A stretch of DNA of 64,000 bases, taken from assembly GCA_041559015.1 (NCBI GenBank), contig JBFFED010000001.1, positions 2,361 to 66,360 of the forward strand, read 5' to 3'. How positions within the stretch are numbered: the first letter of the stretch is position 1; every line of letters starts with the position of its first letter. Shown here one piece after another: positions 1 through 64,000 of this stretch. The stretch comes from Thermoplasmata archaeon (GTDB taxonomy: Archaea; Thermoplasmatota; Thermoplasmata; UBA10834). Below the pieces are notes generated by a model. That model worked only from the letters and a program-made list of their open reading frames with translations, did not search any database and had not been told where the DNA came from. The translations under genes and the position numbers were made by a program.

Positions 1-1
1 G

Positions 2-1198
2 ATGACGGACCTGGACGGCATCATAGCATATGCCTTCAAGTTGTCCCCCGATGCTGCGATTGGAGCATACTCGGTAGAAGTGACGGTTTCGAAGGTCGGC
101 TCGTCGACTGTCGCCGCAACAGTCTTCTATGTCAACGCGTGGGGATCCCTCTCGACCAGGTTCGACAAGGACTACTACATATCCGGCGAAACGATGTTCA
201 TAACCTACGAGGCCTACTGGCAGGGCATGCAGGTGTACCTCGACTCGATGATGGTGACAGTGGAGACCGACTGGGGCCTCCTCTCGATAGGGAACACCAG
301 CACGATGGCCTTCACCGCGGAACTCCCGACCGACTATGTCGGTGATGTGTGGGTATACGCGACGGGATATTACGGGGACGTTGTCTTCAACGCGTTTGCC
401 ATGACCGAAGTCAAAGGCGTCGGCATAGTGGTACTCCCGAACAAGGAAACTTTCGAGCCGGGCGACACGCTGACCTTCACGTGGAACGTGATAGGGCCGG
501 TCTCGAACGGCACACTGAACTACATATTGTACAGCGACAGTGTGTATATAGAGAGCGCGTCCCCCGCGTTCGCCTTGACAGGAACTGTGACCTTCGATGT
601 GCCCCTGATAGACCCCGAGGACTACTACGGTGTATGGATATCGTTGCTTACGGACACTGGGTCCTACTCAGAGGACTCTGCGTCGGCTAACATAGCTGAC
701 GACGGTCAGCTGAGCATCTGGGTCGAGAAGTCGAAGTACGCGGACGGGTCCTTCAAGCCCGGCCAGACCGTGAAGATACAGTACGAGATCTTCAACTTCT
801 GGACGGCCCCGCTGCCCATGTACGTGCTGGTCGTGAGCTGCGACTATGACCCGACAGAGGTCAACATCTTCGTCACCGAGGCAAGCGGCGTCGTGGAGTA
901 CACGTTGCCGGCAGATCTGTCGACAGGCATGTTGGAGATCGATGTAGAGCTCTTGGATCCGACCGACATGAGCAACCTCTCGGACGACTCGACGACGGTC
1001 ATGGTCAACAACCGGCTGAGCGCCTGGGACACGAGCATCGGAGGCTTGGCCGCGAGCGACTTCCTGATAATGCTGCTGATCGTCGTGATGATCATCGTGT
1101 TGATCGTCATGCCCTTCATCAAGGGAAGGCAGCCGAAGACGGAAGCGCCGGTGGTCGAGGAGCCCTTGCCCCCGCCCGCGGAGCCGCCGAAGACCTAG
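2..1198 (+). CDS. Cell-surface (S-layer-like) protein, 5'-truncated at the window edge, with a C-terminal TM anchor and Pro-rich tail
   Basis: Long ORF running off the window start. Beta-rich Thr/Ser/Val/Tyr-rich repeat-like sequence. C-terminal hydrophobic stretch LIMLLIVVMIIVLIVMPFI followed by the charged tail KGRQPKTEAPVVEEPLPPPAEPPKT. Confidence 0.5.
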   Translation: MTDLDGIIAYAFKLSPDAAIGAYSVEVTVSKVGSSTVAATVFYVNAWGSLSTRFDKDYYISGETMFITYEAYWQGMQVYLDSMMVTVETDWGLLSIGNTSTMAFTAELPTDYVGDVWVYATGYYGDVVFNAFAMTEVKGVGIVVLPNKETFEPGDTLTFTWNVIGPVSNGTLNYILYSDSVYIESASPAFALTGTVTFDVPLIDPEDYYGVWISLLTDTGSYSEDSASANIADDGQLSIWVEKSKYADGSFKPGQTVKIQYEIFNFWTAPLPMYVLVVSCDYDPTEVNIFVTEASGVVEYTLPADLSTGMLEIDVELLDPTDMSNLSDDSTTVMVNNRLSAWDTSIGGLAASDFLIMLLIVVMIIVLIVMPFIKGRQPKTEAPVVEEPLPPPAEPPKT

Positions 1199-1307
1199 GC
1201 AGCCAAGGACCAGTAGGAGCGCGTCAAACCCCTTCCAGAGTTTCATTTTTCGTTTCCACTGACCAGCCCTGGAAAGACTTATACGCCCTGCGTCCAATCG
1301 GCTGGCG

Positions 1308-2609
1308 ATGCCCCGAGAGAAGGTCGCGGTTATCGGTCTAGGCTACGTGGGGATATCCCTGGCCGCGTTGCTCGCCAACAAGGGCTACGACGTGGTCGGG
1401 GTAGACATCTCACGGGACCGCGCGGAGACGGTCAACCGCGGTTCGCTCCCGCTCCAGGGCGACGAGCCCGGGCTCGAAGCCATGCTCGCGAGGGCGGTCA
1501 GGAAGGGCGATCTTGTCGCGGGGACCTCTTTCCATGCTCTCAGGGACCGGACGGTCATCTTCGTGTGCGTGGACACCCCGATCGACTCTGAGAGGCGCCC
1601 GGACCACTCGAGACTCGAGGCGGCTATCAAGAACGTCGCGAGGAACGTCAGGAAGGGCGCGCTCGTGGTCGTCGAGTCGACCATCGGCCCCGGGACCATG
1701 CTGGGGCTGGTGGCGAAGATCCTCGAACGGGAGAGCGGCCTGAAGGTCGGGAGGGACCTGAAGCTGGCCCACTGCCCCGAGAGAGTCATGCCTGGGAGGC
1801 TTCTGTACAACCTCACGCACTATGACCGGGTCATTGGCGGGCTCGACAAGGCGAGCCTGCGGAGGGCCTCGACGATATACTCGAATCTCACCAGGGGCAA
1901 GCTGCACCCCACGGACCTCACGACCGCGGAGGTCGTGAAGACGGCAGAGAACGCCTACAGGGATGTGCAGATCGCTTTCGCCAACGAGGTCGCGCTCATA
2001 TCCGAGAAGGTCGGTGTCGATGCGTTCGAGGTGCGTCGGCTCGTGAACACATGTCCCTTCAGGGACATGCACACGCCGGGCGCGGGCGTCGGAGGCCACT
2101 GTCTGCCGAAGGACCCGTGGCTGCTGGCGCACGGGGGCAGGGAGGCGGGCCCGAAGCTGATACCAGCGGCGAGGGCGATAAACGACTCGATGCCGTTCCA
2201 TGTGCTGGACCTCGCAGACTCCGCGCTGAAGGAGACGGGGCGGCGGCTGAAAGGATCCGTCGTCGCGGTGATGGGCGCGTCGTTCCTGCAGGACTCCGGC
2301 GACATGAGGAACTCACCGTCAGTACCGGTCGTAGCGTCACTCATGTCCGCAAGGGAACTGAGAGTCCACGACCCGTATGTGGAGGAGGTCGAGGGGCGGC
2401 CAGTTGAGATGGACATGAGGAAGGCCCTCGAGGGGGCCGATCTCGCGGTGTTCATGGTCGCGCACAAGGAGTATTCCCTGCTGACGCCGGCAGCCATCAA
2501 GAAGTTGATGCGCACGCCCGCGGTCGTCGACGGCAGGAACATCTTCTCGGCGGACAGGATGCGCAGGGCGGGGATCGTCTACAGGGGCGTGGGCAAGAGG
2601 CCTACCTGA
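1308..2609 (+). CDS. Nucleotide-sugar dehydrogenase (UDP-glucose/GDP-mannose dehydrogenase family; WbpA/WecC-like UDP-N-acetyl-hexosamine 6-dehydrogenase)
   Basis: N-terminal Rossmann motif VAVIGLGYVGISLA. Family-typical segments ...FVCVDTP..., GxGGHCLPKDP and a C-terminal UDP-binding domain. 433 aa fits the family. Confidence 0.85.
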   Translation: MPREKVAVIGLGYVGISLAALLANKGYDVVGVDISRDRAETVNRGSLPLQGDEPGLEAMLARAVRKGDLVAGTSFHALRDRTVIFVCVDTPIDSERRPDHSRLEAAIKNVARNVRKGALVVVESTIGPGTMLGLVAKILERESGLKVGRDLKLAHCPERVMPGRLLYNLTHYDRVIGGLDKASLRRASTIYSNLTRGKLHPTDLTTAEVVKTAENAYRDVQIAFANEVALISEKVGVDAFEVRRLVNTCPFRDMHTPGAGVGGHCLPKDPWLLAHGGREAGPKLIPAARAINDSMPFHVLDLADSALKETGRRLKGSVVAVMGASFLQDSGDMRNSPSVPVVASLMSARELRVHDPYVEEVEGRPVEMDMRKALEGADLAVFMVAHKEYSLLTPAAIKKLMRTPAVVDGRNIFSADRMRRAGIVYRGVGKRPT

Positions 2610-3495
2610 CAAGCTCCGAGAGGCCCTCTTCGAGTGACACCTTTGCCCTGAACCCGAGTGTCTCCTCCGACTTCCTCACGTCGCACAGACTGTCCTTGAT
2701 GTCCCCCACCCTTGGGGACGAGAAGAGTGGCTCCAGCTTCCTCCCAGATACCTGGATGGCCATCCTGGCCAGGTCGAGTATGCTCGTCGAGACGCCGCTG
2801 CCGCAGTTCAGGACCTGCCCTCCCAACCCGTCTTTGTCCAACACGAGCAAGATCATCTCCGCGACATCGCGCGCGTGTATGAAGTCCCTGGTCTGCCGGC
2901 CATCGCCCTCGATGATTGGCGGCAGGCCTGACCTGAGCCGGGACGCGAACTTCGTCATGACACCAGAATAGGGGCTCTGAGGGTCCGCCCTGATGGAGTA
3001 GAAGTTGAACGGCCTGACGGAGACGACCTCCATGTGGCTCATGTCCGCGTACGCGAGCACGTACTTCTCCCCCGCGAGCTTGCTGACACCGTAGTTGCTC
3101 ATCGGGTGTGTCGGGTGCTCCTCGTCTATCGGCACGTACTCCGGCCTGCCGAATACTGCCGCGCTGCTGACATAGACGAACTTGCCCACGCCGGCCTTGG
3201 CGCTCTCGTGGAGCACGTTGACCGTTCCGAGGACGTTGACGCTCGCGTCCGTGAGCGGGTCCTGGACGGACATGTCGACGCTCACCTGGGCCGCGCAGTG
3301 CACAACCGCGTCGACCCGCGCAAGCACACTCCTGACGTCCGCAGGTCTCTGGATATCGCCAAGAACCGAGGAGGGCTTGAGGACTGCGTATGGCTGGGCC
3401 CTGATGTCTAACCCCACCACCTCGTGCCTCCTCATGAGCAACTCGCAGAGGTACGACCCGAGCTGACCCGAGCTGCCCGTAACCAGAACCCTCAT
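2602..3495 (-). CDS. NAD-dependent epimerase/dehydratase (SDR extended family, UDP-sugar 4-epimerase-like)
   Basis: MRVLVTGSSGQLGSYL glycine-rich NAD motif and YxxxK-containing SDR core. 297 aa. Convergent 8-nt overlap with the dehydrogenase. Confidence 0.8.
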   Translation of the reverse strand: MRVLVTGSSGQLGSYLCELLMRRHEVVGLDIRAQPYAVLKPSSVLGDIQRPADVRSVLARVDAVVHCAAQVSVDMSVQDPLTDASVNVLGTVNVLHESAKAGVGKFVYVSSAAVFGRPEYVPIDEEHPTHPMSNYGVSKLAGEKYVLAYADMSHMEVVSVRPFNFYSIRADPQSPYSGVMTKFASRLRSGLPPIIEGDGRQTRDFIHARDVAEMILLVLDKDGLGGQVLNCGSGVSTSILDLARMAIQVSGRKLEPLFSSPRVGDIKDSLCDVRKSEETLGFRAKVSLEEGLSELVR

Positions 3496-3500
3496 CGGAC

Positions 3501-4478
3501 CTACTCCACCTGCATCTTCTTGCCGCTCTTCATCGATTCCAGGGCGGCCTCCGCGATCCTGAGCGTCCTCATGGCGCTCTCGCCTGTCACCAGGGGAGCC
3601 TTCCCATCCTTGATCGCCGCGATGAAGTCGTCCAGCTCGCGCTTGAGCGGCTCCTCCTTCTTCAGGGCGGTTCTGTGGACGTCAAACTCAAGGGGGACGT
3701 TGAACAGGTTGCTGCTGTCCAGCTGCCTGAAGGACGAAGCGCATACCAGGGCCGCCTGATCCATGTAGTCGACCTCGACGAAGTTCTGGCTGCATGTCAG
3801 CGCGAGCTTCCTGACCTTCATTGGCGTAAGCCAGTTCACCTCCACGTAGCCGGTGGCGCCGCCCTCGAAATCTATGAGCATGTTCGCGTGGTCCTCGTAC
3901 TTGATGCCTTTGCCCTGGCCGCCCAGGGTGTAGACTGACTTGGCCTTCGCGCCTATGATGTACTGAATGACGTCGATGTCGTGCACCCCGAGGTCCATGA
4001 TGACCCCAACGTCCCGGACCCTTGATGGCAGGGAGGAGACACGCCTTGTGCCAGCAGTTATCAGCTCGCCCCACTGGCCGCTCTGGAGGCCCTGTTTGGC
4101 GAAGGAAACCACTGGGTTGAACCTCTCGGTGAACCCACCGGCGAGGACGACATTGGCCTTGCGGGCCGACTCGACCAGCCCCTGGAGGACTCTCGAACTG
4201 CCCGTCATCGGCTTCTCGAGCAGCACGTGCTTGCCCGCCCTGATTGCCTCCGATGCGATCTTCTCATGGGTGGAGGTCGGCGTGACCACCACGACGGCCT
4301 CGACATCGCTCTTGAGCATGTCCTGGTAGCTGAGGTACCACTTGACACCATGCTTCTCGCCGACCGCCTGTGCGACCTCGGGCACGATGTCCACCACCCC
4401 CGCGAGCATGTCTCTCTCGGAGAGTATCCTCGCATGGTTCTGGCCCATGAGCCCGACGCCTATGACACCCACGCGCAT
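3501..4478 (-). CDS. Gfo/Idh/MocA-family NAD(P)-dependent oxidoreductase (WbpB-like sugar 3-dehydrogenase candidate)
   Basis: The track ORF runs to 4697 with a TTG start. The Rossmann motif MRVGVIGVGLMGQNHARIL begins at an internal ATG around 4478. The EKP motif (LLEKPMT) is present. The upstream 70 codons are low-complexity and overlap a convincing small ORF on the other strand. Confidence 0.8.
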   Translation of the reverse strand: MRVGVIGVGLMGQNHARILSERDMLAGVVDIVPEVAQAVGEKHGVKWYLSYQDMLKSDVEAVVVVTPTSTHEKIASEAIRAGKHVLLEKPMTGSSRVLQGLVESARKANVVLAGGFTERFNPVVSFAKQGLQSGQWGELITAGTRRVSSLPSRVRDVGVIMDLGVHDIDVIQYIIGAKAKSVYTLGGQGKGIKYEDHANMLIDFEGGATGYVEVNWLTPMKVRKLALTCSQNFVEVDYMDQAALVCASSFRQLDSSNLFNVPLEFDVHRTALKKEEPLKRELDDFIAAIKDGKAPLVTGESAMRTLRIAEAALESMKSGKKMQVE

Positions 4479-4587
4479 GCGCTCGCAATGAGAGTATCCC
4501 GTAATAAGCGTTCCTTCAGCTTGCGTGAAAGGCTTAATACCGCCCCCGGACATGCCTTGTCTGGTGGACTGATTGAAGAGGAATCTG

Positions 4588-4752
4588 ATGGACATTCTAG
4601 CATGCCCTGTCTGCAAGAGCCACCCGCTCGAGCTGACGGTCAAGAAAGAGGATGAGAAGGAGATCCTCGAGGGGACGCTCAGGTGCGCCAAGTGCAATGT
4701 CGATTACCCGATAGAGGACGGCATACCCAATATGCTCCCTCCGGAGAAGTAG
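4588..4752 (+). CDS. Trm112-like small zinc-ribbon protein (methyltransferase activator family, 54 aa)
   Basis: Not in the ORF track (below its length cutoff). Translation by hand gives MDILACPVCKSHPLELTVKKEDEKEILEGTLRCAKCNVDYPIEDGIPNMLPPEK. The CPxC...CxxC pattern and the YPIxDGIPxML ending are the Trm112/DUF343 signature. Confidence 0.5.
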   Translation: MDILACPVCKSHPLELTVKKEDEKEILEGTLRCAKCNVDYPIEDGIPNMLPPEK

Positions 4753-4915
4753 CTTTCCAGGGTTCTCTCGCACGGCCTGGCAGCCCACAGCGCACATATA
4801 TACCCCGAACGAAGCACACAATAGTACGTTGCCAGGCACCGTGTGCAACACATTGATATCCAACTTGCCCCGTTCCGAATCCGCCGGCCATCAGACCGGC
4901 AACATGGTGAGCCAG

Positions 4916-6484
4916 ATGAAGGTGCTCGTCGCAGACGAGATATCGAAGACAGGCGTGGAGATGCTCAAGGCGCAGGGCTACTCCGTCGATGTGCGGACAG
5001 GTCAGAAGGAGGACGACCTGGTCAAGATCATTGGAGGCTACGACGTCCTCCTCGTCAGGAGCGCGACCAAGGCCACCAGGAAGGTCATCGAGGCCGGTAG
5101 ACTGAAGGTCATCGGGCGAGCCGGCATAGGCGTGGACAACATCGACGTCGAAGCCGCGACCGAGCGCGGCGTCCTGGTCATGAACGCGCCCTCGGGGAAC
5201 GTCATATCCACGGCCGAGCTCACCATAGGACTCATGTTCTCGTTGGCGCGGAAGATACCCCAGGCGGACGCATCCACTAAGAAGGGCGAGTGGAAGCGCA
5301 AGGAGATGAAGGGCGCGCAGATCCAAGGGAAGACCCTGGGTATCGTTGGCCTGGGAAGGGTGGGTGCGGAGGTGGCAAGGAGAGCGGCCGCACTGGGCAT
5401 GACCGTGGTCGCTTACGACCCACTCGTGTCCCCCGAGGTGGGCACGAGGCTCCATGTCAGGCTCCTGCCGCTCGACAGGCTTCTGGTCGACGCCGACATC
5501 GTGACCGTCCACACGCCCCTCACGCCGCAGACAAAGGACCTCATAGGCAAGGCCGAGTTCGCCAAGATGAAGAAGAATGCCCTCTTAATCAACTGCGCCA
5601 GGGGAGGCGTCGTGAACGAGGAGGACCTCCACGAGGCTCTGGCCGAGAAAAGGATCGCAGGTGCGGCCCTCGATGTGTTCATGAACGAGCCACCTTCGGG
5701 CTCGAAGTTGCTCACGCTCCAGAACGTCATCCTGACGCCGCACCTGGGCGCTACCACGATGGAGGCGCAGGAGGAGGTAGGGTCAGAGATAGCGGAGCAG
5801 GTCATAGCGTACCTCGAGGAGAACGTCATACGGAACGCCGTCAACCTCCCAGCGAAGTTGGATCCCGAGATTGTCCCGTACATGCCGCTGGCGGAGAAGC
5901 TGGGGACGATGGCCTGCCAGCTCGGGATGTGCAGCGCGTCAAGGATGGAAGTCTCCTGCAGAGGGGAGCTGGCGCAGAAGGACACGCGCATAATCGTGGC
6001 GTGTGCGGTCACTGGCCTCCTGAAGCCCTTGGCCGAGGAGTTCAACGTCAACTACATCAACGCCGTTGCCATCGCCAAGTCGAGGGGCATCGAGGTCGTC
6101 TCGTCGACCACCGAGGAGTCGGGCAGGTACAAGAACCTGATAAGCGTGGAGCTGCGGGCGAACGGGTCAACGGTCTCGGTCGTCGGATCGCTCATGCCGG
6201 ACAAGGTGGCGAAGATAGTCGAGATAGACGGCAACTCAGTGGACTTCGAGCCTGAAGGAAACTTCCTTCTGATAGGCCACTCGGACATGCCAGGCATGAT
6301 CGGCAAGGTGGGGACGGTCCTCGGGGACAACGACATCAACATAGCTGGCATGGAGGTCGCGAGAAAGGCCTCCAGAGGTCCGGCGATGATGATCCTGACC
6401 CTGGATGATGAGCTCCCCGGCTCAGTCCTGGCGAAGGTCCGGGAGATACCGAACCTGAAGTCCGCGACATCGATCAGGCTCTGA
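4916..6484 (+). CDS. serA: D-3-phosphoglycerate dehydrogenase (2-hydroxyacid dehydrogenase with C-terminal ASB/ACT regulatory domain)
   Basis: MKVLVADEIS... N-terminus. GxGxxG nucleotide motif GIVGLGRVGAEVA. Catalytic-region motifs (…NCARGGVVNE…). Length of about 520 aa with a C-terminal ACT-like tail. Start placed at an internal ATG (the track ORF starts at 4829). Confidence 0.9.
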   Translation: MKVLVADEISKTGVEMLKAQGYSVDVRTGQKEDDLVKIIGGYDVLLVRSATKATRKVIEAGRLKVIGRAGIGVDNIDVEAATERGVLVMNAPSGNVISTAELTIGLMFSLARKIPQADASTKKGEWKRKEMKGAQIQGKTLGIVGLGRVGAEVARRAAALGMTVVAYDPLVSPEVGTRLHVRLLPLDRLLVDADIVTVHTPLTPQTKDLIGKAEFAKMKKNALLINCARGGVVNEEDLHEALAEKRIAGAALDVFMNEPPSGSKLLTLQNVILTPHLGATTMEAQEEVGSEIAEQVIAYLEENVIRNAVNLPAKLDPEIVPYMPLAEKLGTMACQLGMCSASRMEVSCRGELAQKDTRIIVACAVTGLLKPLAEEFNVNYINAVAIAKSRGIEVVSSTTEESGRYKNLISVELRANGSTVSVVGSLMPDKVAKIVEIDGNSVDFEPEGNFLLIGHSDMPGMIGKVGTVLGDNDINIAGMEVARKASRGPAMMILTLDDELPGSVLAKVREIPNLKSATSIRL

Positions 6485-6595
6485 GCGCGCCTGCGTCATG
6501 TTTATTCTTGCGCAGACGATACACGGGGCGGAGTTGGACGCATTCCGAGCATCCGGATAGAGATTCGGGACGCCACCGAGGACGACCTCCCGTCC

Positions 6596-7081
6596 GTGGT
6601 CAAGCTATGGGAGATGCTGGCGAAGCACCACGAGGGCGTCTCAGAGCACTTCCGGCTGGCCTGGGACAGCAAGAGGAACTGGGCCAAGTACCTCGACCAG
6701 AAGTTCTCTGAGGTCAGTACCAAGCTGATCGTGGCCGAGGAGGACGGGGAGATAGTGGGGTTCATGCTCTGCTTGTTGTCCCCCAACGCCCCGATATTCA
6801 AGGAGAGGAAGATAGGCGTCATATCGGATGTGTTCGTGCTCGAGGAGCGACGCAGGAAGGGTGTCACCCGCAAGATGCTGGACGTGGGCATCAGGTGGTT
6901 CAGGAAGAATAAGGTGAGGTTCGTGCAGCTTGGCGTGGCGCATCACAACATGGATGCGAGGGCGGCCTGGAGGAACCTCGGATTCGAGCCGTACATGATC
7001 CATAAGCGGCTCGACCTGGACAGGGATGACAGGCGTGAGAAGGTCAAGAGAATAGTGACCAGGAAGAAGGTCCGCGGATGA
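6596..7081 (+). CDS. GNAT-family N-acetyltransferase (start probably upstream, non-canonical)
   Basis: GNAT motifs (…GFMLCLLS…, RRRKGVTRKML, acetyl-CoA pocket). In-frame upstream sequence encodes IPSIRIEIRDATEDDLPS, the expected GNAT beta1/alpha1, with no ATG/GTG/TTG before the GTG at 6596. An ATT at about 6542 is preceded by a GGAG-like SD. Confidence 0.7.
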   Translation: MVKLWEMLAKHHEGVSEHFRLAWDSKRNWAKYLDQKFSEVSTKLIVAEEDGEIVGFMLCLLSPNAPIFKERKIGVISDVFVLEERRRKGVTRKMLDVGIRWFRKNKVRFVQLGVAHHNMDARAAWRNLGFEPYMIHKRLDLDRDDRREKVKRIVTRKKVRG

Positions 7082-7099
7082 CGCCTGACGGTACTTGGC

Positions 7100-8251
7100 T
7101 CAGGCCAGGACCCTCTTGATCCGTTCCATGCCTTCCTGGATGTTCTTCTTGTCGGTCGCATACGATATGCGTATGTGCTGCTCGCCCGCCTTGCCGAACG
7201 CCGCGCCACCCGTGACCGCGACCTCGGCCTTGTCCATGAGGTGCAGCGCGAACTTCTCAGAGCCCATCTCGGCTTCGTACCTCGGGAAGACATAGAAGGC
7301 GCCCTTGGGCCTGTCGCAGTGAAGGCTCGGGATGTCCTTCATCAGATCCATGATCAGGTCCCTGCGCTCCTGGAACTCCCTGACCATCTCCTTGACCGGC
7401 TCCTTGGGCCCTGTCATCGCCGCAAGCCCCCCGTACTGGGCGAAAGAGGTGGCGTGGGTGATCGAGTGCTGCTGCACCTTGTTGATGCCCGCGAATATCG
7501 GTTTCGGGGCGAGCAACCATCCGAGCCTCCAGCCGGTCATCGCGTAGGTCTTGCTGAAACCGCTTATGGTGATGGTACGCTCCATCATGCCGGGCTCGGC
7601 CGCCATTGAATGGTGCTTCAGGCCGTCGAATATGATCTTCTCGTACACCTCGTCCGCGAGCACCACGAGGTCGTGGTCCTTCGCGAGGTCAGCGATGCCC
7701 TTGATGTCGTCGTGCGTCTCGACAGCGCCGCACGGGTTCGAAGGGGAGTTGTAGAGTATCATCTTGGTCTTCGGGGTGATGAGCTCGGCCACAGCATCCG
7801 GGGTCATCCTCCACTCGGACTCCTCGGTGGTCGTGCAGGGAACCGCCCTGCCGCCAGCCAGGACCACGCACGGCTCGTATGTCACCCATGACGGGTCGGG
7901 CATGATGACCTCCTCGCCCTCGTTGACCGTGGCCATGACCGACTCGAATATGGCGTGCTTGGTCGGGGCCACCAGGACGTTGGACGGTTCGCAGGGGATT
8001 CCGTTGGCCTCCTTGGCCTCCTTGGCTATGGCCTCCCTCAGCGCAGGCAACCCGGGCGCGTTCAGGTATCTCGTCTTGCCCTCGTCGAGAGCCTTCTTTG
8101 CGGCCTCGACTATGTGCCTAGGAGTGTCGAAGTCGGGCTCCCCGACCGTGAACGAGATGATCTTCTTTCCCTCGGCCTTCTTCTGCCCGGCCAGTTCCTT
8201 CATCCTCATCGTACCAGATTCTTGGACTTTCTTGACTCGTTCAGCGATCAT
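7100..8251 (-). CDS. Class I/II pyridoxal-phosphate aminotransferase (aspartate/aromatic aminotransferase family)
   Basis: N-terminus MIAERVKKVQESG. Motifs FTVGEPDFDTP, …NSPSNPCG…, …SGFSKTYAMTGWRLG… (PLP-lysine region). Internal ATG chosen (the track ORF starts at 8314). Confidence 0.85.
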   Translation of the reverse strand: MIAERVKKVQESGTMRMKELAGQKKAEGKKIISFTVGEPDFDTPRHIVEAAKKALDEGKTRYLNAPGLPALREAIAKEAKEANGIPCEPSNVLVAPTKHAIFESVMATVNEGEEVIMPDPSWVTYEPCVVLAGGRAVPCTTTEESEWRMTPDAVAELITPKTKMILYNSPSNPCGAVETHDDIKGIADLAKDHDLVVLADEVYEKIIFDGLKHHSMAAEPGMMERTITISGFSKTYAMTGWRLGWLLAPKPIFAGINKVQQHSITHATSFAQYGGLAAMTGPKEPVKEMVREFQERRDLIMDLMKDIPSLHCDRPKGAFYVFPRYEAEMGSEKFALHLMDKAEVAVTGGAAFGKAGEQHIRISYATDKKNIQEGMERIKRVLA

Positions 8252-8377
8252 CGTGTTCACCCCACCCGTGAAGTGCGCGAGCAATATAAAGCATTGGTGT
8301 CCAACTATTGGCATGGCGCTGGGAGGCCACCACTCGCATCAAAACGATATTATGCGGAGATTGCTTTCGATTGCCCA

Positions 8378-9385
8378 ATGGCCCTCAGGACAGGCAAGCT
8401 ACCACAGGAGATTCTCAGAAGGCTGCTCAGACACAGGGGCGCGGAGGACAACTCGGTCGTCCTCGGGCCGGCTGTCGGCGAGGACGCGGCGGTCGTGAGA
8501 CTGGGCAAGGAACTCCTCGTCTTGAAGACCGACCCAGTGACCTATGCGACCGACATGATCGGGTGGTACGCGGTGCACGTCAACGCCAACGATGTAGCGA
8601 CCAGAGGGGCGAGGCCCGCCTGGTTCCAGGCGGTGATATTGCTCCCCCCGGGCTCCGAGGAGGCGCTTGCGGAGAGCATATTCAAGCAGATATCCCAGGC
8701 GGCCAGAACCCTGGGGATCGCAGTTACCGGCGGACACACCGAGGTCACCCCGGGGATCGACCGGCCCATCGTCGTCGGCGATATGCACGGCCTGCTGGGC
8801 AGGCGCAAGCCCGTGACCACCTCTGGGGCAAGGGCCGGTGACTCTCTCGTGATGACCAAGAGCGCCGGCATAGAAGGCACGGCTGCAATCGCGCGTGAGA
8901 GAAGGGAGGAGCTGCTGAGAGCCTTCGACCCCAAGATGGTCGAGAAGGCGTCGAAGTACCTGTTCAAGCCCGGCCTGTCCGTGGTCCGGGAGGCGCACGC
9001 CGCGCTCGAATTCGGTGTGAGCGCGATGCACGACCCGACCGAGGGCGGAGTGGCCATGGGGGTGTTCGAGATGGCAGCTGCGTCGAGGAAATCCTTCAAG
9101 CTCTATCCGGAGAAGGTCGTCGTTGGCAGGGAGACCTCGATGATATGCGAGAAGTACGGGCTCGATCCGCTCGGCCTGTTGGGTTCGGGAGCGCTCCTTG
9201 CGACTTTCAGCCCGAAGGACGCTGAGGCCTACTTGAGGAAGGTCCGGGGCATGGGGATCAGCGCCGCGGTCGTTGGGAAGGTCATACCGGGCAAGGGCAG
9301 GTCAATGGCGGTCGCGGGCGACGGGACGGTCACTCCGCTTTCTTCTTCGGAGCGCGACGAGATCTTGAAGGTTTTAGGGCCTTGA
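8378..9385 (+). CDS. AIR-synthase-related protein (PurM superfamily, HypE-like, COG0309)
   Basis: Begins MALRTGKLPQEILRRLL. Segment ...VHVNANDVATRGARP...IAVTGGHTEV... resembles the HypE/PurM N- and C-domain cores. The ATG at 8378 is internal to the longer track ORF, whose 5' end overlaps the divergent aminotransferase. Confidence 0.75.
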   Translation: MALRTGKLPQEILRRLLRHRGAEDNSVVLGPAVGEDAAVVRLGKELLVLKTDPVTYATDMIGWYAVHVNANDVATRGARPAWFQAVILLPPGSEEALAESIFKQISQAARTLGIAVTGGHTEVTPGIDRPIVVGDMHGLLGRRKPVTTSGARAGDSLVMTKSAGIEGTAAIARERREELLRAFDPKMVEKASKYLFKPGLSVVREAHAALEFGVSAMHDPTEGGVAMGVFEMAAASRKSFKLYPEKVVVGRETSMICEKYGLDPLGLLGSGALLATFSPKDAEAYLRKVRGMGISAAVVGKVIPGKGRSMAVAGDGTVTPLSSSERDEILKVLGP

Positions 9386-10103
9386 CCTCCGGGGTCTTCT
9401 CCGGCGCCTTCTGAGCCACTCTGGCCACCTCGGGCGAGGTGGTTATCGCGCAGAGCGCCTTCGCGGTGACAGTCCAGGCCTTCATCATCCTGGGGCCGAG
9501 GGATATCTTGGAGTGTGGGAACTTGCTCAGGTCCGACCTGAACCCGCCCTTCGAGAAGCCGCCTATGATCACAACGACGCGCTCCCACTCCTCGGACGAG
9601 AACTTCTCCTGCAGGGGTGTCAATTCACCCTCCTGCGCCAGTACTATGACCTCGTCCGGCTTCAGGGCTTTCACGAGGGCGTCGAGCGGGACATCGTTCC
9701 TCAGTTCTAGAAGGGCGTTCTCCCTCGACGGCACGACCCTCTGGTCGTAGAGCTGCTCGATCAGGCCCACGAACCTCGGGTAGTTGGGTGGGAGCCGCGT
9801 CTCGGGCTTGACTGCGATGACGTCGTTGTTCCTTGTGTGCACGAACACCCTCAGCTTGCCGTCGGCGGACAGGTCGGAGTCCATCGACAGCATGAGGTAG
9901 AAGTGGACGATGTCCGGCCTGCCGCGCCTCTCCGACTCCGGGAGCTTCGAGAACGCGGGGTGGTGGTGGGACGCATCGAGCAGTATCTTCTCAGGGGCCT
10001 TGCCCCTCGCGCGCGCGTTGTTGAGTATGCATCTCTCCCTGAGCAGCTCGGGGGGCACGAGCTCGAGCTCCGAATCCGCGAGTATGAAGAAGTACTGCGT
10101 CAT
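9330..10103 (-). CDS. nep1: Ribosomal RNA small-subunit methyltransferase Nep1 (Emg1-family SPOUT pseudouridine-N1 methyltransferase)
   Basis: ILADSELELVP…RGRPDIVHFYL…GKLRVFVHT…RLPPNYPRFVGLIEQL… matches Nep1 family motifs. Lys-rich C-terminal tail. ATG at 10103 overlaps the purP stop (ATGA). Confidence 0.8.
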   Translation of the reverse strand: MTQYFFILADSELELVPPELLRERCILNNARARGKAPEKILLDASHHHPAFSKLPESERRGRPDIVHFYLMLSMDSDLSADGKLRVFVHTRNNDVIAVKPETRLPPNYPRFVGLIEQLYDQRVVPSRENALLELRNDVPLDALVKALKPDEVIVLAQEGELTPLQEKFSSEEWERVVVIIGGFSKGGFRSDLSKFPHSKISLGPRMMKAWTVTAKALCAITTSPEVARVAQKAPEKTPEVKALKPSRSRRAPKKKAE

Positions 10104-11170
10104 GAGAGTATCTCCCCCAGCCTTCCGCTCTCCTTGGCGAACTTGACCTCTTGGGCTATCCTCCTGCCGGTAGACACACCGGGCTCGAGCAGGTCGGAGT
10201 ACGGGGAGCCGGACACGAACGGGTTGGTGCCCGCCACTATCCTGGACGATATCTCGAACACCTTCACCTGTAGATTGTCGGTCACGATGCACTCGAGGCA
10301 GAACGGGCCAATCATGCCTCCGAACAGCTCCAGGGACTTCTCGACGGCCCTCTCGCCCATGTCCAGCAGCTTCGGGAGCAGGGACTCGCGGACCACGACG
10401 GGCACGTTGCCCGTGACGACGAATGTCGGGAAGAAGCCGAGCTTCTTCAGCTCCTCCTGTGCCCCGAGCTTGTACATCTCGTCTATGTTGGACTCATCGC
10501 GCCTGTCAATGCTAAGGAGCTCGAGCACGCCCTTGCTGAGCTTGTAGCCCTGGGTCCTGATGGGCGAGTAGAAGTAGTGTATGTAGTACCTCGTGCCGAG
10601 GATGTACTCCTGGATTGAGAACTTCTGGCTGTGGTCTATCCCGAGCTTGAAGTCCGGATAGTCCTTCGCTATGAAGAACCCGCGTCCGCCCTTGGCGCCG
10701 TCGTACTTCACGAGCACCGGCCTGTCGATGAGCTTGGGGTCGTCTATCTTCCTGGGCATCTCGAGACCTGCCCCGGTGATCCACAGCCGCTCCTTCTCCC
10801 GGTCGCTCTCCCAGTCGAGGACCGTCCTGTTCCCGAAGGTCGGCACCTCGAGCTCCTCGAAGTTCCTCGTGTTCATGTACTCGATGAAGGAGCCGTGGGG
10901 GACGAGGATCACGTTCCTCTCTGTCAGCTCTGAGGCCCTGTCCAGGAGCTGCGTGTATGAGTCCACGAAGAAGAACTCGTCGGGCTTGCCCCTCGGGAAG
11001 GCATCATAGAACTTGGTTTTCTGTCCGACCGCTATACCAAGGGTCTTGAAGCCCTCCTTCCGGGCGCCGTCGAATATCTGGAGCGACGTGTGAGAACAAG
11101 CGGTGGCGATGACCAGGTTGTCCTTGTCATAGCCATCTATTATGCGGTTGATCCTCTCCCGGGAAACCAT
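10100..11170 (-). CDS. purP: 5-formaminoimidazole-4-carboxamide ribonucleotide (FAICAR) synthetase PurP (archaeal ATP-grasp)
   Basis: Residue-level similarity to archaeal PurP across the full length (…NLVIATACSHTSLQIFDGARKEGF…, …GNVPVVVRESLLP…, …GPFCLE…EISSRI…GTN…GSPYS…). Confidence 0.9.
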   Translation of the reverse strand: MVSRERINRIIDGYDKDNLVIATACSHTSLQIFDGARKEGFKTLGIAVGQKTKFYDAFPRGKPDEFFFVDSYTQLLDRASELTERNVILVPHGSFIEYMNTRNFEELEVPTFGNRTVLDWESDREKERLWITGAGLEMPRKIDDPKLIDRPVLVKYDGAKGGRGFFIAKDYPDFKLGIDHSQKFSIQEYILGTRYYIHYFYSPIRTQGYKLSKGVLELLSIDRRDESNIDEMYKLGAQEELKKLGFFPTFVVTGNVPVVVRESLLPKLLDMGERAVEKSLELFGGMIGPFCLECIVTDNLQVKVFEISSRIVAGTNPFVSGSPYSDLLEPGVSTGRRIAQEVKFAKESGRLGEILS

Positions 11171-11257
11171 TATCGCACATATTCTGTTTTCTGATTTAAA
11201 ACTTGCCTCACCGTTATGGGGCGAGCGTCCAAAGTATAAGACGCAGCCTGGCCGACA

Positions 11258-12022
11258 TCAGACCCTCGCGTGCCGCCTCAGAACCTCGCTCCCCAGGAGG
11301 AGTATCTCAAATCCATTCAGCTCGCCCAGCAAGACGCCGTCGTCGTCGACCACGGGAAGGTCCTCCATGCTGTTGTCTATCATCTTCCTGAGCGCGGTGA
11401 TCAACTTGTCGTCCTGGTAGACCGTGACTGGCTTGACCATGTACTCTTCCACTGAGAACGGCAACACCCCCCTCTTGCTCCTGACCACGGGCCGGTCCTT
11501 GTCGAAGAGCGACAGGGAGCTCTCGATGGCTTTCAGCATCTGATTGAGCCCGATCATCCCCAGTAGACGCCTCCCGTCATCCACCACGTACGCGCTCCTC
11601 GTCCGAGGGTCCGCGAGGACCCTGTCCACGACCTCGTTGAGTATCATCCTCTGCGTGACGATTATCGGGTCGGTCACCACGAGCCTGAAGGCGTCCCGAA
11701 CATACCGGAATGAGAGTTCGTCAGCCATCCTCTCGAACATCCCTGCGCTCAGCTCCCGCTCGACTATCTCGAGCGCGGACCTGCCTGTCTGGGTCAGGGT
11801 GTGCTTCTTCCAGGTCCTCCTGCCAGGCTCCAATTGCTCGAGCACGCCCCTCGACTCCAGCTCCTTGAGGCCGGTGCTCACGTTCTGAATGGAGCGGCCA
11901 GAGTCCTGAGCAATCTCTGAAGCGCCTGCGAACTTGTGGTGCTTGAAGTACCTGATGGTCACGAGCCGTCTGTCGGATCTTATAATCCACTTCGCGATAT
12001 CCCTGGTGTCATTCTCCGCCAT
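11258..12022 (-). CDS. Transcriptional regulator with N-terminal winged-helix DNA-binding domain and a CBS domain pair
   Basis: wHTH region (…ASEIAQDSGRSIQNVSTGLKELESRGVLEQ…) followed by two CBS-like units (…DPIIVTQRMILNEVVDRVL…, …KPVTVYQDDKLITALRKMIDNSMEDLPVVDDDGVLLG…). Divergent from the opine-dehydrogenase operon. Confidence 0.7.
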   Translation of the reverse strand: MAENDTRDIAKWIIRSDRRLVTIRYFKHHKFAGASEIAQDSGRSIQNVSTGLKELESRGVLEQLEPGRRTWKKHTLTQTGRSALEIVERELSAGMFERMADELSFRYVRDAFRLVVTDPIIVTQRMILNEVVDRVLADPRTRSAYVVDDGRRLLGMIGLNQMLKAIESSLSLFDKDRPVVRSKRGVLPFSVEEYMVKPVTVYQDDKLITALRKMIDNSMEDLPVVDDDGVLLGELNGFEILLLGSEVLRRHARV

Positions 12023-12248
12023 GCTATCACTGAGCGAGCCGCAGGACTGGACTCTCTACCGCGCATGCCCTTCGATGATAATCGCTGGCAACCGTTTAAT
12101 AGTTATTCATCATTTATCATAATTAGTCATAGGGATGGCCCCTACTGATCCTCGCCATCTGTGAAACAGACCAGCTGGGGGCATCCCGCAAAGTTATCAC
12201 GAGGGTGTAAGTCTGCGTACCTCCAAATCGAGAGGTGAATCGAGGCCG

Positions 12249-13328
12249 ATTTTCGCGGTCCTTGGGGCCGGGCATGGCGGCCTGGCGATGGCCGGGCACC
12301 TGGCGATCATGGGCTTCCCCACGCGACTCTGGAACAGGTCGCGTGAGAGGATAGACAACGTCAACGACAGGGGCGGCGTCGAGGTCGAGGGGGTCATCGA
12401 GGGCTACGGCAATGTGGAGCTTGCCTCGGACGACATCGAGGAGGTGCTCGACGGCGCGGACGTCGTGATGGTAGTCGTGCCCGCACCTGGGCACAGAGAC
12501 GTCGCCGAGCTGTGCGCGCCCTATCTCACCAATAGGCACTCCGTGATACTCAATCCCGGCAGGACCTTCGGGGCGATAGAGTTCATGAACGTGCTCAGGC
12601 AGAAGAAGGTCAAGGCAAGGCCAATCGTCGCCGAGACGCAGACTTTCATCTATGTGTCAAGGCACGCGGAGCCGGCCAGGGCTAGGATAATCCAGATGAA
12701 GAACTCGGTGCCCTTGGCGGCCATCCCCGCGCACAAGACGCCCCAGGTCCTCGAAGTCGTGAGACGCGCCTTCCCGCAGTTCGTGGCAGCGAGCAACGTG
12801 CTCGAGACGAGCCTCGACAACATAGGTGCGATATTCCACCCGTCGCTCACAATCCTGAATGCCGCAAGGATAGAGTCCACGCACGGGGATTTCGAGTACT
12901 ACCTCGAGGGCATCTCGCCCTCTGCCGCAAGGGTCCTGGAATCGGCGGACGCGGAGCGGGTGGGCGTCGGTGCCGCACTCGGGATACATCTACACACAGC
13001 AAGGGAATGGCTCTATCTAGCCTACGACTCCCCTGGGAGAAGTCTCTACGAGGCGGTCCAGGCGACCCCCGGATACAAAGGCGTCCGCGCCCCCGCCACC
13101 TTGACCCACAGATACATCCTGGAGGACGTCCCCATGAGCCTCGTGCCCATCACATCAGTTGCAGGGCTCGCCGGGGTGAAGACCCCGACCCTCCAGACGC
13201 TCATACATCTTGCATCGACCATGCACGGCCGAGACTTCTGGGCCGAGGGAAGGACCGTCGAGAAGCTCGGGCTGGCAGGCATGTCAGTCAAGGACATCAG
13301 GATGCTGGCCGTCAGGGGTGTGCGCTGA
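12249..13328 (+). CDS. Opine (octopine/nopaline) dehydrogenase-family NAD(P)H oxidoreductase; start likely ATT upstream of the first ATG
   Basis: The track ORF begins at ATG 12288 (MAGHLAIMGF…). The in-frame upstream codons encode IFAVLGAGHGGLA, the GxGxxG Rossmann strand, with no canonical start. GAGGTGA SD-like sequence lies about 9 nt before the ATT at about 12249. C-terminal region matches the Octopine_DH-type domain. Confidence 0.75.
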   Translation: MFAVLGAGHGGLAMAGHLAIMGFPTRLWNRSRERIDNVNDRGGVEVEGVIEGYGNVELASDDIEEVLDGADVVMVVVPAPGHRDVAELCAPYLTNRHSVILNPGRTFGAIEFMNVLRQKKVKARPIVAETQTFIYVSRHAEPARARIIQMKNSVPLAAIPAHKTPQVLEVVRRAFPQFVAASNVLETSLDNIGAIFHPSLTILNAARIESTHGDFEYYLEGISPSAARVLESADAERVGVGAALGIHLHTAREWLYLAYDSPGRSLYEAVQATPGYKGVRAPATLTHRYILEDVPMSLVPITSVAGLAGVKTPTLQTLIHLASTMHGRDFWAEGRTVEKLGLAGMSVKDIRMLAVRGVR

Positions 13329-14986
13329 TTAGGATCCTTGGAGCGGCCATAGGCAACTGTGTCCACGTCGGCGGCATAAATGCGTTCCTGGGGCTGGCGA
13401 AGGGCATGGGATACGAGGTAGAGTTCATGGGCCCTGCGGTCCCGGTCAGGCAGCTGGTGCCCGCGATCAAGCTCAAGAACCCGGACATAGTCGCGCTGAG
13501 CTACAGGTTGACCGCAGAGTCTGCGGCACCCATCTTCGAGGAGCTGAAGGCGGAGATCGAGAAGGACCCTGCCCTTCAGGGCAGGCGATACCTCTTCGGG
13601 GGCACCGCCCCCGTTGCGATGGTCGCCCGCGACAGCGGCATCTTCGAGGCGGCGTTCGACGGCAGCGAGCCTGTGGAGGCCATCAAGGCGGCCCTTCAGA
13701 GAGTACCCGTACCCAAGGAGGAGAGGGTCTGGAGCCCGAGCCTCATAGGTCGGATAGAGAGCTCGTACCCCGTCCCGCTCCTTAGACACCATTTCGGGCT
13801 GCCGAGGATGAAGGACACCCTCGAGGGCGCGAGGAGAATCGCGGAGGCGGGTGTTCTGGACATACTCTCCCTGGCACCCGACCAGAACGCCCAGGAATCC
13901 TTCTTCCGGCCGATGGAGATGGACCCGAACCTGGACGGCGCCGGGGGCGCGCCCTTCAGGAGGCCTGAAGACCTGAAGGCGGTCTGGGACGCCACCAGAA
14001 GGGGCAGCCACCCGCTCCTGAGATGCTACAGCGGCACTCGCGACCTCATAAAGTGGGCGGAGATGCTCAAGTCAACGATCGACATTGCCTGGGGGGCAGT
14101 GCCGATCTCCTGGTACAGTGAGCTGGACGGCCGGTCGAAGCGCCCGCTCAGGGACGCGATCGCGGAGAACCAGGAGGCCATCAGGTGGTACGCCCGGAGC
14201 GGAATCCCGGTCGAGATAAACGAGTCGCATCAGTGGGCCCTGAGGGGCTGCGGCGACACTATAGAGCTTGCGATGGCGTACGTTGCCGCCTGCAACGCGC
14301 GCGCGCTCGGCGTTAGGGACTACGTTTGCCAGCTCATGTTCGACACGCCGAAGGGCATCTCGCCTTCCATGGACCTGGCGAAGATGCTCGCCAAGCTGGA
14401 ACTCGTCGAATCGCTCGCGAACGGCACGTTCAAAGTCATCAGGATGGTGAGGTCCGGGCTGGCATCCCTGTCACCTTCCCAGAATGAGGCGAAGGGCCAG
14501 CTCGCCGCGTCGATATACTCCGCCATGTCCCTTCAGCCGCACATAGTCCATGTCGTTGGTTTCAGCGAGGCCGACCACGTCGCCACGCCCCAGGAGATAA
14601 TCGAGAGCTGTCAGATAGCGAAGGGGGCCGTGGCCAAGGCCCTGCTTGGCATGCCGAGCCCCGAGGCCGATCCAAAGATCGCGGCCAGGAAGGCGCAGCT
14701 GCTTGAGGAGGTGAAGTTCCTCCTGGACGCGGTCAAGAGGACTGGCAGCAAGGAGGTCAAGGAGCCGCTCACATCGCCCGAGGTACTGTCAATGGCGGTG
14801 AAGCGCGGGCTCCTGGACGCCCCCGACCTCAAGGGGAACCCTGCAGCGCTCGGCTCGATCACGACCACGATCGTCAACGGCGCGTGCGTGGCAGTCGACA
14901 GGGCCTCGAACCTTCCGATTCTGGAGAGGGACCGGGTGGCGAAGCTCGCAACAACCGAGGAGGACCTCGACCTCGTGGAGATATAG
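13328..14986 (+). CDS. Fusion of MutS-like B12-binding-type domain and GlmE-like domain (methylaspartate/glutamate-mutase-like)
   Basis: N-terminal about 130 aa resemble the glutamate-mutase S subunit fold (RILGAAIGNCVHVGG…GYEVEFMGPAV…DIVALSYRLT…) but lack the Asp of DxHxxG. The remainder aligns in pattern to GlmE/MamB (…GAVPISWYSELDGRS…IRWYARSGIPVEINESHQWAL…). The only in-frame ATG/GTG/TTG is far upstream inside the opine dehydrogenase gene, so start is placed at the ATT overlapping the opine dehydrogenase stop. Confidence 0.6.
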   Translation: MRILGAAIGNCVHVGGINAFLGLAKGMGYEVEFMGPAVPVRQLVPAIKLKNPDIVALSYRLTAESAAPIFEELKAEIEKDPALQGRRYLFGGTAPVAMVARDSGIFEAAFDGSEPVEAIKAALQRVPVPKEERVWSPSLIGRIESSYPVPLLRHHFGLPRMKDTLEGARRIAEAGVLDILSLAPDQNAQESFFRPMEMDPNLDGAGGAPFRRPEDLKAVWDATRRGSHPLLRCYSGTRDLIKWAEMLKSTIDIAWGAVPISWYSELDGRSKRPLRDAIAENQEAIRWYARSGIPVEINESHQWALRGCGDTIELAMAYVAACNARALGVRDYVCQLMFDTPKGISPSMDLAKMLAKLELVESLANGTFKVIRMVRSGLASLSPSQNEAKGQLAASIYSAMSLQPHIVHVVGFSEADHVATPQEIIESCQIAKGAVAKALLGMPSPEADPKIAARKAQLLEEVKFLLDAVKRTGSKEVKEPLTSPEVLSMAVKRGLLDAPDLKGNPAALGSITTTIVNGACVAVDRASNLPILERDRVAKLATTEEDLDLVEI

Positions 14987-14999
14987 GAGTTCGGATACG

Positions 15000-16475
15000 A
15001 TGCAAGGGATAGCAGGCACATATGGTTCGCCTGACCGGATACTGGCAAGACGGATGGTCGAGAGGATCTCGCACAGGGGTCCAGACAGGAAGGACATGAT
15101 CGAAGATGACGGACTGGCAATCGCGGCTCGTAAGCCCAGGCCGTCCCCGAAAGGCACCGCCAGGGCAATCGTGGAAGGAGATGGTATCGCAGTAGCGTCG
15201 GACAGCTACCTGTTCAACTCGGAGCTCCTCAAGGAGCTCTTCCTGGAGGACTCGGATGAGGACGCCGGAGACGCCGACCTCCTCATAGACATGTACACGG
15301 CCATAGGGACGAAGATGTTCGGGTACCTCGATGGGGCTTTCGCAATCGCGATATCCGACAACGGCCGGCTGGTGCTCGCGAGGGACAGGTACGGACTGAA
15401 ACCCATGTACATCTCCGGGGGCGTCCGCGAGGGCACCTTCTCCTCTGAGATCAAGTCCCAGCTCGTCGCGGGGGACGAGTTCGTGCCCTTCCCTCCAGGG
15501 AAGGTCCTCGTGGCCGGCAAGGGCTTCTCGCCGATGTGGCCTCGTAAGCCCCCGGTGAGCAGGAGCCGCCCGTCAGGAGACAAGCCGAAGAAACTCCGAC
15601 AGCTGGTGATCGACGGGGTGAGGAGCTGCTGCCGGGAAGGGCAGGGTCTGAACGTCCTGCTCAGCGGAGGGATAGACAGCAGCGTGGTTGCCGCAGCGGC
15701 GTCCGAGGTGACGGACGGGCTGTCAACTGTCTGCGTGGGGACCGAGCGGAGCTCGGACCTCAGGATGGCGAGGAAGGTCGCGGAGAGGATAGGCTCCGAC
15801 CACAGGGAGAAGGTATACAGCACCGAGGAGATGCTCGACGTCCTAGAAGAAGTGGTCTGCGCGGCCGAGAGCTTCGATTTCCCGCTCATCAGGAGCTGCA
15901 TACCAAACTACATGGCCACGCACCTGTTTGACGACAGGCACCTGGTCACCTTGTGTGGTGAGGGGGGCGACGAGATCTTCGCGGGGTACGATTACATGCG
16001 CGCCATCAGCGGTGACGAGGCTCTGAGGAGGGAGCGCAGGAAACTGCTCAGGACAGGTTGGATGACGGGGTTCCAGAGGGTTGACAGGATGACCGCGAGC
16101 GCGTCCCTAGACGGGCGCATTCCCCTGATGGGCAGGGACATGGTCGATTTCGGGATGTCGCTCGACAGGAGGGACCTGATAGGCCCCGGCATCGAGCACA
16201 GCAAACTGATCCTGAGGAAGGCGTTCCAGAAGTCCCTGCCGAAGGAAGTCGCGTGGAGGAGGAAGCAGAGGTTCAGCGACGGCGCTGGTTCCATCCAAGC
16301 CCTGGTGTCGATAGCCGAGGATATGATATCCGATGCCGAATTCGAGAAGGAGCGGAGGGTGCTCCCCAGGGGAAGGATAAGGACGAAGGAAGAGCTCCTG
16401 TACTACCGTTACTTCACCGAGGAGTTCCCGTCCAAGAGCGCGGCGGCGGCGGTCGGCTTCACTCCTAGGCCTTAG
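15000..16475 (+). CDS. Asparagine-synthetase-family (AsnB-like) ATP-dependent amide synthetase lacking the N-terminal Cys nucleophile
   Basis: MQGIAGTYG… has Gln where class-II amidotransferases have Cys2. Intact PP-loop SGGIDSS and C-terminal synthetase domain. 491 aa. Confidence 0.85.
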   Translation: MQGIAGTYGSPDRILARRMVERISHRGPDRKDMIEDDGLAIAARKPRPSPKGTARAIVEGDGIAVASDSYLFNSELLKELFLEDSDEDAGDADLLIDMYTAIGTKMFGYLDGAFAIAISDNGRLVLARDRYGLKPMYISGGVREGTFSSEIKSQLVAGDEFVPFPPGKVLVAGKGFSPMWPRKPPVSRSRPSGDKPKKLRQLVIDGVRSCCREGQGLNVLLSGGIDSSVVAAAASEVTDGLSTVCVGTERSSDLRMARKVAERIGSDHREKVYSTEEMLDVLEEVVCAAESFDFPLIRSCIPNYMATHLFDDRHLVTLCGEGGDEIFAGYDYMRAISGDEALRRERRKLLRTGWMTGFQRVDRMTASASLDGRIPLMGRDMVDFGMSLDRRDLIGPGIEHSKLILRKAFQKSLPKEVAWRRKQRFSDGAGSIQALVSIAEDMISDAEFEKERRVLPRGRIRTKEELLYYRYFTEEFPSKSAAAAVGFTPRP

Positions 16476-17268
16476 ATCGAGCCTTCTTCGCTCTGGTCTT
16501 GCGTGCAGCCGGAGTGCGGGCGGGCGGTATCACGTTCCTGCGGCGCTCAGCGGTGGTGTACCTGCAGGCCAACTGACACGCCGTGCACATGACAGTGCTC
16601 TGGGGCGTAAGGGCGGCACAGTGCTTCGACAGCAACTGCTTCAGCTCTGGCTTCGCGCCGGGAGTGGTCGTCACGCCCACGAGGCACCTGCCAGGGTCGA
16701 CCGTGTACGGCTCGAGGGCGTCCGCGGGACAGGCGGTTAGGCATCTCTCGCACTTCCCGCACAGGTCGCCCTCGAAAGGCCTGTCGGGGGCGAGGGGTGC
16801 GTTGGTCAGCACGGCTCCGAACCGGAGCCACGGGCCGTACTTGGGGTGTATGATGAGGGCGTTCTTGCCGTAGCTGCCTACCCCCGCGAGCTGGGCGATG
16901 CGCTTGTAAGAGGCGTACACGGACGGAGCGCACGCCTCGAAGCCGTAGTTCCTGATCACTCTCATCAGCTCGCGCATGATTATGCTGATGGGCATGTATC
17001 CGGGATAGTCCTGACGGCCATCTGACCGCCTGATCTCTATCTCGTCCGCATCGTCGGTCGACAATATGCCGAACAGGACGACCGATCTAGCGTCCGGCAT
17101 AGTGTCGCGTAGCTTCTTGGTCCACCTGTTTATGGTCCACTCGATCTTCACGGGGGGGAGTGCGTCAGCGTCGTCCACTGAGACGATTCCGAACACGACC
17201 GCGCCCTTCTTCCTGGCCCTGTCCCTGAGCACGTCCTTCAGGTCTGCATCTCTCTTGACCGGCACCAT
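16465..17268 (-). CDS. QueG-like Fe-S oxidoreductase (DUF1730 plus two 4Fe-4S ferredoxin motifs)
   Basis: …IIHPKYGPWLRFGAVLTNAPL…CGKCERCLTACP… and a second Cys cluster (…CTACQLAC…) match the epoxyqueuosine-reductase architecture. Basic C-terminal tail. Confidence 0.65.
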   Translation of the reverse strand: MVPVKRDADLKDVLRDRARKKGAVVFGIVSVDDADALPPVKIEWTINRWTKKLRDTMPDARSVVLFGILSTDDADEIEIRRSDGRQDYPGYMPISIIMRELMRVIRNYGFEACAPSVYASYKRIAQLAGVGSYGKNALIIHPKYGPWLRFGAVLTNAPLAPDRPFEGDLCGKCERCLTACPADALEPYTVDPGRCLVGVTTTPGAKPELKQLLSKHCAALTPQSTVMCTACQLACRYTTAERRRNVIPPARTPAARKTRAKKARSKA

Positions 17269-17484
17269 TGTCCCGACCCTGGAATGCGCTCCCGCCTATT
17301 GAATGGTGTCCTCTGGCCAAGGCGCGCCTGTCGAACGGGCCCATGGACGCGATGTCTCCGTCCATAAGTATTCCGGCGAGAGTGGCGAGCGACCAGTCGC
17401 CGCGTGCGTCACACCACCAGGAGCGTCAAGCATTATAAGGCGAGAGCAGATGCGAAGAGGGACATCCACGGGGTGCAGAGGCGC

Positions 17485-18735
17485 ATGACACGGGGGTCCG
17501 ATGACTGCTCCAGACCGTCCAGGAAGAGGCGCATACTGGCCGGCATCAGCACGAACGTCCTCGTGCTTGGGATAGTCAGCCTGCTCACGGACATGAGCAG
17601 TGAGATGATCTATCCGATCATGCCCCTGTTCCTGACGGCGATAGGGGCCAGCGGGCTCGTCATCGGCCTGATAGAGGGCGCCTCCGAGACGACCGCGTCA
17701 CTGATCAAGGTGTTCTCCGGGTGGTACTCTGACAGGTACAGGAGGAGGAAGCCGTTCATCCTCGCAGGGTACGGCTCGAGCTCTGCGGTGAAACCCGTCC
17801 TCTACTTGGCGACCGCTCCGTGGCACGTACTCGGTCTCAAGATAATGGAGCGCGTGGGCAAGGGCGTGAGAAGCGCTCCGAGGGACGCCCTCATCGCCGA
17901 CTCCACGGACAGCGCGTACCGCGGGAGGGCTTTCGGGTTCCACAAGGCCATGGACTCGACCGGCGCGGTCATAGGCCCGCTGCTCGTCCTCCCCGTGCTC
18001 GTGGCCGCAGCGGCGGTCACCACCGACACCTACAGGCTCATCTTCCTCATCTCAGCGATCCCCGCATTTGTTGCGGTCGCGATAATAGTCCTGTTCTTGC
18101 GGGACAAGAAGACCGACCATGCCGACAAGATCGACAAGATGTTCAAGGAGATGAGGCACCTCGGAGACAGGTTCTACCTGCTCCTCATGGTCATCGTGGT
18201 GTTCTACATCGGCGAGATAAGCTACGCGTTCTTCATCCTGAGGGCGATGGACGAGGGCTTCACGGTGTTTGGGCTCGGCGTAGACGCCTCGATTATTCTG
18301 CTGTACGTCACCCTGAACCTATTCTTCGTACTCTTCGCGCTACTGACTGGCGGGATATCGGACAGGATCGGGAGGAAACCCGTCATAGCGGCATCATTTG
18401 TCATCTTCGCATTGACATGCGTGGTCATGACGATGACGGGGTCCTACATGCTGCTGGTGCTCGGGTTCGCGATGTTCGGGGTCTACAAGGGCTCGTCCGA
18501 AGGGGTGCTCAAGGCGTATGTCATCGATGTCGTTCCGAAGGGGCTGAGGGGGACCGCAATGGGAGCGTTCCATACGGCCGTAGGGCTGGTCATGCTGCCG
18601 GGGGGCATAATGGCAGGGTTCCTGTGGGACAGCTACGGACATTGGGCGACCTTCGCCTATGGCGCGTCCGCCGCGTTGTTGGCCCTGGTGCTCCTAATCG
18701 TGATAGCTCCCGATGTGGACAAGAAGGCCGGCTAA
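17485..18735 (+). CDS. MFS transporter
   Basis: 12 predicted TM segments. MFS signature-like loop (…GWYSDRYRRRKPF…). ATG at about 17485 is internal to the track ORF. Confidence 0.8.
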   Translation: MTRGSDDCSRPSRKRRILAGISTNVLVLGIVSLLTDMSSEMIYPIMPLFLTAIGASGLVIGLIEGASETTASLIKVFSGWYSDRYRRRKPFILAGYGSSSAVKPVLYLATAPWHVLGLKIMERVGKGVRSAPRDALIADSTDSAYRGRAFGFHKAMDSTGAVIGPLLVLPVLVAAAAVTTDTYRLIFLISAIPAFVAVAIIVLFLRDKKTDHADKIDKMFKEMRHLGDRFYLLLMVIVVFYIGEISYAFFILRAMDEGFTVFGLGVDASIILLYVTLNLFFVLFALLTGGISDRIGRKPVIAASFVIFALTCVVMTMTGSYMLLVLGFAMFGVYKGSSEGVLKAYVIDVVPKGLRGTAMGAFHTAVGLVMLPGGIMAGFLWDSYGHWATFAYGASAALLALVLLIVIAPDVDKKAG

Positions 18736-18801
18736 CCATCCTCGGGGGACATGGGGCCAGACATGGCCGTGAACGGCCCCCATCACCTCTGAGATAGATT
18801 C

Positions 18802-19812
18802 TTGAGAGGCCCGCGGATATCCCCCCTGAGCCCGAAGGGGGGCACCGATCTGAAGATCAGCAAGAACCTCGCGTACGGCCTCATAGCCCTCGCCGCCGTC
18901 ATGTGGGCCAGCTCAGGCACTTTCACCGAGCTCGCCCTAGACGCGGGGGCGCGGGTGATGCAAGTCACTGTCTTCGCCTCCGTGTTCACAACGCTGATAC
19001 TGCTCCCCGCCATCGGCGTCTTCGACCCGAGATCCCTCTGGATAAGGAGGAAGGATTTCCTGCCGATGCTCGTCTTCAGCCTCATAACCGGCACATTCTT
19101 CTCCATCGCATGGTACATGTGCATCGACCTCACGGGCGTCGCCACCGCGGTCGTGCTCCTGTACGCCTACCCGAGCATCGTCACCGTCGCGTCCATCTTC
19201 CTGCTCGGCGAGAAGCTCACCCTCGGCAAGGCCCTGGCCCTGCCCCTCACATTCATCGGCTGCGTCCTGGTCGCTGGCGCGAGCGACCTCGAGACGGGCT
19301 TCTCCTTCAACCTGGCAGGGATAGCGCTCGGGATATACACCGCGCTCGCGGCGACCGTCTACTACATCTGGGGGAAGAAGTTCCTGGACAAGTACTCGGC
19401 CAACACGGTGATACTCTACATGACCGCGCTCTCGATACCGGGCATCATACTGATAGCCAACCCCATGACCATCCTGGAGAACCACATATCCGGCGAGGCG
19501 TGGGCGTACATATTCGCCATCGGGCTCTTCCCCGGCACGATAGGGTTCGTCGTGTCCATGGTAGCGCTCAGATACATCGAGGCGAGCAAGGCGAGCATAG
19601 TCGCGAGCATAGAGCCTGTGGCCGCAGTTGTCATCGCGGTCCTGGTGATCGCGGATGTGATCACCCTCCTGCAGGGGGTGGGGGTTGGGCTCGTATTCGT
19701 GGGTGTGCTCCTCCTAAGGCTGACGAGGAAGGACAAGGACGAAGGACCCAGGGTACCGTTGGGCCCTGACAATCCGGACGATGAAAAACAGGATATATCC
19801 ACCAGGGTATGA
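18802..19812 (+). CDS. DMT-superfamily (EamA-like) transporter
   Basis: Two EamA-like 5-TM repeats. Hydrophobic throughout. TTG start per the ORF track; start is uncertain. Confidence 0.75.
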   Translation: MRGPRISPLSPKGGTDLKISKNLAYGLIALAAVMWASSGTFTELALDAGARVMQVTVFASVFTTLILLPAIGVFDPRSLWIRRKDFLPMLVFSLITGTFFSIAWYMCIDLTGVATAVVLLYAYPSIVTVASIFLLGEKLTLGKALALPLTFIGCVLVAGASDLETGFSFNLAGIALGIYTALAATVYYIWGKKFLDKYSANTVILYMTALSIPGIILIANPMTILENHISGEAWAYIFAIGLFPGTIGFVVSMVALRYIEASKASIVASIEPVAAVVIAVLVIADVITLLQGVGVGLVFVGVLLLRLTRKDKDEGPRVPLGPDNPDDEKQDISTRV

Positions 19813-19822
19813 CAGGGACGAG

Positions 19823-20575
19823 ATGATCGTCTCCCGCGCGCCCAGCGGACTCCCCGGCCTCGACGCGCTCATCCACGGAGGGATACCTGTCAACTCGACG
19901 GTCGCCCTCAGGGCCGAGCCGTCGAACCCGACCGAGTACTTCCAGCAGCAGTTCCTCGTCGAGGGGCTCAAGAGAGGCGCCCCGGCCATATACTGTTGCA
20001 CCAACAGGCCCGTGGGCAATGTTATCAGGAGCCTCTGGCACCAGGGGTTCGACGTCCTGGAACAGGTCGCGAACGACCAGCTGGTGTTCCTCGACTGCTA
20101 CTCGATGACCAAGGAGACTGTCGCCATCGGGGTCGACCAGTGGGTGCACAAGAAGATACTTCACGTGTCTCAGACAGATGACGAGAAGCAGCTCCAGGAG
20201 GTACTCGCCGAGGCGGTCGACAGGCTCCACACCCTGAGGGGGTTGCGGACGGTCTGCGAGAGCGTCCCCGCGACACTCAGGGGCTCGAGCGCGGTCGAGA
20301 TCATGAGGTGGGGCAGGAAGGCCTTCGGGGAGCTCAGGGCGTTCGATACCGTGACGCTGCACACATTCCCTATTGGCGTCCGGGATGAGCTCTTCACCCT
20401 GATGGCCCAGGACTTCGACGCGGTCATCGACATCACGCCCGACAGGAGCACTGACAGGGTCAGGTACTACCTCGGCATCCAGAAGATGCGCATGACCGAC
20501 CTCCCGGTCAAGCTCTTCGAGCTGGAGACCGAGGGCAGCCTCCTCACACTGAAGACAATCCAGAAGATCACTTGA
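19823..20575 (+). CDS. KaiC-like RecA-superfamily protein with degenerate Walker A (probable pseudo-ATPase)
   Basis: GLPGLDALIHGGIP… opening and overall KaiC-like-domain pattern. At the position of GxxGxGKT the sequence is RAEPSNPTEY. C-terminal …RYYLGIQKMRMTD… resembles archaeal KaiC-like proteins. Confidence 0.65.
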   Translation: MIVSRAPSGLPGLDALIHGGIPVNSTVALRAEPSNPTEYFQQQFLVEGLKRGAPAIYCCTNRPVGNVIRSLWHQGFDVLEQVANDQLVFLDCYSMTKETVAIGVDQWVHKKILHVSQTDDEKQLQEVLAEAVDRLHTLRGLRTVCESVPATLRGSSAVEIMRWGRKAFGELRAFDTVTLHTFPIGVRDELFTLMAQDFDAVIDITPDRSTDRVRYYLGIQKMRMTDLPVKLFELETEGSLLTLKTIQKIT

Positions 20576-20581
20576 GCACGC

Positions 20582-21292
20582 CTAGGAGAGCGTGAACAGC
20601 CTGATGCCGAGGAGCTCGAGCACTGCGAATATGATGAACGCCCTGTTCACTCCCGCAAGGAAGTTCGCGAGTGCGAAGTCGCGCAGGCGCATGAGCGTCC
20701 CCTCCTCGTTGAGTATCGAGAACAGGTAGAGCGGGACCGTGTCTATCATGCCTGGGATGGACATGATGACGTACATCGCGACGATGCCGTACCTGCGAAC
20801 GAATCTCTCGCTCTTTGCGGAGAGCCAACCGGGAGCCCGCCCCTCCGGTGGCCTGCCGAAAGCCCTCTCGAGAGAGCGCCTGACCGGGACATGGGCCGAG
20901 GCCGTCCTTCCCAGGGCTGCAGATCCCCCCGAACGATGGACAGCGGACTCTATCCTGTCCATGACCGCGTCCGCCTTCCGCAGGATCCAGCCGAAGAAAC
21001 TCCTCCCCGAGAGCCTGCGCAACGCGCTGTCTATCTTGGCGCCTATGTAGAAGACGACGATAGCGCCGACACCCTTGCCCAGGCCGAGGACTAACGCCTT
21101 GACCGGGAAGAACATGCCCGGGTTCCAGATGAGGGCGAACTCGATTGGTATCGGCAGGATGATCGCCGCGGCGACCGAGAGCAGGAAGAATATGAGCAGA
21201 TAGGTGCCCGGATCCGCCTGGTTGTTCATCAGGAAATCCATCAACTGGTCCAGGTACTCTCCGACCGATGCCATGGGCGCACAGGCAATCAT
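20582..21292 (-). CDS. DedA/TVP38-family membrane protein
   Basis: Multi-TM protein. Pattern …LPIPIEFALIW… and family-like G-rich loops. Alternative-frame ORF 20568..21326 rejected. Confidence 0.65.
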   Translation of the reverse strand: MIACAPMASVGEYLDQLMDFLMNNQADPGTYLLIFFLLSVAAAIILPIPIEFALIWNPGMFFPVKALVLGLGKGVGAIVVFYIGAKIDSALRRLSGRSFFGWILRKADAVMDRIESAVHRSGGSAALGRTASAHVPVRRSLERAFGRPPEGRAPGWLSAKSERFVRRYGIVAMYVIMSIPGMIDTVPLYLFSILNEEGTLMRLRDFALANFLAGVNRAFIIFAVLELLGIRLFTLS

Positions 21293-21441
21293 CTGCGCTT
21301 ACTTCTAGGTATCTGCGGAGTGCCACCCGCGCGCGTGCACATGAGGACGAAAACAGGCCGAGCCAGAAAATTAAAGTGCGTTACGAATAAATACCAAAGG
21401 CTTATATTCCCGCAATAGCATCACCTCAACCGGGATGTACG

Positions 21442-22047
21442 ATGGCTAAGCCCGAAGGGAAGGAAGAGGACTGGTTCTCCCAGCTGGATGAGGAACTCGA
21501 GAAGAAGACCGTCCAGATCACCGACAACTTCGTAGAGCAGAACTCCAAGAAGGGAGATATCAACAAGATGCTCCTTGAGGACTTTTTCAGGATATGGAGC
21601 AGGTTCAACAAGATCAACGTGCACTTCACGATGGCCCCTGAGGCCTCCACATTCGCCACCTTCGCGGTGTATCCCGAGCAGTGGCAGTTCAAGGCCAACT
21701 TCGACTTCGCGGGCGTCGACAACGCGTCCCTGACGGACAGGACCCAGAACAGGGTCGGGGACTCCGTCAAGATCTGGTACTACAACGTCGACAGCCAAAC
21801 GCACTTCCGGATGATCTTCGAGTTCTGCGAGGGCGAGCACTACTATAAGTACGCCGGCTGGAAGAGGATCTTCTCACAGTACGTCCTCCTGGACGTGCCA
21901 GTGATGAAGTTCGACGAGAAGAAGTTTCACGAAGCGCTTGCCGACGTCGTCAAGACCTGGTACGAGAGCCACCTGAGGCGCGACAGGGACATCATCCTGA
22001 AGCACATCAGGGAGAAGTACGAGAAGGCCGAGACATTCACCCAATGA
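21442..22047 (+). CDS. Hypothetical protein (aromatic-rich, no recognised domain)
   Basis: Clean ORF with ATG start. AT-rich TATA-like box (cttatatt) about 35 nt upstream. Coding-like composition. Confidence 0.55.
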   Translation: MAKPEGKEEDWFSQLDEELEKKTVQITDNFVEQNSKKGDINKMLLEDFFRIWSRFNKINVHFTMAPEASTFATFAVYPEQWQFKANFDFAGVDNASLTDRTQNRVGDSVKIWYYNVDSQTHFRMIFEFCEGEHYYKYAGWKRIFSQYVLLDVPVMKFDEKKFHEALADVVKTWYESHLRRDRDIILKHIREKYEKAETFTQ

Positions 22048-23326
22048 CGTGTTTCGGACACTTCTGCGTCCCGGGTGCCGAGAAGTAGTATTCCATCAGG
22101 CACTCCACCCATCTTGACCCGTCCACCAGGTCGAGTCCGATATCGTGGTAGACGAACTGCATCGCCCATTTCCACGATTCTCCGTTGTACGAGGCTAGGC
22201 TGGGCGGGAAGTTGATGTTGAGCCCGCTCGGCACGCCCATGAACCTGTAGCTGCTCCCGTTGTTGAGCAACGCGGCCTCGAAGGCCGCCTGGAACTCCGC
22301 GATGGCGATGTCCAGCGTCGGGTCTATCCCGATCAGGCCCTCGAAGAGCGAGTACGCGTCAGGGAGGTATTCCCAGCCGCCTATGTTCGCCCACATGCCA
22401 TTGAGCGCCAGGTCCCGGACTGCCATTATCGTATCCGCGTTGTCGGCCACCAACGGTTCGAGCGCCTCGGTCATACGTATGAACGCCGCCCCGAACTCGT
22501 CCATTAGCGACATGTCGAATGCGGAGAACGCCACGAAGTCCTTGTCGTACGGGTTGATGTGCTCGTAGAGGGTCTTCGAGCTGTAGTACTCCATGTACAT
22601 GTCGACCATGTCGTGCGCGAGTTCTTCCGGAGACATCTCGGGCTCCGCCACGAGCGCCTCGACAATCATCTGGTATGGCAGGCCGTCATAGGGCACCACC
22701 AGTTGCGAGGCCGCGAACCAGCCAACGGTATCCCGGAGCTCGTACGCGATCTCCACCGCAGCAACACTGCACGCGTCGAGGGCGAGCAGATCCACGCCGA
22801 CGCCGTCGTTCGCGTCCCTGGCATCCCTGATTGCCTGGGCCATGTCGTCTATGAGCATGATCCCTCCGCCGTCCGTGTCGTCCAGGCACACGCCGCGCCA
22901 CGAGTATCCGTGGTCCTGTATGACCAGCAGAGTCTTCTCCGCAGGGTAGTTCTTGAGGCCGTAGTCAATGAACCTCTTGAGCGTCGCCGGGTCGGATGAG
23001 TTCAGCTCCTCCCAGGTCTGCACCGTGAAACACTCGCCGTCGTGTATGTCGTAGACCCATGTGCCGTCCTCCGAAAGGATGTCCACATAGGCGACCAGGT
23101 TCACATCGTCGTCGGATGTGAGCGCTGCCTTCCAGGTCTTGATCGCGAACTCTGTGCAGAACTCGAGGTTATTGTCCGCGTCCCAGTACATGAGCAATGT
23201 CCATTCCTTGACCGGTTCCTCTGTGACCGGTTTGTCCTCGGCGAGCGCAACGGCCGCGCTCGGCAAGGAGAACAACAAGACCACGGTCGCGCATAGCAGA
23301 AGCTCGCCAAATCCAAGACCCTTCAT
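22037..23326 (-). CDS. Secreted clostripain-like cysteine peptidase (MEROPS C11 family)
   Basis: Signal peptide (MKGLGFGELLLCATVVLLFSLPSAAVALA). …MYWDADNNLE…LLVIQDHGYSW…DLLALDACSVAA… gives the His/Cys dyad context of C11 peptidases. Confidence 0.8.
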   Translation of the reverse strand: MKGLGFGELLLCATVVLLFSLPSAAVALAEDKPVTEEPVKEWTLLMYWDADNNLEFCTEFAIKTWKAALTSDDDVNLVAYVDILSEDGTWVYDIHDGECFTVQTWEELNSSDPATLKRFIDYGLKNYPAEKTLLVIQDHGYSWRGVCLDDTDGGGIMLIDDMAQAIRDARDANDGVGVDLLALDACSVAAVEIAYELRDTVGWFAASQLVVPYDGLPYQMIVEALVAEPEMSPEELAHDMVDMYMEYYSSKTLYEHINPYDKDFVAFSAFDMSLMDEFGAAFIRMTEALEPLVADNADTIMAVRDLALNGMWANIGGWEYLPDAYSLFEGLIGIDPTLDIAIAEFQAAFEAALLNNGSSYRFMGVPSGLNINFPPSLASYNGESWKWAMQFVYHDIGLDLVDGSRWVECLMEYYFSAPGTQKCPKHVIG

Positions 23327-23490
23327 ACTGATCCCCCAAGGCTGATACTGAGGCACCATGACGGCTCCGCGCTATATTAAGTCCGTGATTTCGATGGGGT
23401 AGTCAGTACGCAGAAACGTACGTCGGAGGCATGCTGCGGACCGGGCCTTCCGGAGGACGGCGAAGCAGGGGAGAAGAGACGACGCGAGAC

Positions 23491-24114
23491 TCAGGCCCTC
23501 GCCAGCTTGACCAGCCGACGAGTGAGCGCCCCGCCCATGACCGATATGTCCTCCGTCGGGAGCACCTTGCCCGTGTTCGCGTCGAAGAGGATGTTGGCCG
23601 CCGCAGGGACCTCCTCGTCCCCAAGCCAGAGCACGACGACCACGGGCGTCCTCGGGAAGAAGTCCACCTTGAATCCGACAGACCCCACATCTACAGGCTC
23701 GCCCCTCATGGCCTCCCCGATCCCCTTCAATAGGGCCGGCTTTTCACCGAACTCCTTGACGATGACATCCATCGTGCGGGCCTTGAACGCGGGGTAGTAG
23801 ATCGCCCCGCCCTCGAAATCGCGGAAGGTCACCAGCCTGTTGGCCAGCTGGGCCCTGTCTGCGCCTTCGAGATAGTGAAGCACGAGTATCTGCAGGTGCG
23901 GCGGGACCTCCTGACCGCCGGGGCCGAGGTATGCCATGGTCTTGGCCCCGAGGTCGATAGCGCAGTCCTTGTCCATGATCCTCAACACAAGGTTCTTCGT
24001 GCCGGGGACCACGGACAGGTCGAGTGTCTCAGACAGGTGCTTGGAGCTCAGGTATGATGCCTTCTCCCATGCGCCCCTGAGGGGCTCGAGGTTGGCCGGC
24101 TTCTTCAGGTCCAA
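23491..24114 (-). CDS. DUF3786-like protein, co-transcribed downstream of acsE
   Basis: About 207 aa. Sits 16 nt after the acsE stop. Size and cluster context match DUF3786 proteins seen in CODH/ACS and corrinoid gene clusters. TTG start per the track. Confidence 0.5.
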   Translation of the reverse strand: MDLKKPANLEPLRGAWEKASYLSSKHLSETLDLSVVPGTKNLVLRIMDKDCAIDLGAKTMAYLGPGGQEVPPHLQILVLHYLEGADRAQLANRLVTFRDFEGGAIYYPAFKARTMDVIVKEFGEKPALLKGIGEAMRGEPVDVGSVGFKVDFFPRTPVVVVLWLGDEEVPAAANILFDANTGKVLPTEDISVMGGALTRRLVKLARA

Positions 24115-24130
24115 TCGGCTCTCCTCCTGG

Positions 24131-24901
24131 TCACGCCCTGAGGAACGAGTGGGCGTAGAGCTTCTGGTTCAGGAGCACCTCGGATGCCTTGACGACCTTC
24201 ATCAGCTCGACATCGTTCGGGTCGACTATCGCCGCGTCGAGGCCGCGCCCCAGCAGCATGGCGAGGTAGGTCCTGTTCAGCAGGCTGCGCTCCTCGGCCC
24301 CGCTCGAAACGTTGCTCAGGCCGACTATCGTCTTCGGGGGAGGCGTGTTGAGAGTTCTGAACGCTGTCAGGGCCTCGCCCAGGACCGGGCACTGCGCCTG
24401 CGCGGCCGATATCGGCAGGACCACCGGGTCGAGGTACACCTTCTCCGGGGAGACGCCCTTGTCCATGGCGGTCGCGAGGAGCGTCATGGCTATCTCCGTC
24501 CTCCCCTCGACCGAGTTCGGGATGCCCTTCTCGTCGATCGTGAGGCAGACGATATCTGCGTTGTGCTCCGCGGCCAGCGGGAAGAACTTCTCCATGCGCT
24601 TCTGCTCAGCGGTCGTGGAGTTTATCATCGGGTCCTTCTTGCAGAGCGCGAGTCCGGCCTGTTGGACCTTCAGCCCTGGCGAGTCGATGCACAGGCGCAC
24701 ATCGGCAATGTCCTGGACCGTCTTAACCAGCCAGGCCATGGCATCCGGCCCGTCGTCCCTGCCTGGACCGGTGTTGATGTCCAGCACTCCCGCGCCGCCC
24801 TTGATCTGCTCCAAGGCCAGGTCCTGGACGAACTTGGCGTCCCTGGCATCGATGGCCTTCGAAACCTGTGGAAACTGACCGTTTATCCTCTCCCCCACCA
24901 C
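24131..24901 (-). CDS. acsE: Methyltetrahydrofolate:corrinoid/iron-sulfur protein methyltransferase (AcsE; pterin-binding DHPS-like barrel)
   Basis: MVGERINGQF…GAGVLDINTG…DAMAWLVKTVQ…DVRLCIDSP… parallels Moorella AcsE (LIGEKING…YLDVNAG…MEWLVRVVQ…DVPLCIDSP). 256 aa. Confidence 0.85.
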   Translation of the reverse strand: MVGERINGQFPQVSKAIDARDAKFVQDLALEQIKGGAGVLDINTGPGRDDGPDAMAWLVKTVQDIADVRLCIDSPGLKVQQAGLALCKKDPMINSTTAEQKRMEKFFPLAAEHNADIVCLTIDEKGIPNSVEGRTEIAMTLLATAMDKGVSPEKVYLDPVVLPISAAQAQCPVLGEALTAFRTLNTPPPKTIVGLSNVSSGAEERSLLNRTYLAMLLGRGLDAAIVDPNDVELMKVVKASEVLLNQKLYAHSFLRA

Positions 24902-25046
24902 TATCGTGTACTTACCCCCCTGGGTGAGAGAGGAGTACGACCTTCATCGCATATCAATTGCTCGCCCGTGCCTACCCTTGGCAGGGGCCGCCCGTCTGCG
25001 CAACAGTTATTAGCCACGCATCCCGTTCACACGGAATTGGTTCTCG

Positions 25047-26948
25047 ATGAGAGGGGGATCTGCTAGGAGGAGCCACAAAATAGTATTCGTGGAGGACCGC
25101 AAGGAGGTCGTGCTCGAGGAGGGCAGGACCGTCCTCGAGGCCTGTCAGGCTGCGGGCATACCCATAGACTCCGTGTGCGGCGGCCGAGGTAAGTGCGGCA
25201 GGTGCAAGGTCAGGGTAACCGGGCACTTCTCCGCGGACCCGAGCCCACTGCTCTCGGAGGCAGAACGGCGCGAGGGGATTGTCCTCGCGTGCCTCGCGAG
25301 GGGTCAGGGGCACCTCAAGGTGCATGTGCTCCCCCGCTCCCGGCTGACGAAACATCAGATACTCACGACCTCGGCCGAGGAGCTGCCAGACCCCATCGCG
25401 CCATGGTGCTGGAAGGAGTTCATCGAGCTCCCCCCGGCGACGCTCTCGGACAACATCGCGGACCTGGAGAGGTTGGCAAGGGCGATGGGCGGAAGGCAGC
25501 TGTCTGTCCCCCTGGAGACCCTCAGGGAGCTCCCGGGGGCGCTCAGGGAGGGCGGATGGAAGGTCACCGTCACGATGTCCGACCTCGGGCGCGGCCCGGA
25601 GGTGGTCAGGGTGGAGCCAGGGGACACTCGCGCTAGGCTTCTCGGGATTGCGGTGGACGTCGGCACGACCACCATAGTCGTCGACCTCGTCGACCTCCTC
25701 ACCGGGAAAGTGCTGGGGACCGCATCAGACTATAACAGGCAGGTCTCCAGAGGGGAGGACGTCATCGCTCGCATGATGCACAGCGAGGAAACGGGCGTGG
25801 AAGATCTCACCGCGCTGGCGAGGGAAACCGTCAACTCGTGCATCGAGTCCCTCCTAGCCGACGAGTCCAGGAGGGCCGGCAAGGCAGTCTCCGCCCAGGA
25901 CATCGTCTCGGCCTCGGTCGCGGGCAACACCGTGATGACACACTTCTTCGCTTGCCTGTCGACCGGGCACGTGCGGCTGGAACCCTACGTTCCAGTGGTG
26001 CACAGGATGCCGGAGTTGAGCGGCGCGGACCTCGGGATGCTCATGAACCACTCGGGGAAGGTCCTGCTGTTCCCTTCCCGAGCCGGGTACGTCGGCGGCG
26101 ATGTCGTGGCGGACGTGCTCGCGAGCGGCATGCACAGGTCGGGCAGGCTCTCGCTCCTGATCGATGTAGGCACGAACGGAGAGGTGGTGCTCGGCACGAA
26201 GGACTGGATCATCACGTGCTCGTGCTCTGCCGGCCCTGCGTTCGAGGGGGCCGAGGTGTCCTGCGGCATGAGGGCCATGGAGGGCGCGATCGACCGCATA
26301 AGGATAAACGATGACCTGTCGACGACATACCACGTGATAGGAGGAGGGCCTCCCCTGGGAATCTGCGGCTCCGGCCTGATAGACCTCCTCTCCGAGATGT
26401 ACACGCACGGGGTCATCGACCGCAAGGCCAGGATACAGGAGCTCGGAGGTGGCAGGACGGTGCCCTCGGAGTCAGGCCTCGCATTCGTCGTCGAGAGGAA
26501 GGAGGAGCTGGGGAACGGAGCGCCGTCGGACATGACGATAACCGATGCCGACCTCCAGAACCTGCTAAGGACGAAGGCGGCGATATACGGTGCTTGCGCG
26601 GTCCTGCTGCGTAAGACCGGGGAGTCGCTCGATGGCATCCACAGGGTGTTCATAGCTGGCGGGTTCGGATACCACCTGGACATCGAGCGCGCGATATCCA
26701 TCGGGATGTTCCCCGACCTGCCCCGGAGGAAGTACACGTTCATAGGCAACGGCGCCCTGGGCGGCGCGAGGCTCGGGCTGTTGTCCAGGAAACGCAGGAA
26801 GGAGGCCGTGGACATCTTCGAGAAGATGACCTACCTGGAGCTGAGCGTCGACAACGAATTCTACAACGAGTTCTCCTCCTCGCTCTTCATACCGCACACA
26901 GACCTGAGCCAGTTCCCCAGCGTGGGCAAGTCGGGGGAGGATGCGTGA
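25047..26948 (+). CDS. Reductive activator of corrinoid Fe-S protein (RACo-like: N-terminal 2Fe-2S ferredoxin plus ASKHA ATPase domain)
   Basis: Plant-type ferredoxin Cys pattern (CGGRGKCGRCKV…LAC). About 500-aa ASKHA/DUF4445-like region with nucleotide-binding Gly loops (…IDVGTNGEVV…, …GICGSG…). Stop overlaps the cooC GTG start. Confidence 0.85.
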   Translation: MRGGSARRSHKIVFVEDRKEVVLEEGRTVLEACQAAGIPIDSVCGGRGKCGRCKVRVTGHFSADPSPLLSEAERREGIVLACLARGQGHLKVHVLPRSRLTKHQILTTSAEELPDPIAPWCWKEFIELPPATLSDNIADLERLARAMGGRQLSVPLETLRELPGALREGGWKVTVTMSDLGRGPEVVRVEPGDTRARLLGIAVDVGTTTIVVDLVDLLTGKVLGTASDYNRQVSRGEDVIARMMHSEETGVEDLTALARETVNSCIESLLADESRRAGKAVSAQDIVSASVAGNTVMTHFFACLSTGHVRLEPYVPVVHRMPELSGADLGMLMNHSGKVLLFPSRAGYVGGDVVADVLASGMHRSGRLSLLIDVGTNGEVVLGTKDWIITCSCSAGPAFEGAEVSCGMRAMEGAIDRIRINDDLSTTYHVIGGGPPLGICGSGLIDLLSEMYTHGVIDRKARIQELGGGRTVPSESGLAFVVERKEELGNGAPSDMTITDADLQNLLRTKAAIYGACAVLLRKTGESLDGIHRVFIAGGFGYHLDIERAISIGMFPDLPRRKYTFIGNGALGGARLGLLSRKRRKEAVDIFEKMTYLELSVDNEFYNEFSSSLFIPHTDLSQFPSVGKSGEDA

Positions 26949-27703
26949 CATTCACTTTCGCTGTGACCGGCAAGGGAGGGGTGGGCAAGACCACCTTCGC
27001 AGCGCTTGCGATCAGGCACATACACGAGGCGACGAAGGAGGTCGTGCTGGCGGTCGACGCCGACCCCAACGCGAACCTCGGGGCGAAGCTGGGGACCGAG
27101 CCCGCGAAAACCTTGGGCGGCATCCGGGAGGACATGCTCGCCAGGGGTGAGGACGAGCCTCCGGCGGGGGTCTCGAAGCAGGAGCATCTGGACTACCAGA
27201 TACGCCTGGCCGTCAAGGAGGGGACAGGCTTCGACCTCCTGACCATGGGGAGGCAGGAGGGGCCGGGGTGCTACTGCTATGTCAACAACATGCTCCGGAA
27301 CATCGTCGACTCCCTCTCGGACAGGTACAAGTACGTGGTCATAGACAACGAAGCGGGCATGGAGCACCTCAGCAGGAGGACCACGAAGGCCTCGGACGCG
27401 ATGTTCGTCCTGTGTGACAGGAGCAGGGGCTCCTTGGCCGCCGCGCAGAGGATATCCCAGCTGGCGGACGAGATGAAGATCCAGATATCGAGGAAAGCGC
27501 TGGTCTTCAACGGGCTCGACCCCGGCGCGGAAGGGCCGCCGTCACAGGCGGTTGAGAGATTCCATGCGGTCTATGGGGTGCGCAGATCGGGGAGGATACT
27601 CTCGAGCGCGGAGGAGACGGAGTCCCTCATGGGGATACCCAGGACCGACCCCGCCTTCACTGACATCGCTAGGGCCGTGGACGCCGAGAGGCTCCGGCGG
27701 TGA
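26945..27703 (+). CDS. cooC: CODH nickel-insertion accessory ATPase CooC (MinD/ParA-type)
   Basis: Deviant Walker A VTGKGGVGKTT. CooC-specific CxC metal motif GPGCYCYVNN. About 250 aa. Confidence 0.85.
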   Translation: MTFTFAVTGKGGVGKTTFAALAIRHIHEATKEVVLAVDADPNANLGAKLGTEPAKTLGGIREDMLARGEDEPPAGVSKQEHLDYQIRLAVKEGTGFDLLTMGRQEGPGCYCYVNNMLRNIVDSLSDRYKYVVIDNEAGMEHLSRRTTKASDAMFVLCDRSRGSLAAAQRISQLADEMKIQISRKALVFNGLDPGAEGPPSQAVERFHAVYGVRRSGRILSSAEETESLMGIPRTDPAFTDIARAVDAERLRR

Positions 27704-27706
27704 AAC

Positions 27707-29041
27707 TCACCCGGAGAGCGTCTTAAGCATCTTCGGCAGGCCCGAGGACTCCCTCGGGCCCACGACCACCTTCATGTCTGTCAGCTCGTTCAGCTTCCCG
27801 CTCATCCTGGTGACCATGCCCGGGATGACTATCTCGTTCCTGGTGCACTTCTCCTTGACCTTCTCCGCCTCTATGAGCGTCGCGACCGACTCCGGCGTCA
27901 GCTTGCCCGCGGCGAACGCGGTCATGACCGACTGGCCGTCGGTGTCGACCACCAGGAGCCAGACGGGGAGCTTGCTCTTCTCTATGTCCGCGCGCACAGT
28001 GAAGTACGTCAGCGAGAAGTTGGTGGTGAACAGCAGGGGCGAGCTGCCTGTGGGCTCGCCCACCGTGTACAGGCCCGCCTTGACCTGTATCGGCACCTGC
28101 GGGTCCGTGAATATGTTCTGCCTCAGCGCCATGAGCGGGTAGACGAACTCCGGGGGCATCTCGTCCATGAGCACCACGGATGAGTACTTCATGACCCCGA
28201 GGACAGCCTTCATCCTGTCCCCTTCGGAAGTGCCGAGAACCGATATGGTCGGATACCCGAGGGGCCTGAACTTCTTCTTCACCGCCGCACGCCTGATGAT
28301 AGTCATGTTCTCCAGCATCTGCCCCGCGGACGACCCCTTGGGCTCCAGCACCAGGTCCGAAACGCCAGCCTTCTTCGCCTTGTCCGCGAGTTCGGCGAGC
28401 TTGCCCAGGTCATCGGCCCCTCCGACCACGAGCGGGAACCCGCACGCCTTCGCCGCCTGGACCATCGCATCGAAGTTGTCCGGGGTCGCCCTGTAGAGCA
28501 GCGGCCTCGCCTCGGCGCACGCAGAAGCGGCCTCTGACATCAGCTTCGGGTCCTCCGTCATGAGCACTACCGGGACGGTCATGGTCGAGGCGTACTTCGC
28601 GGCCTCGAGGAAGTCATCCGGGGTGCCGCTCGAGTGCCTGACGGCCACGGAGTCTATCCTAATCATCTGCCCGACGCGCTCGTAGTAGGTGGCCTTCGCG
28701 TCCTGCATCTTCGCCTTCATCTTCTCGAGGCCCTCGGAGTCGTCGGCTATCACGCCGAGCACAGTCGGGTGGTAGAACGTCTTGTCGTGCCTGAACAGCT
28801 GCGTCTCGTCCCCGATCTTGGCGGGCGAGCCGCTCCAGCCGAATGAGACGAGCCTCACCGGAGGCGCCCCGCTCTCCTCCAGGACGGTCTTGGCCTCGGG
28901 GCTGACGTACGGGCACGCCTCCAGGGCCACCTTCTGGTTTGCCAGCTGCATGGCGAACGCCAGGCAGGTGGGGAACTTGCACTCCCCGCAGTTCTTCTTT
29001 GGGAGGAGCTTGTAAATCTCCATCGCGGTCGGCACGCTCAT
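27707..29041 (-). CDS. acsC: Corrinoid iron-sulfur protein large subunit (AcsC/CdhE, acetyl-CoA decarbonylase/synthase gamma)
   Basis: N-terminal 4Fe-4S motif …KKNCGECKFPTCLAFAMQLA… followed by TIM-barrel and corrinoid-binding regions. Internal ATG (MSVPTAMEIYKLLP) forms an ATGA overlap with the acsD stop. Confidence 0.9.
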   Translation of the reverse strand: MSVPTAMEIYKLLPKKNCGECKFPTCLAFAMQLANQKVALEACPYVSPEAKTVLEESGAPPVRLVSFGWSGSPAKIGDETQLFRHDKTFYHPTVLGVIADDSEGLEKMKAKMQDAKATYYERVGQMIRIDSVAVRHSSGTPDDFLEAAKYASTMTVPVVLMTEDPKLMSEAASACAEARPLLYRATPDNFDAMVQAAKACGFPLVVGGADDLGKLAELADKAKKAGVSDLVLEPKGSSAGQMLENMTIIRRAAVKKKFRPLGYPTISVLGTSEGDRMKAVLGVMKYSSVVLMDEMPPEFVYPLMALRQNIFTDPQVPIQVKAGLYTVGEPTGSSPLLFTTNFSLTYFTVRADIEKSKLPVWLLVVDTDGQSVMTAFAAGKLTPESVATLIEAEKVKEKCTRNEIVIPGMVTRMSGKLNELTDMKVVVGPRESSGLPKMLKTLSG

Positions 29042-29991
29042 CCACCTCCCGCGAGGTCCTTGGCGGCCTGCCGGAAGAGCGTGACCGATTCGGGATGTCT
29101 CATGATGACGATATCCGCCCCCGCGACGACAGCGGAGTAGGCCGTGATGGCCTCCCAGTAGACGCCCCTCTCGTGGCGCGGGCCCTTCTTCGGGTCCTCC
29201 TCCATCACGTCCGGGACACCCCAGGCGCACGACGCGTCACATATGATCGGCATCTGCAGGACAGGGTCCCCTGAGAGGGCGCCCTGCCTGAGCCGCTCGA
29301 TGACTGAGTAGGAGTACTCGAGCCCCATGCCCAGCGCGGCCATCAGCGGGTCGATGATGATATTCTCAGGCTTCACGCCGAAATCGAGCAGCAGGATGTT
29401 CATCTGCTTCGCCAGGTTGATGTCCAGGTTGGAGAACGCGACCATCCCGTGCCCGTTGGCCATCGACGCGGCCGCGAGGGACTTGAAAGCCTTCTCCTCC
29501 GCGAGCCCGATGAAGAGCCGCTCGCCCTTGCCGGCGTTCGATACCGCCTCCATCAGCTTCGCGTCCTTCTCCTCGGAACCACACCCGTAGACGAGCATGG
29601 GCAGCGACACCGACTTCAGGACCTCCTTGAAGAGCGACTCGCACTCCTCGACCGGCCTGTTCTCTTCCTCGGGGTTGGCGGATGCGAGCCTCAGTAGGAG
29701 GGCGTCCGCGCCCCACTCCTTCTCGCACTTCCTGGCCCACTCCACTGGTTCCTTCGCGATCGAGCCCATGGACCCGAGCAGCGCCTCCGGGACGAGCCTG
29801 GGCGTATCCACGACGTCCATGACCACCGCGGGCGGGCGCGAGACATGGCTCTCGAACCTGTTGAACGGCAGCCCGTCCGAGCCCCCTATCACGATGCTCG
29901 AGCTCCTCGTCCCGCCCTGCTCCTTGGTCGCGCCTATGACGACCTCCCGTATCTTGCCCGCAAATCGTTCCTTCGGCACATCGAAATCCAT
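29038..29991 (-). CDS. acsD: Corrinoid iron-sulfur protein small subunit (AcsD/CdhD, delta subunit)
   Basis: 317 aa TIM-barrel protein matching CdhD/AcsD patterns. Sits directly between acsAB and acsC. Confidence 0.85.
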   Translation of the reverse strand: MDFDVPKERFAGKIREVVIGATKEQGGTRSSSIVIGGSDGLPFNRFESHVSRPPAVVMDVVDTPRLVPEALLGSMGSIAKEPVEWARKCEKEWGADALLLRLASANPEEENRPVEECESLFKEVLKSVSLPMLVYGCGSEEKDAKLMEAVSNAGKGERLFIGLAEEKAFKSLAAASMANGHGMVAFSNLDINLAKQMNILLLDFGVKPENIIIDPLMAALGMGLEYSYSVIERLRQGALSGDPVLQMPIICDASCAWGVPDVMEEDPKKGPRHERGVYWEAITAYSAVVAGADIVIMRHPESVTLFRQAAKDLAGGG

Positions 29992-30009
29992 AGCTGTTCC
30001 CCCAGTACC

Positions 30010-33000
30010 TCACTTGATCATAGGTTCCATCGACAAGGCCGGGTGCTGCACCTTCGTCATCCACTCTATGAGCTCCTCCGGCGTCTTGGCGACCGTCTCG
30101 TCCGCGATCTTGTCCACGAAATCGGGCACGCCTACCTCCTCCGAGCGCCTCTTGAGCTCCTCCTTCATGGCCTCCTTGAGGTCCTTCGGCATCCAGACGA
30201 TCCTGAGGAAGCCCCCGTCCGCGCTGATGAACTTCTTGCTGGTGAGGTACTTCCTGCCGATCCCGATGAACCCGGGGGTCTGTATGCCTCCCCCGACCGA
30301 GCCGGCGAGGGTGGAGAAGGTCATACCCATGGGCGTCATGCCAGGGAACTCCCGGTTCACCACCACGACGCCCTGAAGGTCGGGCGACATCCCCACGATG
30401 CACTCGAAGCAGCCACAGGACGTCATCGGGTCCTCGACCATCGTGTAAGCGCTGAACTTCTGTAGCTTGCCGTGGGTCTTCTCAGCGACCGCTTCGTTGA
30501 CGCCCGTCCACTGGCCCTTGACCTCGTCTACTGTCTGCTTCTTGGGCACGGGGCTATTGGGCCCAGTCGGCGCTATCTGGAACGAGGCCTTCGCGTCGAG
30601 CCAGTTGATGGCGCCGCACAGCCCGAGCCTCTCGGGCGTGACTATGCACACGTGCCCCGGGGCGAAGCTCTGGCACAGGGTGCATGTGTAGAATATGTCC
30701 ACGTTCTCGTCCGTCAGGGTCGCGATCCTCGCGTCCCTCTCCTCGTACGCGGCCTTCGCCTCGTCTACATGCTTCCTCAGCTCGGCCTCGTCCGTGATTA
30801 TGGTGACCTCGACCTTGGAGACTATGGCCCCGAATTCCTGCTTGAGCTTGGTCGCGAGAATCTCCCCGAAGTGCTTCAGCCTCAGACCGCTCTTGAACGC
30901 GGACTTGCTTAGCCTGACCCAGAGCAGGTTCCTCTGGCCGGTGTGCCACCCGCCCTCGGCGAAGTTGATGAATTGGTGGAACCTGCGTTCCAGCACCGGC
31001 TCGAAGTCCGGCTGCATGTTCTTGCCGTAGACATGGACTATGATGCCCAGGTGGGTCGAGCCGCCCTCGGGCATCTCGTCGACGTCCTTGCCTATGAGAG
31101 TAACCTTGCCGTCCGAGACCTCCTCCGGGCCGCGCATCCTCAGTAGCTCGAACGCGAGCGTCTTGGACGGGCCGCCGGCCTCGATGTGCATGTCCGGCCT
31201 CCTGATGGTCTCGCCCTCAAACGCAGGGCCGTAAGGAACCGGGAGGTCCATCGCCCCTAGCTTTATCCTGCAGCCCCTGACCTCGATTGCGGTCGCAATC
31301 ATCTCGTCCAAGTTCTTCTGGACGACGTACTTGTCGGGGATGGGCTCGACGTCCTGGTCGGTGATTGTCGGCGAGCCGTTGAACATGACCGCGAACTCCG
31401 CGGCGACCTTGATGTGGTCGAGCGGTCCCAGCTGGAGCACGAACACCTTGGGCCTCTTGGAGAGGTAGTTGTACAGTCCTTCCCGGTCACCCTTCTGTAT
31501 GCCCCCGAACGAGAGCGCTGCCCTGATGGCGAAGTTCAGGCCGTGGATGGCCTGTGTGAACTCCCCCACTGGATAGAGCATCCTGTCAAGGCCCATCGAG
31601 ATACTCTCGTCCTTGAGCTGCTTGATGATGTCGTAGGTCGCGATTATGAGCATGCCCTTGTTCTGGCAGTCCCTGATCATGGCCGCCAGCTTCTTTGGGT
31701 CGCTTGCGCGCCCGACGAACACGGCCGCCCCAGGTATCGTGTCGTCGACGAAGGCGATCCCCAGCTGCCTCAGTATCCTGTCCGGGACGAACCCGCAGTA
31801 CATCGTCCCCTCGTAGGGTGTCTGTGTCTCGATGTACTTGAGCGCCTCGACTATCTCTGCGGCAATCATGGTCGCCTCGCCAGAGGCGACCGCCGCCTCG
31901 AATGTCGGCTCCTCCCTTATCTTGCCCCTCGCCTCGCCCAGGAGCATCGGCAGGTCCCCCAGTCGGGTGCAGTCCCTTCCCAGCCAGGCGAACAGGCTTG
32001 GGAGCTGGTAGCCGGTCTCCGGGAACTCGATCTTCTGGTCGGGGCCGTACTTCCTCAGCGCCCTGCTCAGGAGCACATCAGCGTAACCCGTCGCGATTAT
32101 CGAGCCCTCGATGGCCATCTTGAAGAGCTTTGCGTTCGTGACCTTCTCCCCGGTCGGGACATAATGCGATGCGCGCTCCACCTCGGGGTCCGTGAGGTCC
32201 AGCCGCCAGCGCCTGTACTCGATTGCGGAGTAGAGCCTCTTGGCGGCCTCGTGCCCGTCCTCCTCGAATATGAAGTACCCGCCGTAGACGTCCCTTGCGG
32301 TGTTCTCGAGCACCTCGGTGACGAGCGTGCTCCCGTAAAGGTAGTTCATCGTGCCGACATGGACCGGGAAGCCCATCGTAACCGCCCATGTGCCGATGGA
32401 GACTGCCTTCTCGTGCATCGCCTCCGGGGCGATGGCCACGAAGGGTATCTGGTGGATGTCGACACCCATCCGGTTCGCCACCTCGGTCGCGAGGTTAGAA
32501 TAACGGGGGTTGTCCACGCACGAGCCTATGTGCCACACGCACGGGAGGCCCTCCAGCCCCGAGGCATCCGCGAGCTCCGCAAGGAAGGACTGGAGTCCTT
32601 CGCCCGCGAACTCCTTCGCCTTCGCGGGGTCCATGAACCCGCCTTTCGCGAGCTCGATCGCGTTGCACCCGGTGGTGAGGAGGAGCACATCCCTCTTCGC
32701 CAGCTCTCGCGCTATGGTGAGTACGTCGGAGTCCTCCTTCGCGCGGGTGTTCTTGCACCCGGCGAAGAGCGCTAGCCCGCGGATCCTGCCCTTGACTATG
32801 CAGTCTACCAGGAACTGGAACGGGTCCTCACGATTCTTCTTTGAGAACAGCTCCTTGATCTGCTCGACGCTGAACCCGGCCATCACCGCCGCCGGCTTCA
32901 CGTCCGGTAGGCGCCTGATCTTCCCACGGTGCCTGTATGCCTCCGCTGCGAGTATGAGCACGTCGCGCGCTGAGGCCTTGGCCCGCTCTGGCGTGAACTC

Positions 33001-34209
33001 GATATGCGTGTCCCCGGGGAGCCGGGCGATCTCCTCCGTGCTGATGATCCTGGTGTGGGTGCACCTCGCGAGCTGTGAGAGCGACGGCATGAAGCACTGG
33101 TAATCGAGCACCATCGCGTCCAGCAGGCCGCTCAGGAGGACCAGCTCCTGGGAGGTCACGTTCGCGGCCAACGGGACGCCCTTCCTCATGAGGGTCTCGT
33201 TCCCCGTGCAGCACACACCGACTATGTTGAAGCCCTGCGCGCCGGCCTTGGTCGCGATCTCCTTCATCTCCCTCGCCGCGTCGACCATGATGTCGCTCAA
33301 GAGCGGGTTGTGTCCGTGGACCGCTATGTTGATTGACTTCTCGTCGAGCACGCCCAGATTCGCGCGGCTGAGGATCATCTTCGGCGTGCCGAACAGGACG
33401 TCGCTGAGGTCTGAGGATATCTGGGCGCCAGTGTAATCCGCCAAGGAGCACTTGATGCCCCCGAACAGGAGGGGGATCGGGTCGGCGTCGACACCCATGG
33501 CAGTCCGATGAATCACATCTGATATCGCCGTCTCGATGTTGGTCGGCAGGACAGCATGGGTATCCCACAGATGCATCCTTCCGCGCGTCACTCTGCTCTT
33601 GAGGAAGGAGAGCGGCTCGTGCGTGAACCTCGAGTAATCGTCGAGCGCTGCGAGGGATACCGCTTCCGCGAGGGCCATGCCATCCTTATCAGTTTCCTGG
33701 ATGCCCAGCTTCTTCGCCAACGCCTCCAGCCTGACCTCGTCCGTCACTTTGTAGTCCTTGACCTCACCCTTGGACACTGCGTGCAGCACATGGGCTATCT
33801 CCTTGCCGTGGCCGGAGTGCGAGGCAGTGCCCCCGGCGATCATGCGCACCAGATGCCGGGCGACTATCGTGTAGTCCCGCGCGCCGCATATGCCGCTGGT
33901 CGGCTCCTTGCCCATCGGGTTGATTCTGCACGGCCCCTGGAGACATATCTTACAGCACAGCCCGAGGGACCCGAACCTGCACTGAGCGCCCTGGTTGGCC
34001 GCTCTGTCCGGGAGCGTCTCGATTCCAGCTGCGTGCAGGTCGGTGAACATGGTCGTGCACGAATCGTCCCAGAAGTCGCACGACCACTTCGATTTCTTGT
34101 CAGTCCGCTCCTTCTCGCCCGGTGGTCTCTCGTTCTCGCCAGTGGTCACCCAGACAGCACTCCTAGTTCGCAATGGCGCATGTGGCAACCACTGATAGGC
34201 CCGAGCCAT
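30010..34209 (-). CDS. acsAB: Single-polypeptide fusion of Ni-CODH catalytic subunit (CooS/AcsA-type) and full-length bacterial-type acetyl-CoA synthase (AcsB)
   Basis: Continuous 1399-aa ORF. N-terminal half has CooS signatures (QCRFGSLGLCCKICLQGPCRINP, …SHSGHGKE…, …VHGHNP…, …GVCCTGNE…, …VWHIGSCVDN…). From about residue 685 it parallels Moorella AcsB residue-for-residue (…AIRTYGPD…, …GPAFEGE(S/T)IR…, …TCTLCQSFAPGHVCIVTPER…, A-cluster …TSCGCFEC…, …HPALSMEPM). Confidence 0.85.
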   Translation of the reverse strand: MARAYQWLPHAPLRTRSAVWVTTGENERPPGEKERTDKKSKWSCDFWDDSCTTMFTDLHAAGIETLPDRAANQGAQCRFGSLGLCCKICLQGPCRINPMGKEPTSGICGARDYTIVARHLVRMIAGGTASHSGHGKEIAHVLHAVSKGEVKDYKVTDEVRLEALAKKLGIQETDKDGMALAEAVSLAALDDYSRFTHEPLSFLKSRVTRGRMHLWDTHAVLPTNIETAISDVIHRTAMGVDADPIPLLFGGIKCSLADYTGAQISSDLSDVLFGTPKMILSRANLGVLDEKSINIAVHGHNPLLSDIMVDAAREMKEIATKAGAQGFNIVGVCCTGNETLMRKGVPLAANVTSQELVLLSGLLDAMVLDYQCFMPSLSQLARCTHTRIISTEEIARLPGDTHIEFTPERAKASARDVLILAAEAYRHRGKIRRLPDVKPAAVMAGFSVEQIKELFSKKNREDPFQFLVDCIVKGRIRGLALFAGCKNTRAKEDSDVLTIARELAKRDVLLLTTGCNAIELAKGGFMDPAKAKEFAGEGLQSFLAELADASGLEGLPCVWHIGSCVDNPRYSNLATEVANRMGVDIHQIPFVAIAPEAMHEKAVSIGTWAVTMGFPVHVGTMNYLYGSTLVTEVLENTARDVYGGYFIFEEDGHEAAKRLYSAIEYRRWRLDLTDPEVERASHYVPTGEKVTNAKLFKMAIEGSIIATGYADVLLSRALRKYGPDQKIEFPETGYQLPSLFAWLGRDCTRLGDLPMLLGEARGKIREEPTFEAAVASGEATMIAAEIVEALKYIETQTPYEGTMYCGFVPDRILRQLGIAFVDDTIPGAAVFVGRASDPKKLAAMIRDCQNKGMLIIATYDIIKQLKDESISMGLDRMLYPVGEFTQAIHGLNFAIRAALSFGGIQKGDREGLYNYLSKRPKVFVLQLGPLDHIKVAAEFAVMFNGSPTITDQDVEPIPDKYVVQKNLDEMIATAIEVRGCRIKLGAMDLPVPYGPAFEGETIRRPDMHIEAGGPSKTLAFELLRMRGPEEVSDGKVTLIGKDVDEMPEGGSTHLGIIVHVYGKNMQPDFEPVLERRFHQFINFAEGGWHTGQRNLLWVRLSKSAFKSGLRLKHFGEILATKLKQEFGAIVSKVEVTIITDEAELRKHVDEAKAAYEERDARIATLTDENVDIFYTCTLCQSFAPGHVCIVTPERLGLCGAINWLDAKASFQIAPTGPNSPVPKKQTVDEVKGQWTGVNEAVAEKTHGKLQKFSAYTMVEDPMTSCGCFECIVGMSPDLQGVVVVNREFPGMTPMGMTFSTLAGSVGGGIQTPGFIGIGRKYLTSKKFISADGGFLRIVWMPKDLKEAMKEELKRRSEEVGVPDFVDKIADETVAKTPEELIEWMTKVQHPALSMEPMIK

Positions 34210-34537
34210 GAGTATGGGGGTTCCGCGGGTCGTCTAGCAAGCTGTTCGAAAAGCCGTCCACCGGAAACGCACCCCGTCGGAGGGCGGAGGCGCCGGCGGA
34301 GAAGACCGAGTCTCCACAACGCCCCCAAACGCGGTAGCCAAGACAAATGTCCGGATATTCCGTTGGCTCCAGCCCCCCATTCTCAAAGTATCTGGCCAAG
34401 TGTTGGATGTTGCCTCAGCGCTCGGCATTCGACGAATGCATATGATGCTACTAAAACATTGTTGTTTGACGATGTTCGGCCCTTGCCGATTGCAGGGTTG
34501 GCTGGAGCCGAGCCGGACGGGCGGGTTCTGGATGGGG

Positions 34538-35335
34538 CTAGGGCTGCATGTTCCTTGAAATGGCGTTCGAAAGCTGTCGGACGGACTCAATCCACTCATC
34601 GGCCCCTGGCCCAGCGAATGGTGACCCCCCAGCCAGGTCAGCGGAGGCGACGGTCTCCGAGCGCGGGAGCGCGAAGATGAGCTCCAGCCCACGTCCGGCC
34701 AAGCCACGTTTGACCGAGGCCTTCTCGCCTTCGTTCGCAACCCGGTTCGCGACGACCGCGACCTTGCGTACGCCCATCTCCCCCGCCAGCTCGGCTATCC
34801 TGGCGGCGGTCTCACTCGACCGTGAGCCAGGTTCCACTACAACCAGTAGAAGGTCGACGCCCCGGCAGGTCGCCCGGCCGAACTGCTCAAGCCCGGCCTC
34901 CATGTCCACGACCACGTACTCGTCCCGCTCCAGCACCACGTGCTCGAGCAGGCCCCTCAGGAGGGCGTTCTCGGGGCAGAAACAGCCGCTCCCGGCGGCT
35001 TTGATCGTCCCGAGGACGAGGAGCCGCACGCCGTCCGCCCCGACCCTCGAGTATCTCTCTGGGATGTCGTCCACTCTCGGGTTGAGCTTGAAGAACGGGC
35101 CGGTGCTCGTCCCCGGCCTTGCGCCTGTGCGCTCCTCTATAAGGTCCAACTCGGAGGATATCGGCTGGGGTACGTCCCCCGCATGTATCTCGAGCACCGT
35201 CCTCAGGTGGGCGGCGGGGTCGGCGTCCACCGCCAGCACCCTGTTGCCCTGTCTCGCCCACACTCTGGCCAGCGAGCCGGCGACGGTCGTCTTACCCACG
35301 CCGCCCTTGCCCGAGACGGCTACCTTGAGACCCAA
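34538..35335 (-). CDS. acsF: Second CooC-family nickel-insertion ATPase (AcsF-like, ACS maturation)
   Basis: VSGKGGVGKTT deviant Walker A. CxC motif GSGCFCPEN. 265 aa. Paralog of the cooC at 26945. Confidence 0.85.
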   Translation of the reverse strand: MGLKVAVSGKGGVGKTTVAGSLARVWARQGNRVLAVDADPAAHLRTVLEIHAGDVPQPISSELDLIEERTGARPGTSTGPFFKLNPRVDDIPERYSRVGADGVRLLVLGTIKAAGSGCFCPENALLRGLLEHVVLERDEYVVVDMEAGLEQFGRATCRGVDLLLVVVEPGSRSSETAARIAELAGEMGVRKVAVVANRVANEGEKASVKRGLAGRGLELIFALPRSETVASADLAGGSPFAGPGADEWIESVRQLSNAISRNMQP

Positions 35336-35339
35336 ACTA

Positions 35340-35537
35340 TCAGGCCTTCCTGGGCCTGAGGAGTATCTCGTGCCTCACAAGGTTCGCCTCGGCGAGCTCG
35401 ACGTCCTTGACCGTCCGGATATCGCCCAGGGTGTCCACGCAGTTGATGTCGTTCCCTACAACAAGCACCCTCGCTGCCTCTTGCATGATGAGGTGTTTCT
35501 CAGAACCCTTGACTAGGTAGACCGCAGACTCACACAT
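35340..35537 (-). CDS. cooT: CooT-like small nickel-binding CODH accessory protein (about 65 aa)
   Basis: Internal ATG gives MCESAVYLVKGSEKHLIMQEAARVLVVGNDINCVDTLGDIRTV…. Met-Cys start, size and beta-rich pattern match R. rubrum CooT (MCMAKVVLTK…). Sits between the ACT gene and acsF. Confidence 0.5.
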   Translation of the reverse strand: MCESAVYLVKGSEKHLIMQEAARVLVVGNDINCVDTLGDIRTVKDVELAEANLVRHEILLRPRKA

Positions 35538-35579
35538 TGCATATACCCCACGGAGTCCGGTGCTCACGAGCACATGCGG

Positions 35580-35984
35580 TTAGTCGACTGAGCACTCGGC
35601 TATCTGTCCCGCGACCTTCTTGGCCTTCTCGTAATCGTCCACGACGAACACGAACCTCAGCCTGTCGCCCTTCTGCCCAAGAAGGTAGCTCGTCCTCAAC
35701 TGCACCCCGTTGTCGACGAGGTACCTGGCCGCGCGCACCCACTGCCCCGGCCTGTTGAACATGTCTATGACGAGGACCTTCCTCTCGCTGAAGGGCAGGT
35801 CGGCCTTCATGAAGGCCCTCCGGCACTCCTCGTCGCAGCCGGTGAGGAACCTGATGAAATACTTGTCCTCGATCTTCGCGGTGGCAATCGTGTCCAGGTT
35901 TATGTGCTGCTCCGCGAGCAGCGCGACCGTGTCGAGAAGGTCCTTGCTGTCCCCAGATAGCGTCAGTTCGAATTCGGTTGTCAT
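35580..35984 (-). CDS. ACT-domain-containing protein (first gene of the acs operon)
   Basis: Two ACT-like beta-alpha-beta-beta-alpha-beta units (…ELTLSGDSKDLLDTVALLAEQHINLDTIA…, …RLRFVFVVDDYEKAKKVAG…). Confidence 0.55.
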   Translation of the reverse strand: MTTEFELTLSGDSKDLLDTVALLAEQHINLDTIATAKIEDKYFIRFLTGCDEECRRAFMKADLPFSERKVLVIDMFNRPGQWVRAARYLVDNGVQLRTSYLLGQKGDRLRFVFVVDDYEKAKKVAGQIAECSVD

Positions 35985-36023
35985 CGAATCTCCCCCGTAG
36001 TGCCGCTGGACTGGTATTGTGCT

Positions 36024-36040
36024 GTTATCTATTTATTCTG
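36024..36040 (-). promoter_or_regulatory. Putative archaeal TATA box/BRE for the acs operon
   Basis: On the minus strand, ggtacagAATAAATAGataac lies about 45 nt upstream of the ACT-gene ATG, in an otherwise GC-rich genome. Confidence 0.3.
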
Positions 36041-36313
36041 TACCCCCAAGATTCCGAGCGCCGAGAAAAGACCCGTCTGAAACTTCTGGAGTTCGTCGAC
36101 GCTCCTGTGACATATCATGGCATGCCACATTAGAGCTATCGAAACAGTTTCAACTCGGCGGACAGATGGTCGAAAACAGTGTTCGTGGTCGGGCGCTCCG
36201 CGCTCTCAGCGCATGCCGCATCGGAGAGGGCCTGCGTAAAGGCACAAGTCAATTAACCCGATGCACGGATGCGGAGCACAGCTGGGACTTCGGGGAGGAG
36301 CGCAGGTTTGAGA

Positions 36314-37066
36314 GTGTCCTTCGACAGGATAGCCGACAAATACGACGAGACGAGGTCGCTCCCGAAGGACACCATGGACCAGGTCGTCGACGCCCTTGAG
36401 ATGGTCGTCGACAGCAGAAAAACCATCCTGGACGTCGGGGTGGGCACAGGGAGGTTCGGCCACCCTCTCCAGGTCCGAGGGCAGGATATCGTGGGGATCG
36501 ACATCTCCGGGCCCATGCTGGATAAGGCCAGGGCCAAGGGGATCGAGGATCTCGTGAGGGCCGATGTGTGTCAGATGCCGTTCATGGACAAGGCATTCGG
36601 GGTCTCGATGAGCGTGCATCTGCTGCACCTTGTGTCCGAATGGAGGTGCGCTCTGGCAGAGGTAGCGCGGGTGACCTCCGAGAGATTCGTCACCGTGGCG
36701 TCGTTCCGAGAGGACTCGCCCGCGGAGCTGATGAGGCTCTACTACGAGGAGAGGTGCAAGGAGCTTGGGCACGAGGTCCGCCACCCTGGCCTCAGGGAGA
36801 GGGAGCTCAAGGACCTCCTGAAGCCGGACCTCGTCTCCCTCGTCGCAGTGCATGAGGAGCTCATAAGCCCCAAAGAGCGCCTCGACGGGTTCGCCAGGAA
36901 GACCTACTCCAGCCAATGGCCCGTGCCCGAGGACATACACGCCAAGGCGATTGAGGCTGTGAGGATGGAGTTCGCAGATGTCGAGTCGCTCCTTGAGCGG
37001 GAGGGCATATTCCTCATAGCCTGGAAGATCGGCACGCTGGAGAGGTTCCTCGCCGAGAGCGTCTGA
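36314..37066 (+). CDS. Class I SAM-dependent methyltransferase
   Basis: Motif I LDVGVGTGRFG and …DISGPML… (Methyltransf_11/25-like). In-frame GTG at about 36314; the track ORF starts at 36269. Confidence 0.7.
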   Translation: MSFDRIADKYDETRSLPKDTMDQVVDALEMVVDSRKTILDVGVGTGRFGHPLQVRGQDIVGIDISGPMLDKARAKGIEDLVRADVCQMPFMDKAFGVSMSVHLLHLVSEWRCALAEVARVTSERFVTVASFREDSPAELMRLYYEERCKELGHEVRHPGLRERELKDLLKPDLVSLVAVHEELISPKERLDGFARKTYSSQWPVPEDIHAKAIEAVRMEFADVESLLEREGIFLIAWKIGTLERFLAESV

Positions 37067-37151
37067 CCGAGTTCTCGGCGCAATCGCGCCGGACCCTCGA
37101 TGAAGCACTTTCGCCTGCCCGTAATGCATCGCTTTATATCGTCCGCGCCCG

Positions 37152-38525
37152 TTGTCAAAACAGCAGCACAGAAGAGAAACGGCTGCTCATAAAGGGGGCT
37201 TTGTTGTGGATACAGAGAATCTAGCGCCCCACGTGGAAGAGATCTCACGGGCGCTCGGGGACAAGTTGTCAGAGGAGAAGATAGCAGAGGAGCTGAAGAA
37301 GTACATCGATGTGTACAGGCTCAGCATACCGATGGCGAAGAGGACCATAGTCAAGAAGTACGGCGGGGACGCGAGCGGCTTCGATACCGGCTTCCAGAGG
37401 AAGCTCGCGGATCTGCGGCCGAACGAGCCCGTGGTGGACTTCGTCGCCAAGGTGCTGTCCGCGAACAGGAAGGAGGTCACGGCCAAGGGGGAGAAGAAGG
37501 AGATCATGTTCGGCTTCCTCGGGGATGAGACGGCCACCGTGCCATACACGGCATGGGACCTCGAGGGCCTGGATCTCGGCAAGGGAGAGGTAATCTCCGT
37601 CAAGGGCGCATACACGCGGGAGTACCAGGGCAGGATACAGGTCAACTTCGGGAACAGGGTCTCGATCAAGAAGGAGGACCCGGCCACGATAGGTGACATA
37701 CAGGTCGCCCAGGGGCCCCCGAGGGTGGTCGAGGTCGGAGGCCTCAGGGAGGCCATGGGCTATGTCGAGGTGAAGGGGAGGATTCTCTCCGTCGAGCCCA
37801 AGGAGGTCTCTGTCCAGGGCGAGGCGAAGAAGATCTTCGCGGGCGTCCTCGCGGACACCTCCGGCAAGGTGCAGTTCACCGCCTGGAACGACTTCGGCCT
37901 CAAGGAGGGCGAGGTCGTCAGGATATCCAAGGGCACGGTGAAGGCCTGGAGGGGCATCCCGCAGCTCAGCTTCGACGACCGCGCGGAGGTCACCAAGGTC
38001 AAGGAGAAGTTCCCGAGCGCCGAGGAGCTCCAGAAGACCGGAGTGAGGATGATCGCGGAGATAGCTGCCAGGGGAGGTGCCGCGGACACCTCTGTCAGGG
38101 GCGTGGTGGTCGAGGTGAGGGACGGCTCTGGGCTCATCATGCGCTGCCCAGAGTGCAGGCGCGCCCTCCAGAAGGGCATGTGCAAGCTCCACGGGAGGGT
38201 CGAGGGCTTCCCTGACCTCAGGGTCAAGGCGATACTCGACGATGGGAGCGGCGCGGTCAGCGTGGTCATCGGGCGCGAGCTCACGGAGAAGCTCGCGGAG
38301 ATCACCCTCGACGAGGCGATGCAGCGCGCGAGGGAGAAGATGGACCACGGGGTGGTCTCGGACATGCTCGAGGAGAAGCTCGCACTCAAGAAGCTGACGG
38401 TCGCCGGGTCGATCACAGCGGACCAGTACGGGCTCTCGATGATAGTCAAGGACGCGTCCTTCGCCACTGTCGACGTGAAGCAGGAAGCGGAGAAGCTGCT
38501 CGTCGAGCTGGAGGCCTCGGAATGA
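37152..38525 (+). CDS. Replication protein A large subunit (archaeal RPA1-like ssDNA-binding protein with multiple OB folds and a C4 zinc ribbon)
   Basis: Repeated OB-fold segments. Zinc ribbon CPECRRALQKGMCKLHG. The start could be the TTG at 37152 or the GTG at about 37206. Confidence 0.85.
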   Translation: MSKQQHRRETAAHKGGFVVDTENLAPHVEEISRALGDKLSEEKIAEELKKYIDVYRLSIPMAKRTIVKKYGGDASGFDTGFQRKLADLRPNEPVVDFVAKVLSANRKEVTAKGEKKEIMFGFLGDETATVPYTAWDLEGLDLGKGEVISVKGAYTREYQGRIQVNFGNRVSIKKEDPATIGDIQVAQGPPRVVEVGGLREAMGYVEVKGRILSVEPKEVSVQGEAKKIFAGVLADTSGKVQFTAWNDFGLKEGEVVRISKGTVKAWRGIPQLSFDDRAEVTKVKEKFPSAEELQKTGVRMIAEIAARGGAADTSVRGVVVEVRDGSGLIMRCPECRRALQKGMCKLHGRVEGFPDLRVKAILDDGSGAVSVVIGRELTEKLAEITLDEAMQRAREKMDHGVVSDMLEEKLALKKLTVAGSITADQYGLSMIVKDASFATVDVKQEAEKLLVELEASE

Positions 38526-39448
38526 ACCAGAGGGAGGTCGCGTGGCGCGTGTTCGCCGAGGAGTTCAACTCATCTGTGCTGGAGCACTCGGGAGAGGGCG
38601 AGAAGCCGGTGTCCTATGTGATCACCCCTCTCGGTGCCAGGATCAACAGGATGCTCGTGGTCGGAGTGGCGACGGACATCGAGGAGGTAGGTGAGGAGGG
38701 GAAGCCGAGGTACAGGGCGAGGATAACGGATCCCACGGGGACCTTCTACGTCTCCGCGGGGGAGTACCAGCCCGAGGCGGCCATGGCCCTCTCCAAGATG
38801 GCCCCGCCTGCGTTCGCGGCCGTCGTCGGCAAGAGCAGGGCTTACGAGCCCGAGCCGGGCGTGAAGTATCTCAGCATCAGGCCCGAGAAGATACTCGAGG
38901 TCGACGCTGAAGCCAGGGACTATTGGGTGCTCGAGACCGCAAGGAGCACGCTCGCCCGGATAGACGCGGTCGGGGATGGCCTGAAGATGGCCCAGCCGAC
39001 CGTGGGCGAGCTGACTAGGCTCGGCCATCCGGAGAACCTCGCGGACGGGGTCGTGAGGGCGATCGAATTCTACAAGGACATCGACCTGGACAGGTTCAGG
39101 AACACCGTCATCGACGCGCTCAGATCCGTCCTGCCGGAGAGCGGGGACCGGGCGCGGCCCGAGCCGAGGCCTGCCCCCGCGAGGAAGCCCGCGCAAGAGC
39201 CGGAGGGACGGGCCGAGACCAAGGAGGAGGAGATGCACGAGGTTGAGGTCGACTCGGACGAGGGCGAGACCGTGCTGAAGATCATCGAGTCCCTCGACTC
39301 AGGCTCCAGGGGCGCCAAGTGGGACTCCATAATCGAGGCGGCCGCCAAGAAGAAGATAGACAAGGTCAGACTCGAGGAAATCGTGGCCGACCTTCTGGAC
39401 AAGGGCGAGATCTACGAGCCCGAGCTCGGCATGATGAAGAGGATATAG
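38522..39448 (+). CDS. RPA2/RPA32-like subunit (OB fold plus C-terminal winged helix)
   Basis: ATGA overlap with the RPA1 gene. OB-like N-terminal region. Acidic linker. C-terminal wH (…KVRLEEIVADLLDKGEIYEPELG…). Confidence 0.7.
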   Translation: MNQREVAWRVFAEEFNSSVLEHSGEGEKPVSYVITPLGARINRMLVVGVATDIEEVGEEGKPRYRARITDPTGTFYVSAGEYQPEAAMALSKMAPPAFAAVVGKSRAYEPEPGVKYLSIRPEKILEVDAEARDYWVLETARSTLARIDAVGDGLKMAQPTVGELTRLGHPENLADGVVRAIEFYKDIDLDRFRNTVIDALRSVLPESGDRARPEPRPAPARKPAQEPEGRAETKEEEMHEVEVDSDEGETVLKIIESLDSGSRGAKWDSIIEAAAKKKIDKVRLEEIVADLLDKGEIYEPELGMMKRI

Positions 39449-39483
39449 CGGCGCCTCGCGCAGCTGACGACGGGATCTTTCAC

Positions 39484-39849
39484 CTAACTAGTGAACTCAT
39501 CCTTGGACACGACCACGAGTATCAGGCCGATGAGACCGATTATGCTAGGGACAGACAGTATGCCCCCTACTAAGGCAATCGCGAAGTGAGTCCTCTGGAT
39601 TGCGAAGATGCCTCCGAGAATGGCGAGCGCGCCCAAGGCGATGGTCACGATACACCAGAATGTCGCAATCAGCAAGATCACGCCGCCAATGAGGATCAGC
39701 ACTCCACCGGCCACCGGCATGGAGGATGGTTGCTTCTTGGCCAGCGGTCCTGCCATCGTCACACGGTAGTCGTGGCCACAATACGGACAAACGTTGGCGT
39801 CAAAGGCTATCGGTCTACCGCACGAAACGCAGCTCCTGTTCCCTGACAT
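39484..39849 (-). CDS. Zinc-ribbon membrane protein (paralog 1 of 3)
   Basis: N-terminal zinc ribbon CVSCGRPIAFDANVCPYCGHDYR followed by three TM helices. Confidence 0.6.
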   Translation of the reverse strand: MSGNRSCVSCGRPIAFDANVCPYCGHDYRVTMAGPLAKKQPSSMPVAGGVLILIGGVILLIATFWCIVTIALGALAILGGIFAIQRTHFAIALVGGILSVPSIIGLIGLILVVVSKDEFTS

Positions 39850-40023
39850 GTCTTGAGACTGCACTAGCATCACCTTCGTCCACTGATGGGCCTGCAAGGG
39901 TGTTCTGGCCCGTCGGAAGGTGTATACCCCTAACGTCTAGAAATGCTTGGCGCTGAAAACGACGAGAACTCTAAAAGGGGAAGTAAGTGGTTTGAGCTCG
40001 ATCGTCTGAGAGCACCTGCGCGC

Positions 40024-40554
40024 TCAGTCGAAGTCCTTCTTCGAGACGGCGACCAGTATGAGGCCGACCAACGCGAGCAGGCTTCCGATCATCCACGGGC
40101 CTATCACGAACAGCCCCAGGACGCCGCCGAGTATGGCTATGCCCCAGTGCTTGCGCATGACACCAAAGAGCCCGCCCAACACCGCGATCAGGCCAAGCAC
40201 GATGAATATGACGCCGCAAACGTCCATTATGTCGTTGATCATGTCGCCCACGCCTGCGACATCGACTCCCCACTGATCCAGGTCATCGACATCAATGGCG
40301 ATCAAGATGCCCCCCATGGCCAGGCCCATGAGCCCGGCAACGAGTATCAATATCCCTCCGACGATGGACAGCATGCCCTTTTCCTTGGGTGCAGGAGGTC
40401 CTGCCTGAACCCTGTAGTCATGCCCGCAATACTGGCACACATTCGCGTCCATCGGTATCTCGCGACCGCATGAGACGCACTTTCTAGATCCACCTTCTGA
40501 TCCCATCCCTGAACCTCCTTCTATACCAGCAGTACCTGTACTGCCTCCGACCAT
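40024..40554 (-). CDS. Zinc-ribbon membrane protein (paralog 2 of 3)
   Basis: Gly/Ser-rich N-terminus, then zinc ribbon CVSCGREIPMDANVCQYCGHDYR, then TM helices. Start placed at the internal ATG MVGGSTG, downstream of an AT-rich TATA-like box; the track ORF extends to 40698. Confidence 0.55.
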   Translation of the reverse strand: MVGGSTGTAGIEGGSGMGSEGGSRKCVSCGREIPMDANVCQYCGHDYRVQAGPPAPKEKGMLSIVGGILILVAGLMGLAMGGILIAIDVDDLDQWGVDVAGVGDMINDIMDVCGVIFIVLGLIAVLGGLFGVMRKHWGIAILGGVLGLFVIGPWMIGSLLALVGLILVAVSKKDFD

Positions 40555-40564
40555 GAATGTGCCA

Positions 40565-40595
40565 GGATAATAAATGAATCTTTCTATTAATTTCG
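40565..40595 (-). promoter_or_regulatory. Putative TATA-box region for zinc-ribbon paralog 2
   Basis: On the minus strand, aaATTAATAGaaagattcaTTTATTATcc forms a locally AT-rich island about 15-40 nt upstream of the chosen ATG. Confidence 0.3.
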
Positions 40596-40669
40596 ACATA
40601 TCCATGCTGGCGGTGCGAATCAAGGCGATAGCGATGCCTTGGGACGGAGCGCTTGCCAGGCGAGCGGAG

Positions 40670-41272
40670 CTATCCGAACTCCTTTCTCGACACTGCAAGC
40701 AAGATCAGTCCGGCCAGCGCGAGAACTGACCCCACCAAGAAGCCTATCCCAAGCAGGCCGAAAATGCCGCCAGCGATTGCGAGCCCGAAGTGCTTTCGTC
40801 GAATGCCGAAAATGCCCCCAATGATGGCGACTATCGCGAATACGAGCAGAACCACCCCACACATTGTGAGCATCCCCGCAAGGTCCTCGGCCGTGTACTC
40901 TGCGGGTAGGGCCACGCCTAGATCCTCAATATCGGAGGCGTCGAAAGTCATGTACATCGCCCCCATCACGATGGCCAGCACGCCCGCGATTATCACCAGG
41001 GCGCCACCCACTGCTGGCTTCCAGGTCTTCTGGGTCTGGGCGGACATCCCGAGCGGGATCCTGTAGTCATGCCCGCAATACGGGCATACACTCGCGTCGA
41101 ACTGGATCGGCCTCCCACAGGCGACGCAGTTCCTCGAGCCATACCCTGGATAGGTCGATGACGTCGGTTCGGTCCCTGGGCTGCTGACACCGAATTCCTT
41201 GCCACAGAAGGAGCACGATGTGGATCCGTCCTTGACCAGGCTCTCACAGTACGGGCATTTCCTCAATCTCAT
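40670..41272 (-). CDS. Zinc-ribbon membrane protein (paralog 3 of 3, with two N-terminal zinc ribbons)
   Basis: MRLRKCPYCESLVKDGSTSCSFCGKEF… then CVACGRPIQFDASVCPYCGHDYR, then TM helices. Confidence 0.6.
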   Translation of the reverse strand: MRLRKCPYCESLVKDGSTSCSFCGKEFGVSSPGTEPTSSTYPGYGSRNCVACGRPIQFDASVCPYCGHDYRIPLGMSAQTQKTWKPAVGGALVIIAGVLAIVMGAMYMTFDASDIEDLGVALPAEYTAEDLAGMLTMCGVVLLVFAIVAIIGGIFGIRRKHFGLAIAGGIFGLLGIGFLVGSVLALAGLILLAVSRKEFG

Positions 41273-41299
41273 CCCCGTCCTTTGAACGTGCCCAAGACA

Positions 41300-41857
41300 T
41301 TAAATCGTTTCGTCGGGAGGCGTTGGCGCGGCCTTCCTTCGATCTTCTTGGACTGCGAATGCGAACTGCGCAATCAGTATCGAGAAGGTTATGCCTGCGA
41401 TTATGCCTGTGGCCAGCCTCAACGGGTTGTTCGACTCGTACGAGGTTACCAGTTGCAGCCCCCCGTCGATGCCTATCGGCACCAAACCGACCAGGACCAG
41501 GATAGGATTCACAACCAGGCGCCTGAAAGACAGCACGGCTAACCCTATCGGGAAGCCTGCGAACAGTCCCACGTCCCTTGCGCAGAACGGCATCTGGTTG
41601 CCGTTCAGGAAGAAGCTTCTGTTGGCGATTTGATGGCACTGCGCATCGCCCAGCCAGTAAACCGCATGAGGGACCAGGGACAGGCCCGAGAACTCGTCCT
41701 CGTTCTCGTGCCCTCCCACGACACCCGACAGGTCCTGCAATGTGTCCGCGGAGACCATCAGCGGTGCTGTGAGGACCAACAGGAACCACACGAGGGACGC
41801 GGAGAAGAGAGTGAACAGGACCTTCGACGTTATGCGAGGCAGTCTCATCGAGACCAT
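41300..41857 (-). CDS. DUF2085-like integral membrane protein
   Basis: Multi-TM protein with conserved CHQ…RSF…C.RD.G.FAG motif pattern. Confidence 0.5.
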   Translation of the reverse strand: MVSMRLPRITSKVLFTLFSASLVWFLLVLTAPLMVSADTLQDLSGVVGGHENEDEFSGLSLVPHAVYWLGDAQCHQIANRSFFLNGNQMPFCARDVGLFAGFPIGLAVLSFRRLVVNPILVLVGLVPIGIDGGLQLVTSYESNNPLRLATGIIAGITFSILIAQFAFAVQEDRRKAAPTPPDETI

Positions 41858-41872
41858 GAAGGGAATGCCACC

Positions 41873-42694
41873 TTAATCTCGCTTCTCTATCGCAACCGAC
41901 GCGTACCCGACCACTTCCCGCATCGGCTGGACGTCGCCAGATGAGGCGTACTTCAGTACGCTCGGCCTTCCGCCTGAGCAGGCTACCAGAGTGGCCATCA
42001 CGGGGCCGTAGCCGCACATCGATATGCCCTCGTCCTGGACCACCTCGAAGAGCTTCTTTGGGTCCATAGACTTGATCGCCTCCAGGGCCATGCCGTCCTT
42101 GGTCTTCGCAAGGTCCTTTGGTACATAGTGAGAGAAGTCCGTGGAGGCTATCACGATTGCGTCCCTCCCGCTGATGGCCTCCTTGATGATCTTGCCGACG
42201 GAAGTCGCAGCCTCGTAATCCTGGAAGCCCATGCATATTGGGACGAACGTGAAGTCCGTCGACAGATACTGCAAGAACGGAAGCTGCACCTCGATTGAGT
42301 GTTCCGCCCTGTGCGCCTCGGAGTCCTCGTCCACGAGGTCCTTCCTCAGGGCCTTCGCGAGCGCGCGGTCCACCTTCGCCACCCCCATCGGGGTCTTGAA
42401 ATCCTCTGTCGTGACCGCGAGGCCCGATCCCCTGCCGGTGTGGTTCGGGCCGAGAATCACGAACGTCTTGGGCACGCCGTCCTCAGCTATCCTGGCATAG
42501 AGGTGCGCGGCGACCTGCCCAGAGTAAATGTACCCCGCATGCGGGGCTATGCCCCCCATGACCGCCCGTCTACCTCTTCCCATCTCAGGCAGCCTCCCTG
42601 GACCGAGCGGCCCGAGGAAACACTGCTCGATCTGCTTGCGCAACTGCCTCTCGTCGTCAGCATAGAACATACCCGCAACAGAAGGGGTCCTCAT
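41873..42694 (-). CDS. MEMO1-family protein (AmmeMemoRadiSam system protein B-like)
   Basis: …GMFYADD…, …MGGIAPHAGYIYSGQVAAH…, …ILGPNHTG…, …STDFSHY… match the MEMO1/DUF52 family. Internal ATG MRTPSVAG. Confidence 0.8.
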   Translation of the reverse strand: MRTPSVAGMFYADDERQLRKQIEQCFLGPLGPGRLPEMGRGRRAVMGGIAPHAGYIYSGQVAAHLYARIAEDGVPKTFVILGPNHTGRGSGLAVTTEDFKTPMGVAKVDRALAKALRKDLVDEDSEAHRAEHSIEVQLPFLQYLSTDFTFVPICMGFQDYEAATSVGKIIKEAISGRDAIVIASTDFSHYVPKDLAKTKDGMALEAIKSMDPKKLFEVVQDEGISMCGYGPVMATLVACSGGRPSVLKYASSGDVQPMREVVGYASVAIEKRD

Positions 42695-42783
42695 TTCCTG
42701 CCTCCGCACCCGTGCTAGTATCATGGCATCATCAGGCCAAAGCACTTTCGCAGGAAGAGGTTAGGGCCGGACAAGTCTTTCAT

Positions 42784-43419
42784 CTAAAGGGATGCCTCGA
42801 ACTCCTCGACGGTCATCTTGAAGGCCTCGTCGCTCGCGATTCCCCCGCGGGACTTCACGACCTCTCTCGTGAGGAGCCAGTAAATGGTCGCCAGGGCGCG
42901 CCTGCCCTTGTTGTTGGACGGTATGACCAGGTCGACGTACTTCGTCTCGTTGTTCGCGTCGCATATGCCTACGATCGGAATGCCCACGTTGAGCGCCTCC
43001 CTAAGGGCCTGCTCATCGGCCGCAGGATCGGTCACGAAGAGCACCTCTGGCTCGGCGAAATTAGGCAGTATCGGGTTGGTCAGGGACCCAGGAACGAACC
43101 GACCCGCGATCACGCTCCCACCAATGGTCTTCGCGAAGACCTTGGCTGGCTTCTGACCGTACTGCCTCGCGGATACTATGAGCACCCGGGACGGCTCGAA
43201 CATGGACAGGAACTTCGCGGCTATCCTGATCCTCTCATCGGTCTTCTTGACATCGAGGACATAGAGGCCATCCGTCCTGACCTTGAATATGAACTCCTTC
43301 ATGTCGGCGCTCTTCTGCTGAGTGCCGATGTGCACCCCGGACGTGAGGTACACGTCCTCGGGTATCAGCAGCGGGGTGCCGGTCTGTATCTGCGGCTGTG
43401 TCTCCGTTACCTCATCCAT
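42784..43419 (-). CDS. rps2: 30S ribosomal protein uS2
   Basis: Archaeal S2 pattern (…[19 protein letters not shown]…, …[26 protein letters not shown]…). Confidence 0.9.
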
Positions 43420-43428
43420 CTGTATTCC

Positions 43429-43599
43429 TCAGTCCCTCTTGACCGTCATCGGTATGACGCTCTTCTCGTACTCCATGATGGAGATCTCTATCGGGTCTAT
43501 GGTATCCCCGGGGAGATCGAGCAGCACGGGCGCTCCGAGGCTTATCTGTAGAGCCCTCGCACCTATGATTCTGGCCCGCTCGAACCTAGTATATCTCAA
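43429..43599 (-). CDS. rpoK: DNA-directed RNA polymerase subunit K (Rpo6/omega)
   Basis: …[27 protein letters not shown]… is the RpoK signature. A TTG in frame gives the typical 56-aa product; the track ORF is over-extended to 43728. Confidence 0.75.
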
Positions 43600-43964
43600 G
43601 CTCTTAACCTCGCAGTGGAGGTATCCCCTAAAATGTGGCCCCTTTATATACGTTTGGGGTATGCCGATTTCCGAGCCATACGGATTCTGCGTGTGCTCAG
43701 TGCTTTGAGGCATCAACTTGTGGGTCACTAGTCCCCCGAGCGAGAAGAACCGAGATGGCGGGCTCGATGTCTCGTTTCCACGTCACGCTCCTGGCGCCCA
43801 GTGATATCTGCACGATGCCCGCCGTTTGCTGTCTAATGGCCGAATCTCATCCGTTAATCGTATCCACATGTTCGGAATCGGCGGCGAAACGCCCGGGATT
43901 CGACGGTATTTCCACAATCGATTTATCAAGCATGTGCTTACCGAGATACATAGAGGGAGTCATT

Positions 43965-45308
43965 ATGGCGAATGTCCCGAACATCAAGGTGGAGCCTCCA
44001 GGCCCGGAGGCACAGAAGGTCGTCTCCAAGGACGCAGAGTACATCGTGAAGGCGACGAAGAGCGCCCCGCTCGTGTTCAAGAAGGCCGAGGGAGCGGTCA
44101 TCGAGGACGTCGATGGCAACACGTACATCGACTTCTACGCAGGCGTGGGAGTGCTGAACGTCGGCGCGAGGCACCCGAAGGTAGTGAAGGCGATCCACGA
44201 CCAGGTGGAGAAGTACACCCATGTCGCAGGTACGGACTTCTACTGTGGGCTGCAGTCGAAGCTGGCGGAGAGGCTGGCGAAGAGCGCCCCCGGCAGTAAC
44301 AAGAAAATGGTCTTCTTCTCGAACACGGGCGCGGAATCGGTCGAGAGCGCGATCAAAATCGCGAAGCGCGGCACGGGCAAGTCGATACTGATGGACTTCC
44401 TCGGCGCGTTCCACGGGAGGACGACAGGAGCGATGTCCCTCACCGCGTCCAAGTGGGTGCAGAGGGAAGGATACACGGCGACGCTGATGCCAGGAGTATA
44501 TCACGTCCCGTACGCGTACTGCTACAGGTGCATCTACAACCTGAAGTACCCCGAGTGCGACATGTACTGCGCACGCGTCATAGAGGATGTGTACTTCGAG
44601 AACCAGATACCTCCGAACGACCTCGCCGCAATAAGCATGGAGGTCATCCAGGGCGAGGGGGGCTACGTCGTTCCCCCGAAGGAGTTCGTGAAGATGGTCT
44701 TCGACCTCACGAGAAAGCACAAGTGCCTGTTCATAGACGACGAGGTCCAGTCCGGTATGGGCAGGACCGGTAAGATGTGGGCGTGCGAGCACTTCGACAT
44801 TGTGCCTGACATAATATGCAGCGCCAAGTCGCTCGGCGGCGGGTTGCCGATCGCCGCCACGATCGTCGACGCGAAGCTTGACTTCGACAGGTATGGAAGG
44901 CACTCGAACACCTTCGGAGGCGCGTCGCTGTCACATGCGTCCGCGCTTGCCACACTCGACGTGATCGAGGAGGAGAAGCTCCTGGACCGCGCGGCCAAGG
45001 TCGGCAAGGAGACCAAGAAGCGCCTCGAGGAGATGCAACAGAAGTACGAAATCATCGGGGACACGCGCGGCGTGGGAATGATGCTCGCGCACGAGTTCGT
45101 CCAGGACAGGAAGAGCAAGAAGCACGCGTCCAAGAGCAGGGACATGATAACCGACATGGCCTTCAAGAAGGGCTTGATGCTCCTTCCATGCGGAAGGTCG
45201 GTCATCAGATACATCCCGCCCCTGAACATACCGCAGGAGCAGCTGGACACTGGCCTCGAAGTGCTCGAGGACTGCATAAAGCACGTCGACAAGAACCGAG
45301 CGGACTAA
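43965..45308 (+). CDS. Class III pyridoxal-phosphate aminotransferase (4-aminobutyrate/acetylornithine aminotransferase family)
   Basis: N-terminus MANVPNIKVEPPGPEA…. Motifs …SNTGAESVESAIKIAK…, …FIDDEVQSGMGRTGKMWA…, …SAKSLGGGLPIAA…. GAGGGA RBS-like sequence 6 nt upstream. Confidence 0.85.
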   Translation: MANVPNIKVEPPGPEAQKVVSKDAEYIVKATKSAPLVFKKAEGAVIEDVDGNTYIDFYAGVGVLNVGARHPKVVKAIHDQVEKYTHVAGTDFYCGLQSKLAERLAKSAPGSNKKMVFFSNTGAESVESAIKIAKRGTGKSILMDFLGAFHGRTTGAMSLTASKWVQREGYTATLMPGVYHVPYAYCYRCIYNLKYPECDMYCARVIEDVYFENQIPPNDLAAISMEVIQGEGGYVVPPKEFVKMVFDLTRKHKCLFIDDEVQSGMGRTGKMWACEHFDIVPDIICSAKSLGGGLPIAATIVDAKLDFDRYGRHSNTFGGASLSHASALATLDVIEEEKLLDRAAKVGKETKKRLEEMQQKYEIIGDTRGVGMMLAHEFVQDRKSKKHASKSRDMITDMAFKKGLMLLPCGRSVIRYIPPLNIPQEQLDTGLEVLEDCIKHVDKNRAD

Positions 45309-45334
45309 GCGACTGGTTCAGTGCAAACCCCAAA

Positions 45335-45375
45335 GGACCCCGCACAATCTGCGGGGTCCTGAGCGACATTTTCTT
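45335..45375 (+). terminator. Hairpin plus T-tract terminator-like element after the aminotransferase
   Basis: Perfect 10-bp inverted repeat GGACCCCGCA-caatc-TGCGGGGTCC followed by …cattttcttgg. Confidence 0.4.
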
Positions 45376-45517
45376 GGTTCATAGCCACGAGCTGTGGGGC
45401 CTGCCAGGTGATTACGAAGGGCGGATAGCACGGAATCCGGCCAGTGGCCCGACCGGCCCACCACCGCTCCCTTTTTCTTGTCCGCACACGCTACGGTCCT
45501 GCACAGGGTGATCAAAT

Positions 45518-45769
45518 ATGCCGGACCAGCACAACCCGGCCTACCACGACCTGGCAATAGCGACCATGTACAGGCTGGATCCCGAGAAGCTGGCCGCTAT
45601 CAGACGCGCTATCTCTGGGTTGACGAGATGCCCTCGGTGTGACGCGGTCAACAGAGCCGACCAGCCAAGATGCGACAGGTGCGGAGCCAAGCTCTACCCT
45701 GAGGTCCCAGACACTGACGAGGAGAAGGCCCTCAGAAATGGCCAGGGAAAGCGAAGAGACGATAAATGA
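45518..45769 (+). CDS. Small zinc-ribbon protein (hypothetical)
   Basis: CPRCD…(13)…CDRCG pattern. 83 aa. Confidence 0.45.
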   Translation: MPDQHNPAYHDLAIATMYRLDPEKLAAIRRAISGLTRCPRCDAVNRADQPRCDRCGAKLYPEVPDTDEEKALRNGQGKRRDDK

Positions 45770-45844
45770 ACTGAAACAGGCACGATAGCTGCCGGACCGG
45801 AAAGAAGAAGGGATAAGGGGTGCGGGGTTGGAACCCCGTCGCGC

Positions 45845-46051
45845 TCACATTCCAGTCCTGTTCTGTTGTGAAAGACCTGGGAACAAATCGTCATCGAACG
45901 GATTGTTGTTGTTCTCGTCGTAGTATCCTGGATCTTCGCCGTGCGTGTGCTGAACCTGGTCACCACTCGCGGAGACACCTTCCCCCAACGCGACCACCGC
46001 GGTCACTGCCAGCAGACACCCTAGGAACAGGGCCAAGATTTTCGTCTTCAT
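45845..46051 (-). CDS. Small secreted Asp/Asn-rich protein (hypothetical)
   Basis: Internal ATG gives MKTKILALFLGCLLAVTAVVALG signal peptide. C-terminal …YYDENNNNPFDDDLFPG…. Confidence 0.4.
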   Translation of the reverse strand: MKTKILALFLGCLLAVTAVVALGEGVSASGDQVQHTHGEDPGYYDENNNNPFDDDLFPGLSQQNRTGM

Positions 46052-46208
46052 GCTCCCACAGATTTCCAGAACGTTATAAGGCGGTTCTCGAGCAGTTATC
46101 ACCAGGCGTACGAACCCACTCTCAAATATTGCCTGGGTACACCTGAGCCCTCCTCAGGAGGTTATAAACCGGTCTATAAGGCGGGCTGCGGCGCACCGGG
46201 CGAAGCGC

Positions 46209-46709
46209 CTACTCTAGGATCGGGAAGCGCTTGACCAGCCATGTCCTGGACCACCATTCCCCGAGGCCGAGCCACCTTCCAGGTCGGACGAATATCATTC
46301 CGACAAAGAGAATGGCGTACACTATGTGGTCGTCAGTGACGGGATTGTTCTGGGGCGGGATGTGCGTCGACCAGAGCAGGAGCATCAGCATCGCACCAGC
46401 GATGCCGGATATCCTCGTGCCGACACCGAGAATCATGGCAACTCCGATTGACAACAGCGCCAGCATGAACAGAGAATCCACGACTCCGTTGCCAGCCAGA
46501 TCCTGATATATCTCGCTGAGCGGCCCACTCACCGCGAACTGCAGATATCCGGATGTCGGGGAGCCTCCGTTTATCCATGCTCTATCCGAGGATGTTGCGT
46601 ATCCCAAACCGAGCAGCTTGTCCAGGAAGGCCCACAACAAGGTCCAACCTAATACAATCCTCAGTCCGACCCACGCGTACTGCTCCTTGGTCAACTTGAG
46701 CGACTTCAT
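46209..46709 (-). CDS. DoxX-family membrane protein
   Basis: Four TM helices. DoxX-like …LRIVLGWTLLWAFLDKL… N-terminus. Confidence 0.75.
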   Translation of the reverse strand: MKSLKLTKEQYAWVGLRIVLGWTLLWAFLDKLLGLGYATSSDRAWINGGSPTSGYLQFAVSGPLSEIYQDLAGNGVVDSLFMLALLSIGVAMILGVGTRISGIAGAMLMLLLWSTHIPPQNNPVTDDHIVYAILFVGMIFVRPGRWLGLGEWWSRTWLVKRFPILE

Positions 46710-47012
46710 GTCTGGCCACCGCCTTCATAACGGCGTTAACTACCAGGGCGGGGGGCCATATCAAGTTATCGACGTCCTCAGAGTCATGTTCTTCGGGGTG
46801 CTGCTCTGAGAAGAGTGGCACTCCGGGAATGGCCCATCCCCAGACTCTCCGACAGGATCCGTGCAAGGCAATCGTTCGTCGCCTGAGCGACTGATTGTCA
46901 CTCGGCACTTCCGCACTTGTCTGGAACGGAGCGACGATGAACCCGCAGGCCGAGAACCCATGATTGGAAAGGGACTTCTACTATCGAGACCATCAGGTTC
47001 TCGGAGGATAAG

Positions 47013-48152
47013 GTGGACAGGAAGTCTGGCGCATGCAGAGGCGGCTGCAGAGGCGACATCCCCAGAAACGGCCTGAGCGCCCACTGTAGGCCGGAAATCG
47101 ACAGGCACGAAGCGGACAGGAGAGGCATACGCAATAATCGGAAGAGGAAGACGGCTTTCGCATTCTTGTCGGTCCTGATAATTGCGACCTCTGGGATAGC
47201 TTTCGCGGCATCATACGGCAGCCTGGAGAAGAACGCGTCGCGCATCTCAGCGATCACGGTCATCCCTGGATTCCCTCTTGCGCATCAGCACTCGGATAAC
47301 ACCATCGGCCTGCCCTGCAACATGTGCAACATGTGGATGCCCTGGCATTTCGCTGTCCCAGTCCTATGGGATGACGTGAAGTATGGTGGCGCCCCACCAG
47401 GTACTCCGCCTGGCGATAACCTGTATGGAGCGGTGGGGTCGTTTGACGACTGCCCTCACTGTAGCGTGTACAGCGGCCCCGCTAGCGTACAGATGTTCAT
47501 CATGTATCGGGGAGGGATAGCCCCACCCCAAGACATGATCTATGATATCTGCGAACTCGATCTCTTGGCCGGAGAGACACCCGGCAATGCCATGATCGAG
47601 AGGCACGGTGTCGGCGTGACCGACGGGACCGGAGGGACTCAACTGGAGATCCAATTCGCCTTCCAAATGCTCGTTTCGCCATACTACCAGCACAACCAGT
47701 GGGATGCGAGCGCTCTGACTGCTTCGCAGTTACTCAGCTACATGGCTGGCCTCTACCCAGTACTCTGGGACGACCACGGTGGTTGGCCCGCGAACATGGA
47801 CCCGACTTTCCCGACGGCTGATCCTAAGAACCAGGGACACTACAAGGTCATAGCTGGATATGACGACGCCAACACTGCGGGAGTATTCTCAGATGACTGG
47901 GCGCTGATATACGATCCGTGGCCAGAATACACGGACCACTCTGTGTTGCCTGCGGGCGCAGTACCTGGGCCCAGCGGGAGCTTCGACCCGTACTGGATTC
48001 CGGTCCCCATGGTCCTAGGCGATCCCAACGATCTGTTCCTGGTAGAGCTCGCCGCGATACCTGAGTTCTCCTGCCTGCTCATACCTGTGGCGGGATTGTC
48101 CCTGGTGGCTGTGGTGGCGGTCAGGACCCGGACTCGCAGGAACGGCACCTAA
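47013..48152 (+). CDS. Secreted/surface protein with C-terminal PEF-CTERM archaeosortase sorting signal
   Basis: N-terminal basic-region-then-hydrophobic signal (…RNNRKRKTAFAFLSVLIIATSGIAFAAS…). C-terminus …AAIPEFSCLLIPVAGLSLVAVVAVRTRTRRNGT has the PEF motif, a TM helix and an Arg-rich tail. Start is uncertain (GTG at 47013 per the track). Confidence 0.6.
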   Translation: MDRKSGACRGGCRGDIPRNGLSAHCRPEIDRHEADRRGIRNNRKRKTAFAFLSVLIIATSGIAFAASYGSLEKNASRISAITVIPGFPLAHQHSDNTIGLPCNMCNMWMPWHFAVPVLWDDVKYGGAPPGTPPGDNLYGAVGSFDDCPHCSVYSGPASVQMFIMYRGGIAPPQDMIYDICELDLLAGETPGNAMIERHGVGVTDGTGGTQLEIQFAFQMLVSPYYQHNQWDASALTASQLLSYMAGLYPVLWDDHGGWPANMDPTFPTADPKNQGHYKVIAGYDDANTAGVFSDDWALIYDPWPEYTDHSVLPAGAVPGPSGSFDPYWIPVPMVLGDPNDLFLVELAAIPEFSCLLIPVAGLSLVAVVAVRTRTRRNGT

Positions 48153-48423
48153 TACCCATTTTGACGAATGTTCGGAGAAGGGCTGATATACTGATTCGGC
48201 CAACCTCCTAATGGGGGACATGCTCAGCTCACACGGGACATGGCAGGAGTCCGTGCTCTAGGAATGGACATCGCAGAATGGGCTGTTCACCCTTAAGTGC
48301 GGAGATATGCTGAAATACAGTCGTCGGCAATATGGAAGATAGCTGGGCAGACCTAAGGAGACCGGGACCATAGGATACTTCCCTAAGCAGAGAGGAATCG
48401 CAACAATTCTCATAACGACGTCA

Positions 48424-49992
48424 GTGTTAACTCTGGTCTTCCTTGGTTTGGCTCCGTTCGCAACGGACGCTCCGGTCTTTGATGAACATGAACTGAGCAC
48501 GACCATCCGTTTCATTGCGCAGTCGCTTCTGATGTTCGTCTCCTTCGGGGTCTTCTTCATAATCTGGCTGCCGCCGGGCAGACCTCGAGACTATCAGTCC
48601 GCATTCATTGCGGTTACTTTCCTTGCCACAGGCGCACTGACCTTCGCGCACATCCTGACATGTAGGGAGCTGCTGAGCGCCCTTGGGAGCACAGAGGACG
48701 CTCTGGGATCCTACTTCCACATGATGAGCTCAGTGGTGATGGCGATAGGGCTGGCAACGGCTGCGTTCATCCCGAGCAAGCGCAAGGTGTCAGAAAGGGA
48801 GATGCGGCTGCTGATACTGGCCTTCGTCGCAATCACGGCTGCTCTGATGGCAACCCCGCTCATACTGGGGCATTCCCTACCGTCACTCTGCCCGCATGAT
48901 ACCCCTGACTGCCCAATCAGGATATCCATGGAGATTGCTGCAATCTTTGCGCTTGTCTTGGGGTCCATCAAGTACTTCATGCTGACCCTGAGGTCCAACG
49001 ATATGCTGTATGCCTGTCTTGGATCGGCGACGGTCGCCGGGTTCTATACCCACATGGTCTTCTCAATGCACAACAACCCGTATGACATGTGCAGCCTGCT
49101 CTCGCTAGTCTTCGCCATGATCTGCTACAGTTACGTGTTCGTGGCCCTGTTCAGGGGAGAAATCATACAGCCCTACCGAAAGCTGAGTGCTTCGCAGATA
49201 CAGGCGGAGAGGCGGCGGAAGGAGGCGGAGGCTGCGACAGTGAAGGCGCAGACATATCTGGACTTCCTGAGTCACGACGTCGCGAACATGATATCCCCGA
49301 TCATGAACCGGGCCGAGATGATACTGCGGTCCCCGAACGTCACTGAGAAGGAGAGGGAAGAGGCGCACAAGATAGTTGAGCAGACGCAGAAGGTGTCATC
49401 GCTCATAGTGAACCTGAGGAGGCTCTCGAGCGCAGAGAAGATTGATGCGAGGATGCTGGGACCAGTGGATCTTCGCGTCCTACTGACTGACCTTGAGAAG
49501 ACGAGGAGAGAGAGTCACCGCAACTTGGATCTGAGCTTTGATTTCAGCTTCCCCGAGGATCCCGAGATCAAGGTCAGGGGCGGGAGTGTCACAGAGGATA
49601 TTATCGCCGAGATAATCGATAACGCCATCAAGCACACAAAGAAGGACTTTGTGGAGGTCGAGGTGGAGGTGTACGCCAGCAAGGGCGATTCTCAGGAGGA
49701 TAACTGGACCATAGAGGTCCGGGACCACGGGCCGGGAATACCTGACCAGACGAAGAAGGCCCTAGATGTCGCATCTCCTGACCCGAAGCGGAGATTCACG
49801 AGGGGGATCGCCTCGAGCCTGTCGGTCATACCACTGATTGCGGAGCAACTCGGAGGCAGGATAAGGATAGAGGACAGGGTTCCCGGTGATTACACGCAGG
49901 GGACGAAGGTGATAATCACGCTTCCCCGGGCACCCCGTGAGCGACCGAATACTTCTGGAACGATTGCACGGAGTGGAGAGTCGGGGCAATAG
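48424..49992 (+). CDS. Sensor histidine kinase (multi-TM N-terminal sensor, HisKA and HATPase_c)
   Basis: About 7 N-terminal TM helices. H-box …LDFLSHDVANMISPI…. N/G-box region …IIDNAIKHT…VRDHGPGIP…. No adjacent response regulator. Confidence 0.8.
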   Translation: MLTLVFLGLAPFATDAPVFDEHELSTTIRFIAQSLLMFVSFGVFFIIWLPPGRPRDYQSAFIAVTFLATGALTFAHILTCRELLSALGSTEDALGSYFHMMSSVVMAIGLATAAFIPSKRKVSEREMRLLILAFVAITAALMATPLILGHSLPSLCPHDTPDCPIRISMEIAAIFALVLGSIKYFMLTLRSNDMLYACLGSATVAGFYTHMVFSMHNNPYDMCSLLSLVFAMICYSYVFVALFRGEIIQPYRKLSASQIQAERRRKEAEAATVKAQTYLDFLSHDVANMISPIMNRAEMILRSPNVTEKEREEAHKIVEQTQKVSSLIVNLRRLSSAEKIDARMLGPVDLRVLLTDLEKTRRESHRNLDLSFDFSFPEDPEIKVRGGSVTEDIIAEIIDNAIKHTKKDFVEVEVEVYASKGDSQEDNWTIEVRDHGPGIPDQTKKALDVASPDPKRRFTRGIASSLSVIPLIAEQLGGRIRIEDRVPGDYTQGTKVIITLPRAPRERPNTSGTIARSGESGQ

Positions 49993-50392
49993 ACCTTGGC
50001 ATACCGGACTTAGGACAAGGGGATGGCACCCGGCGAGTAAGATTGATATCACGCTCCGACATCACCATACCCTTCGCCGAGCTGCACAATGGTTCGAATG
50101 CAGGAAAACCGCTAGTTGAACTGCGATTGATTCTGCGAGCTATGCGTGAGCGAGCGCTCGGCGGGAACCGCACCATCGACGAGCCAGCAGGTTAGGACCG
50201 GAGTTCAATCAGACGGGGAATGCGCCCTCAAAAGAGCCTCTTCATGTTCTCTCACAACGCCCGGAGCACCTATGCCTGAGCCTAGCTCGAGTGCTCTTCC
50301 AACTATCGCAGTGATACCAGCAATGATTACAGTGGTTGGCGCGCGCCGCCCTGTCAGCAAGAATCATAAGGGATGAGGCTTGATTCACGACC

Positions 50393-51211
50393 GTGACAAG
50401 ACAGGTCGGACGCTTGCCGGAGGGTTTGGCGTTATCCGAAGCACCCAAGATAGCAGAGAAGCTCGGGTTAATCTCCGGGGGCAGAGTGCTGGATGTCGCA
50501 ACGGGTAAGGGAGGGTTCGTCGACACGCTGATGAACACCCTGAAGGATTACGAATCCTTCATCGGGATAGACAATTGCACCTACTACGACTCCGCAAAAG
50601 AGATGAGGGAGGGAAGAACTCATTTCGAAGGACGGCCCGTCGAATTCCTCGAGATGAACGGAGAGGACATGGGGTTCGGGGACTGTACCTTCGACACAGT
50701 CTGCATATCGTACGCCCTGCACCATCTCGACGACGTTGACGCGGTGCTGACTGAGATGAAGCGCGTGCTCAGGTCAGGCGGCCGTTTCATCATCCAAGAG
50801 CTCTACTGCGACGGCGACAGGACGGAGGCTCAGAGGGTGGACAATCTCGACCACGAGTGGTGCGCGAGAATCGACCGCCTGCTGGGAGTGACCCACAACA
50901 AGGCCTTCGCGAAACAGAGGTTAGTGGACTTCGCGGGCGGCCTGGGCCTGAAGGATCTTGAGGTATTTGACTCCGACCGCCCTGTGGATTGTCTTTTCTG
51001 CGAGAAGAACCAATTGTGTGAGGACCCCAGGAACCGGGCGAACTTCCACGATTTGACAAAGAGGGTCGACGAGACATATGACAGGATAAAGGACTATCCC
51101 GACCCAGAAGTAAGGAACCGGATCAAGGAGGAAGGCGAGATGATCAAGAAGGCGATAGCTAAATCTGGCTCCACACCAGCGCCATATCTCTTCATTATCG
51201 GCACAGGGTGA
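50393..51211 (+). CDS. Class I SAM-dependent methyltransferase
   Basis: Motif I VLDVATGKGGF. …VLRSGGRFII… post-II region. GTG start. Confidence 0.75.
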   Translation: MTRQVGRLPEGLALSEAPKIAEKLGLISGGRVLDVATGKGGFVDTLMNTLKDYESFIGIDNCTYYDSAKEMREGRTHFEGRPVEFLEMNGEDMGFGDCTFDTVCISYALHHLDDVDAVLTEMKRVLRSGGRFIIQELYCDGDRTEAQRVDNLDHEWCARIDRLLGVTHNKAFAKQRLVDFAGGLGLKDLEVFDSDRPVDCLFCEKNQLCEDPRNRANFHDLTKRVDETYDRIKDYPDPEVRNRIKEEGEMIKKAIAKSGSTPAPYLFIIGTG

Positions 51212-51497
51212 AGAAGCCCAAGGTTAGAGAAGAACTAGGAGCGGGCGCGGTGGGAACCGCACCCCGGCCGAGCCAGTATGTCAGAATTCGAGTTCAATCA
51301 GCGGAGCAATGCGCTCGGACTCAAACCCCTTTACTTCTCTTCCTCCCCTATGGCCTCTCCTCCGCACGACCACCTTGGCGCCTTTTGCGCCCTTGCCACA
51401 ATGACGTAGTAACCAAGAAATGTAGGTAGAGATTTCGAAAAAGGATTGAAAGAGGGAGATACTCAGCCTCCCTCGGAAAAGTCTTCTTAGTTCTGCC

Positions 51498-52655
51498 TCA
51501 TGCGTGGAGCGCTGTGAGGAAGTCTCCCCAGCCTGTGTCGGCTGCGAACTGTGTGCCCAGGTAGTCCGTCCCGTACCAATCCCAGTCGTTGCTGCCAGCC
51601 CAATAGAGGGTAATGCCTCCGCAATCACCCATCTTGGGACCTCCCCAGAAGTCAGCAACATATGCCTGGACGTCGGCCCTGACCTGGGTGGTGAGCGACC
51701 TCAGGGTGGTGTCGGTGATGCCGCTCTGGTCCAGCAGGTGGTATGCTAGGTCGTACATGTCGACGTAGTACGGAATCGCTGTCATCGCATGGCTATCACC
51801 GACAGCATCCTCGTAGTCATTCTGATACGATGGCAGCATGTCCAGCATCCTTGCCGACCAGTTCTCGAAGTTGCCAATGCGGGCTTCGAATTCAGCAATA
51901 TCAATCGATGCGAGAGTCATTCTCCCGCCGTTCGTGGGACCGTAGTGCGACCCCCATTCAGAGACCATAACCGCCCCCAATTCCTGCGGCGTCATGGCTG
52001 GATCGTTGACTAGCTCTGTGAGGATATCGTCGAGCGGGAGGCCGTCTCCTGGCCCGTACTCTTCAGACGCAACCATGTACTGAACCATGTCCGTCAGCGA
52101 CAGGGCATAAGCGACCTCCAACATTGCCATGTTGCAGGCATCGAATGCGAGCACATCGACTGTCTCACCGGCCTCTGTGAAGGCACTCTCCAGGTCTGTC
52201 ATGTTGATTGAACTGGCGGAGGTCTCGTCTGTGCAGATGTACTGCCATCCGAAGCCGTGATCCCACAGACTGAGTCCGAAGTACGTGGACGGCCAAAGCG
52301 TCGTCGCACGGTCGACCCACCAAGACAGTGTGGCTGGATCGCCAGTGTCCATCTCGTCATGCGTTTCGATGGTGGTGACTGTCTCCCCAGAAACCTCCAC
52401 GATCTCGATGCCCGATGTGGACTTCATGTCCAGCACAGCAACGAGGTTCACGTCGCTGCTCTCAGGAACCGCCTGCAAGAACGGAAGGGTGGTCTTCTCC
52501 CAATACGGTTCGAGGCTATTGTCCGCGGCTACATAGATGGCGAAGGTCCATGATGCCGTCTCAGCACGGGCTCCCGGTGTGATGAGCATCGCCCCAGGCA
52601 CAATCAGGGCGGCGGCCAACAACACACACGCCGTTCGATTTCTCCTTTCTCCCAT
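51498..52655 (-). CDS. Secreted clostripain-like cysteine peptidase (C11 family), second paralog
   Basis: Signal peptide MGERRNRTACVLLAAALIVPGAMLITPGARA. …IYVAADNSLE…LSLWDHGFGW…DVLAFDACNMA… parallels the paralog at 22037..23326. Confidence 0.8.
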   Translation of the reverse strand: MGERRNRTACVLLAAALIVPGAMLITPGARAETASWTFAIYVAADNSLEPYWEKTTLPFLQAVPESSDVNLVAVLDMKSTSGIEIVEVSGETVTTIETHDEMDTGDPATLSWWVDRATTLWPSTYFGLSLWDHGFGWQYICTDETSASSINMTDLESAFTEAGETVDVLAFDACNMAMLEVAYALSLTDMVQYMVASEEYGPGDGLPLDDILTELVNDPAMTPQELGAVMVSEWGSHYGPTNGGRMTLASIDIAEFEARIGNFENWSARMLDMLPSYQNDYEDAVGDSHAMTAIPYYVDMYDLAYHLLDQSGITDTTLRSLTTQVRADVQAYVADFWGGPKMGDCGGITLYWAGSNDWDWYGTDYLGTQFAADTGWGDFLTALHA

Positions 52656-52954
52656 ATCGCATCAATCCCAGGAGGCTCACACGCATTAGGAACCTCCTCG
52701 ACGAAACGAATGTAAATATCGCTACTTGAAGCTATTTCCACACGTAACGCCGCAATCTTCGTCCGCGCCGTTCGCGTCGCACCGTTCTTATTGCATAACT
52801 CGCCACGGCTCCTGAGTCCGGCCACACCTCCATTGCCTTCAGTCGCCAGTCTCCTTGGCCGAAAGAACCTATCATTGCCTCTATCCAAGTCTCCGTCAGC
52901 CCCTATGGCCTTTTCTCCACGCTGACGACAATCGGATTGGAGGATGCTGCAAAA

Positions 52955-53028
52955 TGGGCCCGGTGGGATTCGAACCCACGTCGTCGGCTCCGAAGGCCAA
53001 AAGGATATCCGGACTACCCCACGGGCCC
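52955..53028 (-). tRNA. tRNA-Arg (anticodon TCG), no encoded CCA
   Basis: Minus-strand sequence GGGCCCG-TG-GGGT-AGTCCGGAT-ATCC-TT-TTGGC-CTTCGGA-GCCGA-CGAC-GTGGG-TTCGAAT-CCCAC-CGGGCCC-A. 7-bp acceptor, U8, GG in the D-loop, U33, anticodon UCG. T-loop TTCGAAT. Followed by a T-tract. Confidence 0.75.
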
Positions 53029-53258
53029 GCGGTAGTGATTGGCTGAGCGTATAATATGCTTTCCAGAGCCAGCGACGGCCGCCGGTGCCTATGGGTCAGC
53101 AGCCGGAAGAGCACATAGACCGCAAGGAAGACAATGAGTGCCAGGGCGAAGTACCAGAGGCTGAACCCCACGATTGCGCTCGACAACATCCTGCAGAAGG
53201 ATGCTCCCTTGACGACAATATGACAGTGCCATTGTCGTACACACCAGGGTGACTACAA

Positions 53259-53753
53259 TCATCGGCCAATCATGGTCTTGATGTACGGTATGAGTCCTCC
53301 GGCCTGCAGGATGGCCGCTGCCCTCTCGGGGATCGCGTCCACCCGAGCGACCTTCGAGCCGTCCTTCGACCTCAAGACACCTGCCTCTGGATCGACGGTG
53401 ACCACCTCACCGTCGCAGAAGGTCTCATGGGCGGATTCAGACGAGACGACCAACAGTCCGAGGTTGATTGCGTTCCTGTAGAATATCCTGGAGAAGGACT
53501 TAGCGACAACAGCTGACACCCCTGACTCCTTCATGGCGATGACAGCCTGCTCCCTGCTGGAGCCACACCCGAAGTTCCCGCCTGCGATGACGACATCCCC
53601 GGGCTTGACACCAGGCGCAAACTCCTTGTTCGCGCCCTCCAGCGCATGGGAAGCCAGATGTCTTGGGTCGTACCTGTCCAAATATCTGCCCGGGATTATC
53701 ATGTCGGTGTTCACGTCGTCCCCGAACTTCCACACACGTCCCTCAGAGGTCAA
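53259..53753 (-). CDS. leuD: Aconitase-superfamily dehydratase small subunit (LeuD/HACN-family)
   Basis: …KFGDDVNTDMIIPGRYL…, …AGGNFGCGSSREQA… typical LeuD motifs. 164 aa. Confidence 0.85.
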   Translation of the reverse strand: MTSEGRVWKFGDDVNTDMIIPGRYLDRYDPRHLASHALEGANKEFAPGVKPGDVVIAGGNFGCGSSREQAVIAMKESGVSAVVAKSFSRIFYRNAINLGLLVVSSESAHETFCDGEVVTVDPEAGVLRSKDGSKVARVDAIPERAAAILQAGGLIPYIKTMIGR

Positions 53754-55014
53754 CCATGAGCCACCTCCTCGGATCCGCTATCTTCCCCTCGACGGCGCTC
53801 GCAGCGACTGTCGCGGGACTCCCAAGGTATATCTCAGCCTCGTCAGAGCCCATCCTTCCCCTGAAGTTCCTGTTGCCGGAGGATATGCAAACCTCTCCGG
53901 GTCCCAAGACCCCCTCGTGCGCGCCCAAACACGGGCCACACCCGGGTGGGAGAATGGTCCCTCCCGCCTTCACGATCGTCTGGATCACCCCCATGTCGAG
54001 GGCGTCGGCGAGGACAGCCCTCGAAGCGGGCACAACGACCAACCTAACGCCGGGAGCGACTCTGTTTCCCTTTAGGACCCACGAAGCGGCGATGAGGTCC
54101 TCCAGCCGGCCGTTCGTGCACGTCCCGATGAACGCCTGGTCTATCCTGACATCGCCGAACTCATCGATGCTCCTGACTGATTCGACCCTATGCGGTCCGG
54201 AGACAAGAGGAGGTATCTTCTCCATCTCCAGGTCCATGATCGATTCGAACGACGCGTCAGCATCAGACCTGCACGCATCGCCGAGAACCCCTTTACACTC
54301 AGGAGACCACGCCCCGAATGTTGAGTCCGCAGGGGCGATTGCTGTCTTCGCCCCCATCTCGACGGCCATGTTGCACAGGACCATCCTCCCAGAGATGGAG
54401 ATGTCGAATAGGAACATCCCACCGAACTCGATGCATCTGTAGTCCGCCCCCGAAGGTCCCAGCTTCGACGCGAGGTGCAATGCGATATCCTTCGGGAATA
54501 CAGCCTTGCTCAGGTGGCCCGACATGTTCACGCGGATCGTCTTCGGAACCTTCAGCCAGATGCGTCCAGTGGCCCACACACCGGCAATCTCGGTCGCTCC
54601 GAGCCCTGTCCCGAACGCGCCCACCGCTCCGGCGGTGCTGGTGTGGGAATCCGCTCCCACAACGAGCTGACCTGGCCTGACCATCTTATTCTCGACCAGG
54701 AGCTGGTGACATATACCCTCGCCGACGTCGAAGAACTTGCTGATGCCCATCCGCTTGACCGAATCGCGTATCTTCGCGTGGACCCCTGCGGTCTCTGCTG
54801 TGTTGGCGGGAGAGCGGTGGTCCAGGATGACGGCCACCTTGTCCGGATCCCATGGCTTGTCGAGCCCGAATTCGGAGAAGGCCTTGTCGACGAGGAACGT
54901 GTTCTCATGCGACATCACTAGGTCTGGTGAGGCCTCGACCACCTCGCCTGCCCTTATGCTATCCAAGCTCGACGCGCGCGCGAGTATCTTCTCGGCGACT
55001 GTCCTGCCAGACAC
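53743..55014 (-). CDS. leuC: Aconitase-superfamily dehydratase large subunit (LeuC/HACN-family)
   Basis: MSGRTVAEKIL… N-terminus. …VGADSHTSTAGA…, …GTCTNGR…, …PGCGPCLG… Fe-S ligand motifs. 11-nt overlap with leuD. Confidence 0.85.
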   Translation of the reverse strand: MSGRTVAEKILARASSLDSIRAGEVVEASPDLVMSHENTFLVDKAFSEFGLDKPWDPDKVAVILDHRSPANTAETAGVHAKIRDSVKRMGISKFFDVGEGICHQLLVENKMVRPGQLVVGADSHTSTAGAVGAFGTGLGATEIAGVWATGRIWLKVPKTIRVNMSGHLSKAVFPKDIALHLASKLGPSGADYRCIEFGGMFLFDISISGRMVLCNMAVEMGAKTAIAPADSTFGAWSPECKGVLGDACRSDADASFESIMDLEMEKIPPLVSGPHRVESVRSIDEFGDVRIDQAFIGTCTNGRLEDLIAASWVLKGNRVAPGVRLVVVPASRAVLADALDMGVIQTIVKAGGTILPPGCGPCLGAHEGVLGPGEVCISSGNRNFRGRMGSDEAEIYLGSPATVAASAVEGKIADPRRWLMVDL

Positions 55015-55121
55015 GACAACGCTAACCTCGTACTTGTTATTTCAAGGTAGCGCGCTCGAGAGGACACTTTTGCGATAGCTCGAAAAGGTATTTCCACCTT
55101 GGGCCCAATCACTCGACCGCA

Positions 55122-56969
55122 ATGGACAGGATCCTAGATACACGAGCCGGCTCCAGGGTCCTCCTCCTTGGCAACGAGGCCATCGCAAGGGGGGCGCTGG
55201 AGGCGGGCATCGCAGTGGCGACCACATATCCGGGCACACCCGCGTCGGAGATAGGAGATGCGCTAGCGCGGGTGGCCAAGGACGCAGGCATATACTTCGA
55301 GTATTCGACCAACGAGATGGTCGCGGCGGAGATTGCCATGGGCGCGGCCGCCTCTGGTGTCAGGGCCATGGTGAGCATGAAGCATGTCGGGCTCAACGTC
55401 GCGGCCGACGCGCTGATGACCTTCGCTTACACAGGCACGAGAGGTGGTTTCGTGCTGGTCACCGCGGACGACCCTTCCTGCCACTCCAGCCAGAACGAGC
55501 AGGACAACAGATACTACGCTCTGCTCGGCGGCATTCCGCTGCTCGAACCCTCCAGCCCGCAGGAATGCTACGAGATGACGAAGGAGGCCTTCGAGATATC
55601 CGAGCGCCTGGAGCTGCCCGTAATCGTTCGCACTACCACGCGGATATCTCATGTGAGGGGACCGGTCACGGTCGGGAAGATAGCCCCGGGCGTGAAGAAG
55701 AAGGAGTTCGTGAAGGACCCCACGAGGTTCGTCACCGTGCCCGCAGTCGCCCGCATACGGCACAAGGTCCTGCTCGAGAGGCTCCGGGAAGCCGAGGCGC
55801 TCGCCGGCAAATCGCCCCTGAACAGGATCGAGAAGGTCAATGGAGGAGGAGACATCGGGATCATCACGTCATCGGCCGCCTTCAACTATGCAATGGACGC
55901 CGCAGCTGGAATGTCAATCTCAGCTGACGTGCTCAAACTAGGGTTCTCTCATCCTCTACCGGCTGACAAGGTGGCAGAGTTCGTCAGTGACCACGAAAGG
56001 ATCGTGGTCGTGGAGGAGCTCGAGCCCATCCTTGAGAACTCTGTGAGGGCGATAGCGCAACGCGCGTCTCTGAAAACTGTGATAGTTGGAAAGGCCGACG
56101 GTGCTTTCTCAAGGCTTCACGAATTCGACCAGGCGATAGTCGCCAGAGGGCTGCGCGCGGCTCTCTCCATGAGCCCGGAGACCGCCGAGGAGACGACCCC
56201 CCAGACCCAGGAGCTGCCCACGCGCCCGCCGGTCCTGTGTGCTGGCTGCCCTCACAGCGCCACTTACTTCGCGGTGAACAAGGCCACGAACAGGAAGGCG
56301 CTTTTCGCTTCCGACATCGGATGCTACACGCTCGGTCTGGCGCCCCCTTACAACGCCGCCGATTTCCTCGTCTGCATGGGCTCCAGCGTGGGATCCGCAG
56401 GAGGCCTAGCCAAGGTCAACGACCAGCCCGTGATCGCATTCATCGGAGATTCCACATTCTTCCACGCGGGGATACCGGGCCTTATTAATGCCGTGCACAA
56501 CGGCCACAGGTTCCTGCTGATGATACTCGACAACAGGACGACCGCCATGACGGGCCACCAGCCGCATCCAGGGAGCGAGAGGGGGCCGACCTGCTGCGAT
56601 ATCACGGCGGTCTCGATAGAGGAAGTGGTCAGGGGTTGCGGAGTCAAGTGGCTGAAGGTCGTAGACCCATACGAGCTCAAGACTACTGTTGACGCGGTCA
56701 AGGAGGCCTTGGGGCAAACGGGTGTCTCTGTCATCATCGCGAGGAGGGAGTGCGCTCTCATAGCGAAGCGGGACTCGAACGGCGCAATCATGAAGAAGCA
56801 CTTCATTGACCAGGAGGCGTGCAAGAAGTGCAGGACCTGTGTGGACAGGTTCCAGTGCCCAGCGATATCGAGCATAGACGAAGTACAGACGATAGATGAC
56901 GCACTCTGCGCAGGCTGCGGAGTGTGCGCTCAGGTCTGCCCGTACAAGGCTATCAAGGAGGTGAAGTGA
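55122..56969 (+). CDS. iorA: Indolepyruvate:ferredoxin oxidoreductase alpha subunit (TPP-dependent, two 4Fe-4S motifs)
   Basis: …LLGNEAIARGALEAGIAVATTYPGTPASEI… N-terminus. TPP motif …GDSTFFHAGIPGL…. C-terminal CKKCRTCV…CAGCGVCAQVCP ferredoxin domain. 615 aa. Confidence 0.9.
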   Translation: MDRILDTRAGSRVLLLGNEAIARGALEAGIAVATTYPGTPASEIGDALARVAKDAGIYFEYSTNEMVAAEIAMGAAASGVRAMVSMKHVGLNVAADALMTFAYTGTRGGFVLVTADDPSCHSSQNEQDNRYYALLGGIPLLEPSSPQECYEMTKEAFEISERLELPVIVRTTTRISHVRGPVTVGKIAPGVKKKEFVKDPTRFVTVPAVARIRHKVLLERLREAEALAGKSPLNRIEKVNGGGDIGIITSSAAFNYAMDAAAGMSISADVLKLGFSHPLPADKVAEFVSDHERIVVVEELEPILENSVRAIAQRASLKTVIVGKADGAFSRLHEFDQAIVARGLRAALSMSPETAEETTPQTQELPTRPPVLCAGCPHSATYFAVNKATNRKALFASDIGCYTLGLAPPYNAADFLVCMGSSVGSAGGLAKVNDQPVIAFIGDSTFFHAGIPGLINAVHNGHRFLLMILDNRTTAMTGHQPHPGSERGPTCCDITAVSIEEVVRGCGVKWLKVVDPYELKTTVDAVKEALGQTGVSVIIARRECALIAKRDSNGAIMKKHFIDQEACKKCRTCVDRFQCPAISSIDEVQTIDDALCAGCGVCAQVCPYKAIKEVK

Positions 56970-57556
56970 TGGCCGACATCTACCTCGTGGGCGTTGGGGG
57001 CCAGGGGATCATCACCGCCTCCAGGATAATCGGCGATGCCGCAATCCTCGCGGGCAAGAACGTCATCCTCAGTGAGACCCACGGCATGGCCCAGAGGGGC
57101 GGCTCGGTCGTGTGCACCGCGAGGATAGGTGACGTCCACAGCCCGCTCATACCGGACGGCGAGGCGGACATCATACTCTCGTTGGAGCTGCTGGAGACGC
57201 TCAGAGCGCTGCCGAAAGCCTCCAAGGACACCGTCGTCGTGAGTTCCGCAGAGAGGATGGTGCCGCTCAGCGTGTCGACCATGAAGCTCAAGTATCCTGA
57301 CCGGGAAGAGGTCTCGGAGCAGGTGAGGCGAGTCGCGAAGTCATTCGCGATAGTTGACGCGGCGGGCATTGCTGCGGGCTCGGGTGTGCCGATGTCCTCG
57401 AACATCGTCATGGTCGGCGCCTTGGCCGGGACGGGCATGACTGACCTCGCGAAGGACCACTTCGAGAAGGCGATCGAGATGAGCATCCCGAGGAAACTGC
57501 CCGAGAACAAGCATGCTTTTGGAGAGGGGTACGAAGCCGTGCGCCGAACGGTCTGA
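56969..57556 (+). CDS. iorB: Indolepyruvate:ferredoxin oxidoreductase beta subunit
   Basis: MADIYLVGVGGQGIITASRIIGDAA… (gamma-domain-like). TGATG overlap with the iorA stop. Confidence 0.85.
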   Translation: MADIYLVGVGGQGIITASRIIGDAAILAGKNVILSETHGMAQRGGSVVCTARIGDVHSPLIPDGEADIILSLELLETLRALPKASKDTVVVSSAERMVPLSVSTMKLKYPDREEVSEQVRRVAKSFAIVDAAGIAAGSGVPMSSNIVMVGALAGTGMTDLAKDHFEKAIEMSIPRKLPENKHAFGEGYEAVRRTV

Positions 57557-57598
57557 GCACCGACCAAGTCGTTTCGAGGGGACGGTCTGGACGGTTCG

Positions 57599-58066
57599 TC
57601 ACAACTTGCCGAAGAACCGCCTGACCCCGCTCGTGAAGAGGTAGACAAAGATAAGCATCGACAGCAGGAGGCCGAAGATGGTGCTGAACCAGGTCACCTG
57701 ATCGTCGAACCCGTAGGCGTAGGCGGAGAGCAGATTGCCGATGAACGAGAGGGCCGTAACGATTACCGCCAAGGTCCAAGCCCAACCACTCCCGCGCAGC
57801 AGACCGCGCGTGGCGATGAAGAACGCCACCGAGATGATGAGGATGAAGAGGGCCATCAGCAGGTACACCTCGTCCGTACCCTGGTCTGCCATGAGCGCAA
57901 GGCCGAAGAACCCCAAGGCGAGGGCGAGATAAAGCAGTCCACCGAAAAGTGTGAGGAAAGCGAGCAGGGTGACACCGAACGGTCTGCTCATGCCAGGCAT
58001 CGACCTGAATACGGCTCTCGGGAACATAAAGTCCCCCTTGCGGGAGGGGATGGCCTCGGAAACCAT
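57599..58066 (-). CDS. Hypothetical small integral membrane protein (4 TM)
   Basis: Hydrophobic ORF of about 150 aa. Coding-like composition. No recognised motif. Confidence 0.5.
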   Translation of the reverse strand: MVSEAIPSRKGDFMFPRAVFRSMPGMSRPFGVTLLAFLTLFGGLLYLALALGFFGLALMADQGTDEVYLLMALFILIISVAFFIATRGLLRGSGWAWTLAVIVTALSFIGNLLSAYAYGFDDQVTWFSTIFGLLLSMLIFVYLFTSGVRRFFGKL

Positions 58067-58084
58067 TTAATGGACCCGAGAGCA

Positions 58085-58157
58085 TAGGCCGGCTGGGCCC
58101 ATGGTCTAGCGGTTATGACAACGCCCTTACACGGCGTAGGTCACCGGTTCGAATCCG
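58085..58157 (+). tRNA. tRNA-Val (anticodon TAC), no encoded CCA
   Basis: GGGCCCA-TG-GTCT-AGCGGTTAT-GACA-A-ACGCC-CTTACAC-GGCGT-AGGTC-ACCGG-TTCGAAT-CCGGT-TGGGCCC-A. Clean cloverleaf with U33 and anticodon UAC. Confidence 0.8.
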
Positions 58158-58222
58158 GTTGGGCCCATTCAGACTCCAGAGATGACTGAGCCGCACGCTG
58201 AGACGATCAGGATTGTGAGAAC

Positions 58223-58786
58223 ATGCCTCGGAAGAAGACTGAGAAGACGGCATCAAAACTGCTGATTGGCGAGAGAGTCTACCTGAGACCTTTCGGAAGA
58301 GAGGACCTCACACATATCCGCAAGTGGTATGACGACCCGGAGATCAGGAGGATGACGGGCGAGGTAACCCCCATGAGCCGAGCCGAGGCGGAGAGGTTCC
58401 TCAAGAAGGTCAAGGTCGACAAGGACCGAATATGGTTCGCAGTAGTCCTGAAGAAAGGGGACCGCGTGATAGGGGAAGCGGGATTGTTGCGGATGTTCAA
58501 GCCCTGGAGATGCACGGACATGACCGTCATCATCGGAGAGAAGGATGTGTGGGGAAGGGGCTATGGTACTGAGGCGGGCCGCCTACTCCTCGATCACGCC
58601 TTCAAGCGTCTGCGCTTCCATAGGGTCTCGATAGGTGTAGTTGCCCTAAACGAGAGGGCGATGGCCTACTGGAAGGGGCTCGGTTTCAAGAAGGAAGGTA
58701 TCCAGAGGGATGGATACTTCTGCGACGGCACGTTCAGCGACTTCGTCATGATGAGCATTCTCGAGGATGAATACAGGAACAGATGA
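58223..58786 (+). CDS. GNAT-family N-acetyltransferase (RimL/RimJ-like)
   Basis: …VYLRPFGREDL…, …IGEAGL…, …WGRGYGTEAGRLLLDHAF…RVSIGVVALNERAMAYWKGLGF… GNAT motifs. Confidence 0.8.
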   Translation: MPRKKTEKTASKLLIGERVYLRPFGREDLTHIRKWYDDPEIRRMTGEVTPMSRAEAERFLKKVKVDKDRIWFAVVLKKGDRVIGEAGLLRMFKPWRCTDMTVIIGEKDVWGRGYGTEAGRLLLDHAFKRLRFHRVSIGVVALNERAMAYWKGLGFKKEGIQRDGYFCDGTFSDFVMMSILEDEYRNR

Positions 58787-59793
58787 ACACGGGAACACAA
58801 CAGGATTTTAATCGTTGTTACCCTTCACCCATACCGACCAGAAGCATGACCGCACAAAGCTCGAACACAGCAGCCGAGAGGATATCGGTCAAGGGAGTGA
58901 TCATTCTGTCGCGCCTGCCCTTCCTCTCGCCCGGCATGGCCGCCCTGATCACAGGGATAGGCATAGCCATGAGGATGAACGACGACTATGAACCTGGCCT
59001 CGTGGGAATCTCCCTCGTGGGCATGGCATTCATCATGCTTGCCACTTACTACTTCAACGAGTACTACGACTATGAGGGCGACCTTATCAACAGGAAGTTC
59101 ACCAAGTTCTCTGGCGGCAGCCGTGCCATACCAGACCTCAATGTGCCTCGCCCTTTGGCGAGAGTTGCCGGCTGGACATCAATCGCGGTCCTCGCCGCTG
59201 TCGCCATCGCCTACATGGCCTTCTACTTCGGAGACTACCCCCTCCTCCTGCCCCTTGCTCTGTTCGGTGCATTCTGCGGCATCTTCTACTCGAGCCCGCC
59301 TTTCCAATGGTCCTACCTCGGGATAGGAGAGGTGCTAATCGGCATCTGCTACGGAGTGCTGGCATTCGTGAGCGGGTTCTACCTCACATCCGGCGAGATG
59401 AATCCTGACATGGTCATAGTGGCAATCCCAGCCTCCCTGACTATCTTCGGAGTGATAGTCGTCAACGAGTTCCCAGACTATGAGGCAGACAAAGCCGTAG
59501 AGAAGAAGACCATCGTCGTGCGGTTCGGCCCCGAGAGAGCTGCCTACATATTCGCAGCCGCGATGCTCCTCGCTTATCCGAGCATGCTAGCGTCCGTCCT
59601 GATTGGCGTGAGCCTCTGGATTGCCGTCCTGGGACTGCCTGTCCTGCTACTCTCAGCATATGCCGCTGTTAGGACGCTCGGAGGAGGGCATTCGGACGAG
59701 AGGAGGCAAACCGGGATGGCGGCGGCCACCCTCCTTGCGAATCTCGCATCCTCCGTGGTCTTCATAGTTGCCTTCCCCCTCGGAGTTGCCTGA
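58783..59793 (+). CDS. UbiA-family aromatic/isoprenoid prenyltransferase (integral membrane)
   Basis: Nine TM helices. Asp-rich motif NEYYDYEGD and a second motif region (…NEFPDYEADK…). ATGA overlap with the preceding GNAT. Confidence 0.8.
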   Translation: MNTGTQQDFNRCYPSPIPTRSMTAQSSNTAAERISVKGVIILSRLPFLSPGMAALITGIGIAMRMNDDYEPGLVGISLVGMAFIMLATYYFNEYYDYEGDLINRKFTKFSGGSRAIPDLNVPRPLARVAGWTSIAVLAAVAIAYMAFYFGDYPLLLPLALFGAFCGIFYSSPPFQWSYLGIGEVLIGICYGVLAFVSGFYLTSGEMNPDMVIVAIPASLTIFGVIVVNEFPDYEADKAVEKKTIVVRFGPERAAYIFAAAMLLAYPSMLASVLIGVSLWIAVLGLPVLLLSAYAAVRTLGGGHSDERRQTGMAAATLLANLASSVVFIVAFPLGVA

Positions 59794-60999
59794 ATGAACG
59801 AGAGGACTGTCAGGCCGTTCTACCAACCGCCGTCGCTGCTCGCTAGGCAACTCAGGAGCGCCCTCCTGATCAGGCGACTGACCGGCTGGTCAAAGCTTCC
59901 ATGGTGGACAACTCAGGCAGGCAAGATATTTCAGATAGCCGCAGGATGCCAGGGCATAGGATGCTTCGGATATCCTGTCCACCCCGTCTGGGAGGTCACA
60001 GCGAAATGCAACCTCGAGTGCGAGCATTGCCATGCGCGCGCAGGGGACATAGATCGTGGTGATGAGCTCACCACGGACGAGGCGAAGACGAGGCTGATAG
60101 ATCCGCTGGCGGAGGTGGCTGACTTCAAGAGCCTCGTATTCTCAGGCGGGGAGCCGTTAGTCCGTGAGGACTTGTTGGAGCTCGTAGGGCACGCCAAGAA
60201 GCGGGGGTTCTACCCCATCATCGCAACCAACGCCACGCTCATAACTGCGGATGTTGCGAGGGCACTGAAGCGCGCCGGGACACTCGGCATCGCGGCGAGC
60301 ATCGACTCGATGAAGGACGATGTCCACGACGCTTTCAGGCGCAAGGCAGGGGCCCTCAGGCTCGCGAGGGAGGGCATCGCGAACGCGGCTGCAGAGGGCA
60401 TGTACATCCAATTTAACATCACTGCTTCGAAGATCAATCTGGACGAGCTCCCGGAGATAATCTCGTTCGCGGACGAACTCCGCGCACACGTCATCCTCCT
60501 CTATCAGTTCATCCCCTCAGGCAGGGGCGAGGAGAGTTCCCAGCTCGAGCTGACGAGGGAGGAGTTCAGGGAGGAGATCCTGAGAACGGGCGAGCTCCAG
60601 AAGGACCTGCACCCCGTGATAGCGCCCGTGGGCCTTCCCGAATACTGGGCCCTGCACAATGTGATGCAGAACGACGGCAGGCGGTCGGATGTGCTGAGGG
60701 GGTGCATATGCGGGAACGGTATGTTCTACATCAAACCCAACGGCGATGTCTGGCCGTGTGCGTTCGTCCCGATTAGCGGGGGCAACCTGAGGGAGAAGAC
60801 CCCGGCCGAGATATGGAATGGCTCCGAGCTCTTCAGGAATCTCAGGAACAGAGACAACCTCAAAGGCATCTGTCACGACTGCTCTCAGAGGGAGGTCTGT
60901 GGTGGGTGCAGGGCCAGGGCGTACGCTCACTCTGGAGACCTGTTCGGCGAGGACCCGAAGTGCGCCCTCACCGAGGGTGAGAGACGGGTAGGGTCCTGA
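59794..60999 (+). CDS. Radical SAM enzyme with C-terminal SPASM/twitch domain (NirJ/AhbC/AhbD-like subfamily)
   Basis: …VWEVTAKCNLECEHCHA… gives the CxxxCxxC core. C-terminal Cys cluster …CICGNG…C…CHDCSQREVCGGCRARA…. Starts immediately after the UbiA stop. Confidence 0.8.
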   Translation: MNERTVRPFYQPPSLLARQLRSALLIRRLTGWSKLPWWTTQAGKIFQIAAGCQGIGCFGYPVHPVWEVTAKCNLECEHCHARAGDIDRGDELTTDEAKTRLIDPLAEVADFKSLVFSGGEPLVREDLLELVGHAKKRGFYPIIATNATLITADVARALKRAGTLGIAASIDSMKDDVHDAFRRKAGALRLAREGIANAAAEGMYIQFNITASKINLDELPEIISFADELRAHVILLYQFIPSGRGEESSQLELTREEFREEILRTGELQKDLHPVIAPVGLPEYWALHNVMQNDGRRSDVLRGCICGNGMFYIKPNGDVWPCAFVPISGGNLREKTPAEIWNGSELFRNLRNRDNLKGICHDCSQREVCGGCRARAYAHSGDLFGEDPKCALTEGERRVGS

Positions 61000-61098
61000 C
61001 GCTCTTTTCGGAGCAGGTTTAAAGCCTCGGATGGTCGGTTAACCCGCGGTGGCAGCTTGAGATTCGACTTCGAGACATGGCTGAGACAGAATTACAGT

Positions 61099-61236
61099 AT
61101 GAAGGCCCAGGATCTGGATGAAAGGGAGTTGGAATTGGCAAGGAGGGAGTACGCCGAGGAGTATCCCAAGCCGGGCGAGGGCGAGATCAGGCTTAAGTCC
61201 TATCCGTTCAAGAAGTACCTCGACGCAAAGAGCTAG
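61099..61236 (+). CDS. Possible small protein (45 aa), hypothetical
   Basis: MKAQDLDERELELARREYAEEYPKPGEGEIRLKSYPFKKYLDAKS translated by hand. Coding-like but weakly supported. The overlapping track ORF 61118..61327 looks non-coding. Confidence 0.25.
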   Translation: MKAQDLDERELELARREYAEEYPKPGEGEIRLKSYPFKKYLDAKS

Positions 61237-61338
61237 ATTCGAGCTGGCGGACCATCCTGCGTGCGGCCAGTACGCCCGGAAACGGGCCCCGAGTCCGTGG
61301 AAACGTTTAAGATTTAGGTCAGCCTAACTCTTCTTCAG

Positions 61339-62007
61339 ATGGTTTCTGAGAACACCGAGCAGTACCTGAAGGTGATCCACAGGTTGACCGAGGACGGAGG
61401 CGTCGCGAAGACCTCGGAAATAGCCTCCGCGATGAATGTCACCCCTGCTAGCGTCACCGAGATGATGCACAAGCTCTCGGCTCAAGGGTACGTCACGCAC
61501 GAACCATACCGGGGAGTGACCCTCAGGCCCAGAGGCAGGAGGATAGCCTGCAGGATAGCGAGGAGACACCGACTGCTCGAGAGGTTCCTGGCCGATTATG
61601 TCGGCATAAAGGGCAGGCAGAGGCACGAACAGGCGTGCAAGATGGAGCACGTTCTGACCGACGAGGTGGAACAGAGCCTGTGCAGGATCATGAACCACCC
61701 GACCGAGTGCCCCCATGGCAGACGCATACCGAGGTGCGACAGGGGCATAAGCTGCGAGAAGTGCACCAGCAACGACCTCCCCCTCACCGACGTCAAGGAG
61801 GGGGAGAAGGTGATAGTCTCGCACCTCGTCTCGAGGAGCCACGATGAACTGTGTTCGATGCTGGCCATGGGGTTCGTGCCGGGGGCAGAGGTGAAGGTCG
61901 AGAAGAGGGTGCCTATGGGTGGCCCTATGATAGTCAGCCTGAAGGGCGTGAAGATAGCGATTGCCAGAGACAGGACCGATATCCTCCACGTCATGAGACC
62001 GACCTAG
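61339..62007 (+). CDS. DtxR/MntR-family metal-dependent transcriptional regulator with C-terminal FeoA (SH3-like) domain
   Basis: N-terminal wHTH (…QYLKVIHRLTEDGGVAKTSEIASAMNVTPASVTEMMHKL…). Metal-site His/Cys/Glu residues. C-terminal FeoA-like …LTDVKEGEKVIVSHL…. Confidence 0.85.
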   Translation: MVSENTEQYLKVIHRLTEDGGVAKTSEIASAMNVTPASVTEMMHKLSAQGYVTHEPYRGVTLRPRGRRIACRIARRHRLLERFLADYVGIKGRQRHEQACKMEHVLTDEVEQSLCRIMNHPTECPHGRRIPRCDRGISCEKCTSNDLPLTDVKEGEKVIVSHLVSRSHDELCSMLAMGFVPGAEVKVEKRVPMGGPMIVSLKGVKIAIARDRTDILHVMRPT

Positions 62008-62019
62008 GAGACGGACACC

Positions 62020-63924
62020 ATGCGGATCGCTCTCGCGGGCAACCCCAACGTTGGCAAGAGCATCATCTTCAGCCAGCTGACTGGGGTCGGTGTCATAAGC
62101 GCCAACTACCCTGGAACCACTATAGAGTTCGCCGAGGGTAAGGCCAAGTTCATGGGCACGACCGTCACGGTCGTAGACCTCCCGGGGACTTACTCCCTGG
62201 CCGGGAACACGGACGATGAGAGGGTCGCGACGAACATCCTTTTCGATAGGAAGCCTGAGACGGTCATCGCGGTTCTAGACGCCACGAGACTGGAAAGGAA
62301 CCTGGTGCTCCTGTTCGAGCTGATTGAATCCGGTTATAATGTCGTCGCAGCGCTCAACATGTACGACATCGTCAGGAAGAACAAGCTCAGGATTGACATA
62401 GAGCGGCTGGAACGCACACTCATGATGCCCGTGATCCCGACGGTGGCCACGAAGGGTGAGGGCATCGACTCACTCCTGTACACATCCCTTCAGCTCAGGC
62501 GCAGGAGCAAGTTCAGGGTCAGGTATGACTCCCACATAGAGGAGATGATAGCGCGGCTAGAGGGCATGCTCAGGGAGGAGGACTGGGAGTATCCGCTGAG
62601 GTCCGTGGCGGTGAGGCTGCTCACCGACGACCCGCGCGTGCAGGAGAAGGCGAAGCCTGAGGTGCGAGAACTCGTCGCGAAGCTCAGAGAAGAGTTCAAG
62701 GAGACGCATGGAGAGGACATAGTGGTCCACATCCAGCGAGACAGGTTCGGCGAGGCGGGGAGGATAGCCAGCGAGGTGCTCGCACCCTCGTCCTCCGCCA
62801 AAGCCCAGAAAGAACTGGCGACCGACATAACCCTCCGGCCGTCCACAGGGATACCCATCCTCCTCGGTGTCCTGGGACTGGTGTTCGTCATACTGGTGTT
62901 CGTCGGGGGGATGACAGAGGGAGTGCTGGTCGGGGCATATGCCGAGACGGGAAAACCCCTCTTCACGGACATGGCAGCGGATGCCGAAAGCGAGGTTACC
63001 TCCGGGATACTGCTCGGGATATCGCTCAGCATAGAGGCCATGCTGGCCCTCGTCATACCCTACATACTGGTCTTCTACATCATGCTGTCAGTGCTCGAGG
63101 ACACCGGATACCTGGTCAGGGTCGTCTCCCTCTTGGACGGCGTGATGCACGGGCTCGGCCTCCACGGAAGGGCCGTCATCCCCATGGTCGTCGGGTTCGG
63201 GTGCAATGTCCCGGCCATACTGGCAACTAGGGCGATGGGCTCCAAGAGGGAGCGGCTCATACTCGCAGTACTGATAACGATGGCCGTGCCATGCTCAGCG
63301 CAGACTGCGATAATCGTCGGCTCGGTCGGCAACTACGCGGGACCTCTGTGGGCCCTGCTGATATACGTGATACTCTTCGCGATGGTGGCCGTTCTCGGCC
63401 TCGTGATGCACAAGATGATCAAGTTCGAGCCCACGGGCATGTGCCTGGAGATACCTGACATGAGGTGGCCGAACGCAAAGCAGACAGCGATCAAAACCTA
63501 TGTCCGAATAAAGGAGTTCCTGACGATTGCCTTCCCACTGCTGCTCGCGGGGAGTGTCGTCCTTGAGACACTTCTGGCCTTGGAGCTCCTCCAGAAGCTC
63601 ATGGATCCCCTTGAGCCGCTGATGATGGCCGCCCTGGGACTCCCGGCTTTCACGGTAGTGGCCCTCGTTTTCGGCATACTCAGGAAGGAGATGGCGCTCC
63701 AGATGCTGATGATACTCGCTGGCGAGACGAACCTCGCCCTCTTCCTTACGAACGAACAGATGTTCGTGTTCGCCCTGATCATGGCAGTGTTCATGCCGTG
63801 CCTGGCTGCAGTCGCGGTGCTCCTGAAGGAGTTCGGTCTCAGGAATACAGTGCTCGTCACGGCATCGTCGATCGGGCTAGCATTGATCATGGGCGCAGTA
63901 GCGAACGCTCTGTTCCAGCTCTAG
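62020..63924 (+). CDS. feoB: Ferrous iron transporter FeoB (N-terminal G domain plus multi-TM permease)
   Basis: G1 GNPNVGKS, G2/G3 (…DLPGTYS…), then a 400-aa polytopic membrane domain with FeoB gate motifs. Confidence 0.9.
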   Translation: MRIALAGNPNVGKSIIFSQLTGVGVISANYPGTTIEFAEGKAKFMGTTVTVVDLPGTYSLAGNTDDERVATNILFDRKPETVIAVLDATRLERNLVLLFELIESGYNVVAALNMYDIVRKNKLRIDIERLERTLMMPVIPTVATKGEGIDSLLYTSLQLRRRSKFRVRYDSHIEEMIARLEGMLREEDWEYPLRSVAVRLLTDDPRVQEKAKPEVRELVAKLREEFKETHGEDIVVHIQRDRFGEAGRIASEVLAPSSSAKAQKELATDITLRPSTGIPILLGVLGLVFVILVFVGGMTEGVLVGAYAETGKPLFTDMAADAESEVTSGILLGISLSIEAMLALVIPYILVFYIMLSVLEDTGYLVRVVSLLDGVMHGLGLHGRAVIPMVVGFGCNVPAILATRAMGSKRERLILAVLITMAVPCSAQTAIIVGSVGNYAGPLWALLIYVILFAMVAVLGLVMHKMIKFEPTGMCLEIPDMRWPNAKQTAIKTYVRIKEFLTIAFPLLLAGSVVLETLLALELLQKLMDPLEPLMMAALGLPAFTVVALVFGILRKEMALQMLMILAGETNLALFLTNEQMFVFALIMAVFMPCLAAVAVLLKEFGLRNTVLVTASSIGLALIMGAVANALFQL

Positions 63925-64000
63925 CGATCGTTCATCTCACGAACATCGAGAGGTCTTCGTCACCGCGTATGCCGGGGGGCACGTTGACGCTGCCCCTGTA

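Follow-up and report, generated by a model that had tools for sequence, protein, structure and literature searches.

Near-cognate initiation codons are on record in bacteria, where infC and pcnB of Escherichia coli start with AUU, and the rare starts of translation table 11 comprise CUG, AUU, AUC and AUA; in the prokaryotes tested so far, by reporter work in E. coli, CUG is a poor initiator. In eukaryotes, CUG is the most efficient near-cognate codon, is read by Met-tRNAi and is controlled by eIF1 and eIF2. A switch from UUG to CUG is very rare in the prokaryotes surveyed, having been found for one of 2,468 ancestral UUG starts (PMC5622118). For archaea, a review of initiation published in 2020 lists AUG, GUG and UUG as the sole starts (PMC7531240), and in H. 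volcanii initiation profiling gave hints of near-cognate sites, which made up about 30% of the putative alternative initiation sites and were not followed up (PMC7261190).

The gene described here belongs to the opine dehydrogenase family and lies in a stretch of 64,000 nucleotides of a Thermoplasmata archaeon (hereafter referred to as the window); its translation probably starts at CUG. As in the bacterial examples, the gene is led by a Shine-Dalgarno (SD) sequence, its putative initiator is a codon other than AUG, GUG or UUG that is kept across species, and this codon presumably sets a low translation rate. Unlike infC and pcnB, the codon is CUG, the start would be selected by the archaeal factors aIF1, aIF1A and aIF2 and not by IF3, and the dehydrogenase has no known autoregulatory logic. 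The proposed start resembles eukaryotic CUG initiation in the homologous factors, the first-position mismatch and the predicted Met-first product, whereas the site would be set by pairing with the SD of a leadered prokaryotic mRNA and not by scanning and a Kozak context.

The dehydrogenase reading frame and its product

Coordinates given below are those of the window and refer to its + strand, except for the AT-rich box, to which no strand is assigned. The dehydrogenase frame is open from 12165, following a TGA at 12162-12164, and public annotations begin the gene at ATG 12288-12290, with a product of 346 aa. The codons upstream of this ATG in its frame read NRPAGGIPQSYHEGVSLRTSKSRGESRPIFAVLGAGHGGLA-MAGH, and the 41 codons from 12165 onwards include no ATG, GTG or TTG; the initial annotation had given the same codons ahead of MAGH and the same lack of canonical starts, and both agree with the frame as read codon by codon. 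By chance alone such a gap is not rare, the probability being about (58/61)^41 = 0.13; what matters is the conserved motif that is encoded there and is under purifying selection.

The identification as an opine dehydrogenase, also made initially, is borne out by Pfam, the match to Octopine_DH (PF02317; E=3.5e-47) covering positions 2-150 of the 150 of the profile and representing the C-terminal alpha-helical domain. In the translation beginning at 12225, residue 11 is where the match to NAD_Gly3P_dh_N (E=1.2e-9) sets in, and NAD_Gly3P_dh_N, NAD_binding_2 and ApbA all begin at residues 10-11 of that translation (12252-12255), so that a start at 12288 would remove strand beta1 and the GxGxxG loop, the loss that had been foreseen from the sequence; only a start upstream of 12252 would give a protein with the Rossmann domain. 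The NAD(P)-binding loop itself, GAGHGG (12264-12281), is found at every analysed locus (search pattern G[AT]GHGG). An NCBIfam equivalog search of the dehydrogenase gave zero matches.

The best solved relative of the protein is 1BG6, the N-(1-D-carboxyethyl)-L-norvaline dehydrogenase of Arthrobacter sp. 1C, to whose residues 6-356 residues 13-364 of the window protein are matched (E=4e-78). Both have an N-terminal Rossmann domain with a GxGxxG loop and a C-terminal Octopine_DH helical domain. The window protein differs from 1BG6 in its 12-residue basic N-terminal tail and in its loop, GAGHGG as against GLGNGG, and its gene stands in a conserved operon with genes for B12-binding-domain and asparagine-synthase-like proteins. 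As redefined here, the coding sequence extends from 12213 to 13328 and has 371 codons plus TGA, which agrees with the orthologue lengths of 371-372 aa, and the gene is predicted to encode a complete 371-residue enzyme of the opine dehydrogenase family.

Candidate initiation codons

Among the orthologues 372 aa is the commonest length, and their start precedes the first Gly of GAGHGG by 17 codons (codon -17). This place corresponds to position 12213, where the window has CTG (12213-12215), 12 codons upstream of ATT 12249. At the codon aligned with this CTG the orthologues mostly carry ATG, GTG or TTG, and a UUG or GUG start of the dehydrogenase gene is seen in about half of the other lineages. 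The initial annotation had taken ATT 12249 as the likely initiator and had named an alignment of orthologue starts as a check; in that alignment the canonical starts fall on CTG 12213 and not on the ATT. An automated start pick over 34 distinct loci, namely those carrying the conserved promoter box, returned ATG in 12, TTG in 10, GTG in 7, CTG in 4 and ACG in 1; the pick favoured any canonical codon, and L167 and L168 were scored as GTG at -19 despite their CTG at -17.

CTG occupies codon -17 in the window lineage, L166, L167, L168, L169, L086/L087 and L088 (83-91% amino acid identity) and in L083 (72%), and has been kept through about 17% protein divergence in the clade; the relatives at 89-91% were retrieved by exact-protein look-up, the metagenome scan having missed them. 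In L006 and L007, the nearest TTG-bearing relatives, the SD and the spacer are identical to those of the window and TTG replaces CTG. Since a neighbour-joining tree confines TTG to this nested pair within the CTG clade, CTG is ancestral to the clade. L088 has a TGA at -18, and the only near-cognate codons left to it before the motif are the CTG at -17 and a Leu codon at -1, in strand beta1; L169 is likewise without any canonical codon upstream. Possible canonical alternatives exist in L166 (ATG at -7) and in L167 and L168 (GTG at -19, inside the SD). The TTG at -24 annotated as the start in P0005 (378 aa) is an unlikely start, since the SD comes after it and a stop stands at -18 in the sister lineage L088. 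Other orthologues show further variants, CTG at -15 preceded by AGGAGGGTG in L112 and ACG where relatives carry ATG in L110.

A conserved SD-like GAGGGTG (12201-12207) precedes CTG 12213 with a spacer of 5 nt, and the canonical SD-led genes of the window have spacers of 5-6 nt. In all the Thermoplasmata orthologues a G-rich GGTG/GGAGG lies at the same register before codon -17, -16 or -15. Predicted energies of the SD/anti-SD duplex did not differ among the start-codon classes, and compensation of CTG by a stronger SD was rejected on this ground. The eleven codons after CTG (12216-12248) encode a basic tail, RTSKSRGESRP, which precedes strand beta1 and is homologous to the K/R-rich xxKKRKxERKP of the orthologues with canonical starts; within the clade, synonymous variation is seen at its Ser, Arg, Gly and Pro codons. 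The eleven tail codons taken alone have 6/7/8 variable sites at codon positions 1/2/3 in the clade, a third-position excess that is not significant, so that selection does not tell exactly where between -17 and -5 the start lies.

The use of AUG 12288, with a 346-aa protein devoid of the dinucleotide-binding loop and a gene that is decaying or a product that is non-catalytic, is scarcely credible. It is the first canonical start and the choice of every annotation pipeline, but the 13 codons directly before it (-5 to +7) have 0/1/11 variable sites at codon positions 1/2/3 (p=4.7e-5) among nine diverged lineages of the clade, a third-position pattern which shows that these codons are translated and under strong purifying selection. 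The Met is an internal residue of GLAMAGH, invariant in the 33-sequence alignment A1 and found in every motif-matching locus, and no SD lies ahead of it. The pipelines truncated L007 too, despite a usable TTG at -17, so that the 346-aa calls reflect a preference of the callers for ATG and not biology. As judged from these comparisons, ATG 12288 is not the functional start and initiation must use a non-canonical codon. It is also very improbable that the DNA or the RNA differs from the sequence as read, whether by a sequencing indel that hides the out-of-frame GTG 12235, by read-through from ATG 12135 over TGA 12162 or by C-to-U editing. One T added to the T4 run at 12250-12253 would bring GTG 12235 into frame; however, the 260 nt upstream are identical in L001-L005, that is, in four NCBI MAG assemblies and one Logan assembly, and this base-for-base equality of five independent assemblies excludes an assembly or sequencing error. 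Other lineages are in the same state, and the relatives have a T3 run and neither a conserved slippery run nor a conserved out-of-frame GTG, which also speaks against a frameshift onto GTG 12235. ATG 12135, for its part, is in frame and opens an upstream ORF of nine codons (12135-12164, ATG to TGA) within the leader hairpin described below, but the stop of this ORF is TGA, TAG or TAA in relatives, its ATG is ACG in L088 and L169 has a one-base insertion inside it, and the ORF is therefore neither a read-through start nor a recoding site. Editing would draw on the fact that, in the start variants of the family, a single C-to-U change turns CTG into UUG and ACG into AUG, but it would not account for the ATT and ATA of the GNAT gene discussed below, and such editing of mRNA is not known to occur in archaea.

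Initiation at AUU 12249-12251 (Ile, codon -5), led by GAGGUGA at 12232-12238 and giving a protein that begins with M-FAVLGAGHGG from strand beta1, is an unlikely alternative on the comparative evidence. ATT is known as a rare initiator in prokaryotes (it is among the starts of table 11 and is used by E. coli infC), and the GAGGTGA upstream is an exact 7-nt match to the anti-SD complement. Both the ATT and the GAGGTGA are derived in the window lineage, which fits compensation for a weak CUG, and the GNAT gene of the same genome appears to use an ATT or ATA start. Moreover, 1BG6, with whose residue 6 the residue of ATT 12249 aligns, has only 5 residues before beta1, and a tail is hence not structurally required. 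Against this, the ATT is found in the window lineage only and gives way to ACT or ACC (Thr) at -5 in all eight of the remaining clade members, and GAGGTGA spells the codons AGA-GGT-GAA (Arg-Gly-Glu), in which GGT is replaced by GGC in four relatives and AAG-GAC stands in two. L167 carries the motif too, and L168 has it as GAGGTGAC; both have Thr at -5 and cannot initiate there, and Ile or Val at -5 occurs as well in orthologues with canonical upstream starts (P0017, P0023, L009). The distance to ATT 12249 is 11 nt from the end of GGTG, as against 5-6 nt at real starts here, and 10 nt from GAGGTGA, slightly more than the 9 or so first reported for a motif and site that are themselves real. Initiation at AUU would further leave unexplained the translation of the same motif in L167, L169, L086 and L088. 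The initial annotation was accordingly right in calling for non-canonical initiation, and its choice of ATT 12249 with GAGGTGA is replaced by CTG 12213, the orthologous start. In the window lineage alone the ATT may serve as a minor or auxiliary start, and together with GAGGTGA it could be a lineage-specific compensatory start.

Translation from CUG 12213-12215, and not from AUG 12288 or AUU 12249, is thus the probable reading; both the actual decoding of CUG as an initiator and its efficiency are inferred. In the mechanism proposed, the 3' end of the 16S rRNA would pair with GAGGGUG (12201-12207) on a leadered mRNA, whose 5' end is predicted near 12130, and so place the small ribosomal subunit, and the initiator Met-tRNA would read the near-cognate CUG 5 nt downstream of the SD, the first-base mismatch being handled as at UUG or GUG. 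The product would begin with Met-Arg-Thr-Ser-Lys-Ser-Arg-Gly-Glu-Ser-Arg-Pro and continue into the Rossmann strand IFAVLGAGHGG, and GESRPIFAVLGAGHGGLAMAGHLAIMGFPTR would be an internal tryptic peptide of it that reaches upstream of ATT 12249. The weak CUG codon probably holds expression low.

Flanking elements and other genes of the window

The intergenic region that separates the dehydrogenase operon from the divergent CBS/HTH regulator gene contains a conserved AT-rich box, GATGATAATCGC...TTTAATAGTTATTCATCATTTATCATAATTAGTCATAG (12074-12132), which stays nearly identical even in orthologous loci whose proteins are no more than about 70% identical and is presumed to be an archaeal promoter/operator; gene callers have mistranslated it as 'IIADKDLIVIH' in P0016, P0034 and P0039. 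It is followed by a hairpin of the 5' leader (12132-12187) with the arms GGGATGGCCCC (12132-12142) and GGGGGCATCCC (12177-12187) and a C-rich loop. Leader structure was assessed by folding each sequence and by a self-versus-cross complementarity test. Of 33 distinct orthologous leaders most are predicted to form this same stem, though from differing arm sequences, and the arms match their own partners at a mean of 8.97 of 10 positions, compared with 7.58 of 10 for arms swapped between sequences. MAFFT with RNAalifold gave no consensus structure for the leaders, the 3' arm being misaligned. Rfam covariance models found nothing near any gathering score in 12000-12320, and their matches in the whole window are two tRNAs only. 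The promoter/operator box and the covarying hairpin, which is without an Rfam match, together make up a candidate regulatory element of the dehydrogenase operon.

The next gene of the operon (13325-14986) encodes an N-terminal B12-binding domain and about 430 aa without assigned function, and its putative start, CTG 13325 / ATT 13328, shows the same pattern as that of the dehydrogenase. The CTG-ATT (13325-13330) overlaps the dehydrogenase stop TGA (13326-13328), and the public start, ATG 13406, drops 27 conserved residues (LIRILGAAIGNCVHVGGINAFLGLAKG). In the CTG-initiated product, whose predicted N-terminus is (M)IRILGAAIGNCVHVGGINAFLGLAK, the B12-binding domain of Pfam starts at residue 3. 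At the dehydrogenase stop (xTGA), 57 distinct loci have as overlapping codon ATG (30 loci), GTG (16), CTG (10) or TTG (1), and the CTG is without an adjacent canonical codon in the window lineage, L006, L007, L166, L169, L009 and L017. As in coupled ATGA/GTGA overlaps, the gene would start on the TGA of the gene before it, here behind a conserved GGGGTG; unlike them, the clade reads CTGA, and the re-initiation codon would be near-cognate.

A GNAT acetyltransferase gene without a canonical start likely begins at ATT 6542, which follows GGCGGAG with an 8-nt spacer (6527-6544 for the whole signal). The Pfam profiles begin at residues 26-27 of its stop-to-stop translation, in which residue 38 is the first canonical codon; the codon is ATT in L170 and L171 and ATA in L172, with a conserved GGAG ahead of each, and the sequence 5' of ATT 6542 is not conserved as protein. 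Several further genes were considered and rejected as cases of this kind. In the PGDH (4715), epimerase (3681), EMG1, PurP, AsnB-like, MASE3 histidine kinase and POR-like genes the Pfam domains begin at or after the canonical start, and the EamA and MFS genes, which at the positions called in relatives seem to lack canonical starts, do possess them further 5' in the window.

Possible near-cognate starts in this Thermoplasmata clade

Putative near-cognate starts account for about 3 of the 55 genes of the window and are retained through 10-30% protein divergence in several lineages. It is tentatively suggested by these loci, and somewhat doubtful as a general statement, that this Thermoplasmata clade tolerates CUG, AUU/AUA and ACG as ordinary and evolutionarily stable starts of SD-led or translationally coupled genes. 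If true, such clade-wide tolerance would for the first time provide evidence from comparison that CUG/AUU initiation is conserved in Archaea, and a few percent of the proteins would be truncated by standard gene callers in these genomes. The 346-aa dehydrogenase entries (P0001-P0004, P0006-P0009 and several more distant clusters) are without the NAD(P)-binding loop and their annotation needs correction, and the entries for the B12-binding protein and the GNAT acetyltransferase are apparently truncated likewise. As the archaeal factors of start selection are homologous to those of eukaryotes, loci of this kind could help in the study of initiation stringency. If CUG has long been kept as an initiator in evolution, as predicted here, the gene would provide a concrete archaeal case beyond the AUG, GUG and UUG starts described in the literature consulted on archaeal initiation.

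Coding sequence upstream of ATG 12288

The product of the dehydrogenase gene matches the Octopine_DH helical domain of Pfam (E=3.5e-47) and, among solved structures, is most similar to the opine dehydrogenase 1BG6 (E=4e-78), in agreement with the identity assigned in the initial annotation. The open plus-strand frame of ATG 12288 begins at 12165, right behind TGA 12162-12164, and, as had been stated, none of the 41 codons upstream of 12288 is ATG, GTG or TTG; the same amino acid reading as before, ...SYHEGVSLRTSKSRGESRPIFAVLGAGHGGLA-MAGH..., was obtained for them. The GxGxxG loop (GAGHGG, 12264-12281, plus strand) lies upstream of ATG 12288, and the N-terminal NAD-binding profiles of Pfam start at residues 10-11 of the translation from 12225. 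Since these profiles begin upstream, initiation at ATG 12288 would remove strand beta1 and the GxGxxG loop, as had been pointed out.

Substitutions were compared within the closest clade, across nine distinct members (the window and the relatives' loci L166-L169, L006, L007, L086 and L088; protein identity 83-91%). In the 13 codons from the ATT at 12249-12251 to just before ATG 12288, the numbers of variable sites at codon positions 1, 2 and 3 are 0, 1 and 11, respectively (p=4.7e-5). This pattern indicates that the codons upstream of ATG 12288 are translated and excludes both this ATG as the functional start and a pseudogene, which bears out the general proposal of a non-canonical start further upstream. 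The called protein of 346 aa is present on five independently assembled contigs (four NCBI MAGs and one Logan), in all of which the upstream 260 nt are identical to the window, and the missing canonical start is not a sequencing or assembly artefact. The syntenic relatives are labelled as Thermoplasmata or Thermoplasmatota archaea. A hidden frameshift joining GTG 12235 was considered and rejected.

Position and identity of the initiation codon

Most of the 120 best homologues are 371-373 aa long, with the N-terminus M-x(10-12)-[KR]-P-[TVI]-FAVLGAGHGG. Entries of 346-347 aa are also found (P0002, P0044, P0046, P0049, P0052, P0054, P0056, P0059, P0063, P0073, P0090 and P0093). For P0002, the truncation reflects the preference of gene callers for ATG, since its locus L007 is annotated from the internal ATG yet has a usable TTG at codon -17, counted back from the first Gly of GAGHGG.

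The alignment of start regions suggested in the initial annotation was performed at the DNA level for about 60 distinct loci, anchored on the GAGHGG motif. The start usually falls at codon -17, at times at -16 or -15, and codon -17 of the window is CTG 12213. In every one of these loci, a G-rich Shine-Dalgarno (SD) motif (GAGGGTG, GGTGA or GGAGG) stands before the start codon; that of the window is GAGGGTG (12201-12207, plus strand), followed by the 5-nt spacer TAAGT and CTG 12213. L006 and L007 share this SD and spacer, with TTG replacing CTG, and an equivalent SD spacing of 5-6 nt occurs in the canonical SD-led genes of the window (PGDH, Trm112, an aminotransferase, EMG1 and the CBS regulator). 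An automated pick in 34 distinct loci with the conserved promoter box returned ATG (12), TTG (10), GTG (7), CTG (4) and ACG (1), where L167 and L168 were counted as GTG (-19) despite their CTG at -17 because any canonical codon was favoured, and where the promoter filter left out L086-L088 and L083.

CTG occupies codon -17 in the window, L166, L167, L168, L169, L086/L087 and L088 and, independently, in L083 (identity 72%). In a neighbour-joining tree, L006 and L007, the sole TTG bearers of the clade, are nested inside the CTG clade, the outgroups of which carry TTG or ATG; one gain and one reversion account for this history, as against five independent gains. CTG is thus conserved and not a fresh lesion. 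In L088, codon -18 is TGA, and near-cognate codons upstream of the motif are limited to CTG -17 and the Leu codon -1 in strand beta1; L169 likewise carries no canonical codon in its entire open frame. Selection maintains the NAD-binding strand in each of these lineages, so codon -17 would be the sole initiator common to them.

On this comparative evidence, we favour CUG 12213 over AUU 12249 as the probable initiator; the gene would then be an archaeal case of a conserved CUG start. The initial annotation had correctly placed a non-canonical start upstream; its choice of ATT 12249 with GAGGTGA (12232-12238, plus strand) as the SD fares less well. ATT at -5 is confined to the window, the remaining eight clade members having the Thr codons ACT or ACC. 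Its Ile aligns with residue 6 of 1BG6 and is an ordinary residue variant, as Ile or Val also occurs at -5 in orthologues with a canonical upstream start (P0017, P0023 and L009). The GAGGTGA motif belongs to the codon run AGA-GGT-GAA and is not conserved, being lost to a synonymous change (GGC) in four relatives, with AAG-GAC in its place in two. L167 has the motif as well, as does L168 in the form GAGGTGAC, and both have Thr at -5. Moreover, ATT lies 11 nt from the end of GGTG, against 5-6 nt at real starts. Initiation at AUU is thus unlikely, possibly serving as a secondary start, since the window is the only lineage to combine ATT at -5 with the motif and the 11 tail codons from CTG to ATT, taken by themselves, have no significant excess of variable third positions (6, 7 and 8 variable sites at codon positions 1, 2 and 3). 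Conversion of CUG to UUG in the mRNA by C-to-U editing is improbable; it has no known precedent and is at odds with the GNAT acetyltransferase case discussed below.

Leader region and neighbouring genes

The CBS/HTH regulator gene (11258-12022, minus strand) is divergent from the dehydrogenase operon, and the intergenic region between the two contains a 59-nt AT-rich box (12074-12132; GATGATAATCGC...TTTAATAGTTATTCATCATTTATCATAATTAGTCATAG). Orthologous loci with as little as about 70% protein identity keep this box nearly unchanged. It probably serves both sides as a promoter/operator, and gene callers have translated it in some database entries. The leader hairpin at 12132-12187, a candidate cis-regulatory RNA, matched no Rfam family; its arms covary in orthologues (such as GGGATGTCCCC/GGGGACATCCC, GGAACGCACA/TGTGCGTTCC and GAGCGCACTG/CAGTGCGCTC), with a self complementarity of 8.97/10 versus 7.58/10 in cross-sequence controls. 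Within it, a nine-codon uORF (12135-12164, MAPTDPRHL*) in the dehydrogenase frame is kept in the closest relatives as M[SP]P[TSP]APRH[LQV]. Read-through from its in-frame ATG 12135 was rejected; the uORF stop varies among TGA, TAG and TAA across relatives, the uORF is lost with its ATG in L088, and L169 carries a one-base insertion.

The asparagine-synthase-B-like protein (15000-16475) starts with M-Q-G-I-A-G in place of the usual M-C-G-I, and its relatives with M-[QE]-G-I-A-G. It lacks the N-terminal Cys that acts as the nucleophile in class II glutamine amidotransferases, so its glutaminase domain has probably lost its activity or been repurposed.

Probable near-cognate starts in other genes

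Besides the dehydrogenase, two genes of the window, a B12-binding gene and a GNAT acetyltransferase, lack a canonical start. The downstream gene (13325-14986; a B12-binding domain and about 430 aa without a Pfam match) overlaps the dehydrogenase stop as ...cgCTGATTAGGATCCTT, read CTG(13325)-ATT(13328)-AGG-ATC-CTT, with CTG 13325 / ATT 13328 as its putative start, and the Pfam domain starts at residue 3 of the CTG-initiated product. The public start, ATG 13406, lies 27 codons past CTG 13325 and 26 past ATT 13328, and cuts off the N-terminal part of this domain. The codon overlapping the dehydrogenase stop (xTGA) is ATG in 30, GTG in 16, CTG in 10 and TTG in one of 57 distinct loci; CTG with no adjacent canonical codon is found in the window, L006, L007, L166, L169, L009 and L017. 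In the GNAT gene (6485-7081), the GNAT profiles start at residues 26-27 of the stop-to-stop frame, the first canonical codon of which is residue 38, so that its first strand is not preceded by any canonical start. GGAG (6530-6533), 8 nt and ATT 6542 are kept in L170 and L171, with ATA in L172, and the 60 nt before the start region are not conserved as protein. Of the other syntenic genes compared across these four genomes, most begin at a conserved ATG, GTG or TTG, a few being unalignable at the start or without a hit, and other long stop-to-first-start gaps of the window were rejected as further cases, their domains beginning after a canonical start. On these grounds, three of about 55 window genes lack a canonical start.

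Elsewhere in the dehydrogenase alignment, L112 has CTG at -15, preceded by AGGAGGGTG; L110 has ACG at codon -16, a position at which the related L100 and L014 carry ATG; and L050 has ACG at -15 without any canonical codon. With the CTG of the B12-binding gene in L009 and L017, these more distant lineages independently have ACG or CTG at SD-defined starts of either gene, which suggests that near-cognate starts recur in Thermoplasmata.

Bacteria are known to use near-cognate starts, and table 11 permits them. In surveys of closely related prokaryotic genomes, a UUG-to-CUG switch was recorded for only one of 2,468 ancestral UUG starts (PMC5622118). For archaea, a 2020 review of initiation names no start codon other than AUG, GUG and UUG (PMC7531240); in initiation profiling of H. 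volcanii, about 30% of the putative alternative sites had near-cognate codons, which were set aside (PMC7261190). The interest of the present case would rise should the use of CUG, AUU and ACG throughout the clade, to which the three genes point, be borne out.

Follow-up and report, generated by a model that had tools for sequence, protein, structure and literature searches.

What does a compact operon that joins an opine-type dehydrogenase, a predicted vitamin-B12 enzyme and an asparagine synthetase-like protein make, and under which circumstances would a cell need it? This question is raised by a locus of a Thermoplasmata archaeon, contained in a stretch of 64,000 nucleotides that was analysed as a whole (hereafter, the window), in which three long ORFs lie on the plus strand in a single operon. 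The stop codon of the first gene, g1 (TGA, 13326-13328), overlaps the ATT start of g2 at 13328 by one base, and the stop of g2 (14984-14986) is followed by a 13-base gap and by the ATG of g3 at 15000. This is the spacing given in the first-pass annotation, whose proposal of a three-gene operon is borne out by the three co-directional ORFs and by the adjacency of g1 and g2 in nearly all loci holding g1. The three genes are functional, according to the purifying selection revealed by dN/dS values of 0.06, 0.105 and 0.11, respectively, in the comparison with locus L005.

The product of g1 (12213-13328, plus strand) is an NAD(P)H-dependent opine-type dehydrogenase. It matches the Pfam family Octopine_DH with 160.7 bits and aligns over its full length (E 9e-78) with CENDH, the N-(1-D-carboxyethyl)-L-norvaline dehydrogenase from Arthrobacter sp. 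1C (1BG6), sharing with it the Rossmann motif and the catalytic residues. The GxGxxG motif, H197 and R288 do not vary among 65 syntenic orthologues, and D293 is kept in at least 90% of them; the three residues correspond to H202, R292 and D297 of CENDH, so that g1 belongs to the CENDH subfamily with the catalytic His/Arg/Asp intact. Whereas CENDH comes from an aerobic soil bacterium and stands alone, translation of g1 is coupled to that of a predicted B12 mutase. Its start had been placed at 12249, a position that has to be revised. In the window, no canonical start codon was found before the Rossmann motif, and in orthologues the gene begins 11-12 codons ahead of the equivalent of 12249, at a TTG or ATG preceded by a GAGGGTG Shine-Dalgarno-like site. 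The codon found at this position in the window, in the same frame as 12249, is the CTG at 12213, which is therefore most likely the true start.

The second gene, g2 (13328-14986, plus strand), encodes a fused GlmS-GlmE-type cobalamin enzyme that represents a distinct family. Residues 1-125 constitute a cobalamin-binding Rossmann domain (36.9 bits to the Pfam B12-binding model, cut-off 32.1), while residues ~140-540 of the same chain form a GlmE-like TIM barrel with a C-terminal subdomain. The ~410 remaining residues have no sequence match in Pfam or PDB, and it is profile-profile comparison that reveals the homology to glutamate mutase GlmS/GlmE (E 1.5e-5, identity ~15%), in agreement with the fused mutase claimed earlier. 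Although the window protein, unlike GlmE, has no match to PF06368, a distant member of the family (P0137) exceeds the cut-off of the Pfam model Met_asp_mut_E (27.5 vs 26.6), and g2 paralogues carry a fused MutL/GlmL protein, which is associated with glutamate mutase. Its start codon is ATT in the window, ACG in the two closest relatives and ATG, GTG or TTG in orthologues; neither g1 nor g2 has a canonical start codon in the window.

With the glutamate mutases of Clostridium cochlearium (1CB7/1CCW) and E. coli O157 (ECs_0762/0764), g2 shares the B12-binding Rossmann fold, the His ligand and the SxL and GG motifs. In addition, an invariant VGFSEA (E414) aligns with the KTPHEA segment of GlmE, which contacts the adenosyl ribose, so that the strand-8 "..HEA/SEA" segment of the barrel is kept in both. 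The differences are also clear: g2 unites both parts in one chain, the S-like domain being N-terminal, exhibits CxHxxG in place of the canonical DxHxxG, and lacks a GlmL or methylaspartase partner (cf. L085), its obligate partner being the opine dehydrogenase. In the hhalign alignment, R148 and E170 of GlmE lie opposite Y234 and G256, indicating that the glutamate-binding site is not simply conserved; the substrate may be other than glutamate. Furthermore, the PLP-lysine loop of ornithine aminomutase falls within an insertion that is absent from the g2 family, an argument for a carbon-skeleton mutase rather than an aminomutase. According to these data, g2 is predicted to be an AdoCbl-dependent carbon-skeleton mutase. 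No gene for a GlmL-type reactivase or an adenosyltransferase is linked to the operon; the host is a corrinoid user, as revealed by the ACS/CODH, CdhD and RACo genes of the window.

The combination is not confined to this archaeon. In the 80 best g2-containing loci from reference genomes, g1 was found in 76, next to g2 in nearly all of them (three of the four loci without g1 are contig ends), and g3 in 52. These loci span more than 10 phyla of bacteria and archaea (Thermoplasmatota, Thorarchaeota and others), all of the hosts being anaerobes, and hold no further conserved gene family beside g1, g2 and g3. The arrangement is thus far beyond chance, and its synteny across many genomes disposes of the doubt, raised in the first-pass annotation, that the three genes might occur together nowhere else. 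The module has g1-g2 as its invariant core, whereas g3 is an accessory member, its presence or absence being the sole difference between L042 and its close relatives L061 and L077. The claim that no pathway with these genes has been described holds only in part: no established function for a g1-g2 or g1-g2-g3 pathway was found in the literature, but the combination itself had already been reported by Zhang, Rodionov, Gelfand and Gladyshev in 2009 (PMC2667541). They predicted, in 11 bacterial genomes of four phyla, a novel B12-dependent family with a distant B12-binding domain at the N terminus, "always adjacent" to a pfam02317 octopine/nopaline dehydrogenase and with an asparagine synthase or a D-Ala-D-Ala ligase nearby, for which no function was proposed (PMC2667541). 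From this description, the g2 family is taken to be the same. What is recognised here beyond that work (PMC2667541) is the GlmE-like barrel, the archaeal members and, new for the g1-g2 operon, its riboswitch control and its osmotic-stress neighbours (MscS, Na+/H+ exchangers).

The accessory gene g3 (15000-16475, plus strand) encodes an amidating enzyme that resembles AsnB and depends on ATP, and whose glutaminase domain is dead. The protein matches Pfam Asn_synthase (175.9 bits) and 1CT9 (E 1e-46), but scores below the cut-off of the NCBIfam AsnB model (316.9 vs 499) and far under that of TIGR03104, the model of the NAGGN amidotransferase AsnO (110 vs 570). Like AsnB, it holds a two-domain architecture, the PP-loop SGGIDSS and the equivalents of E348, D351 and K449. 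Unlike AsnB, T322 and T323 of the Asp site are replaced by P and L, the N-terminus reads MQGIAG, with Q2 and no Cys2 (the Cys-less protein noted from the start), and N74-G75-E76 of the glutaminase site is D-S-Y. The accompanying reading of g3 as an enzyme of the beta-lactam synthetase/CarA/TblS type is not supported: g3 reaches 163 bits with AsnB, compared with 77 for beta-LS and 63 for CarA. Moreover, eight syntenic orthologues retain MCGI and NGEIYN, that is, an intact glutaminase site. In L090, g3 is replaced: the gene after that of the dehydrogenase encodes g2 joined to an ATP-grasp domain of the RimK/GshB type, and a gene for a class-I glutamine amidotransferase (GATase1) comes next. This swap and the eight Cys-keeping orthologues speak against beta-lactam formation and for carboxamide formation as the third step. 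g3 is therefore one of several interchangeable ATP-dependent amidating enzymes, and it probably converts a carboxylate of the pathway product into a carboxamide using ammonia.

Evidence on when the module is used comes from its bacterial members. Full-length c-di-AMP riboswitches (96-117 bits) precede the operon in five Thermoanaerobacterales loci and one Armatimonadota locus, in L077 in the order promoter, aptamer, terminator and g1. nhaA-I Li+/Na+ riboswitches were found at three other loci: L018 has one before g1 and another before g3, and in L031 and L027 they precede g2. Altogether, nine of the 45 bacterial loci scanned bear a riboswitch; none was found in 21 Bacteroidota and Ignavibacteria loci, and the only further cis-regulatory RNA hit in the 668 kb scanned was a SAM riboswitch, distant and on the other strand. 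Recurrent neighbours are genes for MscS (13 loci), a 741-aa AA_permease (11 loci) and Na+/H+ exchangers (seven loci, two of them Thermoplasmata), although MscS and exchangers amount to few independent observations, about 3-4 lineages each, because this synteny is partly inherited inside Bacteroidales. The c-di-AMP class acts as an OFF switch and the nhaA-I Li+/Na+ class as an ON switch. Riboswitches of both classes govern osmolyte and ion genes, ablA and eam included (PMC9337991, PMC9646797, PMC9960051). Of the products envisaged earlier, an osmolyte consequently gains strong independent support, and the operon probably yields an undescribed protective small molecule by way of a vitamin-B12 enzyme. 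No riboswitch was found in the archaeal window, for which the link to stress is borrowed from bacterial orthologues of ~50% identity.

In the archaeon, a different kind of control is suggested by the region upstream of g1. As annotated at first, a gene for a winged HTH (HVO_A0114 type) protein with a CBS pair is divergently encoded there (11258-12022, minus strand); the assignment is supported by Pfam (CBS, HVO_A0114), and orthologues with 66-92% identity are equally divergent in at least six Thermoplasmata loci (L006, L008, L011, L013, L014 and L021), adjoined in L008 and L013 by a Na+/H+ exchanger gene. This protein is a candidate archaeal regulator of the operon. Between both genes, an element at 12075-12133 reads TGATAAT...TTTAATAG, followed by repeats of ~10 bp (TTATTCATCA / TTTATCATAA / TTAGTCATAG). 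Its core motif, TAATAGTTAYTCATCA, occurs once in the 64-kb window, with 0 occurrences expected, and precedes g1 there, as it does in 9 of 11 related Thermoplasmata loci, in spite of a protein identity of only 60-70% across them; we infer that the element acts as promoter/operator. Between it and the g1 start lies an inverted repeat on the plus strand (12132-12187; arms 12132-12150 and 12169-12187) predicted to form a leader hairpin (MFE -27.8 kcal/mol, z -2.8). Related loci carry an equivalent hairpin at this position, with a stem sequence that is specific to the lineage (z ≤ -2.5 in 7 of 10; covariation assessed by eye). Control in the archaeon would probably be exerted by the CBS/wHTH regulator on the operator-like repeats, possibly with the participation of the hairpin.

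Taken as a self-contained biosynthetic module that would be turned on by osmotic or ionic stress, the operon can be read as a route by which a glutamate-like amino acid would become a compatible solute of the opine type, with or without amidation, a proposal to which we give an even chance, the product being a prediction. After a salt upshift, K+ and glutamate would build up in the cell. By AdoCbl radical chemistry, g2 would convert glutamate, or a close amino-dicarboxylate, into a branched isomer of the 3-methylaspartate type. With NAD(P)H, g1 would join the amine to a 2-oxo acid (pyruvate, for instance) by reductive condensation, giving a metabolically inert N-carboxyalkyl (opine-type) imino acid and pulling the unfavourable equilibrium of g2 forward. 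In loci holding g3, one carboxylate would be adenylated and amidated, lowering the net charge of the solute, with nitrogen from glutamine in the Cys-containing orthologues and from free NH3 in the Cys-less ones, window included. An opine of 3-methylaspartate and pyruvate would carry a charge of -2, and of -1 after one amidation. The NAGGN amidotransferase AsnO neutralises a carboxylate of a stress solute, and g3 would, by analogy, do the same. Such an anion differs from the typical solutes of mesophiles, which are neutral zwitterions, although thermophiles and archaea commonly contain anionic ones.

This proposed logic resembles that of the 2,3-aminomutase systems, in which the gene of an amino-acid mutase also lies behind Na+ and/or c-di-AMP riboswitches (PMC9337991). 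In both cases, an abundant amino acid would be turned into a non-metabolisable isomer whose charge is then masked, but those systems use radical-SAM/PLP mutases and acetylation instead of a cobalamin GlmE-like mutase, an opine dehydrogenase and amidation. A further three-step analogy is offered by pyrrolysine. Here, PylB, PylC and PylD combine a radical carbon-skeleton mutase that gives a 3-methyl-branched amino acid, an ATP-dependent amide step and an NAD-dependent dehydrogenase acting on an amine; the three Pyl enzymes come from other families (radical SAM, ATP-grasp, PylD), and the parallel is not meant to imply homology.

Two alternatives to the compatible solute, both of them unlikely, survive best. 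In the first one, the role is catabolic or fermentative: g2 would act on an amino acid or on an opine taken up from outside, rearranging it before g1 oxidises the C-N bond. Opine dehydrogenases work reversibly, the conserved core is the g1-g2 pair alone, all hosts are anaerobes, and pairs of a B12 mutase and a dehydrogenase operate in the fermentation of lysine, ornithine and glutamate by such organisms. Nevertheless, no lyase, thiolase, CoA-transferase or uptake system is conserved and linked, the third enzyme spends ATP on an amide, a biosynthetic logic, and g2 lacks the aminomutase PLP-lysine loop. The control, moreover, consists of Li+/Na+ induction and c-di-AMP repression, with no substrate-responsive regulator.

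The second, to which we assign the same low probability, also concerns stress, the operon adjusting the glutamate/K+ counter-ion pool, serving as an NAD(P)H redox sink as in the opine formation of invertebrates, or detoxifying a metabolite that accumulates during ionic stress. Opine formation balances redox without changing osmolarity. The riboswitch evidence is identical for this explanation and for a compatible solute, c-di-AMP signalling is linked to potassium and glutamate homeostasis (PMC7857571), and an anionic product would be better as a counter-ion than as a neutral solute. A B12 enzyme and an ATP-dependent amidation are expensive for a mere sink, however, and the nearby MscS release valves better match an accumulated solute.

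A role in the cell envelope, with a branched, amidated acidic amino acid supplied to peptidoglycan cross-bridges or stem peptides, is less probable still, given that the operon is equally conserved in peptidoglycan-free Thermoplasmatota, Thorarchaeota and other archaea, and that no Mur-type ligase is conserved among the loci. Such a role would recall D-aspartate ligase and the amidation of D-Asp or mDAP by AsnH or AsnB1. A D-Ala-D-Ala carboxypeptidase gene adjoins the operon in Thermoanaerobacter and Caldanaerobacter, but it is transcribed convergently and stays in place with or without g3. Cell-wall genes are also under c-di-AMP riboswitches (PMC9960051), and a D-Ala-D-Ala ligase lies nearby in some genomes (Zhang et al., PMC2667541). 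Finally, a secondary metabolite, either an opine-type metallophore, as proposed at first from the common family of CntM and g1, or a beta-lactam/monobactam-like compound, for which the missing Cys2 (as in beta-LS, CarA and TblS) and the four-membered ring that an N-substituted aspartate-type opine could in principle close might speak, is highly improbable in view of the AsnB-like scores of g3, its glutaminase-intact orthologues and the ATP-grasp/GATase variant, of the lack of a conserved CntL/nicotianamine-synthase, metal importer, exporter or resistance gene among the loci, and of a housekeeping-like spread over more than 10 phyla at ~50% identity, unlike that of such clusters.

As for the remaining genes around the archaeal operon, the QueG-like Fe-S protein and the MFS transporter pointed out earlier are indeed nearby, but they lie outside the conserved unit and are common only to two close relatives. 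The Fe-S gene is QueG/RDH-like. An EamA/DMT transporter (18802-19812, plus strand; Pfam EamA), which matches the NCBIfam model "carboxylate/amino acid/amine transporter" under its cut-off (89.9 bits) and whose orthologues follow g3 only in L001/L009, L005, L007 and L010, is a possible, weakly linked accessory for export or import of the solute.

The three co-directional open reading frames that the first-pass annotation had grouped into an operon occupy 12.2-16.5 kb of the window on the + strand, and this grouping has been confirmed. They encode an opine dehydrogenase (g1), a fused B12-binding mutase-like protein (g2) and an AsnB-like enzyme (g3). The host is a Thermoplasmatota archaeon with a G+C content of 60%, and the closest relatives of the three proteins are found in Thermoplasmatota MAGs. 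The gene spacing described earlier was borne out, as the TGA of g1 and the ATT of g2 have base 13328 in common, and 13 nt separate g2 from the ATG of g3 at 15000.

The start originally proposed for g1 (12249) had to be moved. No ATG, GTG or TTG precedes the Rossmann motif of g1, and orthologues have their TTG or ATG start, preceded by a GAGGGTG site, 11-12 codons upstream of 12249. The codon at this position in the window is CTG (12213), and the window has GTA where the relative L021 has GTG. Because no canonical start precedes the motif and the orthologue starts align with this CTG, g1 is best placed at 12213-13328. The start codon of g2 occupies a homologous position in all relatives (six ATG, four GTG, one TTG and one CTG), where it always overlaps or just follows the g1 stop, behind an AGGGG-type purine run. 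The window has ATT there, and its two closest relatives (L005 and L021) have ACG, the overlaps reading TGATT and TGACG, respectively. This placement suggests translational coupling of g1 and g2 that tolerates near-cognate starts. The operon genes are not decaying, and purifying selection on them is strong (dN/dS against L005 of 0.06, 0.105 and 0.11 for g1, g2 and g3). Since the starts are non-canonical (sites 12207-12215 for g1 and 13326-13330 for g2) and yet selection is strong, either near-cognate initiation or coupling by termination-reinitiation is suggested.

The product of g1 falls within the octopine dehydrogenase family PF02317 (160.7 bits, cut-off 30; NAD_Gly3P_dh_N, 38.9) and aligns end to end with the Arthrobacter N-(1-D-carboxyethyl)-L-norvaline dehydrogenase (CENDH, PDB 1BG6; E 9e-78). 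In this alignment H197, R288 and D293 of g1 fall on H202, R292 and D297 of CENDH. Among 65 syntenic orthologues, H197 and R288 are invariant, as are G6, G8 and G11 of the GxGxxG motif, and D293 is at least 90% conserved. The catalytic roles ascribed to the His, Arg and Asp residues are those of CENDH and octopine dehydrogenase. g1 is thus a predicted opine dehydrogenase of the CENDH type.

The g2 protein (552 aa) holds a B12-binding domain (PF02310, 36.9 bits against a cut-off of 32.1) in which H13, G16, S58-x-x-L61 and G91-G92 are invariant and the Asp of the DxHxxG motif is replaced by an invariant Cys11 (CxHxxG). The remaining ~410 residues have no sequence match in Pfam, NCBIfam or PDB. 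An AlphaFold model from 40 orthologues (pLDDT 91, pTM 0.80) exhibits a GlmE-type TIM barrel with a C-terminal subdomain, and a Foldseek search with this model (E 2e-16) agrees with a mutase assignment. A GlmE alignment (A3), built from the true glutamate mutase subunit of E. coli O157 (locus L085), was compared with the broad g2 family profile to profile, giving 79.7% probability (E 1.5e-5, 298 columns); the GlmE segment KTPHEA, which contacts the adenosyl ribose, aligns there with an invariant VGFSEA of g2. This homology emerged only with profiles on both sides and from structure. PDB sequence searches with the single g2 sequence, with the orthologue and broad g2 profiles (A1 and A2) and with the relative P0137 matched the B12 domain only and never GlmE, and hhalign of A1 against the single E. 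coli GlmE sequence gave 0.15% probability. The window g2 does not match PF06368 (Met_asp_mut_E). Because only the distant relatives P0137 (27.5 vs a cut-off of 26.6) and P0094 match PF06368, g2 represents a family homologous to GlmE but separate from it.

GlmE binds glutamate through an 'arginine claw' and Glu171. In the hhalign alignment, which is unreliable at 15% identity, GlmE R148 is paired with g2 Y234, two positions after R232, and GlmE E170 is paired with G256; R66 and R100 of GlmE belong to the first third of the barrel, which falls outside the alignment. R153, R232, R269, R272, R306, R375 and E296 are invariant in g2 orthologues. From the pairing of R148 and E170 with unlike residues, the glutamate site of GlmE does not appear to be simply copied in g2. 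E. coli O157 has both genomic partners, GlmL (a reactivase-like MutL) and methylaspartate ammonia-lyase, and neither is conserved across the 84 loci compared. Reading g2 as a PLP-dependent aminomutase (OraSE, KamDE) is disfavoured, because in the profile alignment to 3KOW the 'KHGG' loop, which carries the PLP-binding lysine of ornithine aminomutase (OraE Lys629), is an insertion that the g2 family lacks. As judged from sequence and model, g2 is a fused GlmS-GlmE homologue of a separate family and most likely a carbon-skeleton mutase.

A paralogous branch (proteins P0149, P0153 and P0158; loci L091 and L092) comprises g2-like proteins fused to a glutamate-mutase-associated MutL/GlmL (826-1266 aa), a fusion confined to this branch. 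Their genes have no adjacent opine dehydrogenase gene and lie near oligopeptide ABC ATPase genes and an AAT (PF03417) gene. These relatives, such as P0149, were set aside as operon members for being paralogous and without a dehydrogenase link.

A scan of 185,579 reference genomes for g2 relatives returned at least 585 loci, the best 80 of which, all with at least 50% g2 identity, were kept. The archaeal loci among these 80 belong to Thermoplasmatota, Thorarchaeota, Promethearchaeota, Thermococci and JdFR-19, and the bacterial ones to Bacteroidales/Rikenellaceae, Ignavibacteria, Aminicenantes, Chloroflexi, Planctomycetia, Armatimonadota, Omnitrophota, Desantisbacteria, Firestonebacteria and Dependentiae. 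Cultured Firmicutes with g2 include Thermoanaerobacter thermocopriae, Caldanaerobacter subterraneus, Thermovorax and Fervidicola. The family spans more than 10 phyla at about 50% identity. Conservation of the neighbourhood, named as a check in the first-pass annotation, was found, with g1 present in 76 of the best 80 loci and directly adjacent to g2 in nearly all of them (contig ends are 3 of the 4 exceptions); g3 is present in 52. The close relatives L042, on the one hand, and L061 and L077, on the other, differ only by the presence or absence of g3, so the g1-g2 pair is the core and g3 an add-on. When all ORFs of the loci were clustered, g1, g2 and g3 were the only broadly shared families, and on this ground the metallophore reading was rejected.

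Zhang et al. 2009 (PMC2667541) noted an asparagine synthase or a D-Ala-D-Ala ligase nearby in several genomes and proposed no function; their description fits g2. A full-text literature search, whose reach did not include published c-di-AMP riboswitch gene lists, found no functional characterisation after 2009. The earlier remark that no pathway with this gene combination had been described accordingly holds for function, the unit itself having been flagged genomically in 2009. The unit is an uncharacterised variant within known enzyme superfamilies, now with a testable physiological hypothesis.

The third protein, g3, holds a synthetase domain (PF00733, Asn_synthase, 175.9 bits), and its SGGIDSS, GEGGDE and WRRKQRFSDG motifs, conserved across orthologues, align with S234-S239, E348/D351 and K449 of E. 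coli AsnB. It scores below the equivalog cut-offs for AsnB (NCBIfam NF006949, 316.9 vs 499; TIGR01536, 209 vs 267), and the aspartate-site residues T322/T323 of AsnB are P and L in g3. As for the glutaminase site, the window protein starts with MQGIAG, without Cys, and has D-S-Y aligned with N74-G75-E76 of AsnB. Cys2 is lost in most orthologues (A, S, E, Q, T, P or I instead) and the glutaminase core is also deleted in many; MCGI and NGEIYN are kept in 8 of the 53 syntenic orthologues, from six phyla. In the variant locus L090 (35-4463), an opine dehydrogenase gene is followed by a g2 with a C-terminal ATP-grasp domain of the RimK/GshB (glutathione-synthetase) type (863 aa) and by a Peptidase_C26/class-I glutamine amidotransferase (GATase1) gene, and this ATP-grasp/GATase pair seems to have taken the place of the AsnB-like gene by non-orthologous replacement. 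Two distinct types of ATP-dependent enzyme thus serve to activate the carboxylate, in either case with a glutaminase or without one, and this points to a probable third step in which a carboxylate is amidated with ammonia. The beta-lactam synthetase type initially assigned to g3 was abandoned in view of its scores against AsnB (163 bits), beta-lactam synthetase (77 bits) and carbapenam synthetase CarA (63 bits), the intact glutaminase of some orthologues and the swap for ATP-grasp and GATase1. The initial interpretation as a whole is supported in part. At below 40% identity, the g3-like proteins P0379 (Biomaibacter) and P0374 are asparagine synthases encoded on their own among unrelated genes, and they were uninformative.

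A link with ionic stress comes from Rfam scans of 45 bacterial loci (668 kb). Full-length c-di-AMP riboswitches (RF00379, 96-117 bits) were found at L042, L046, L047, L048, L061 and L077, that is, directly upstream of the operon and on the same strand in five Thermoanaerobacterales loci and one Armatimonadota locus. In Caldanaerobacter (L077), a promoter with 11 of 12 matches, the aptamer, an intrinsic terminator and g1 follow each other in this order. nhaA-I RNAs (RF03057, 42-51 bits) occur at three loci, as a single copy upstream of g2 in L031 and L027, and as two copies in L018 from Desantisbacteria, where one (6766-6819) precedes g1-g2 and the other (11459-11511) precedes g3, with genes for a CBS-domain protein and a Na+/H+ exchanger between g2 and the second copy. 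Apart from these, one remote SAM riboswitch was the sole cis-regulatory RNA of the 45 loci, and 21 loci from Bacteroidota and Ignavibacteria yielded no riboswitch. Riboswitches above the Rfam gathering score, directly upstream and on the same strand, are therefore a feature of the bacterial orthologues named and not of the archaeal window, where the scan matched no riboswitch and only two tRNA genes (52955-53028, -; 58095-58167, +).

The nhaA-I class is an ON switch, validated for the sensing of Li+ and able to react to Na+ as well (PMC9646797), and c-di-AMP riboswitches are OFF switches that act mainly on ion, osmoprotectant and amino-acid transporters in Firmicutes (PMC9960051). Na+ and c-di-AMP riboswitches have also been reported to control the osmolyte-forming mutase genes ablA and eam (PMC9337991). 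Apart from lineage-specific housekeeping genes, the only recurrent neighbours of the operon encode MscS channels (13 loci), Na+/H+ exchangers (7 loci, including two from Thermoplasmata, and Kef-like fusions) and a 741-aa AA_permease-family transporter (11 loci). The stress link is new in this analysis and is transferred to the archaeal operon from bacterial orthologues.

In Thermoplasmata, a divergent gene for a CBS-domain wHTH regulator (11258-12022, - in the window) is kept upstream of g1 in at least six loci and adjoins a Na+/H+ exchanger gene in two. The intergenic region holds the motif TAATAGTTAYTCATCA, which occurs only once in the window, followed by ~10-bp repeats (12097-12133), and this element is strongly conserved despite protein identities of 60-70%. 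Directly 3' of it lies a hairpin (12132-12187) whose stem varies in sequence by lineage but which keeps its place and its stability, z lying between -2.5 and -3.5 in 7 of 10 loci; covariation was judged by eye only. Motif and hairpin are also present upstream of g1 in L005-L008, L011-L014 and L021. This organization suggests a repressor-operator arrangement with a structured leader, and the hairpin might act as a cis-regulatory leader in these archaea or as a palindromic operator.

For the general role of the operon, we give an even chance to a solute pathway induced by ionic stress; the specific chemistry is proposed with much lower confidence. According to this proposal, ionic stress would lift repression of the operon, and g2 would convert glutamate (or an amino-dicarboxylate akin to it) into a branched isomer. 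g1 would then trap this isomer by condensing it reductively with a 2-oxo acid at the expense of NAD(P)H, yielding an inert opine-type imino acid, one carboxylate of which g3, where present, may amidate. The main weaknesses are that g2 shows no clear conservation of the residues with which GlmE binds glutamate, that the predicted product is anionic and that the stress evidence comes from bacterial orthologues. Against the solute pathway, catabolism, a redox or counter-ion function, envelope modification and the synthesis of a secondary metabolite stand as rival readings.

More tentatively, and with some doubt, the operon can be viewed as the first cobalamin-dependent route to a compatible solute, a branched opine-type imino acid (amidated where g3 is present) drawn from the glutamate pool. 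Anaerobic bacteria and archaea would share this route through horizontal transfer. In bacteria its control would fall to c-di-AMP or Li+/Na+ riboswitches, with the CBS-domain wHTH regulator, conserved operator and structured leader of Thermoplasmatota as a possible archaeal counterpart of those sensors. Adenosylcobalamin isomerases fall into few known classes, and the addition of a substrate class would be of note. The link of the g2 family to c-di-AMP and Li+/Na+ riboswitches, MscS and Na+/H+ exchangers provides a concrete hypothesis that is cheap to test. If true, it would bring to light a novel osmolyte and a novel B12 reaction, explain in part why anaerobes of saline or ammonia-rich habitats need B12, and assign a function to members of two riboswitch regulons. 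The archaeal regulator and leader hairpin could, in turn, open a route to ionic-stress sensing in Thermoplasmatota.

Other genes of the window also concern corrinoids. A single 1399-aa ORF (30010-34209, -) matches the domains of CODH (Prismane, CODH_A_N) and of the ACS beta subunit (CdhC, ACS_CODH_B_C), and genes for CdhD (27707-29230, -) and the corrinoid activator RACo (25047-26948, +) accompany it. From the presence of these three genes, the host is predicted to carry a Wood-Ljungdahl-type ACS/CODH with a fused alpha-beta subunit and to depend on corrinoids. Convergent with g3, and overlapping it by 11 nt, is a gene (16465-17268, -) for a 267-aa Fe-S protein akin to QueG and to reductive dehalogenases, a further family of cobalamin enzymes; its scores (80.9 and 68.1 bits) are both below the cut-offs, and the window has this gene in common with L005 and L007 only. 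An AIR-synthase-related protein (7955-9385, +; best NCBIfam matches HypE and ThiL, below cut-offs; PurM, 25 bits) is encoded a few kb upstream of the operon in Thermoplasmata, as it is in the metagenome locus L002/L003 (5151-6185 in L002) and in L029 from Aminicenantes (1924-2958). This gene adjoins purine/folate genes (PurP, FolD), and its position may reflect either coincidence or an accessory ATP-dependent step.

Follow-up and report, generated by a model that had tools for sequence, protein, structure and literature searches.

The window, a stretch of 64,000 nucleotides from a Thermoplasmata archaeon, carries a gene for a fused B12-binding/GlmE-like protein, called the mutase below, between genes for an opine dehydrogenase and an AsnB-like enzyme. 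The genes and the parts of the mutase are as follows.

11258–12022, minus strand: divergently transcribed gene for a winged-HTH protein with a CBS pair (PF00571 CBS, HVO_A0114)
12213–13328, plus strand: opine dehydrogenase, CENDH-like (PF02317, E 3e-47), translationally coupled to the mutase; probable CTG start at 12213
13325–14986, plus strand: fused B12-binding/GlmE-like mutase, 552–553 aa, covered over 100% of its length by homologues of 552–553 aa; likely CTG start at 13325
13328–13702, plus strand: N-terminal Rossmann-type B12-binding domain (PF02310), residues 1 to ~125
13358–13375, plus strand: C11-V12-H13-V14-G15-G16, a variant of the DxHxxG motif
13499–13510, plus strand: S58-Y-R-L61, counterpart of the SxL motif
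13598–13606, plus strand: G91-G92-T93, counterpart of the GG motif
13742–14983, plus strand: GlmE-like TIM barrel and C-terminal domain, residues 139–552 (AF2 model, Foldseek, hhalign)
15000–16475, plus strand: adenylating amide synthetase of AsnB-like type that lacks the catalytic Cys (PF00733, GATase_7), N-terminus MQGIAG

Corrinoid use is represented elsewhere in the window, which encodes CFeSP, ACS/CODH and RACo of the same genome.

The plus-strand frame 13328–14986 translates as IRILGAAIGNCVHVGGINAF...GYEVEFMG...DIVALSYRL..., and the protein strings quoted in the initial annotation match it exactly. Aligned homologues begin M[KRT][KR]ILGAA, and at the corresponding point, the true N-terminus of the mutase, the window has none of the codons ATG, GTG and TTG. 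The likely start is a CTG at 13325 that overlaps the upstream stop codon (CTGA), with ATT at 13328 as the alternative; a relative with 85% identity keeps the CTG and has ACG where the window has ATT. Gene callers have shortened close relatives to 526 aa. The opine dehydrogenase probably starts at a CTG as well, at 12213. Its first ATG, at 12288, is disfavoured because the GxGxxG motif would be lost. The mutase family has 506 cluster representatives among 1.84 billion proteins, and the mutase is a single 552-aa chain at all 80 of the 80 loci. We found no paper on it in the literature, and its members go by database names such as ‘methionine synthase’, ‘MCM cobalamin-binding subunit’ and ‘cobalamin B12-binding domain-containing protein’.

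The identity of the N-terminal domain is directly observed. PF02310 matches residues 2–118 of the mutase at 36.9 bits (gathering score 32.1) and is matched by 23/23 relatives. Profile comparisons yielded 4jgi, OraE, MttC and 2yxb, among which 4jgi, OraE and MttC are solved corrinoid domains; the alignment with OraE reached E 3e-6, and Foldseek superposed the domain on 4jgi with an rmsd of 2.9 Å. The GlmS-type B12-binding fold proposed at the outset thus stands, and the profile search did not assign the domain to a non-cobalamin Rossmann-like fold.

Aligned His to His with 4jgi and OraE, the motif has Cys11 at the Asp position of DxHxxG, with Asn10 before it. The initial annotation had reported that the canonical Asp is absent, and this extends to the whole family: C11, H13 and G16 are invariant in 73/73 members from many phyla, so the CxHxxG variant is not a chance substitution. 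The residue before the Cys is N, S, T, A, K or D across the 73 members. Across distant subfamilies the motif grades from the canonical DxHxxG, by way of D-C-x-H-x-x-G, into [N/S/T]-C-x-H-x-x-G. The other two cofactor motifs are also conserved. S58-Y-R-L61, whose aligned counterpart in 4jgi and MttC is the segment LS..LT, is kept in all 73 members (S58, R60 and L61 are listed as invariant), and G91-G92 aligns to the GG of 4jgi, MttC and 1y80, with G91 in 73/73 and G92 in 69/73.

His13 (13364–13366) is the predicted lower axial Co ligand. Since the family retains this His together with SxL and GG, base-off/His-on is the likeliest binding mode. The initial annotation had suggested that the cofactor is bound base-on, that another corrinoid is used, or that none is bound. 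These options are disfavoured by the invariance of the His ligand, the motif Gly, SxL and GG, by the graded motif series and by the fusion of MutL (PF13941) to three distant members. MutL is the chaperone/reactivase family of glutamate mutase. Taken together, the invariant motifs, the graded series and the MutL fusions point to a probable working His-on AdoCbl radical enzyme, and the MutL fusions and the fold lend indirect support to AdoCbl binding and 5'-deoxyadenosyl radical formation. The core family has no linked adenosyltransferase or MutL gene.

Could the protein instead be a corrinoid methyl carrier or methyltransferase protein, or a B12-sensing or cofactor-less pseudoenzyme? Its best PDB sequence match is the corrinoid protein 4jgi, two of its database names (‘methionine synthase’, ‘MCM cobalamin-binding subunit’) point the same way, and loss of the Asp could signal changed chemistry. 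There are also weak NCBIfam matches to the corrinoid proteins MtgC and MtbC, at 11–21 bits against cut-offs of 215–450. We nevertheless regard such a role as very improbable. Pfam found no methyltransferase domain and, in the mutase or its relatives, no helical cap (B12-binding_2) of the MtaC, MttC and MetH type. In Foldseek, BHMT (1lt7), with a barrel of the methyltransferase type, ranked 50th, far behind GlmE, OraE, KamD and MCM, and the MutL fusions likewise count against such a role. Conservation argues for catalysis: 111 residues are shared by 97% or more of the 73 family sequences, and the conserved barrel is rich in polar residues.

The C-terminal part of the window protein had no Pfam match of its own. 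In a confident AF2 model of the mutase (pLDDT 88.3), the top Foldseek matches in the PDB were glutamate mutase E chains (6h9e_B/1cb7_B, E 1.5e-16, TM 0.65 on the target), followed by OraE, KamD and MCM. The aminomutases scored 4e-12 and the IcmF/methylmalonyl-CoA mutase group 1e-7 to 1e-5. Pfam, Foldseek and hhalign agree on a natural fusion with the B12 domain N-terminal to a GlmE-like barrel, as first described, and with GlmE as the best fold match the C-terminal domain does not fall to an unrelated TIM-barrel family. The E-subunit family PF06368 gave no match to the window protein at E ≤ 1 and was matched by one of 23 relatives; P0258, a 41%-identical relative, passes it at 27.5 bits (gathering score 26.6). 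Invariant barrel residues include R153-H-H155, D185-Q-N-A-Q189, R232/Y234/G236-T237, W262-Y263, D267, R269, R272, E296, H301, R306, Q335, K352, K356, R375, H408 and E414.

Among the closest known systems is glutamate (methylaspartate) mutase, GlmS/GlmE (MutS/MutE, MamA/MamB; EC 5.4.99.1). We aligned a diverse family profile to GlmE by hhalign over 410 columns (E 9.8e-5); the probability of 58% makes the mapping of the active site moderately reliable at best. The substrate-binding residues of GlmE we take, from the 1CCW structure, to be Arg66, Arg100, Arg149, Glu171, Tyr177 and Tyr181. With that moderate reliability, R66, R100 and R149 align to the invariant H155, Q189 and Y234, E171 aligns to L266 beside D267, and the Y177/Y181 loop is deleted in the mutase family. 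An ordinary glutamate mutase with merely fused S and E subunits, converting Glu to 3-methylaspartate so as to ferment glutamate, to run a pathway of methylaspartate type or to supply 3-methylaspartate, would explain why GlmE is the best fold match, why D96/D185, the GT.D motif and E330/E414 are collinear and common to both proteins, and why distant members carry MutL fusions. It would not account for the replaced arginine claw, the missing tyrosine loop, the lack of a PF06368 match in the window protein, or the presence of an opine dehydrogenase and of an AsnB-like enzyme as the fixed partners. Neither methylaspartate ammonia-lyase nor mutL is among the conserved neighbour families at the 80 loci. 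Because the glutamate-binding arginines are replaced and no methylaspartase or MutL gene lies nearby, the mutase, judged by sequence and gene neighbourhood, is not glutamate mutase, and we give the fused-subunit explanation hardly any credence. The paralogue alternative in the initial annotation was essentially right in this sense, given the three replaced arginines and the family’s own conserved partner genes. We consider it quite probable that the protein is a radical mutase that uses B12 and differs from glutamate mutase.

The linkage of the mutase to its partner genes is observed directly. The opine dehydrogenase adjoins it immediately upstream at 74/80 loci, and this adjacency persists in subfamilies with an identity of only 32–41%. 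The AsnB-like gene is adjacent at no fewer than 51 of the 80. The mutase is thus the middle gene of a module (opine dehydrogenase, mutase, AsnB-like enzyme) that spans Archaea and Bacteria. The module occurs in at least 10 phyla (Thermoplasmatota, Thorarchaeota, Bacteroidota, Ignavibacteria, Firmicutes, Aminicenantes, Chloroflexi, Planctomycetes and others), including the cultured thermophiles Caldanaerobacter and Thermoanaerobacter. The winged-HTH/CBS gene is similarly placed at L004–L007, L010–L014, L018, L024 and L084, and its product may regulate the module in Thermoplasmata.

The opine dehydrogenase orthologue at L077 matches PDB 1bg6, N-(1-D-carboxylethyl)-L-norvaline dehydrogenase (CENDH), at E 1.6e-87. 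The AsnB-like protein scores 316.9 bits against the AsnB model, under its cut-off of 499, and matches 1ct9 (E 1e-46), beta-lactam synthetase (1jgt, E 9e-21) and NCBIfam trio_amidotrans (E 7e-32); its score is below every curated cut-off. The catalytic Cys (Cys2) is replaced in about 41 of 51 orthologues. Some orthologues keep it, which favours amidation over lactam formation. At the distant locus L085 the AsnB-like gene gives way to an ATP-grasp ligase domain fused to the mutase and a GATase/Peptidase_C26 gene.

A c-di-AMP or nhaA-I (Li+/Na+) riboswitch precedes the module at 8 of 33 bacterial loci scanned. The c-di-AMP class (RF00379, 96–117 bits against a gathering score of 38; L045, L050, L051, L065, L077 and L049) lies directly upstream of the operon on the same strand at five Firmicutes loci and one Armatimonadota locus; at L077 the arrangement is complete, running from promoter through aptamer and terminator to gene. 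The nhaA-I class (RF03057, 44–51 bits) was found at L020, in two copies, and at L031. In a planctomycete it precedes the mutase and MscS. In Desantisbacterium it precedes a run of opine dehydrogenase, mutase, CBS and Na+/H+ exchanger genes, and a second copy precedes the AsnB-like gene. None was found at 11 Bacteroidota and Ignavibacteria loci scanned, and none in the archaeal window, so with few bacterial loci carrying one, an osmotic role for the window is an extrapolation.

The module may be real and yet catabolic, or serve some other stress function such as opine/imino-acid breakdown, envelope/polysaccharide decoration or metallophore synthesis. Opine dehydrogenases are reversible, one distant member lies inside a polysaccharide-biosynthesis (sugar-nucleotide) cluster, so that the product could be put to other uses, and another adjoins oligopeptide ABC ATPases and an AAT-family gene. 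Riboswitches for c-di-AMP also control transporter and cell-wall genes, which makes their link to solute synthesis indirect. However, two unrelated salt/osmotic-stress classes, each tied to ionic/osmotic stress in published work, converge on the module, with a separate copy before the AsnB-like gene, and the module is co-transcribed with or adjacent to a Na+/H+ exchanger and MscS. In Bacteroidales, MscS, a 740-aa AA_permease and a GT2-HAD gene adjoin it. Thermoplasmata are usually said to have no cell wall, and ATP-consuming amidation suits biosynthesis more than catabolism. We consider these non-solute roles unlikely.

We favour, by a little more than an even chance, an AdoCbl mutase acting in a three-step route to an opine-derived carboxamide compatible solute. 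The step order and substrate class, as we infer them, would run as follows. The CENDH-like dehydrogenase would reductively join an amino acid and a 2-oxo acid to an N-(carboxyalkyl) amino acid. The mutase, a single-chain AdoCbl-dependent radical enzyme of the GlmS and GlmE lineage with its B12 domain fused before the barrel, would then perform a radical 1,2-rearrangement on this imino-diacid or a close derivative. Finally, a carboxylate would be converted to a carboxamide at the cost of ATP by the AsnB-like enzyme or, in one variant, by the ATP-grasp ligase and GATase; without the Cys, the AsnB-like enzyme would usually draw on free ammonia. Salt or osmotic stress would be the condition under which this product is made, as a compatible solute, and that the module makes an osmoprotectant seems to us about evenly balanced. 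Cobalamin would be bound base-off/His-on through His13, with Cys11 replacing the Asp that normally hydrogen-bonds the His and a small polar residue (N, S or T) preceding it. As part of this solute pathway, the CxHxxG motif may be a functionally retuned form of the classical His-Asp dyad that ligates cobalt, a tentative suggestion.

A rival scheme would make the mutase a B12-dependent aminomutase. It would act on an alpha-amino or opine-type acid, shifting the amino group, which may be substituted, from the alpha to the beta position, and so feed a beta-amino-acid amide osmolyte, for instance an N-(2-carboxyethyl) compound or one resembling beta-glutamine. After GlmE, the best fold matches are OraE and KamD; archaea are well known to use beta-amino acids and the amides of these as osmolytes; and kamA offers a riboswitch-controlled precedent. 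Cys-less AsnB homologues also include beta-lactam synthetase, whose substrate is an N-(2-carboxyethyl) amino acid. When reviewed in 2005, the pathway to beta-glutamate had been elucidated only in part (PMC1224877). However, the OraE segment that bears the PLP-binding Lys (DIKHGG) aligns to a gap in the mutase family profile, no PLP motif was identified, and GlmE is clearly the better fold match (1.5e-16 versus 4e-12). We think the aminomutase role rather improbable.

The known families of AdoCbl carbon-skeleton and amino mutases are few, and every one of them has taught something about mechanism. The present family would offer a natural test of how the conserved His-Asp dyad tunes the Co–N bond, since evolution has replaced the dyad and the intermediate motifs are extant, and a substrate class that is probably supplied by the neighbouring opine dehydrogenase. 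Two independent osmotic/ionic-stress riboswitch classes and the Na+/H+ exchanger and MscS neighbours give it a physiological handle. Conceivably, though at less than even chance, anaerobes of both domains share a dedicated B12-radical pathway to an undescribed opine-derived carboxamide solute, gated in bacteria by c-di-AMP and Li+/Na+ riboswitches. If the osmolyte reading is true, there would be a new compatible solute, B12 availability would be tied to salt tolerance in anaerobic communities, and genes labelled ‘cobalamin B12-binding domain-containing protein’ or ‘methionine synthase’ would gain a function.

Compared with known systems, the mutase resembles GlmS/GlmE in its Rossmann B12 module with predicted His ligand, SxL and GG and in the GlmE fold of its barrel and C-terminal domain. 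It differs in being a single chain with the S-like domain N-terminal where GlmS and GlmE are separate subunits, in CxHxxG versus DxHxxG, in the His, Gln and Tyr that replace the arginine claw, in the absent Tyr177/181 loop, and in having an opine dehydrogenase and an AsnB-like enzyme in place of a methylaspartase partner. MutL is associated with both, but with the mutase only as a fusion in distant members. IcmF and other fused acyl-CoA mutases and methylmalonyl-CoA mutase are likewise natural fusions of a B12 domain and a substrate barrel, with matches at the fold level, and the B12 domain of IcmF is also N-terminal. The mutase lacks a G-protein (MeaB) domain and shows nothing suggestive of an acyl-CoA tunnel; IcmF and methylmalonyl-CoA mutase carry the canonical DxHxxG, and their fold match is far weaker than that of GlmE. 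Ornithine 4,5- and lysine 5,6-aminomutases (OraSE, KamDE) are the second-best fold matches and the B12 domain aligns with OraE, but that of OraE is C-terminal (residues 604–739 of 763) and the mutase has no S or D partner subunit. The third partner can be compared with beta-lactam synthetase and CarA, Cys-less AsnB homologues that use N-carboxyethyl amino acids being known (1jgt), and with the NAGGN pathway (Ngg and AsnO), where an AsnB-family enzyme likewise makes the final osmolyte amide. The AblA osmolyte pathway, which in bacteria is under Na+ and c-di-AMP riboswitches (PMC9337991, PMC1224877), shares the logic of a radical mutase followed by a charge-neutralising step, but AblA is a radical-SAM/PLP enzyme that does not use B12, there is no relationship between the proteins, and the second steps are chemically different.

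Residues 2–118 of the mutase match Pfam B12-binding at 36.9 bits (gathering score 32.1), and the same model matches 23 of 23 aligned relatives. The family profile also aligns to corrinoid domains of known structure (4jgi, OraE, MttC, 1y80 and 2yxb). With the cobalt-ligating histidine aligned (...GDLHDIG... in 4jgi, ...EDEHSVG... in OraE), the window protein reads G9-N10-C11-V12-H13-V14-G15-G16, so its motif is C-x-H-x-x-G. The initial annotation had noted that the canonical Asp was missing; this is correct, and a cysteine occupies its place. The 73 family sequences, drawn from many phyla, all have C11, H13, G16, S58, R60, L61 and G91, while position 10 is N, S or T and rarely A, K or D. Judged by these residues, the cobalamin-binding signature appears intact save for the change of Asp to Cys, which makes the earlier suggestions of base-on binding or cofactor loss hard to sustain. 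An exhaustive search with the C-terminal domain revealed a graded series of motifs across distant subfamilies, comprising canonical DxHxxG (QDPHTQG in P0296, LDAHTLG in P0313), D-C-x-H-x-x-G (SDCVHVAG in P0258, GDCVHSLG in P0272) and the [N/S/T]-C-x-H-x-x-G of the core family.

The C-terminal domain has no Pfam or NCBIfam match of its own. Searches of the PDB with the single sequence or a 23-sequence profile did not find GlmE and returned only B12-domain matches. We built a template-free AlphaFold2 model on 23 sequences, which was confident (mean pLDDT 88.3). Its best fold match in the PDB was glutamate mutase E (6h9e_B/1cb7_B; E 1.5e-16, TM 0.65 on the target), followed by ornithine 4,5-aminomutase (E 4e-12) and lysine 5,6-aminomutase (E 1e-10), with methylmalonyl-CoA and 2-hydroxyisobutyryl-CoA mutases further down the ranking. 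For profile comparison, the GlmE sequence was recovered and verified against 1cb7_B; a search for its homologues returned only sequences at least 78% identical, which added little. A narrow profile (A1) aligned collinearly with the single GlmE sequence without reaching significance (hhalign E 0.31), and 73 family sequences against close GlmE homologues gave the same outcome (E 0.45, collinear). Significance was reached only once distant subfamilies were included (Neff 4.5; E 9.8e-5, probability 58%, 410 columns). Two relatives match the glutamate mutase E model PF06368 directly: P0258, 41% identical, lies above its gathering score, and P0094 has a precomputed match. The GlmE-like assignment made in the initial annotation therefore holds, on the fold match, the hhalign result and these two PF06368 members.

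In the hhalign alignment, D96/D185, a GT.D motif and E330/E414 are kept between GlmE and the mutase. At the same 58% probability, the GlmE substrate arginines align to other invariant residues (R66 to H155, R100 to Q189, R149 to Y234), and the GlmE loop carrying Y177 and Y181 is deleted in the family; we take the roles of these five GlmE residues from the 1CCW structure. The insertion that carries the PLP lysine in OraE is absent from the family in the profile alignment. Because the arginines are replaced, the tyrosine loop is deleted and the lysine insertion is absent, the mutase appears to belong to a distinct enzyme family, neither a fused glutamate mutase nor an aminomutase of the Ora/Kam type. 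The initial annotation had offered a paralog other than glutamate mutase as one option, and active-site residues and partner genes both favor it. A true glutamate mutase was rejected on those two grounds, a PLP aminomutase of the Ora/Kam type by the missing lysine insertion, and a corrinoid methyltransferase by the lack of a cap domain and the wrong type of barrel. At 50% clustering the family is compact: 1.84 billion proteins yield 506 representatives, and 120 of these reach E ≤ 1e-30. Many Arg, His and Lys residues of the barrel are invariant, which would be compatible with a polycarboxylate substrate.

Some distant members carry additional domains. In P0272, P0276 and P0278 the B12 and GlmE-like unit is fused to MutL (PF13941), the glutamate-mutase chaperone/reactivase family. 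A different fusion partner, an ATP-grasp ligase (GSH-S_ATP/RimK), occurs in P0258. Of the indirect signs that family members may work as AdoCbl radical enzymes, the MutL fusions are the strongest.

The mutase frame first proposed, 13328–14986 (+), is sound. It translates IRILGAAIGNCVHVGGINAFLGLAKGMGYEVEFMGPAVPVRQLVPAIKLKNPDIVALSYRL... and is nested in a longer ORF (13007–14986). Homologues are 552–553 aa long, cover 100% of this reading and begin M[KRT][KR]ILGAA, aligned exactly to its beginning. No ATG, GTG or TTG lies at the mutase N-terminus in the window. Directly before ATT (13328) stands a CTG codon (13325) that shares bases with the upstream stop (CTGA). In an 85%-identical relative (L084) the CTG is conserved but ATT is replaced by ACG, which argues against ATT as the start. 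Relatives, among them P0002, have ATG at the CTG position, and CTG 13325 is therefore the likely start.

The upstream dehydrogenase shares this feature, neither gene having an ATG, GTG or TTG start in the window genome (window 12165–12290 and 13320–13330). Its GxGxxG motif (AVLGAGHGG) is encoded upstream of its first ATG (12288). In the start regions compared (L084 1780–1900 and 2880–3010; L004/L024 around 4835–4960), the homologous position holds TTG in L004 and L024 and ATG in L006 and L007, whereas the window (12213) and L084 have CTG. Both genes are truncated by gene callers because of their CTG starts, and close mutase relatives are annotated as 526-aa truncations. Two consecutive CTG starts suggest translation that may be deliberately weak or coupled.

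We scanned one genome per species, which gave 534 relatives of the mutase, and fetched 80 loci. Archaea were represented by Thermoplasmatota, Methanomassiliicoccales, Thorarchaeota and Thermococci. The other loci came from Bacteroidales/Rikenellaceae, Ignavibacteria, Thermoanaerobacter, Caldanaerobacter, Thermovorax, Fervidicola, Aminicenantes, Chloroflexi, Planctomycetia, Armatimonadota, Desantisbacteria, Omnitrophota and others. An opine dehydrogenase adjoins the mutase in 74 of the 80 and an AsnB-like gene in at least 51; no further gene family is broadly conserved around the mutase in these loci. In the window, the upstream gene belongs to the Octopine_DH family (PF02317, E 3e-47), with its stop overlapping the mutase start, and the AsnB-like gene (PF00733, GATase_7) follows the mutase by 14 nt. 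The dehydrogenase is still directly upstream in subfamilies only 32–41% identical, so the pair is the ancient core of the module. Sequence comparison further identifies the upstream enzyme as a genuine opine dehydrogenase, its Caldanaerobacter orthologue matching N-(1-D-carboxylethyl)-L-norvaline dehydrogenase (1bg6) over its full length at E 1.6e-87.

The AsnB-like partner matches AsnB (1ct9) at E 1e-46 and falls below every curated cut-off; the window protein (15000–16475, +) scores 316.9 bits on the AsnB model against a cut-off of 499. About 41 of 51 module AsnB-like proteins lack the N-terminal catalytic Cys, the N-terminus being MQGIAG in the window, MAGIAG or MSGIAG elsewhere and MCGIAG in a minority. 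In the window, Gln thus stands where glutamine-hydrolysing asparagine synthetases have their catalytic Cys; module genes mostly have Ala, Ser, Gln, Glu or Thr there. At one locus (L085), an ATP-grasp domain fused to the mutase and a Peptidase_C26/GATase gene take the place of the AsnB-like gene, which looks like non-orthologous replacement and points to ATP-dependent amidation as the third step of the module. A role for the AsnB-like partner in peptidoglycan amidation was rejected because Thermoplasmata, generally regarded as having no cell wall, also carry the module. In some Bacteroidales (L060 7629–9002; L047, L070, L072, L073), a GT2 glycosyltransferase–HAD phosphatase fusion sits at the AsnB-like position directly after the mutase, with an AA_permease and MscS gene downstream, a hint that these loci make a glycosylated form of the product or encode a second solute pathway.

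Rfam searches of bacterial loci placed a c-di-AMP riboswitch (RF00379; 105–117 bits, gathering score 38) immediately 5′ of the opine dehydrogenase gene in Firmicutes, namely two Thermoanaerobacter loci, Caldanaerobacter, Thermovorax and Fervidicola. An Armatimonadota locus has RF00379 at 96 bits, followed by the AsnB-like gene, opine dehydrogenase and mutase. In one locus (L077) a promoter-like site is followed by the aptamer and then by a hairpin resembling a terminator, with a T-run; the three-gene operon comes next and stops short of a convergent gene. The nhaA-I Li+/Na+ riboswitch (RF03057) occurs at the module in two phyla: in a planctomycete the mutase and an MscS channel gene come after it, and in a Desantisbacterium it precedes the opine dehydrogenase, mutase, a CBS protein and a Na+/H+ exchanger, with a second copy before the AsnB-like gene. 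The supplement of the Li+ riboswitch paper makes no mention of module genes. In Bacteroidales the module adjoins MscS, a 740-aa AA_permease and the GT2-HAD gene. That two unrelated stress-sensing RNAs converge on the module across four phyla argues strongly, if circumstantially, that it serves in salt or osmotic stress, a reading which published work also favors.

Riboswitches were found in just 8 of the 33 bacterial loci scanned, and the Rfam scan gave no regulatory RNA around the module, either in the window or in Bacteroidota and Ignavibacteria loci. A divergent wHTH-CBS gene is conserved in Thermoplasmata and is a candidate regulator in the window. Charge-neutralising, ATP-consuming amidation would fit compatible-solute synthesis, by analogy with NAGGN, which is made with an AsnB-family enzyme, and with beta-glutamine and acetyl-beta-lysine, which follow a similar logic (PMC1224877). 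The osmolyte reading is limited by one distant member whose gene sits in a polysaccharide cluster.

Other genes of the window are listed here.

Genes near the module in the window
17404–18735 (+), MFS transporter, after the module
18802–19812 (+), EamA transporter, after the module
23491–24114, DUF3786 gene
25047–26948, RACo
26945–27703, CooC-like ATPase
27707–29230 and 29038–29991, two CdhD-family CFeSP subunits (overlapping ORFs)
30010–34209, Prismane/CODH fused to CdhC/ACS domains (1399-aa ORF)

The acetyl-CoA synthase/CO dehydrogenase cluster spans 25047–34209. Its CFeSP subunits, fused CODH/ACS, RACo and CooC-like ATPase make corrinoid use by this organism plausible. Just past the module is a gene (16465–17268, −) whose 267-aa product has a Fer4_16 double-cluster domain and is akin to QueG and reductive dehalogenases (TIGR00276 80.9 bits, RDH 68 bits; both below cut-off), which are B12-dependent families; among relatives only L004 and L006, the closest ones, share this placement. 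Several Thermoplasmata loci (L001, L004, L006, L009, L015) also keep EamA beside the AsnB-like gene, and the two transporters could export or import a product or substrate of the pathway. Thermoplasmata have an AIRS/AIRS_C gene (PurM superfamily, HypE/ThiL-like; window 7955–9385, +) a few genes before the module, and in two bacterial loci (L002 5151–6185; L033 1921–2916; 33–36% identity) it lies two genes upstream. This gene may be a loosely linked fourth component or a coincidence.

From the observed domain architecture, motif conservation, gene linkage and riboswitch linkage, we propose the following pathway. The opine dehydrogenase would produce an N-(carboxyalkyl) amino acid, on which the mutase would carry out a radical 1,2-shift. 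AdoCbl would be bound base-off with His13 on the cobalt, and Cys11, with N/S/T10, may act as second-shell partner in place of Asp. The shift could resemble that of glutamate mutase, with an N-substituted glycyl-type fragment migrating in the carbon skeleton, or it could move the substituted amino group. A carboxylate would then be amidated by the AsnB-like enzyme, or by the ATP-grasp ligase and GATase, and the product would accumulate under salt stress.

Database names for the family are generic or wrong ("cobalamin B12-binding domain-containing protein", "methionine synthase"). In the literature we found no described counterpart for the Cys-for-Asp motif, for the obligatory opine dehydrogenase partner or for the riboswitch-defined stress context. 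An N-terminal B12 domain has a precedent in IcmF. GlmS and GlmE are remote relatives of the window protein, which probably works in the manner of class I (His-on) AdoCbl mutases. It differs from glutamate mutase in active-site residues, subunit structure, partners and Pfam model.
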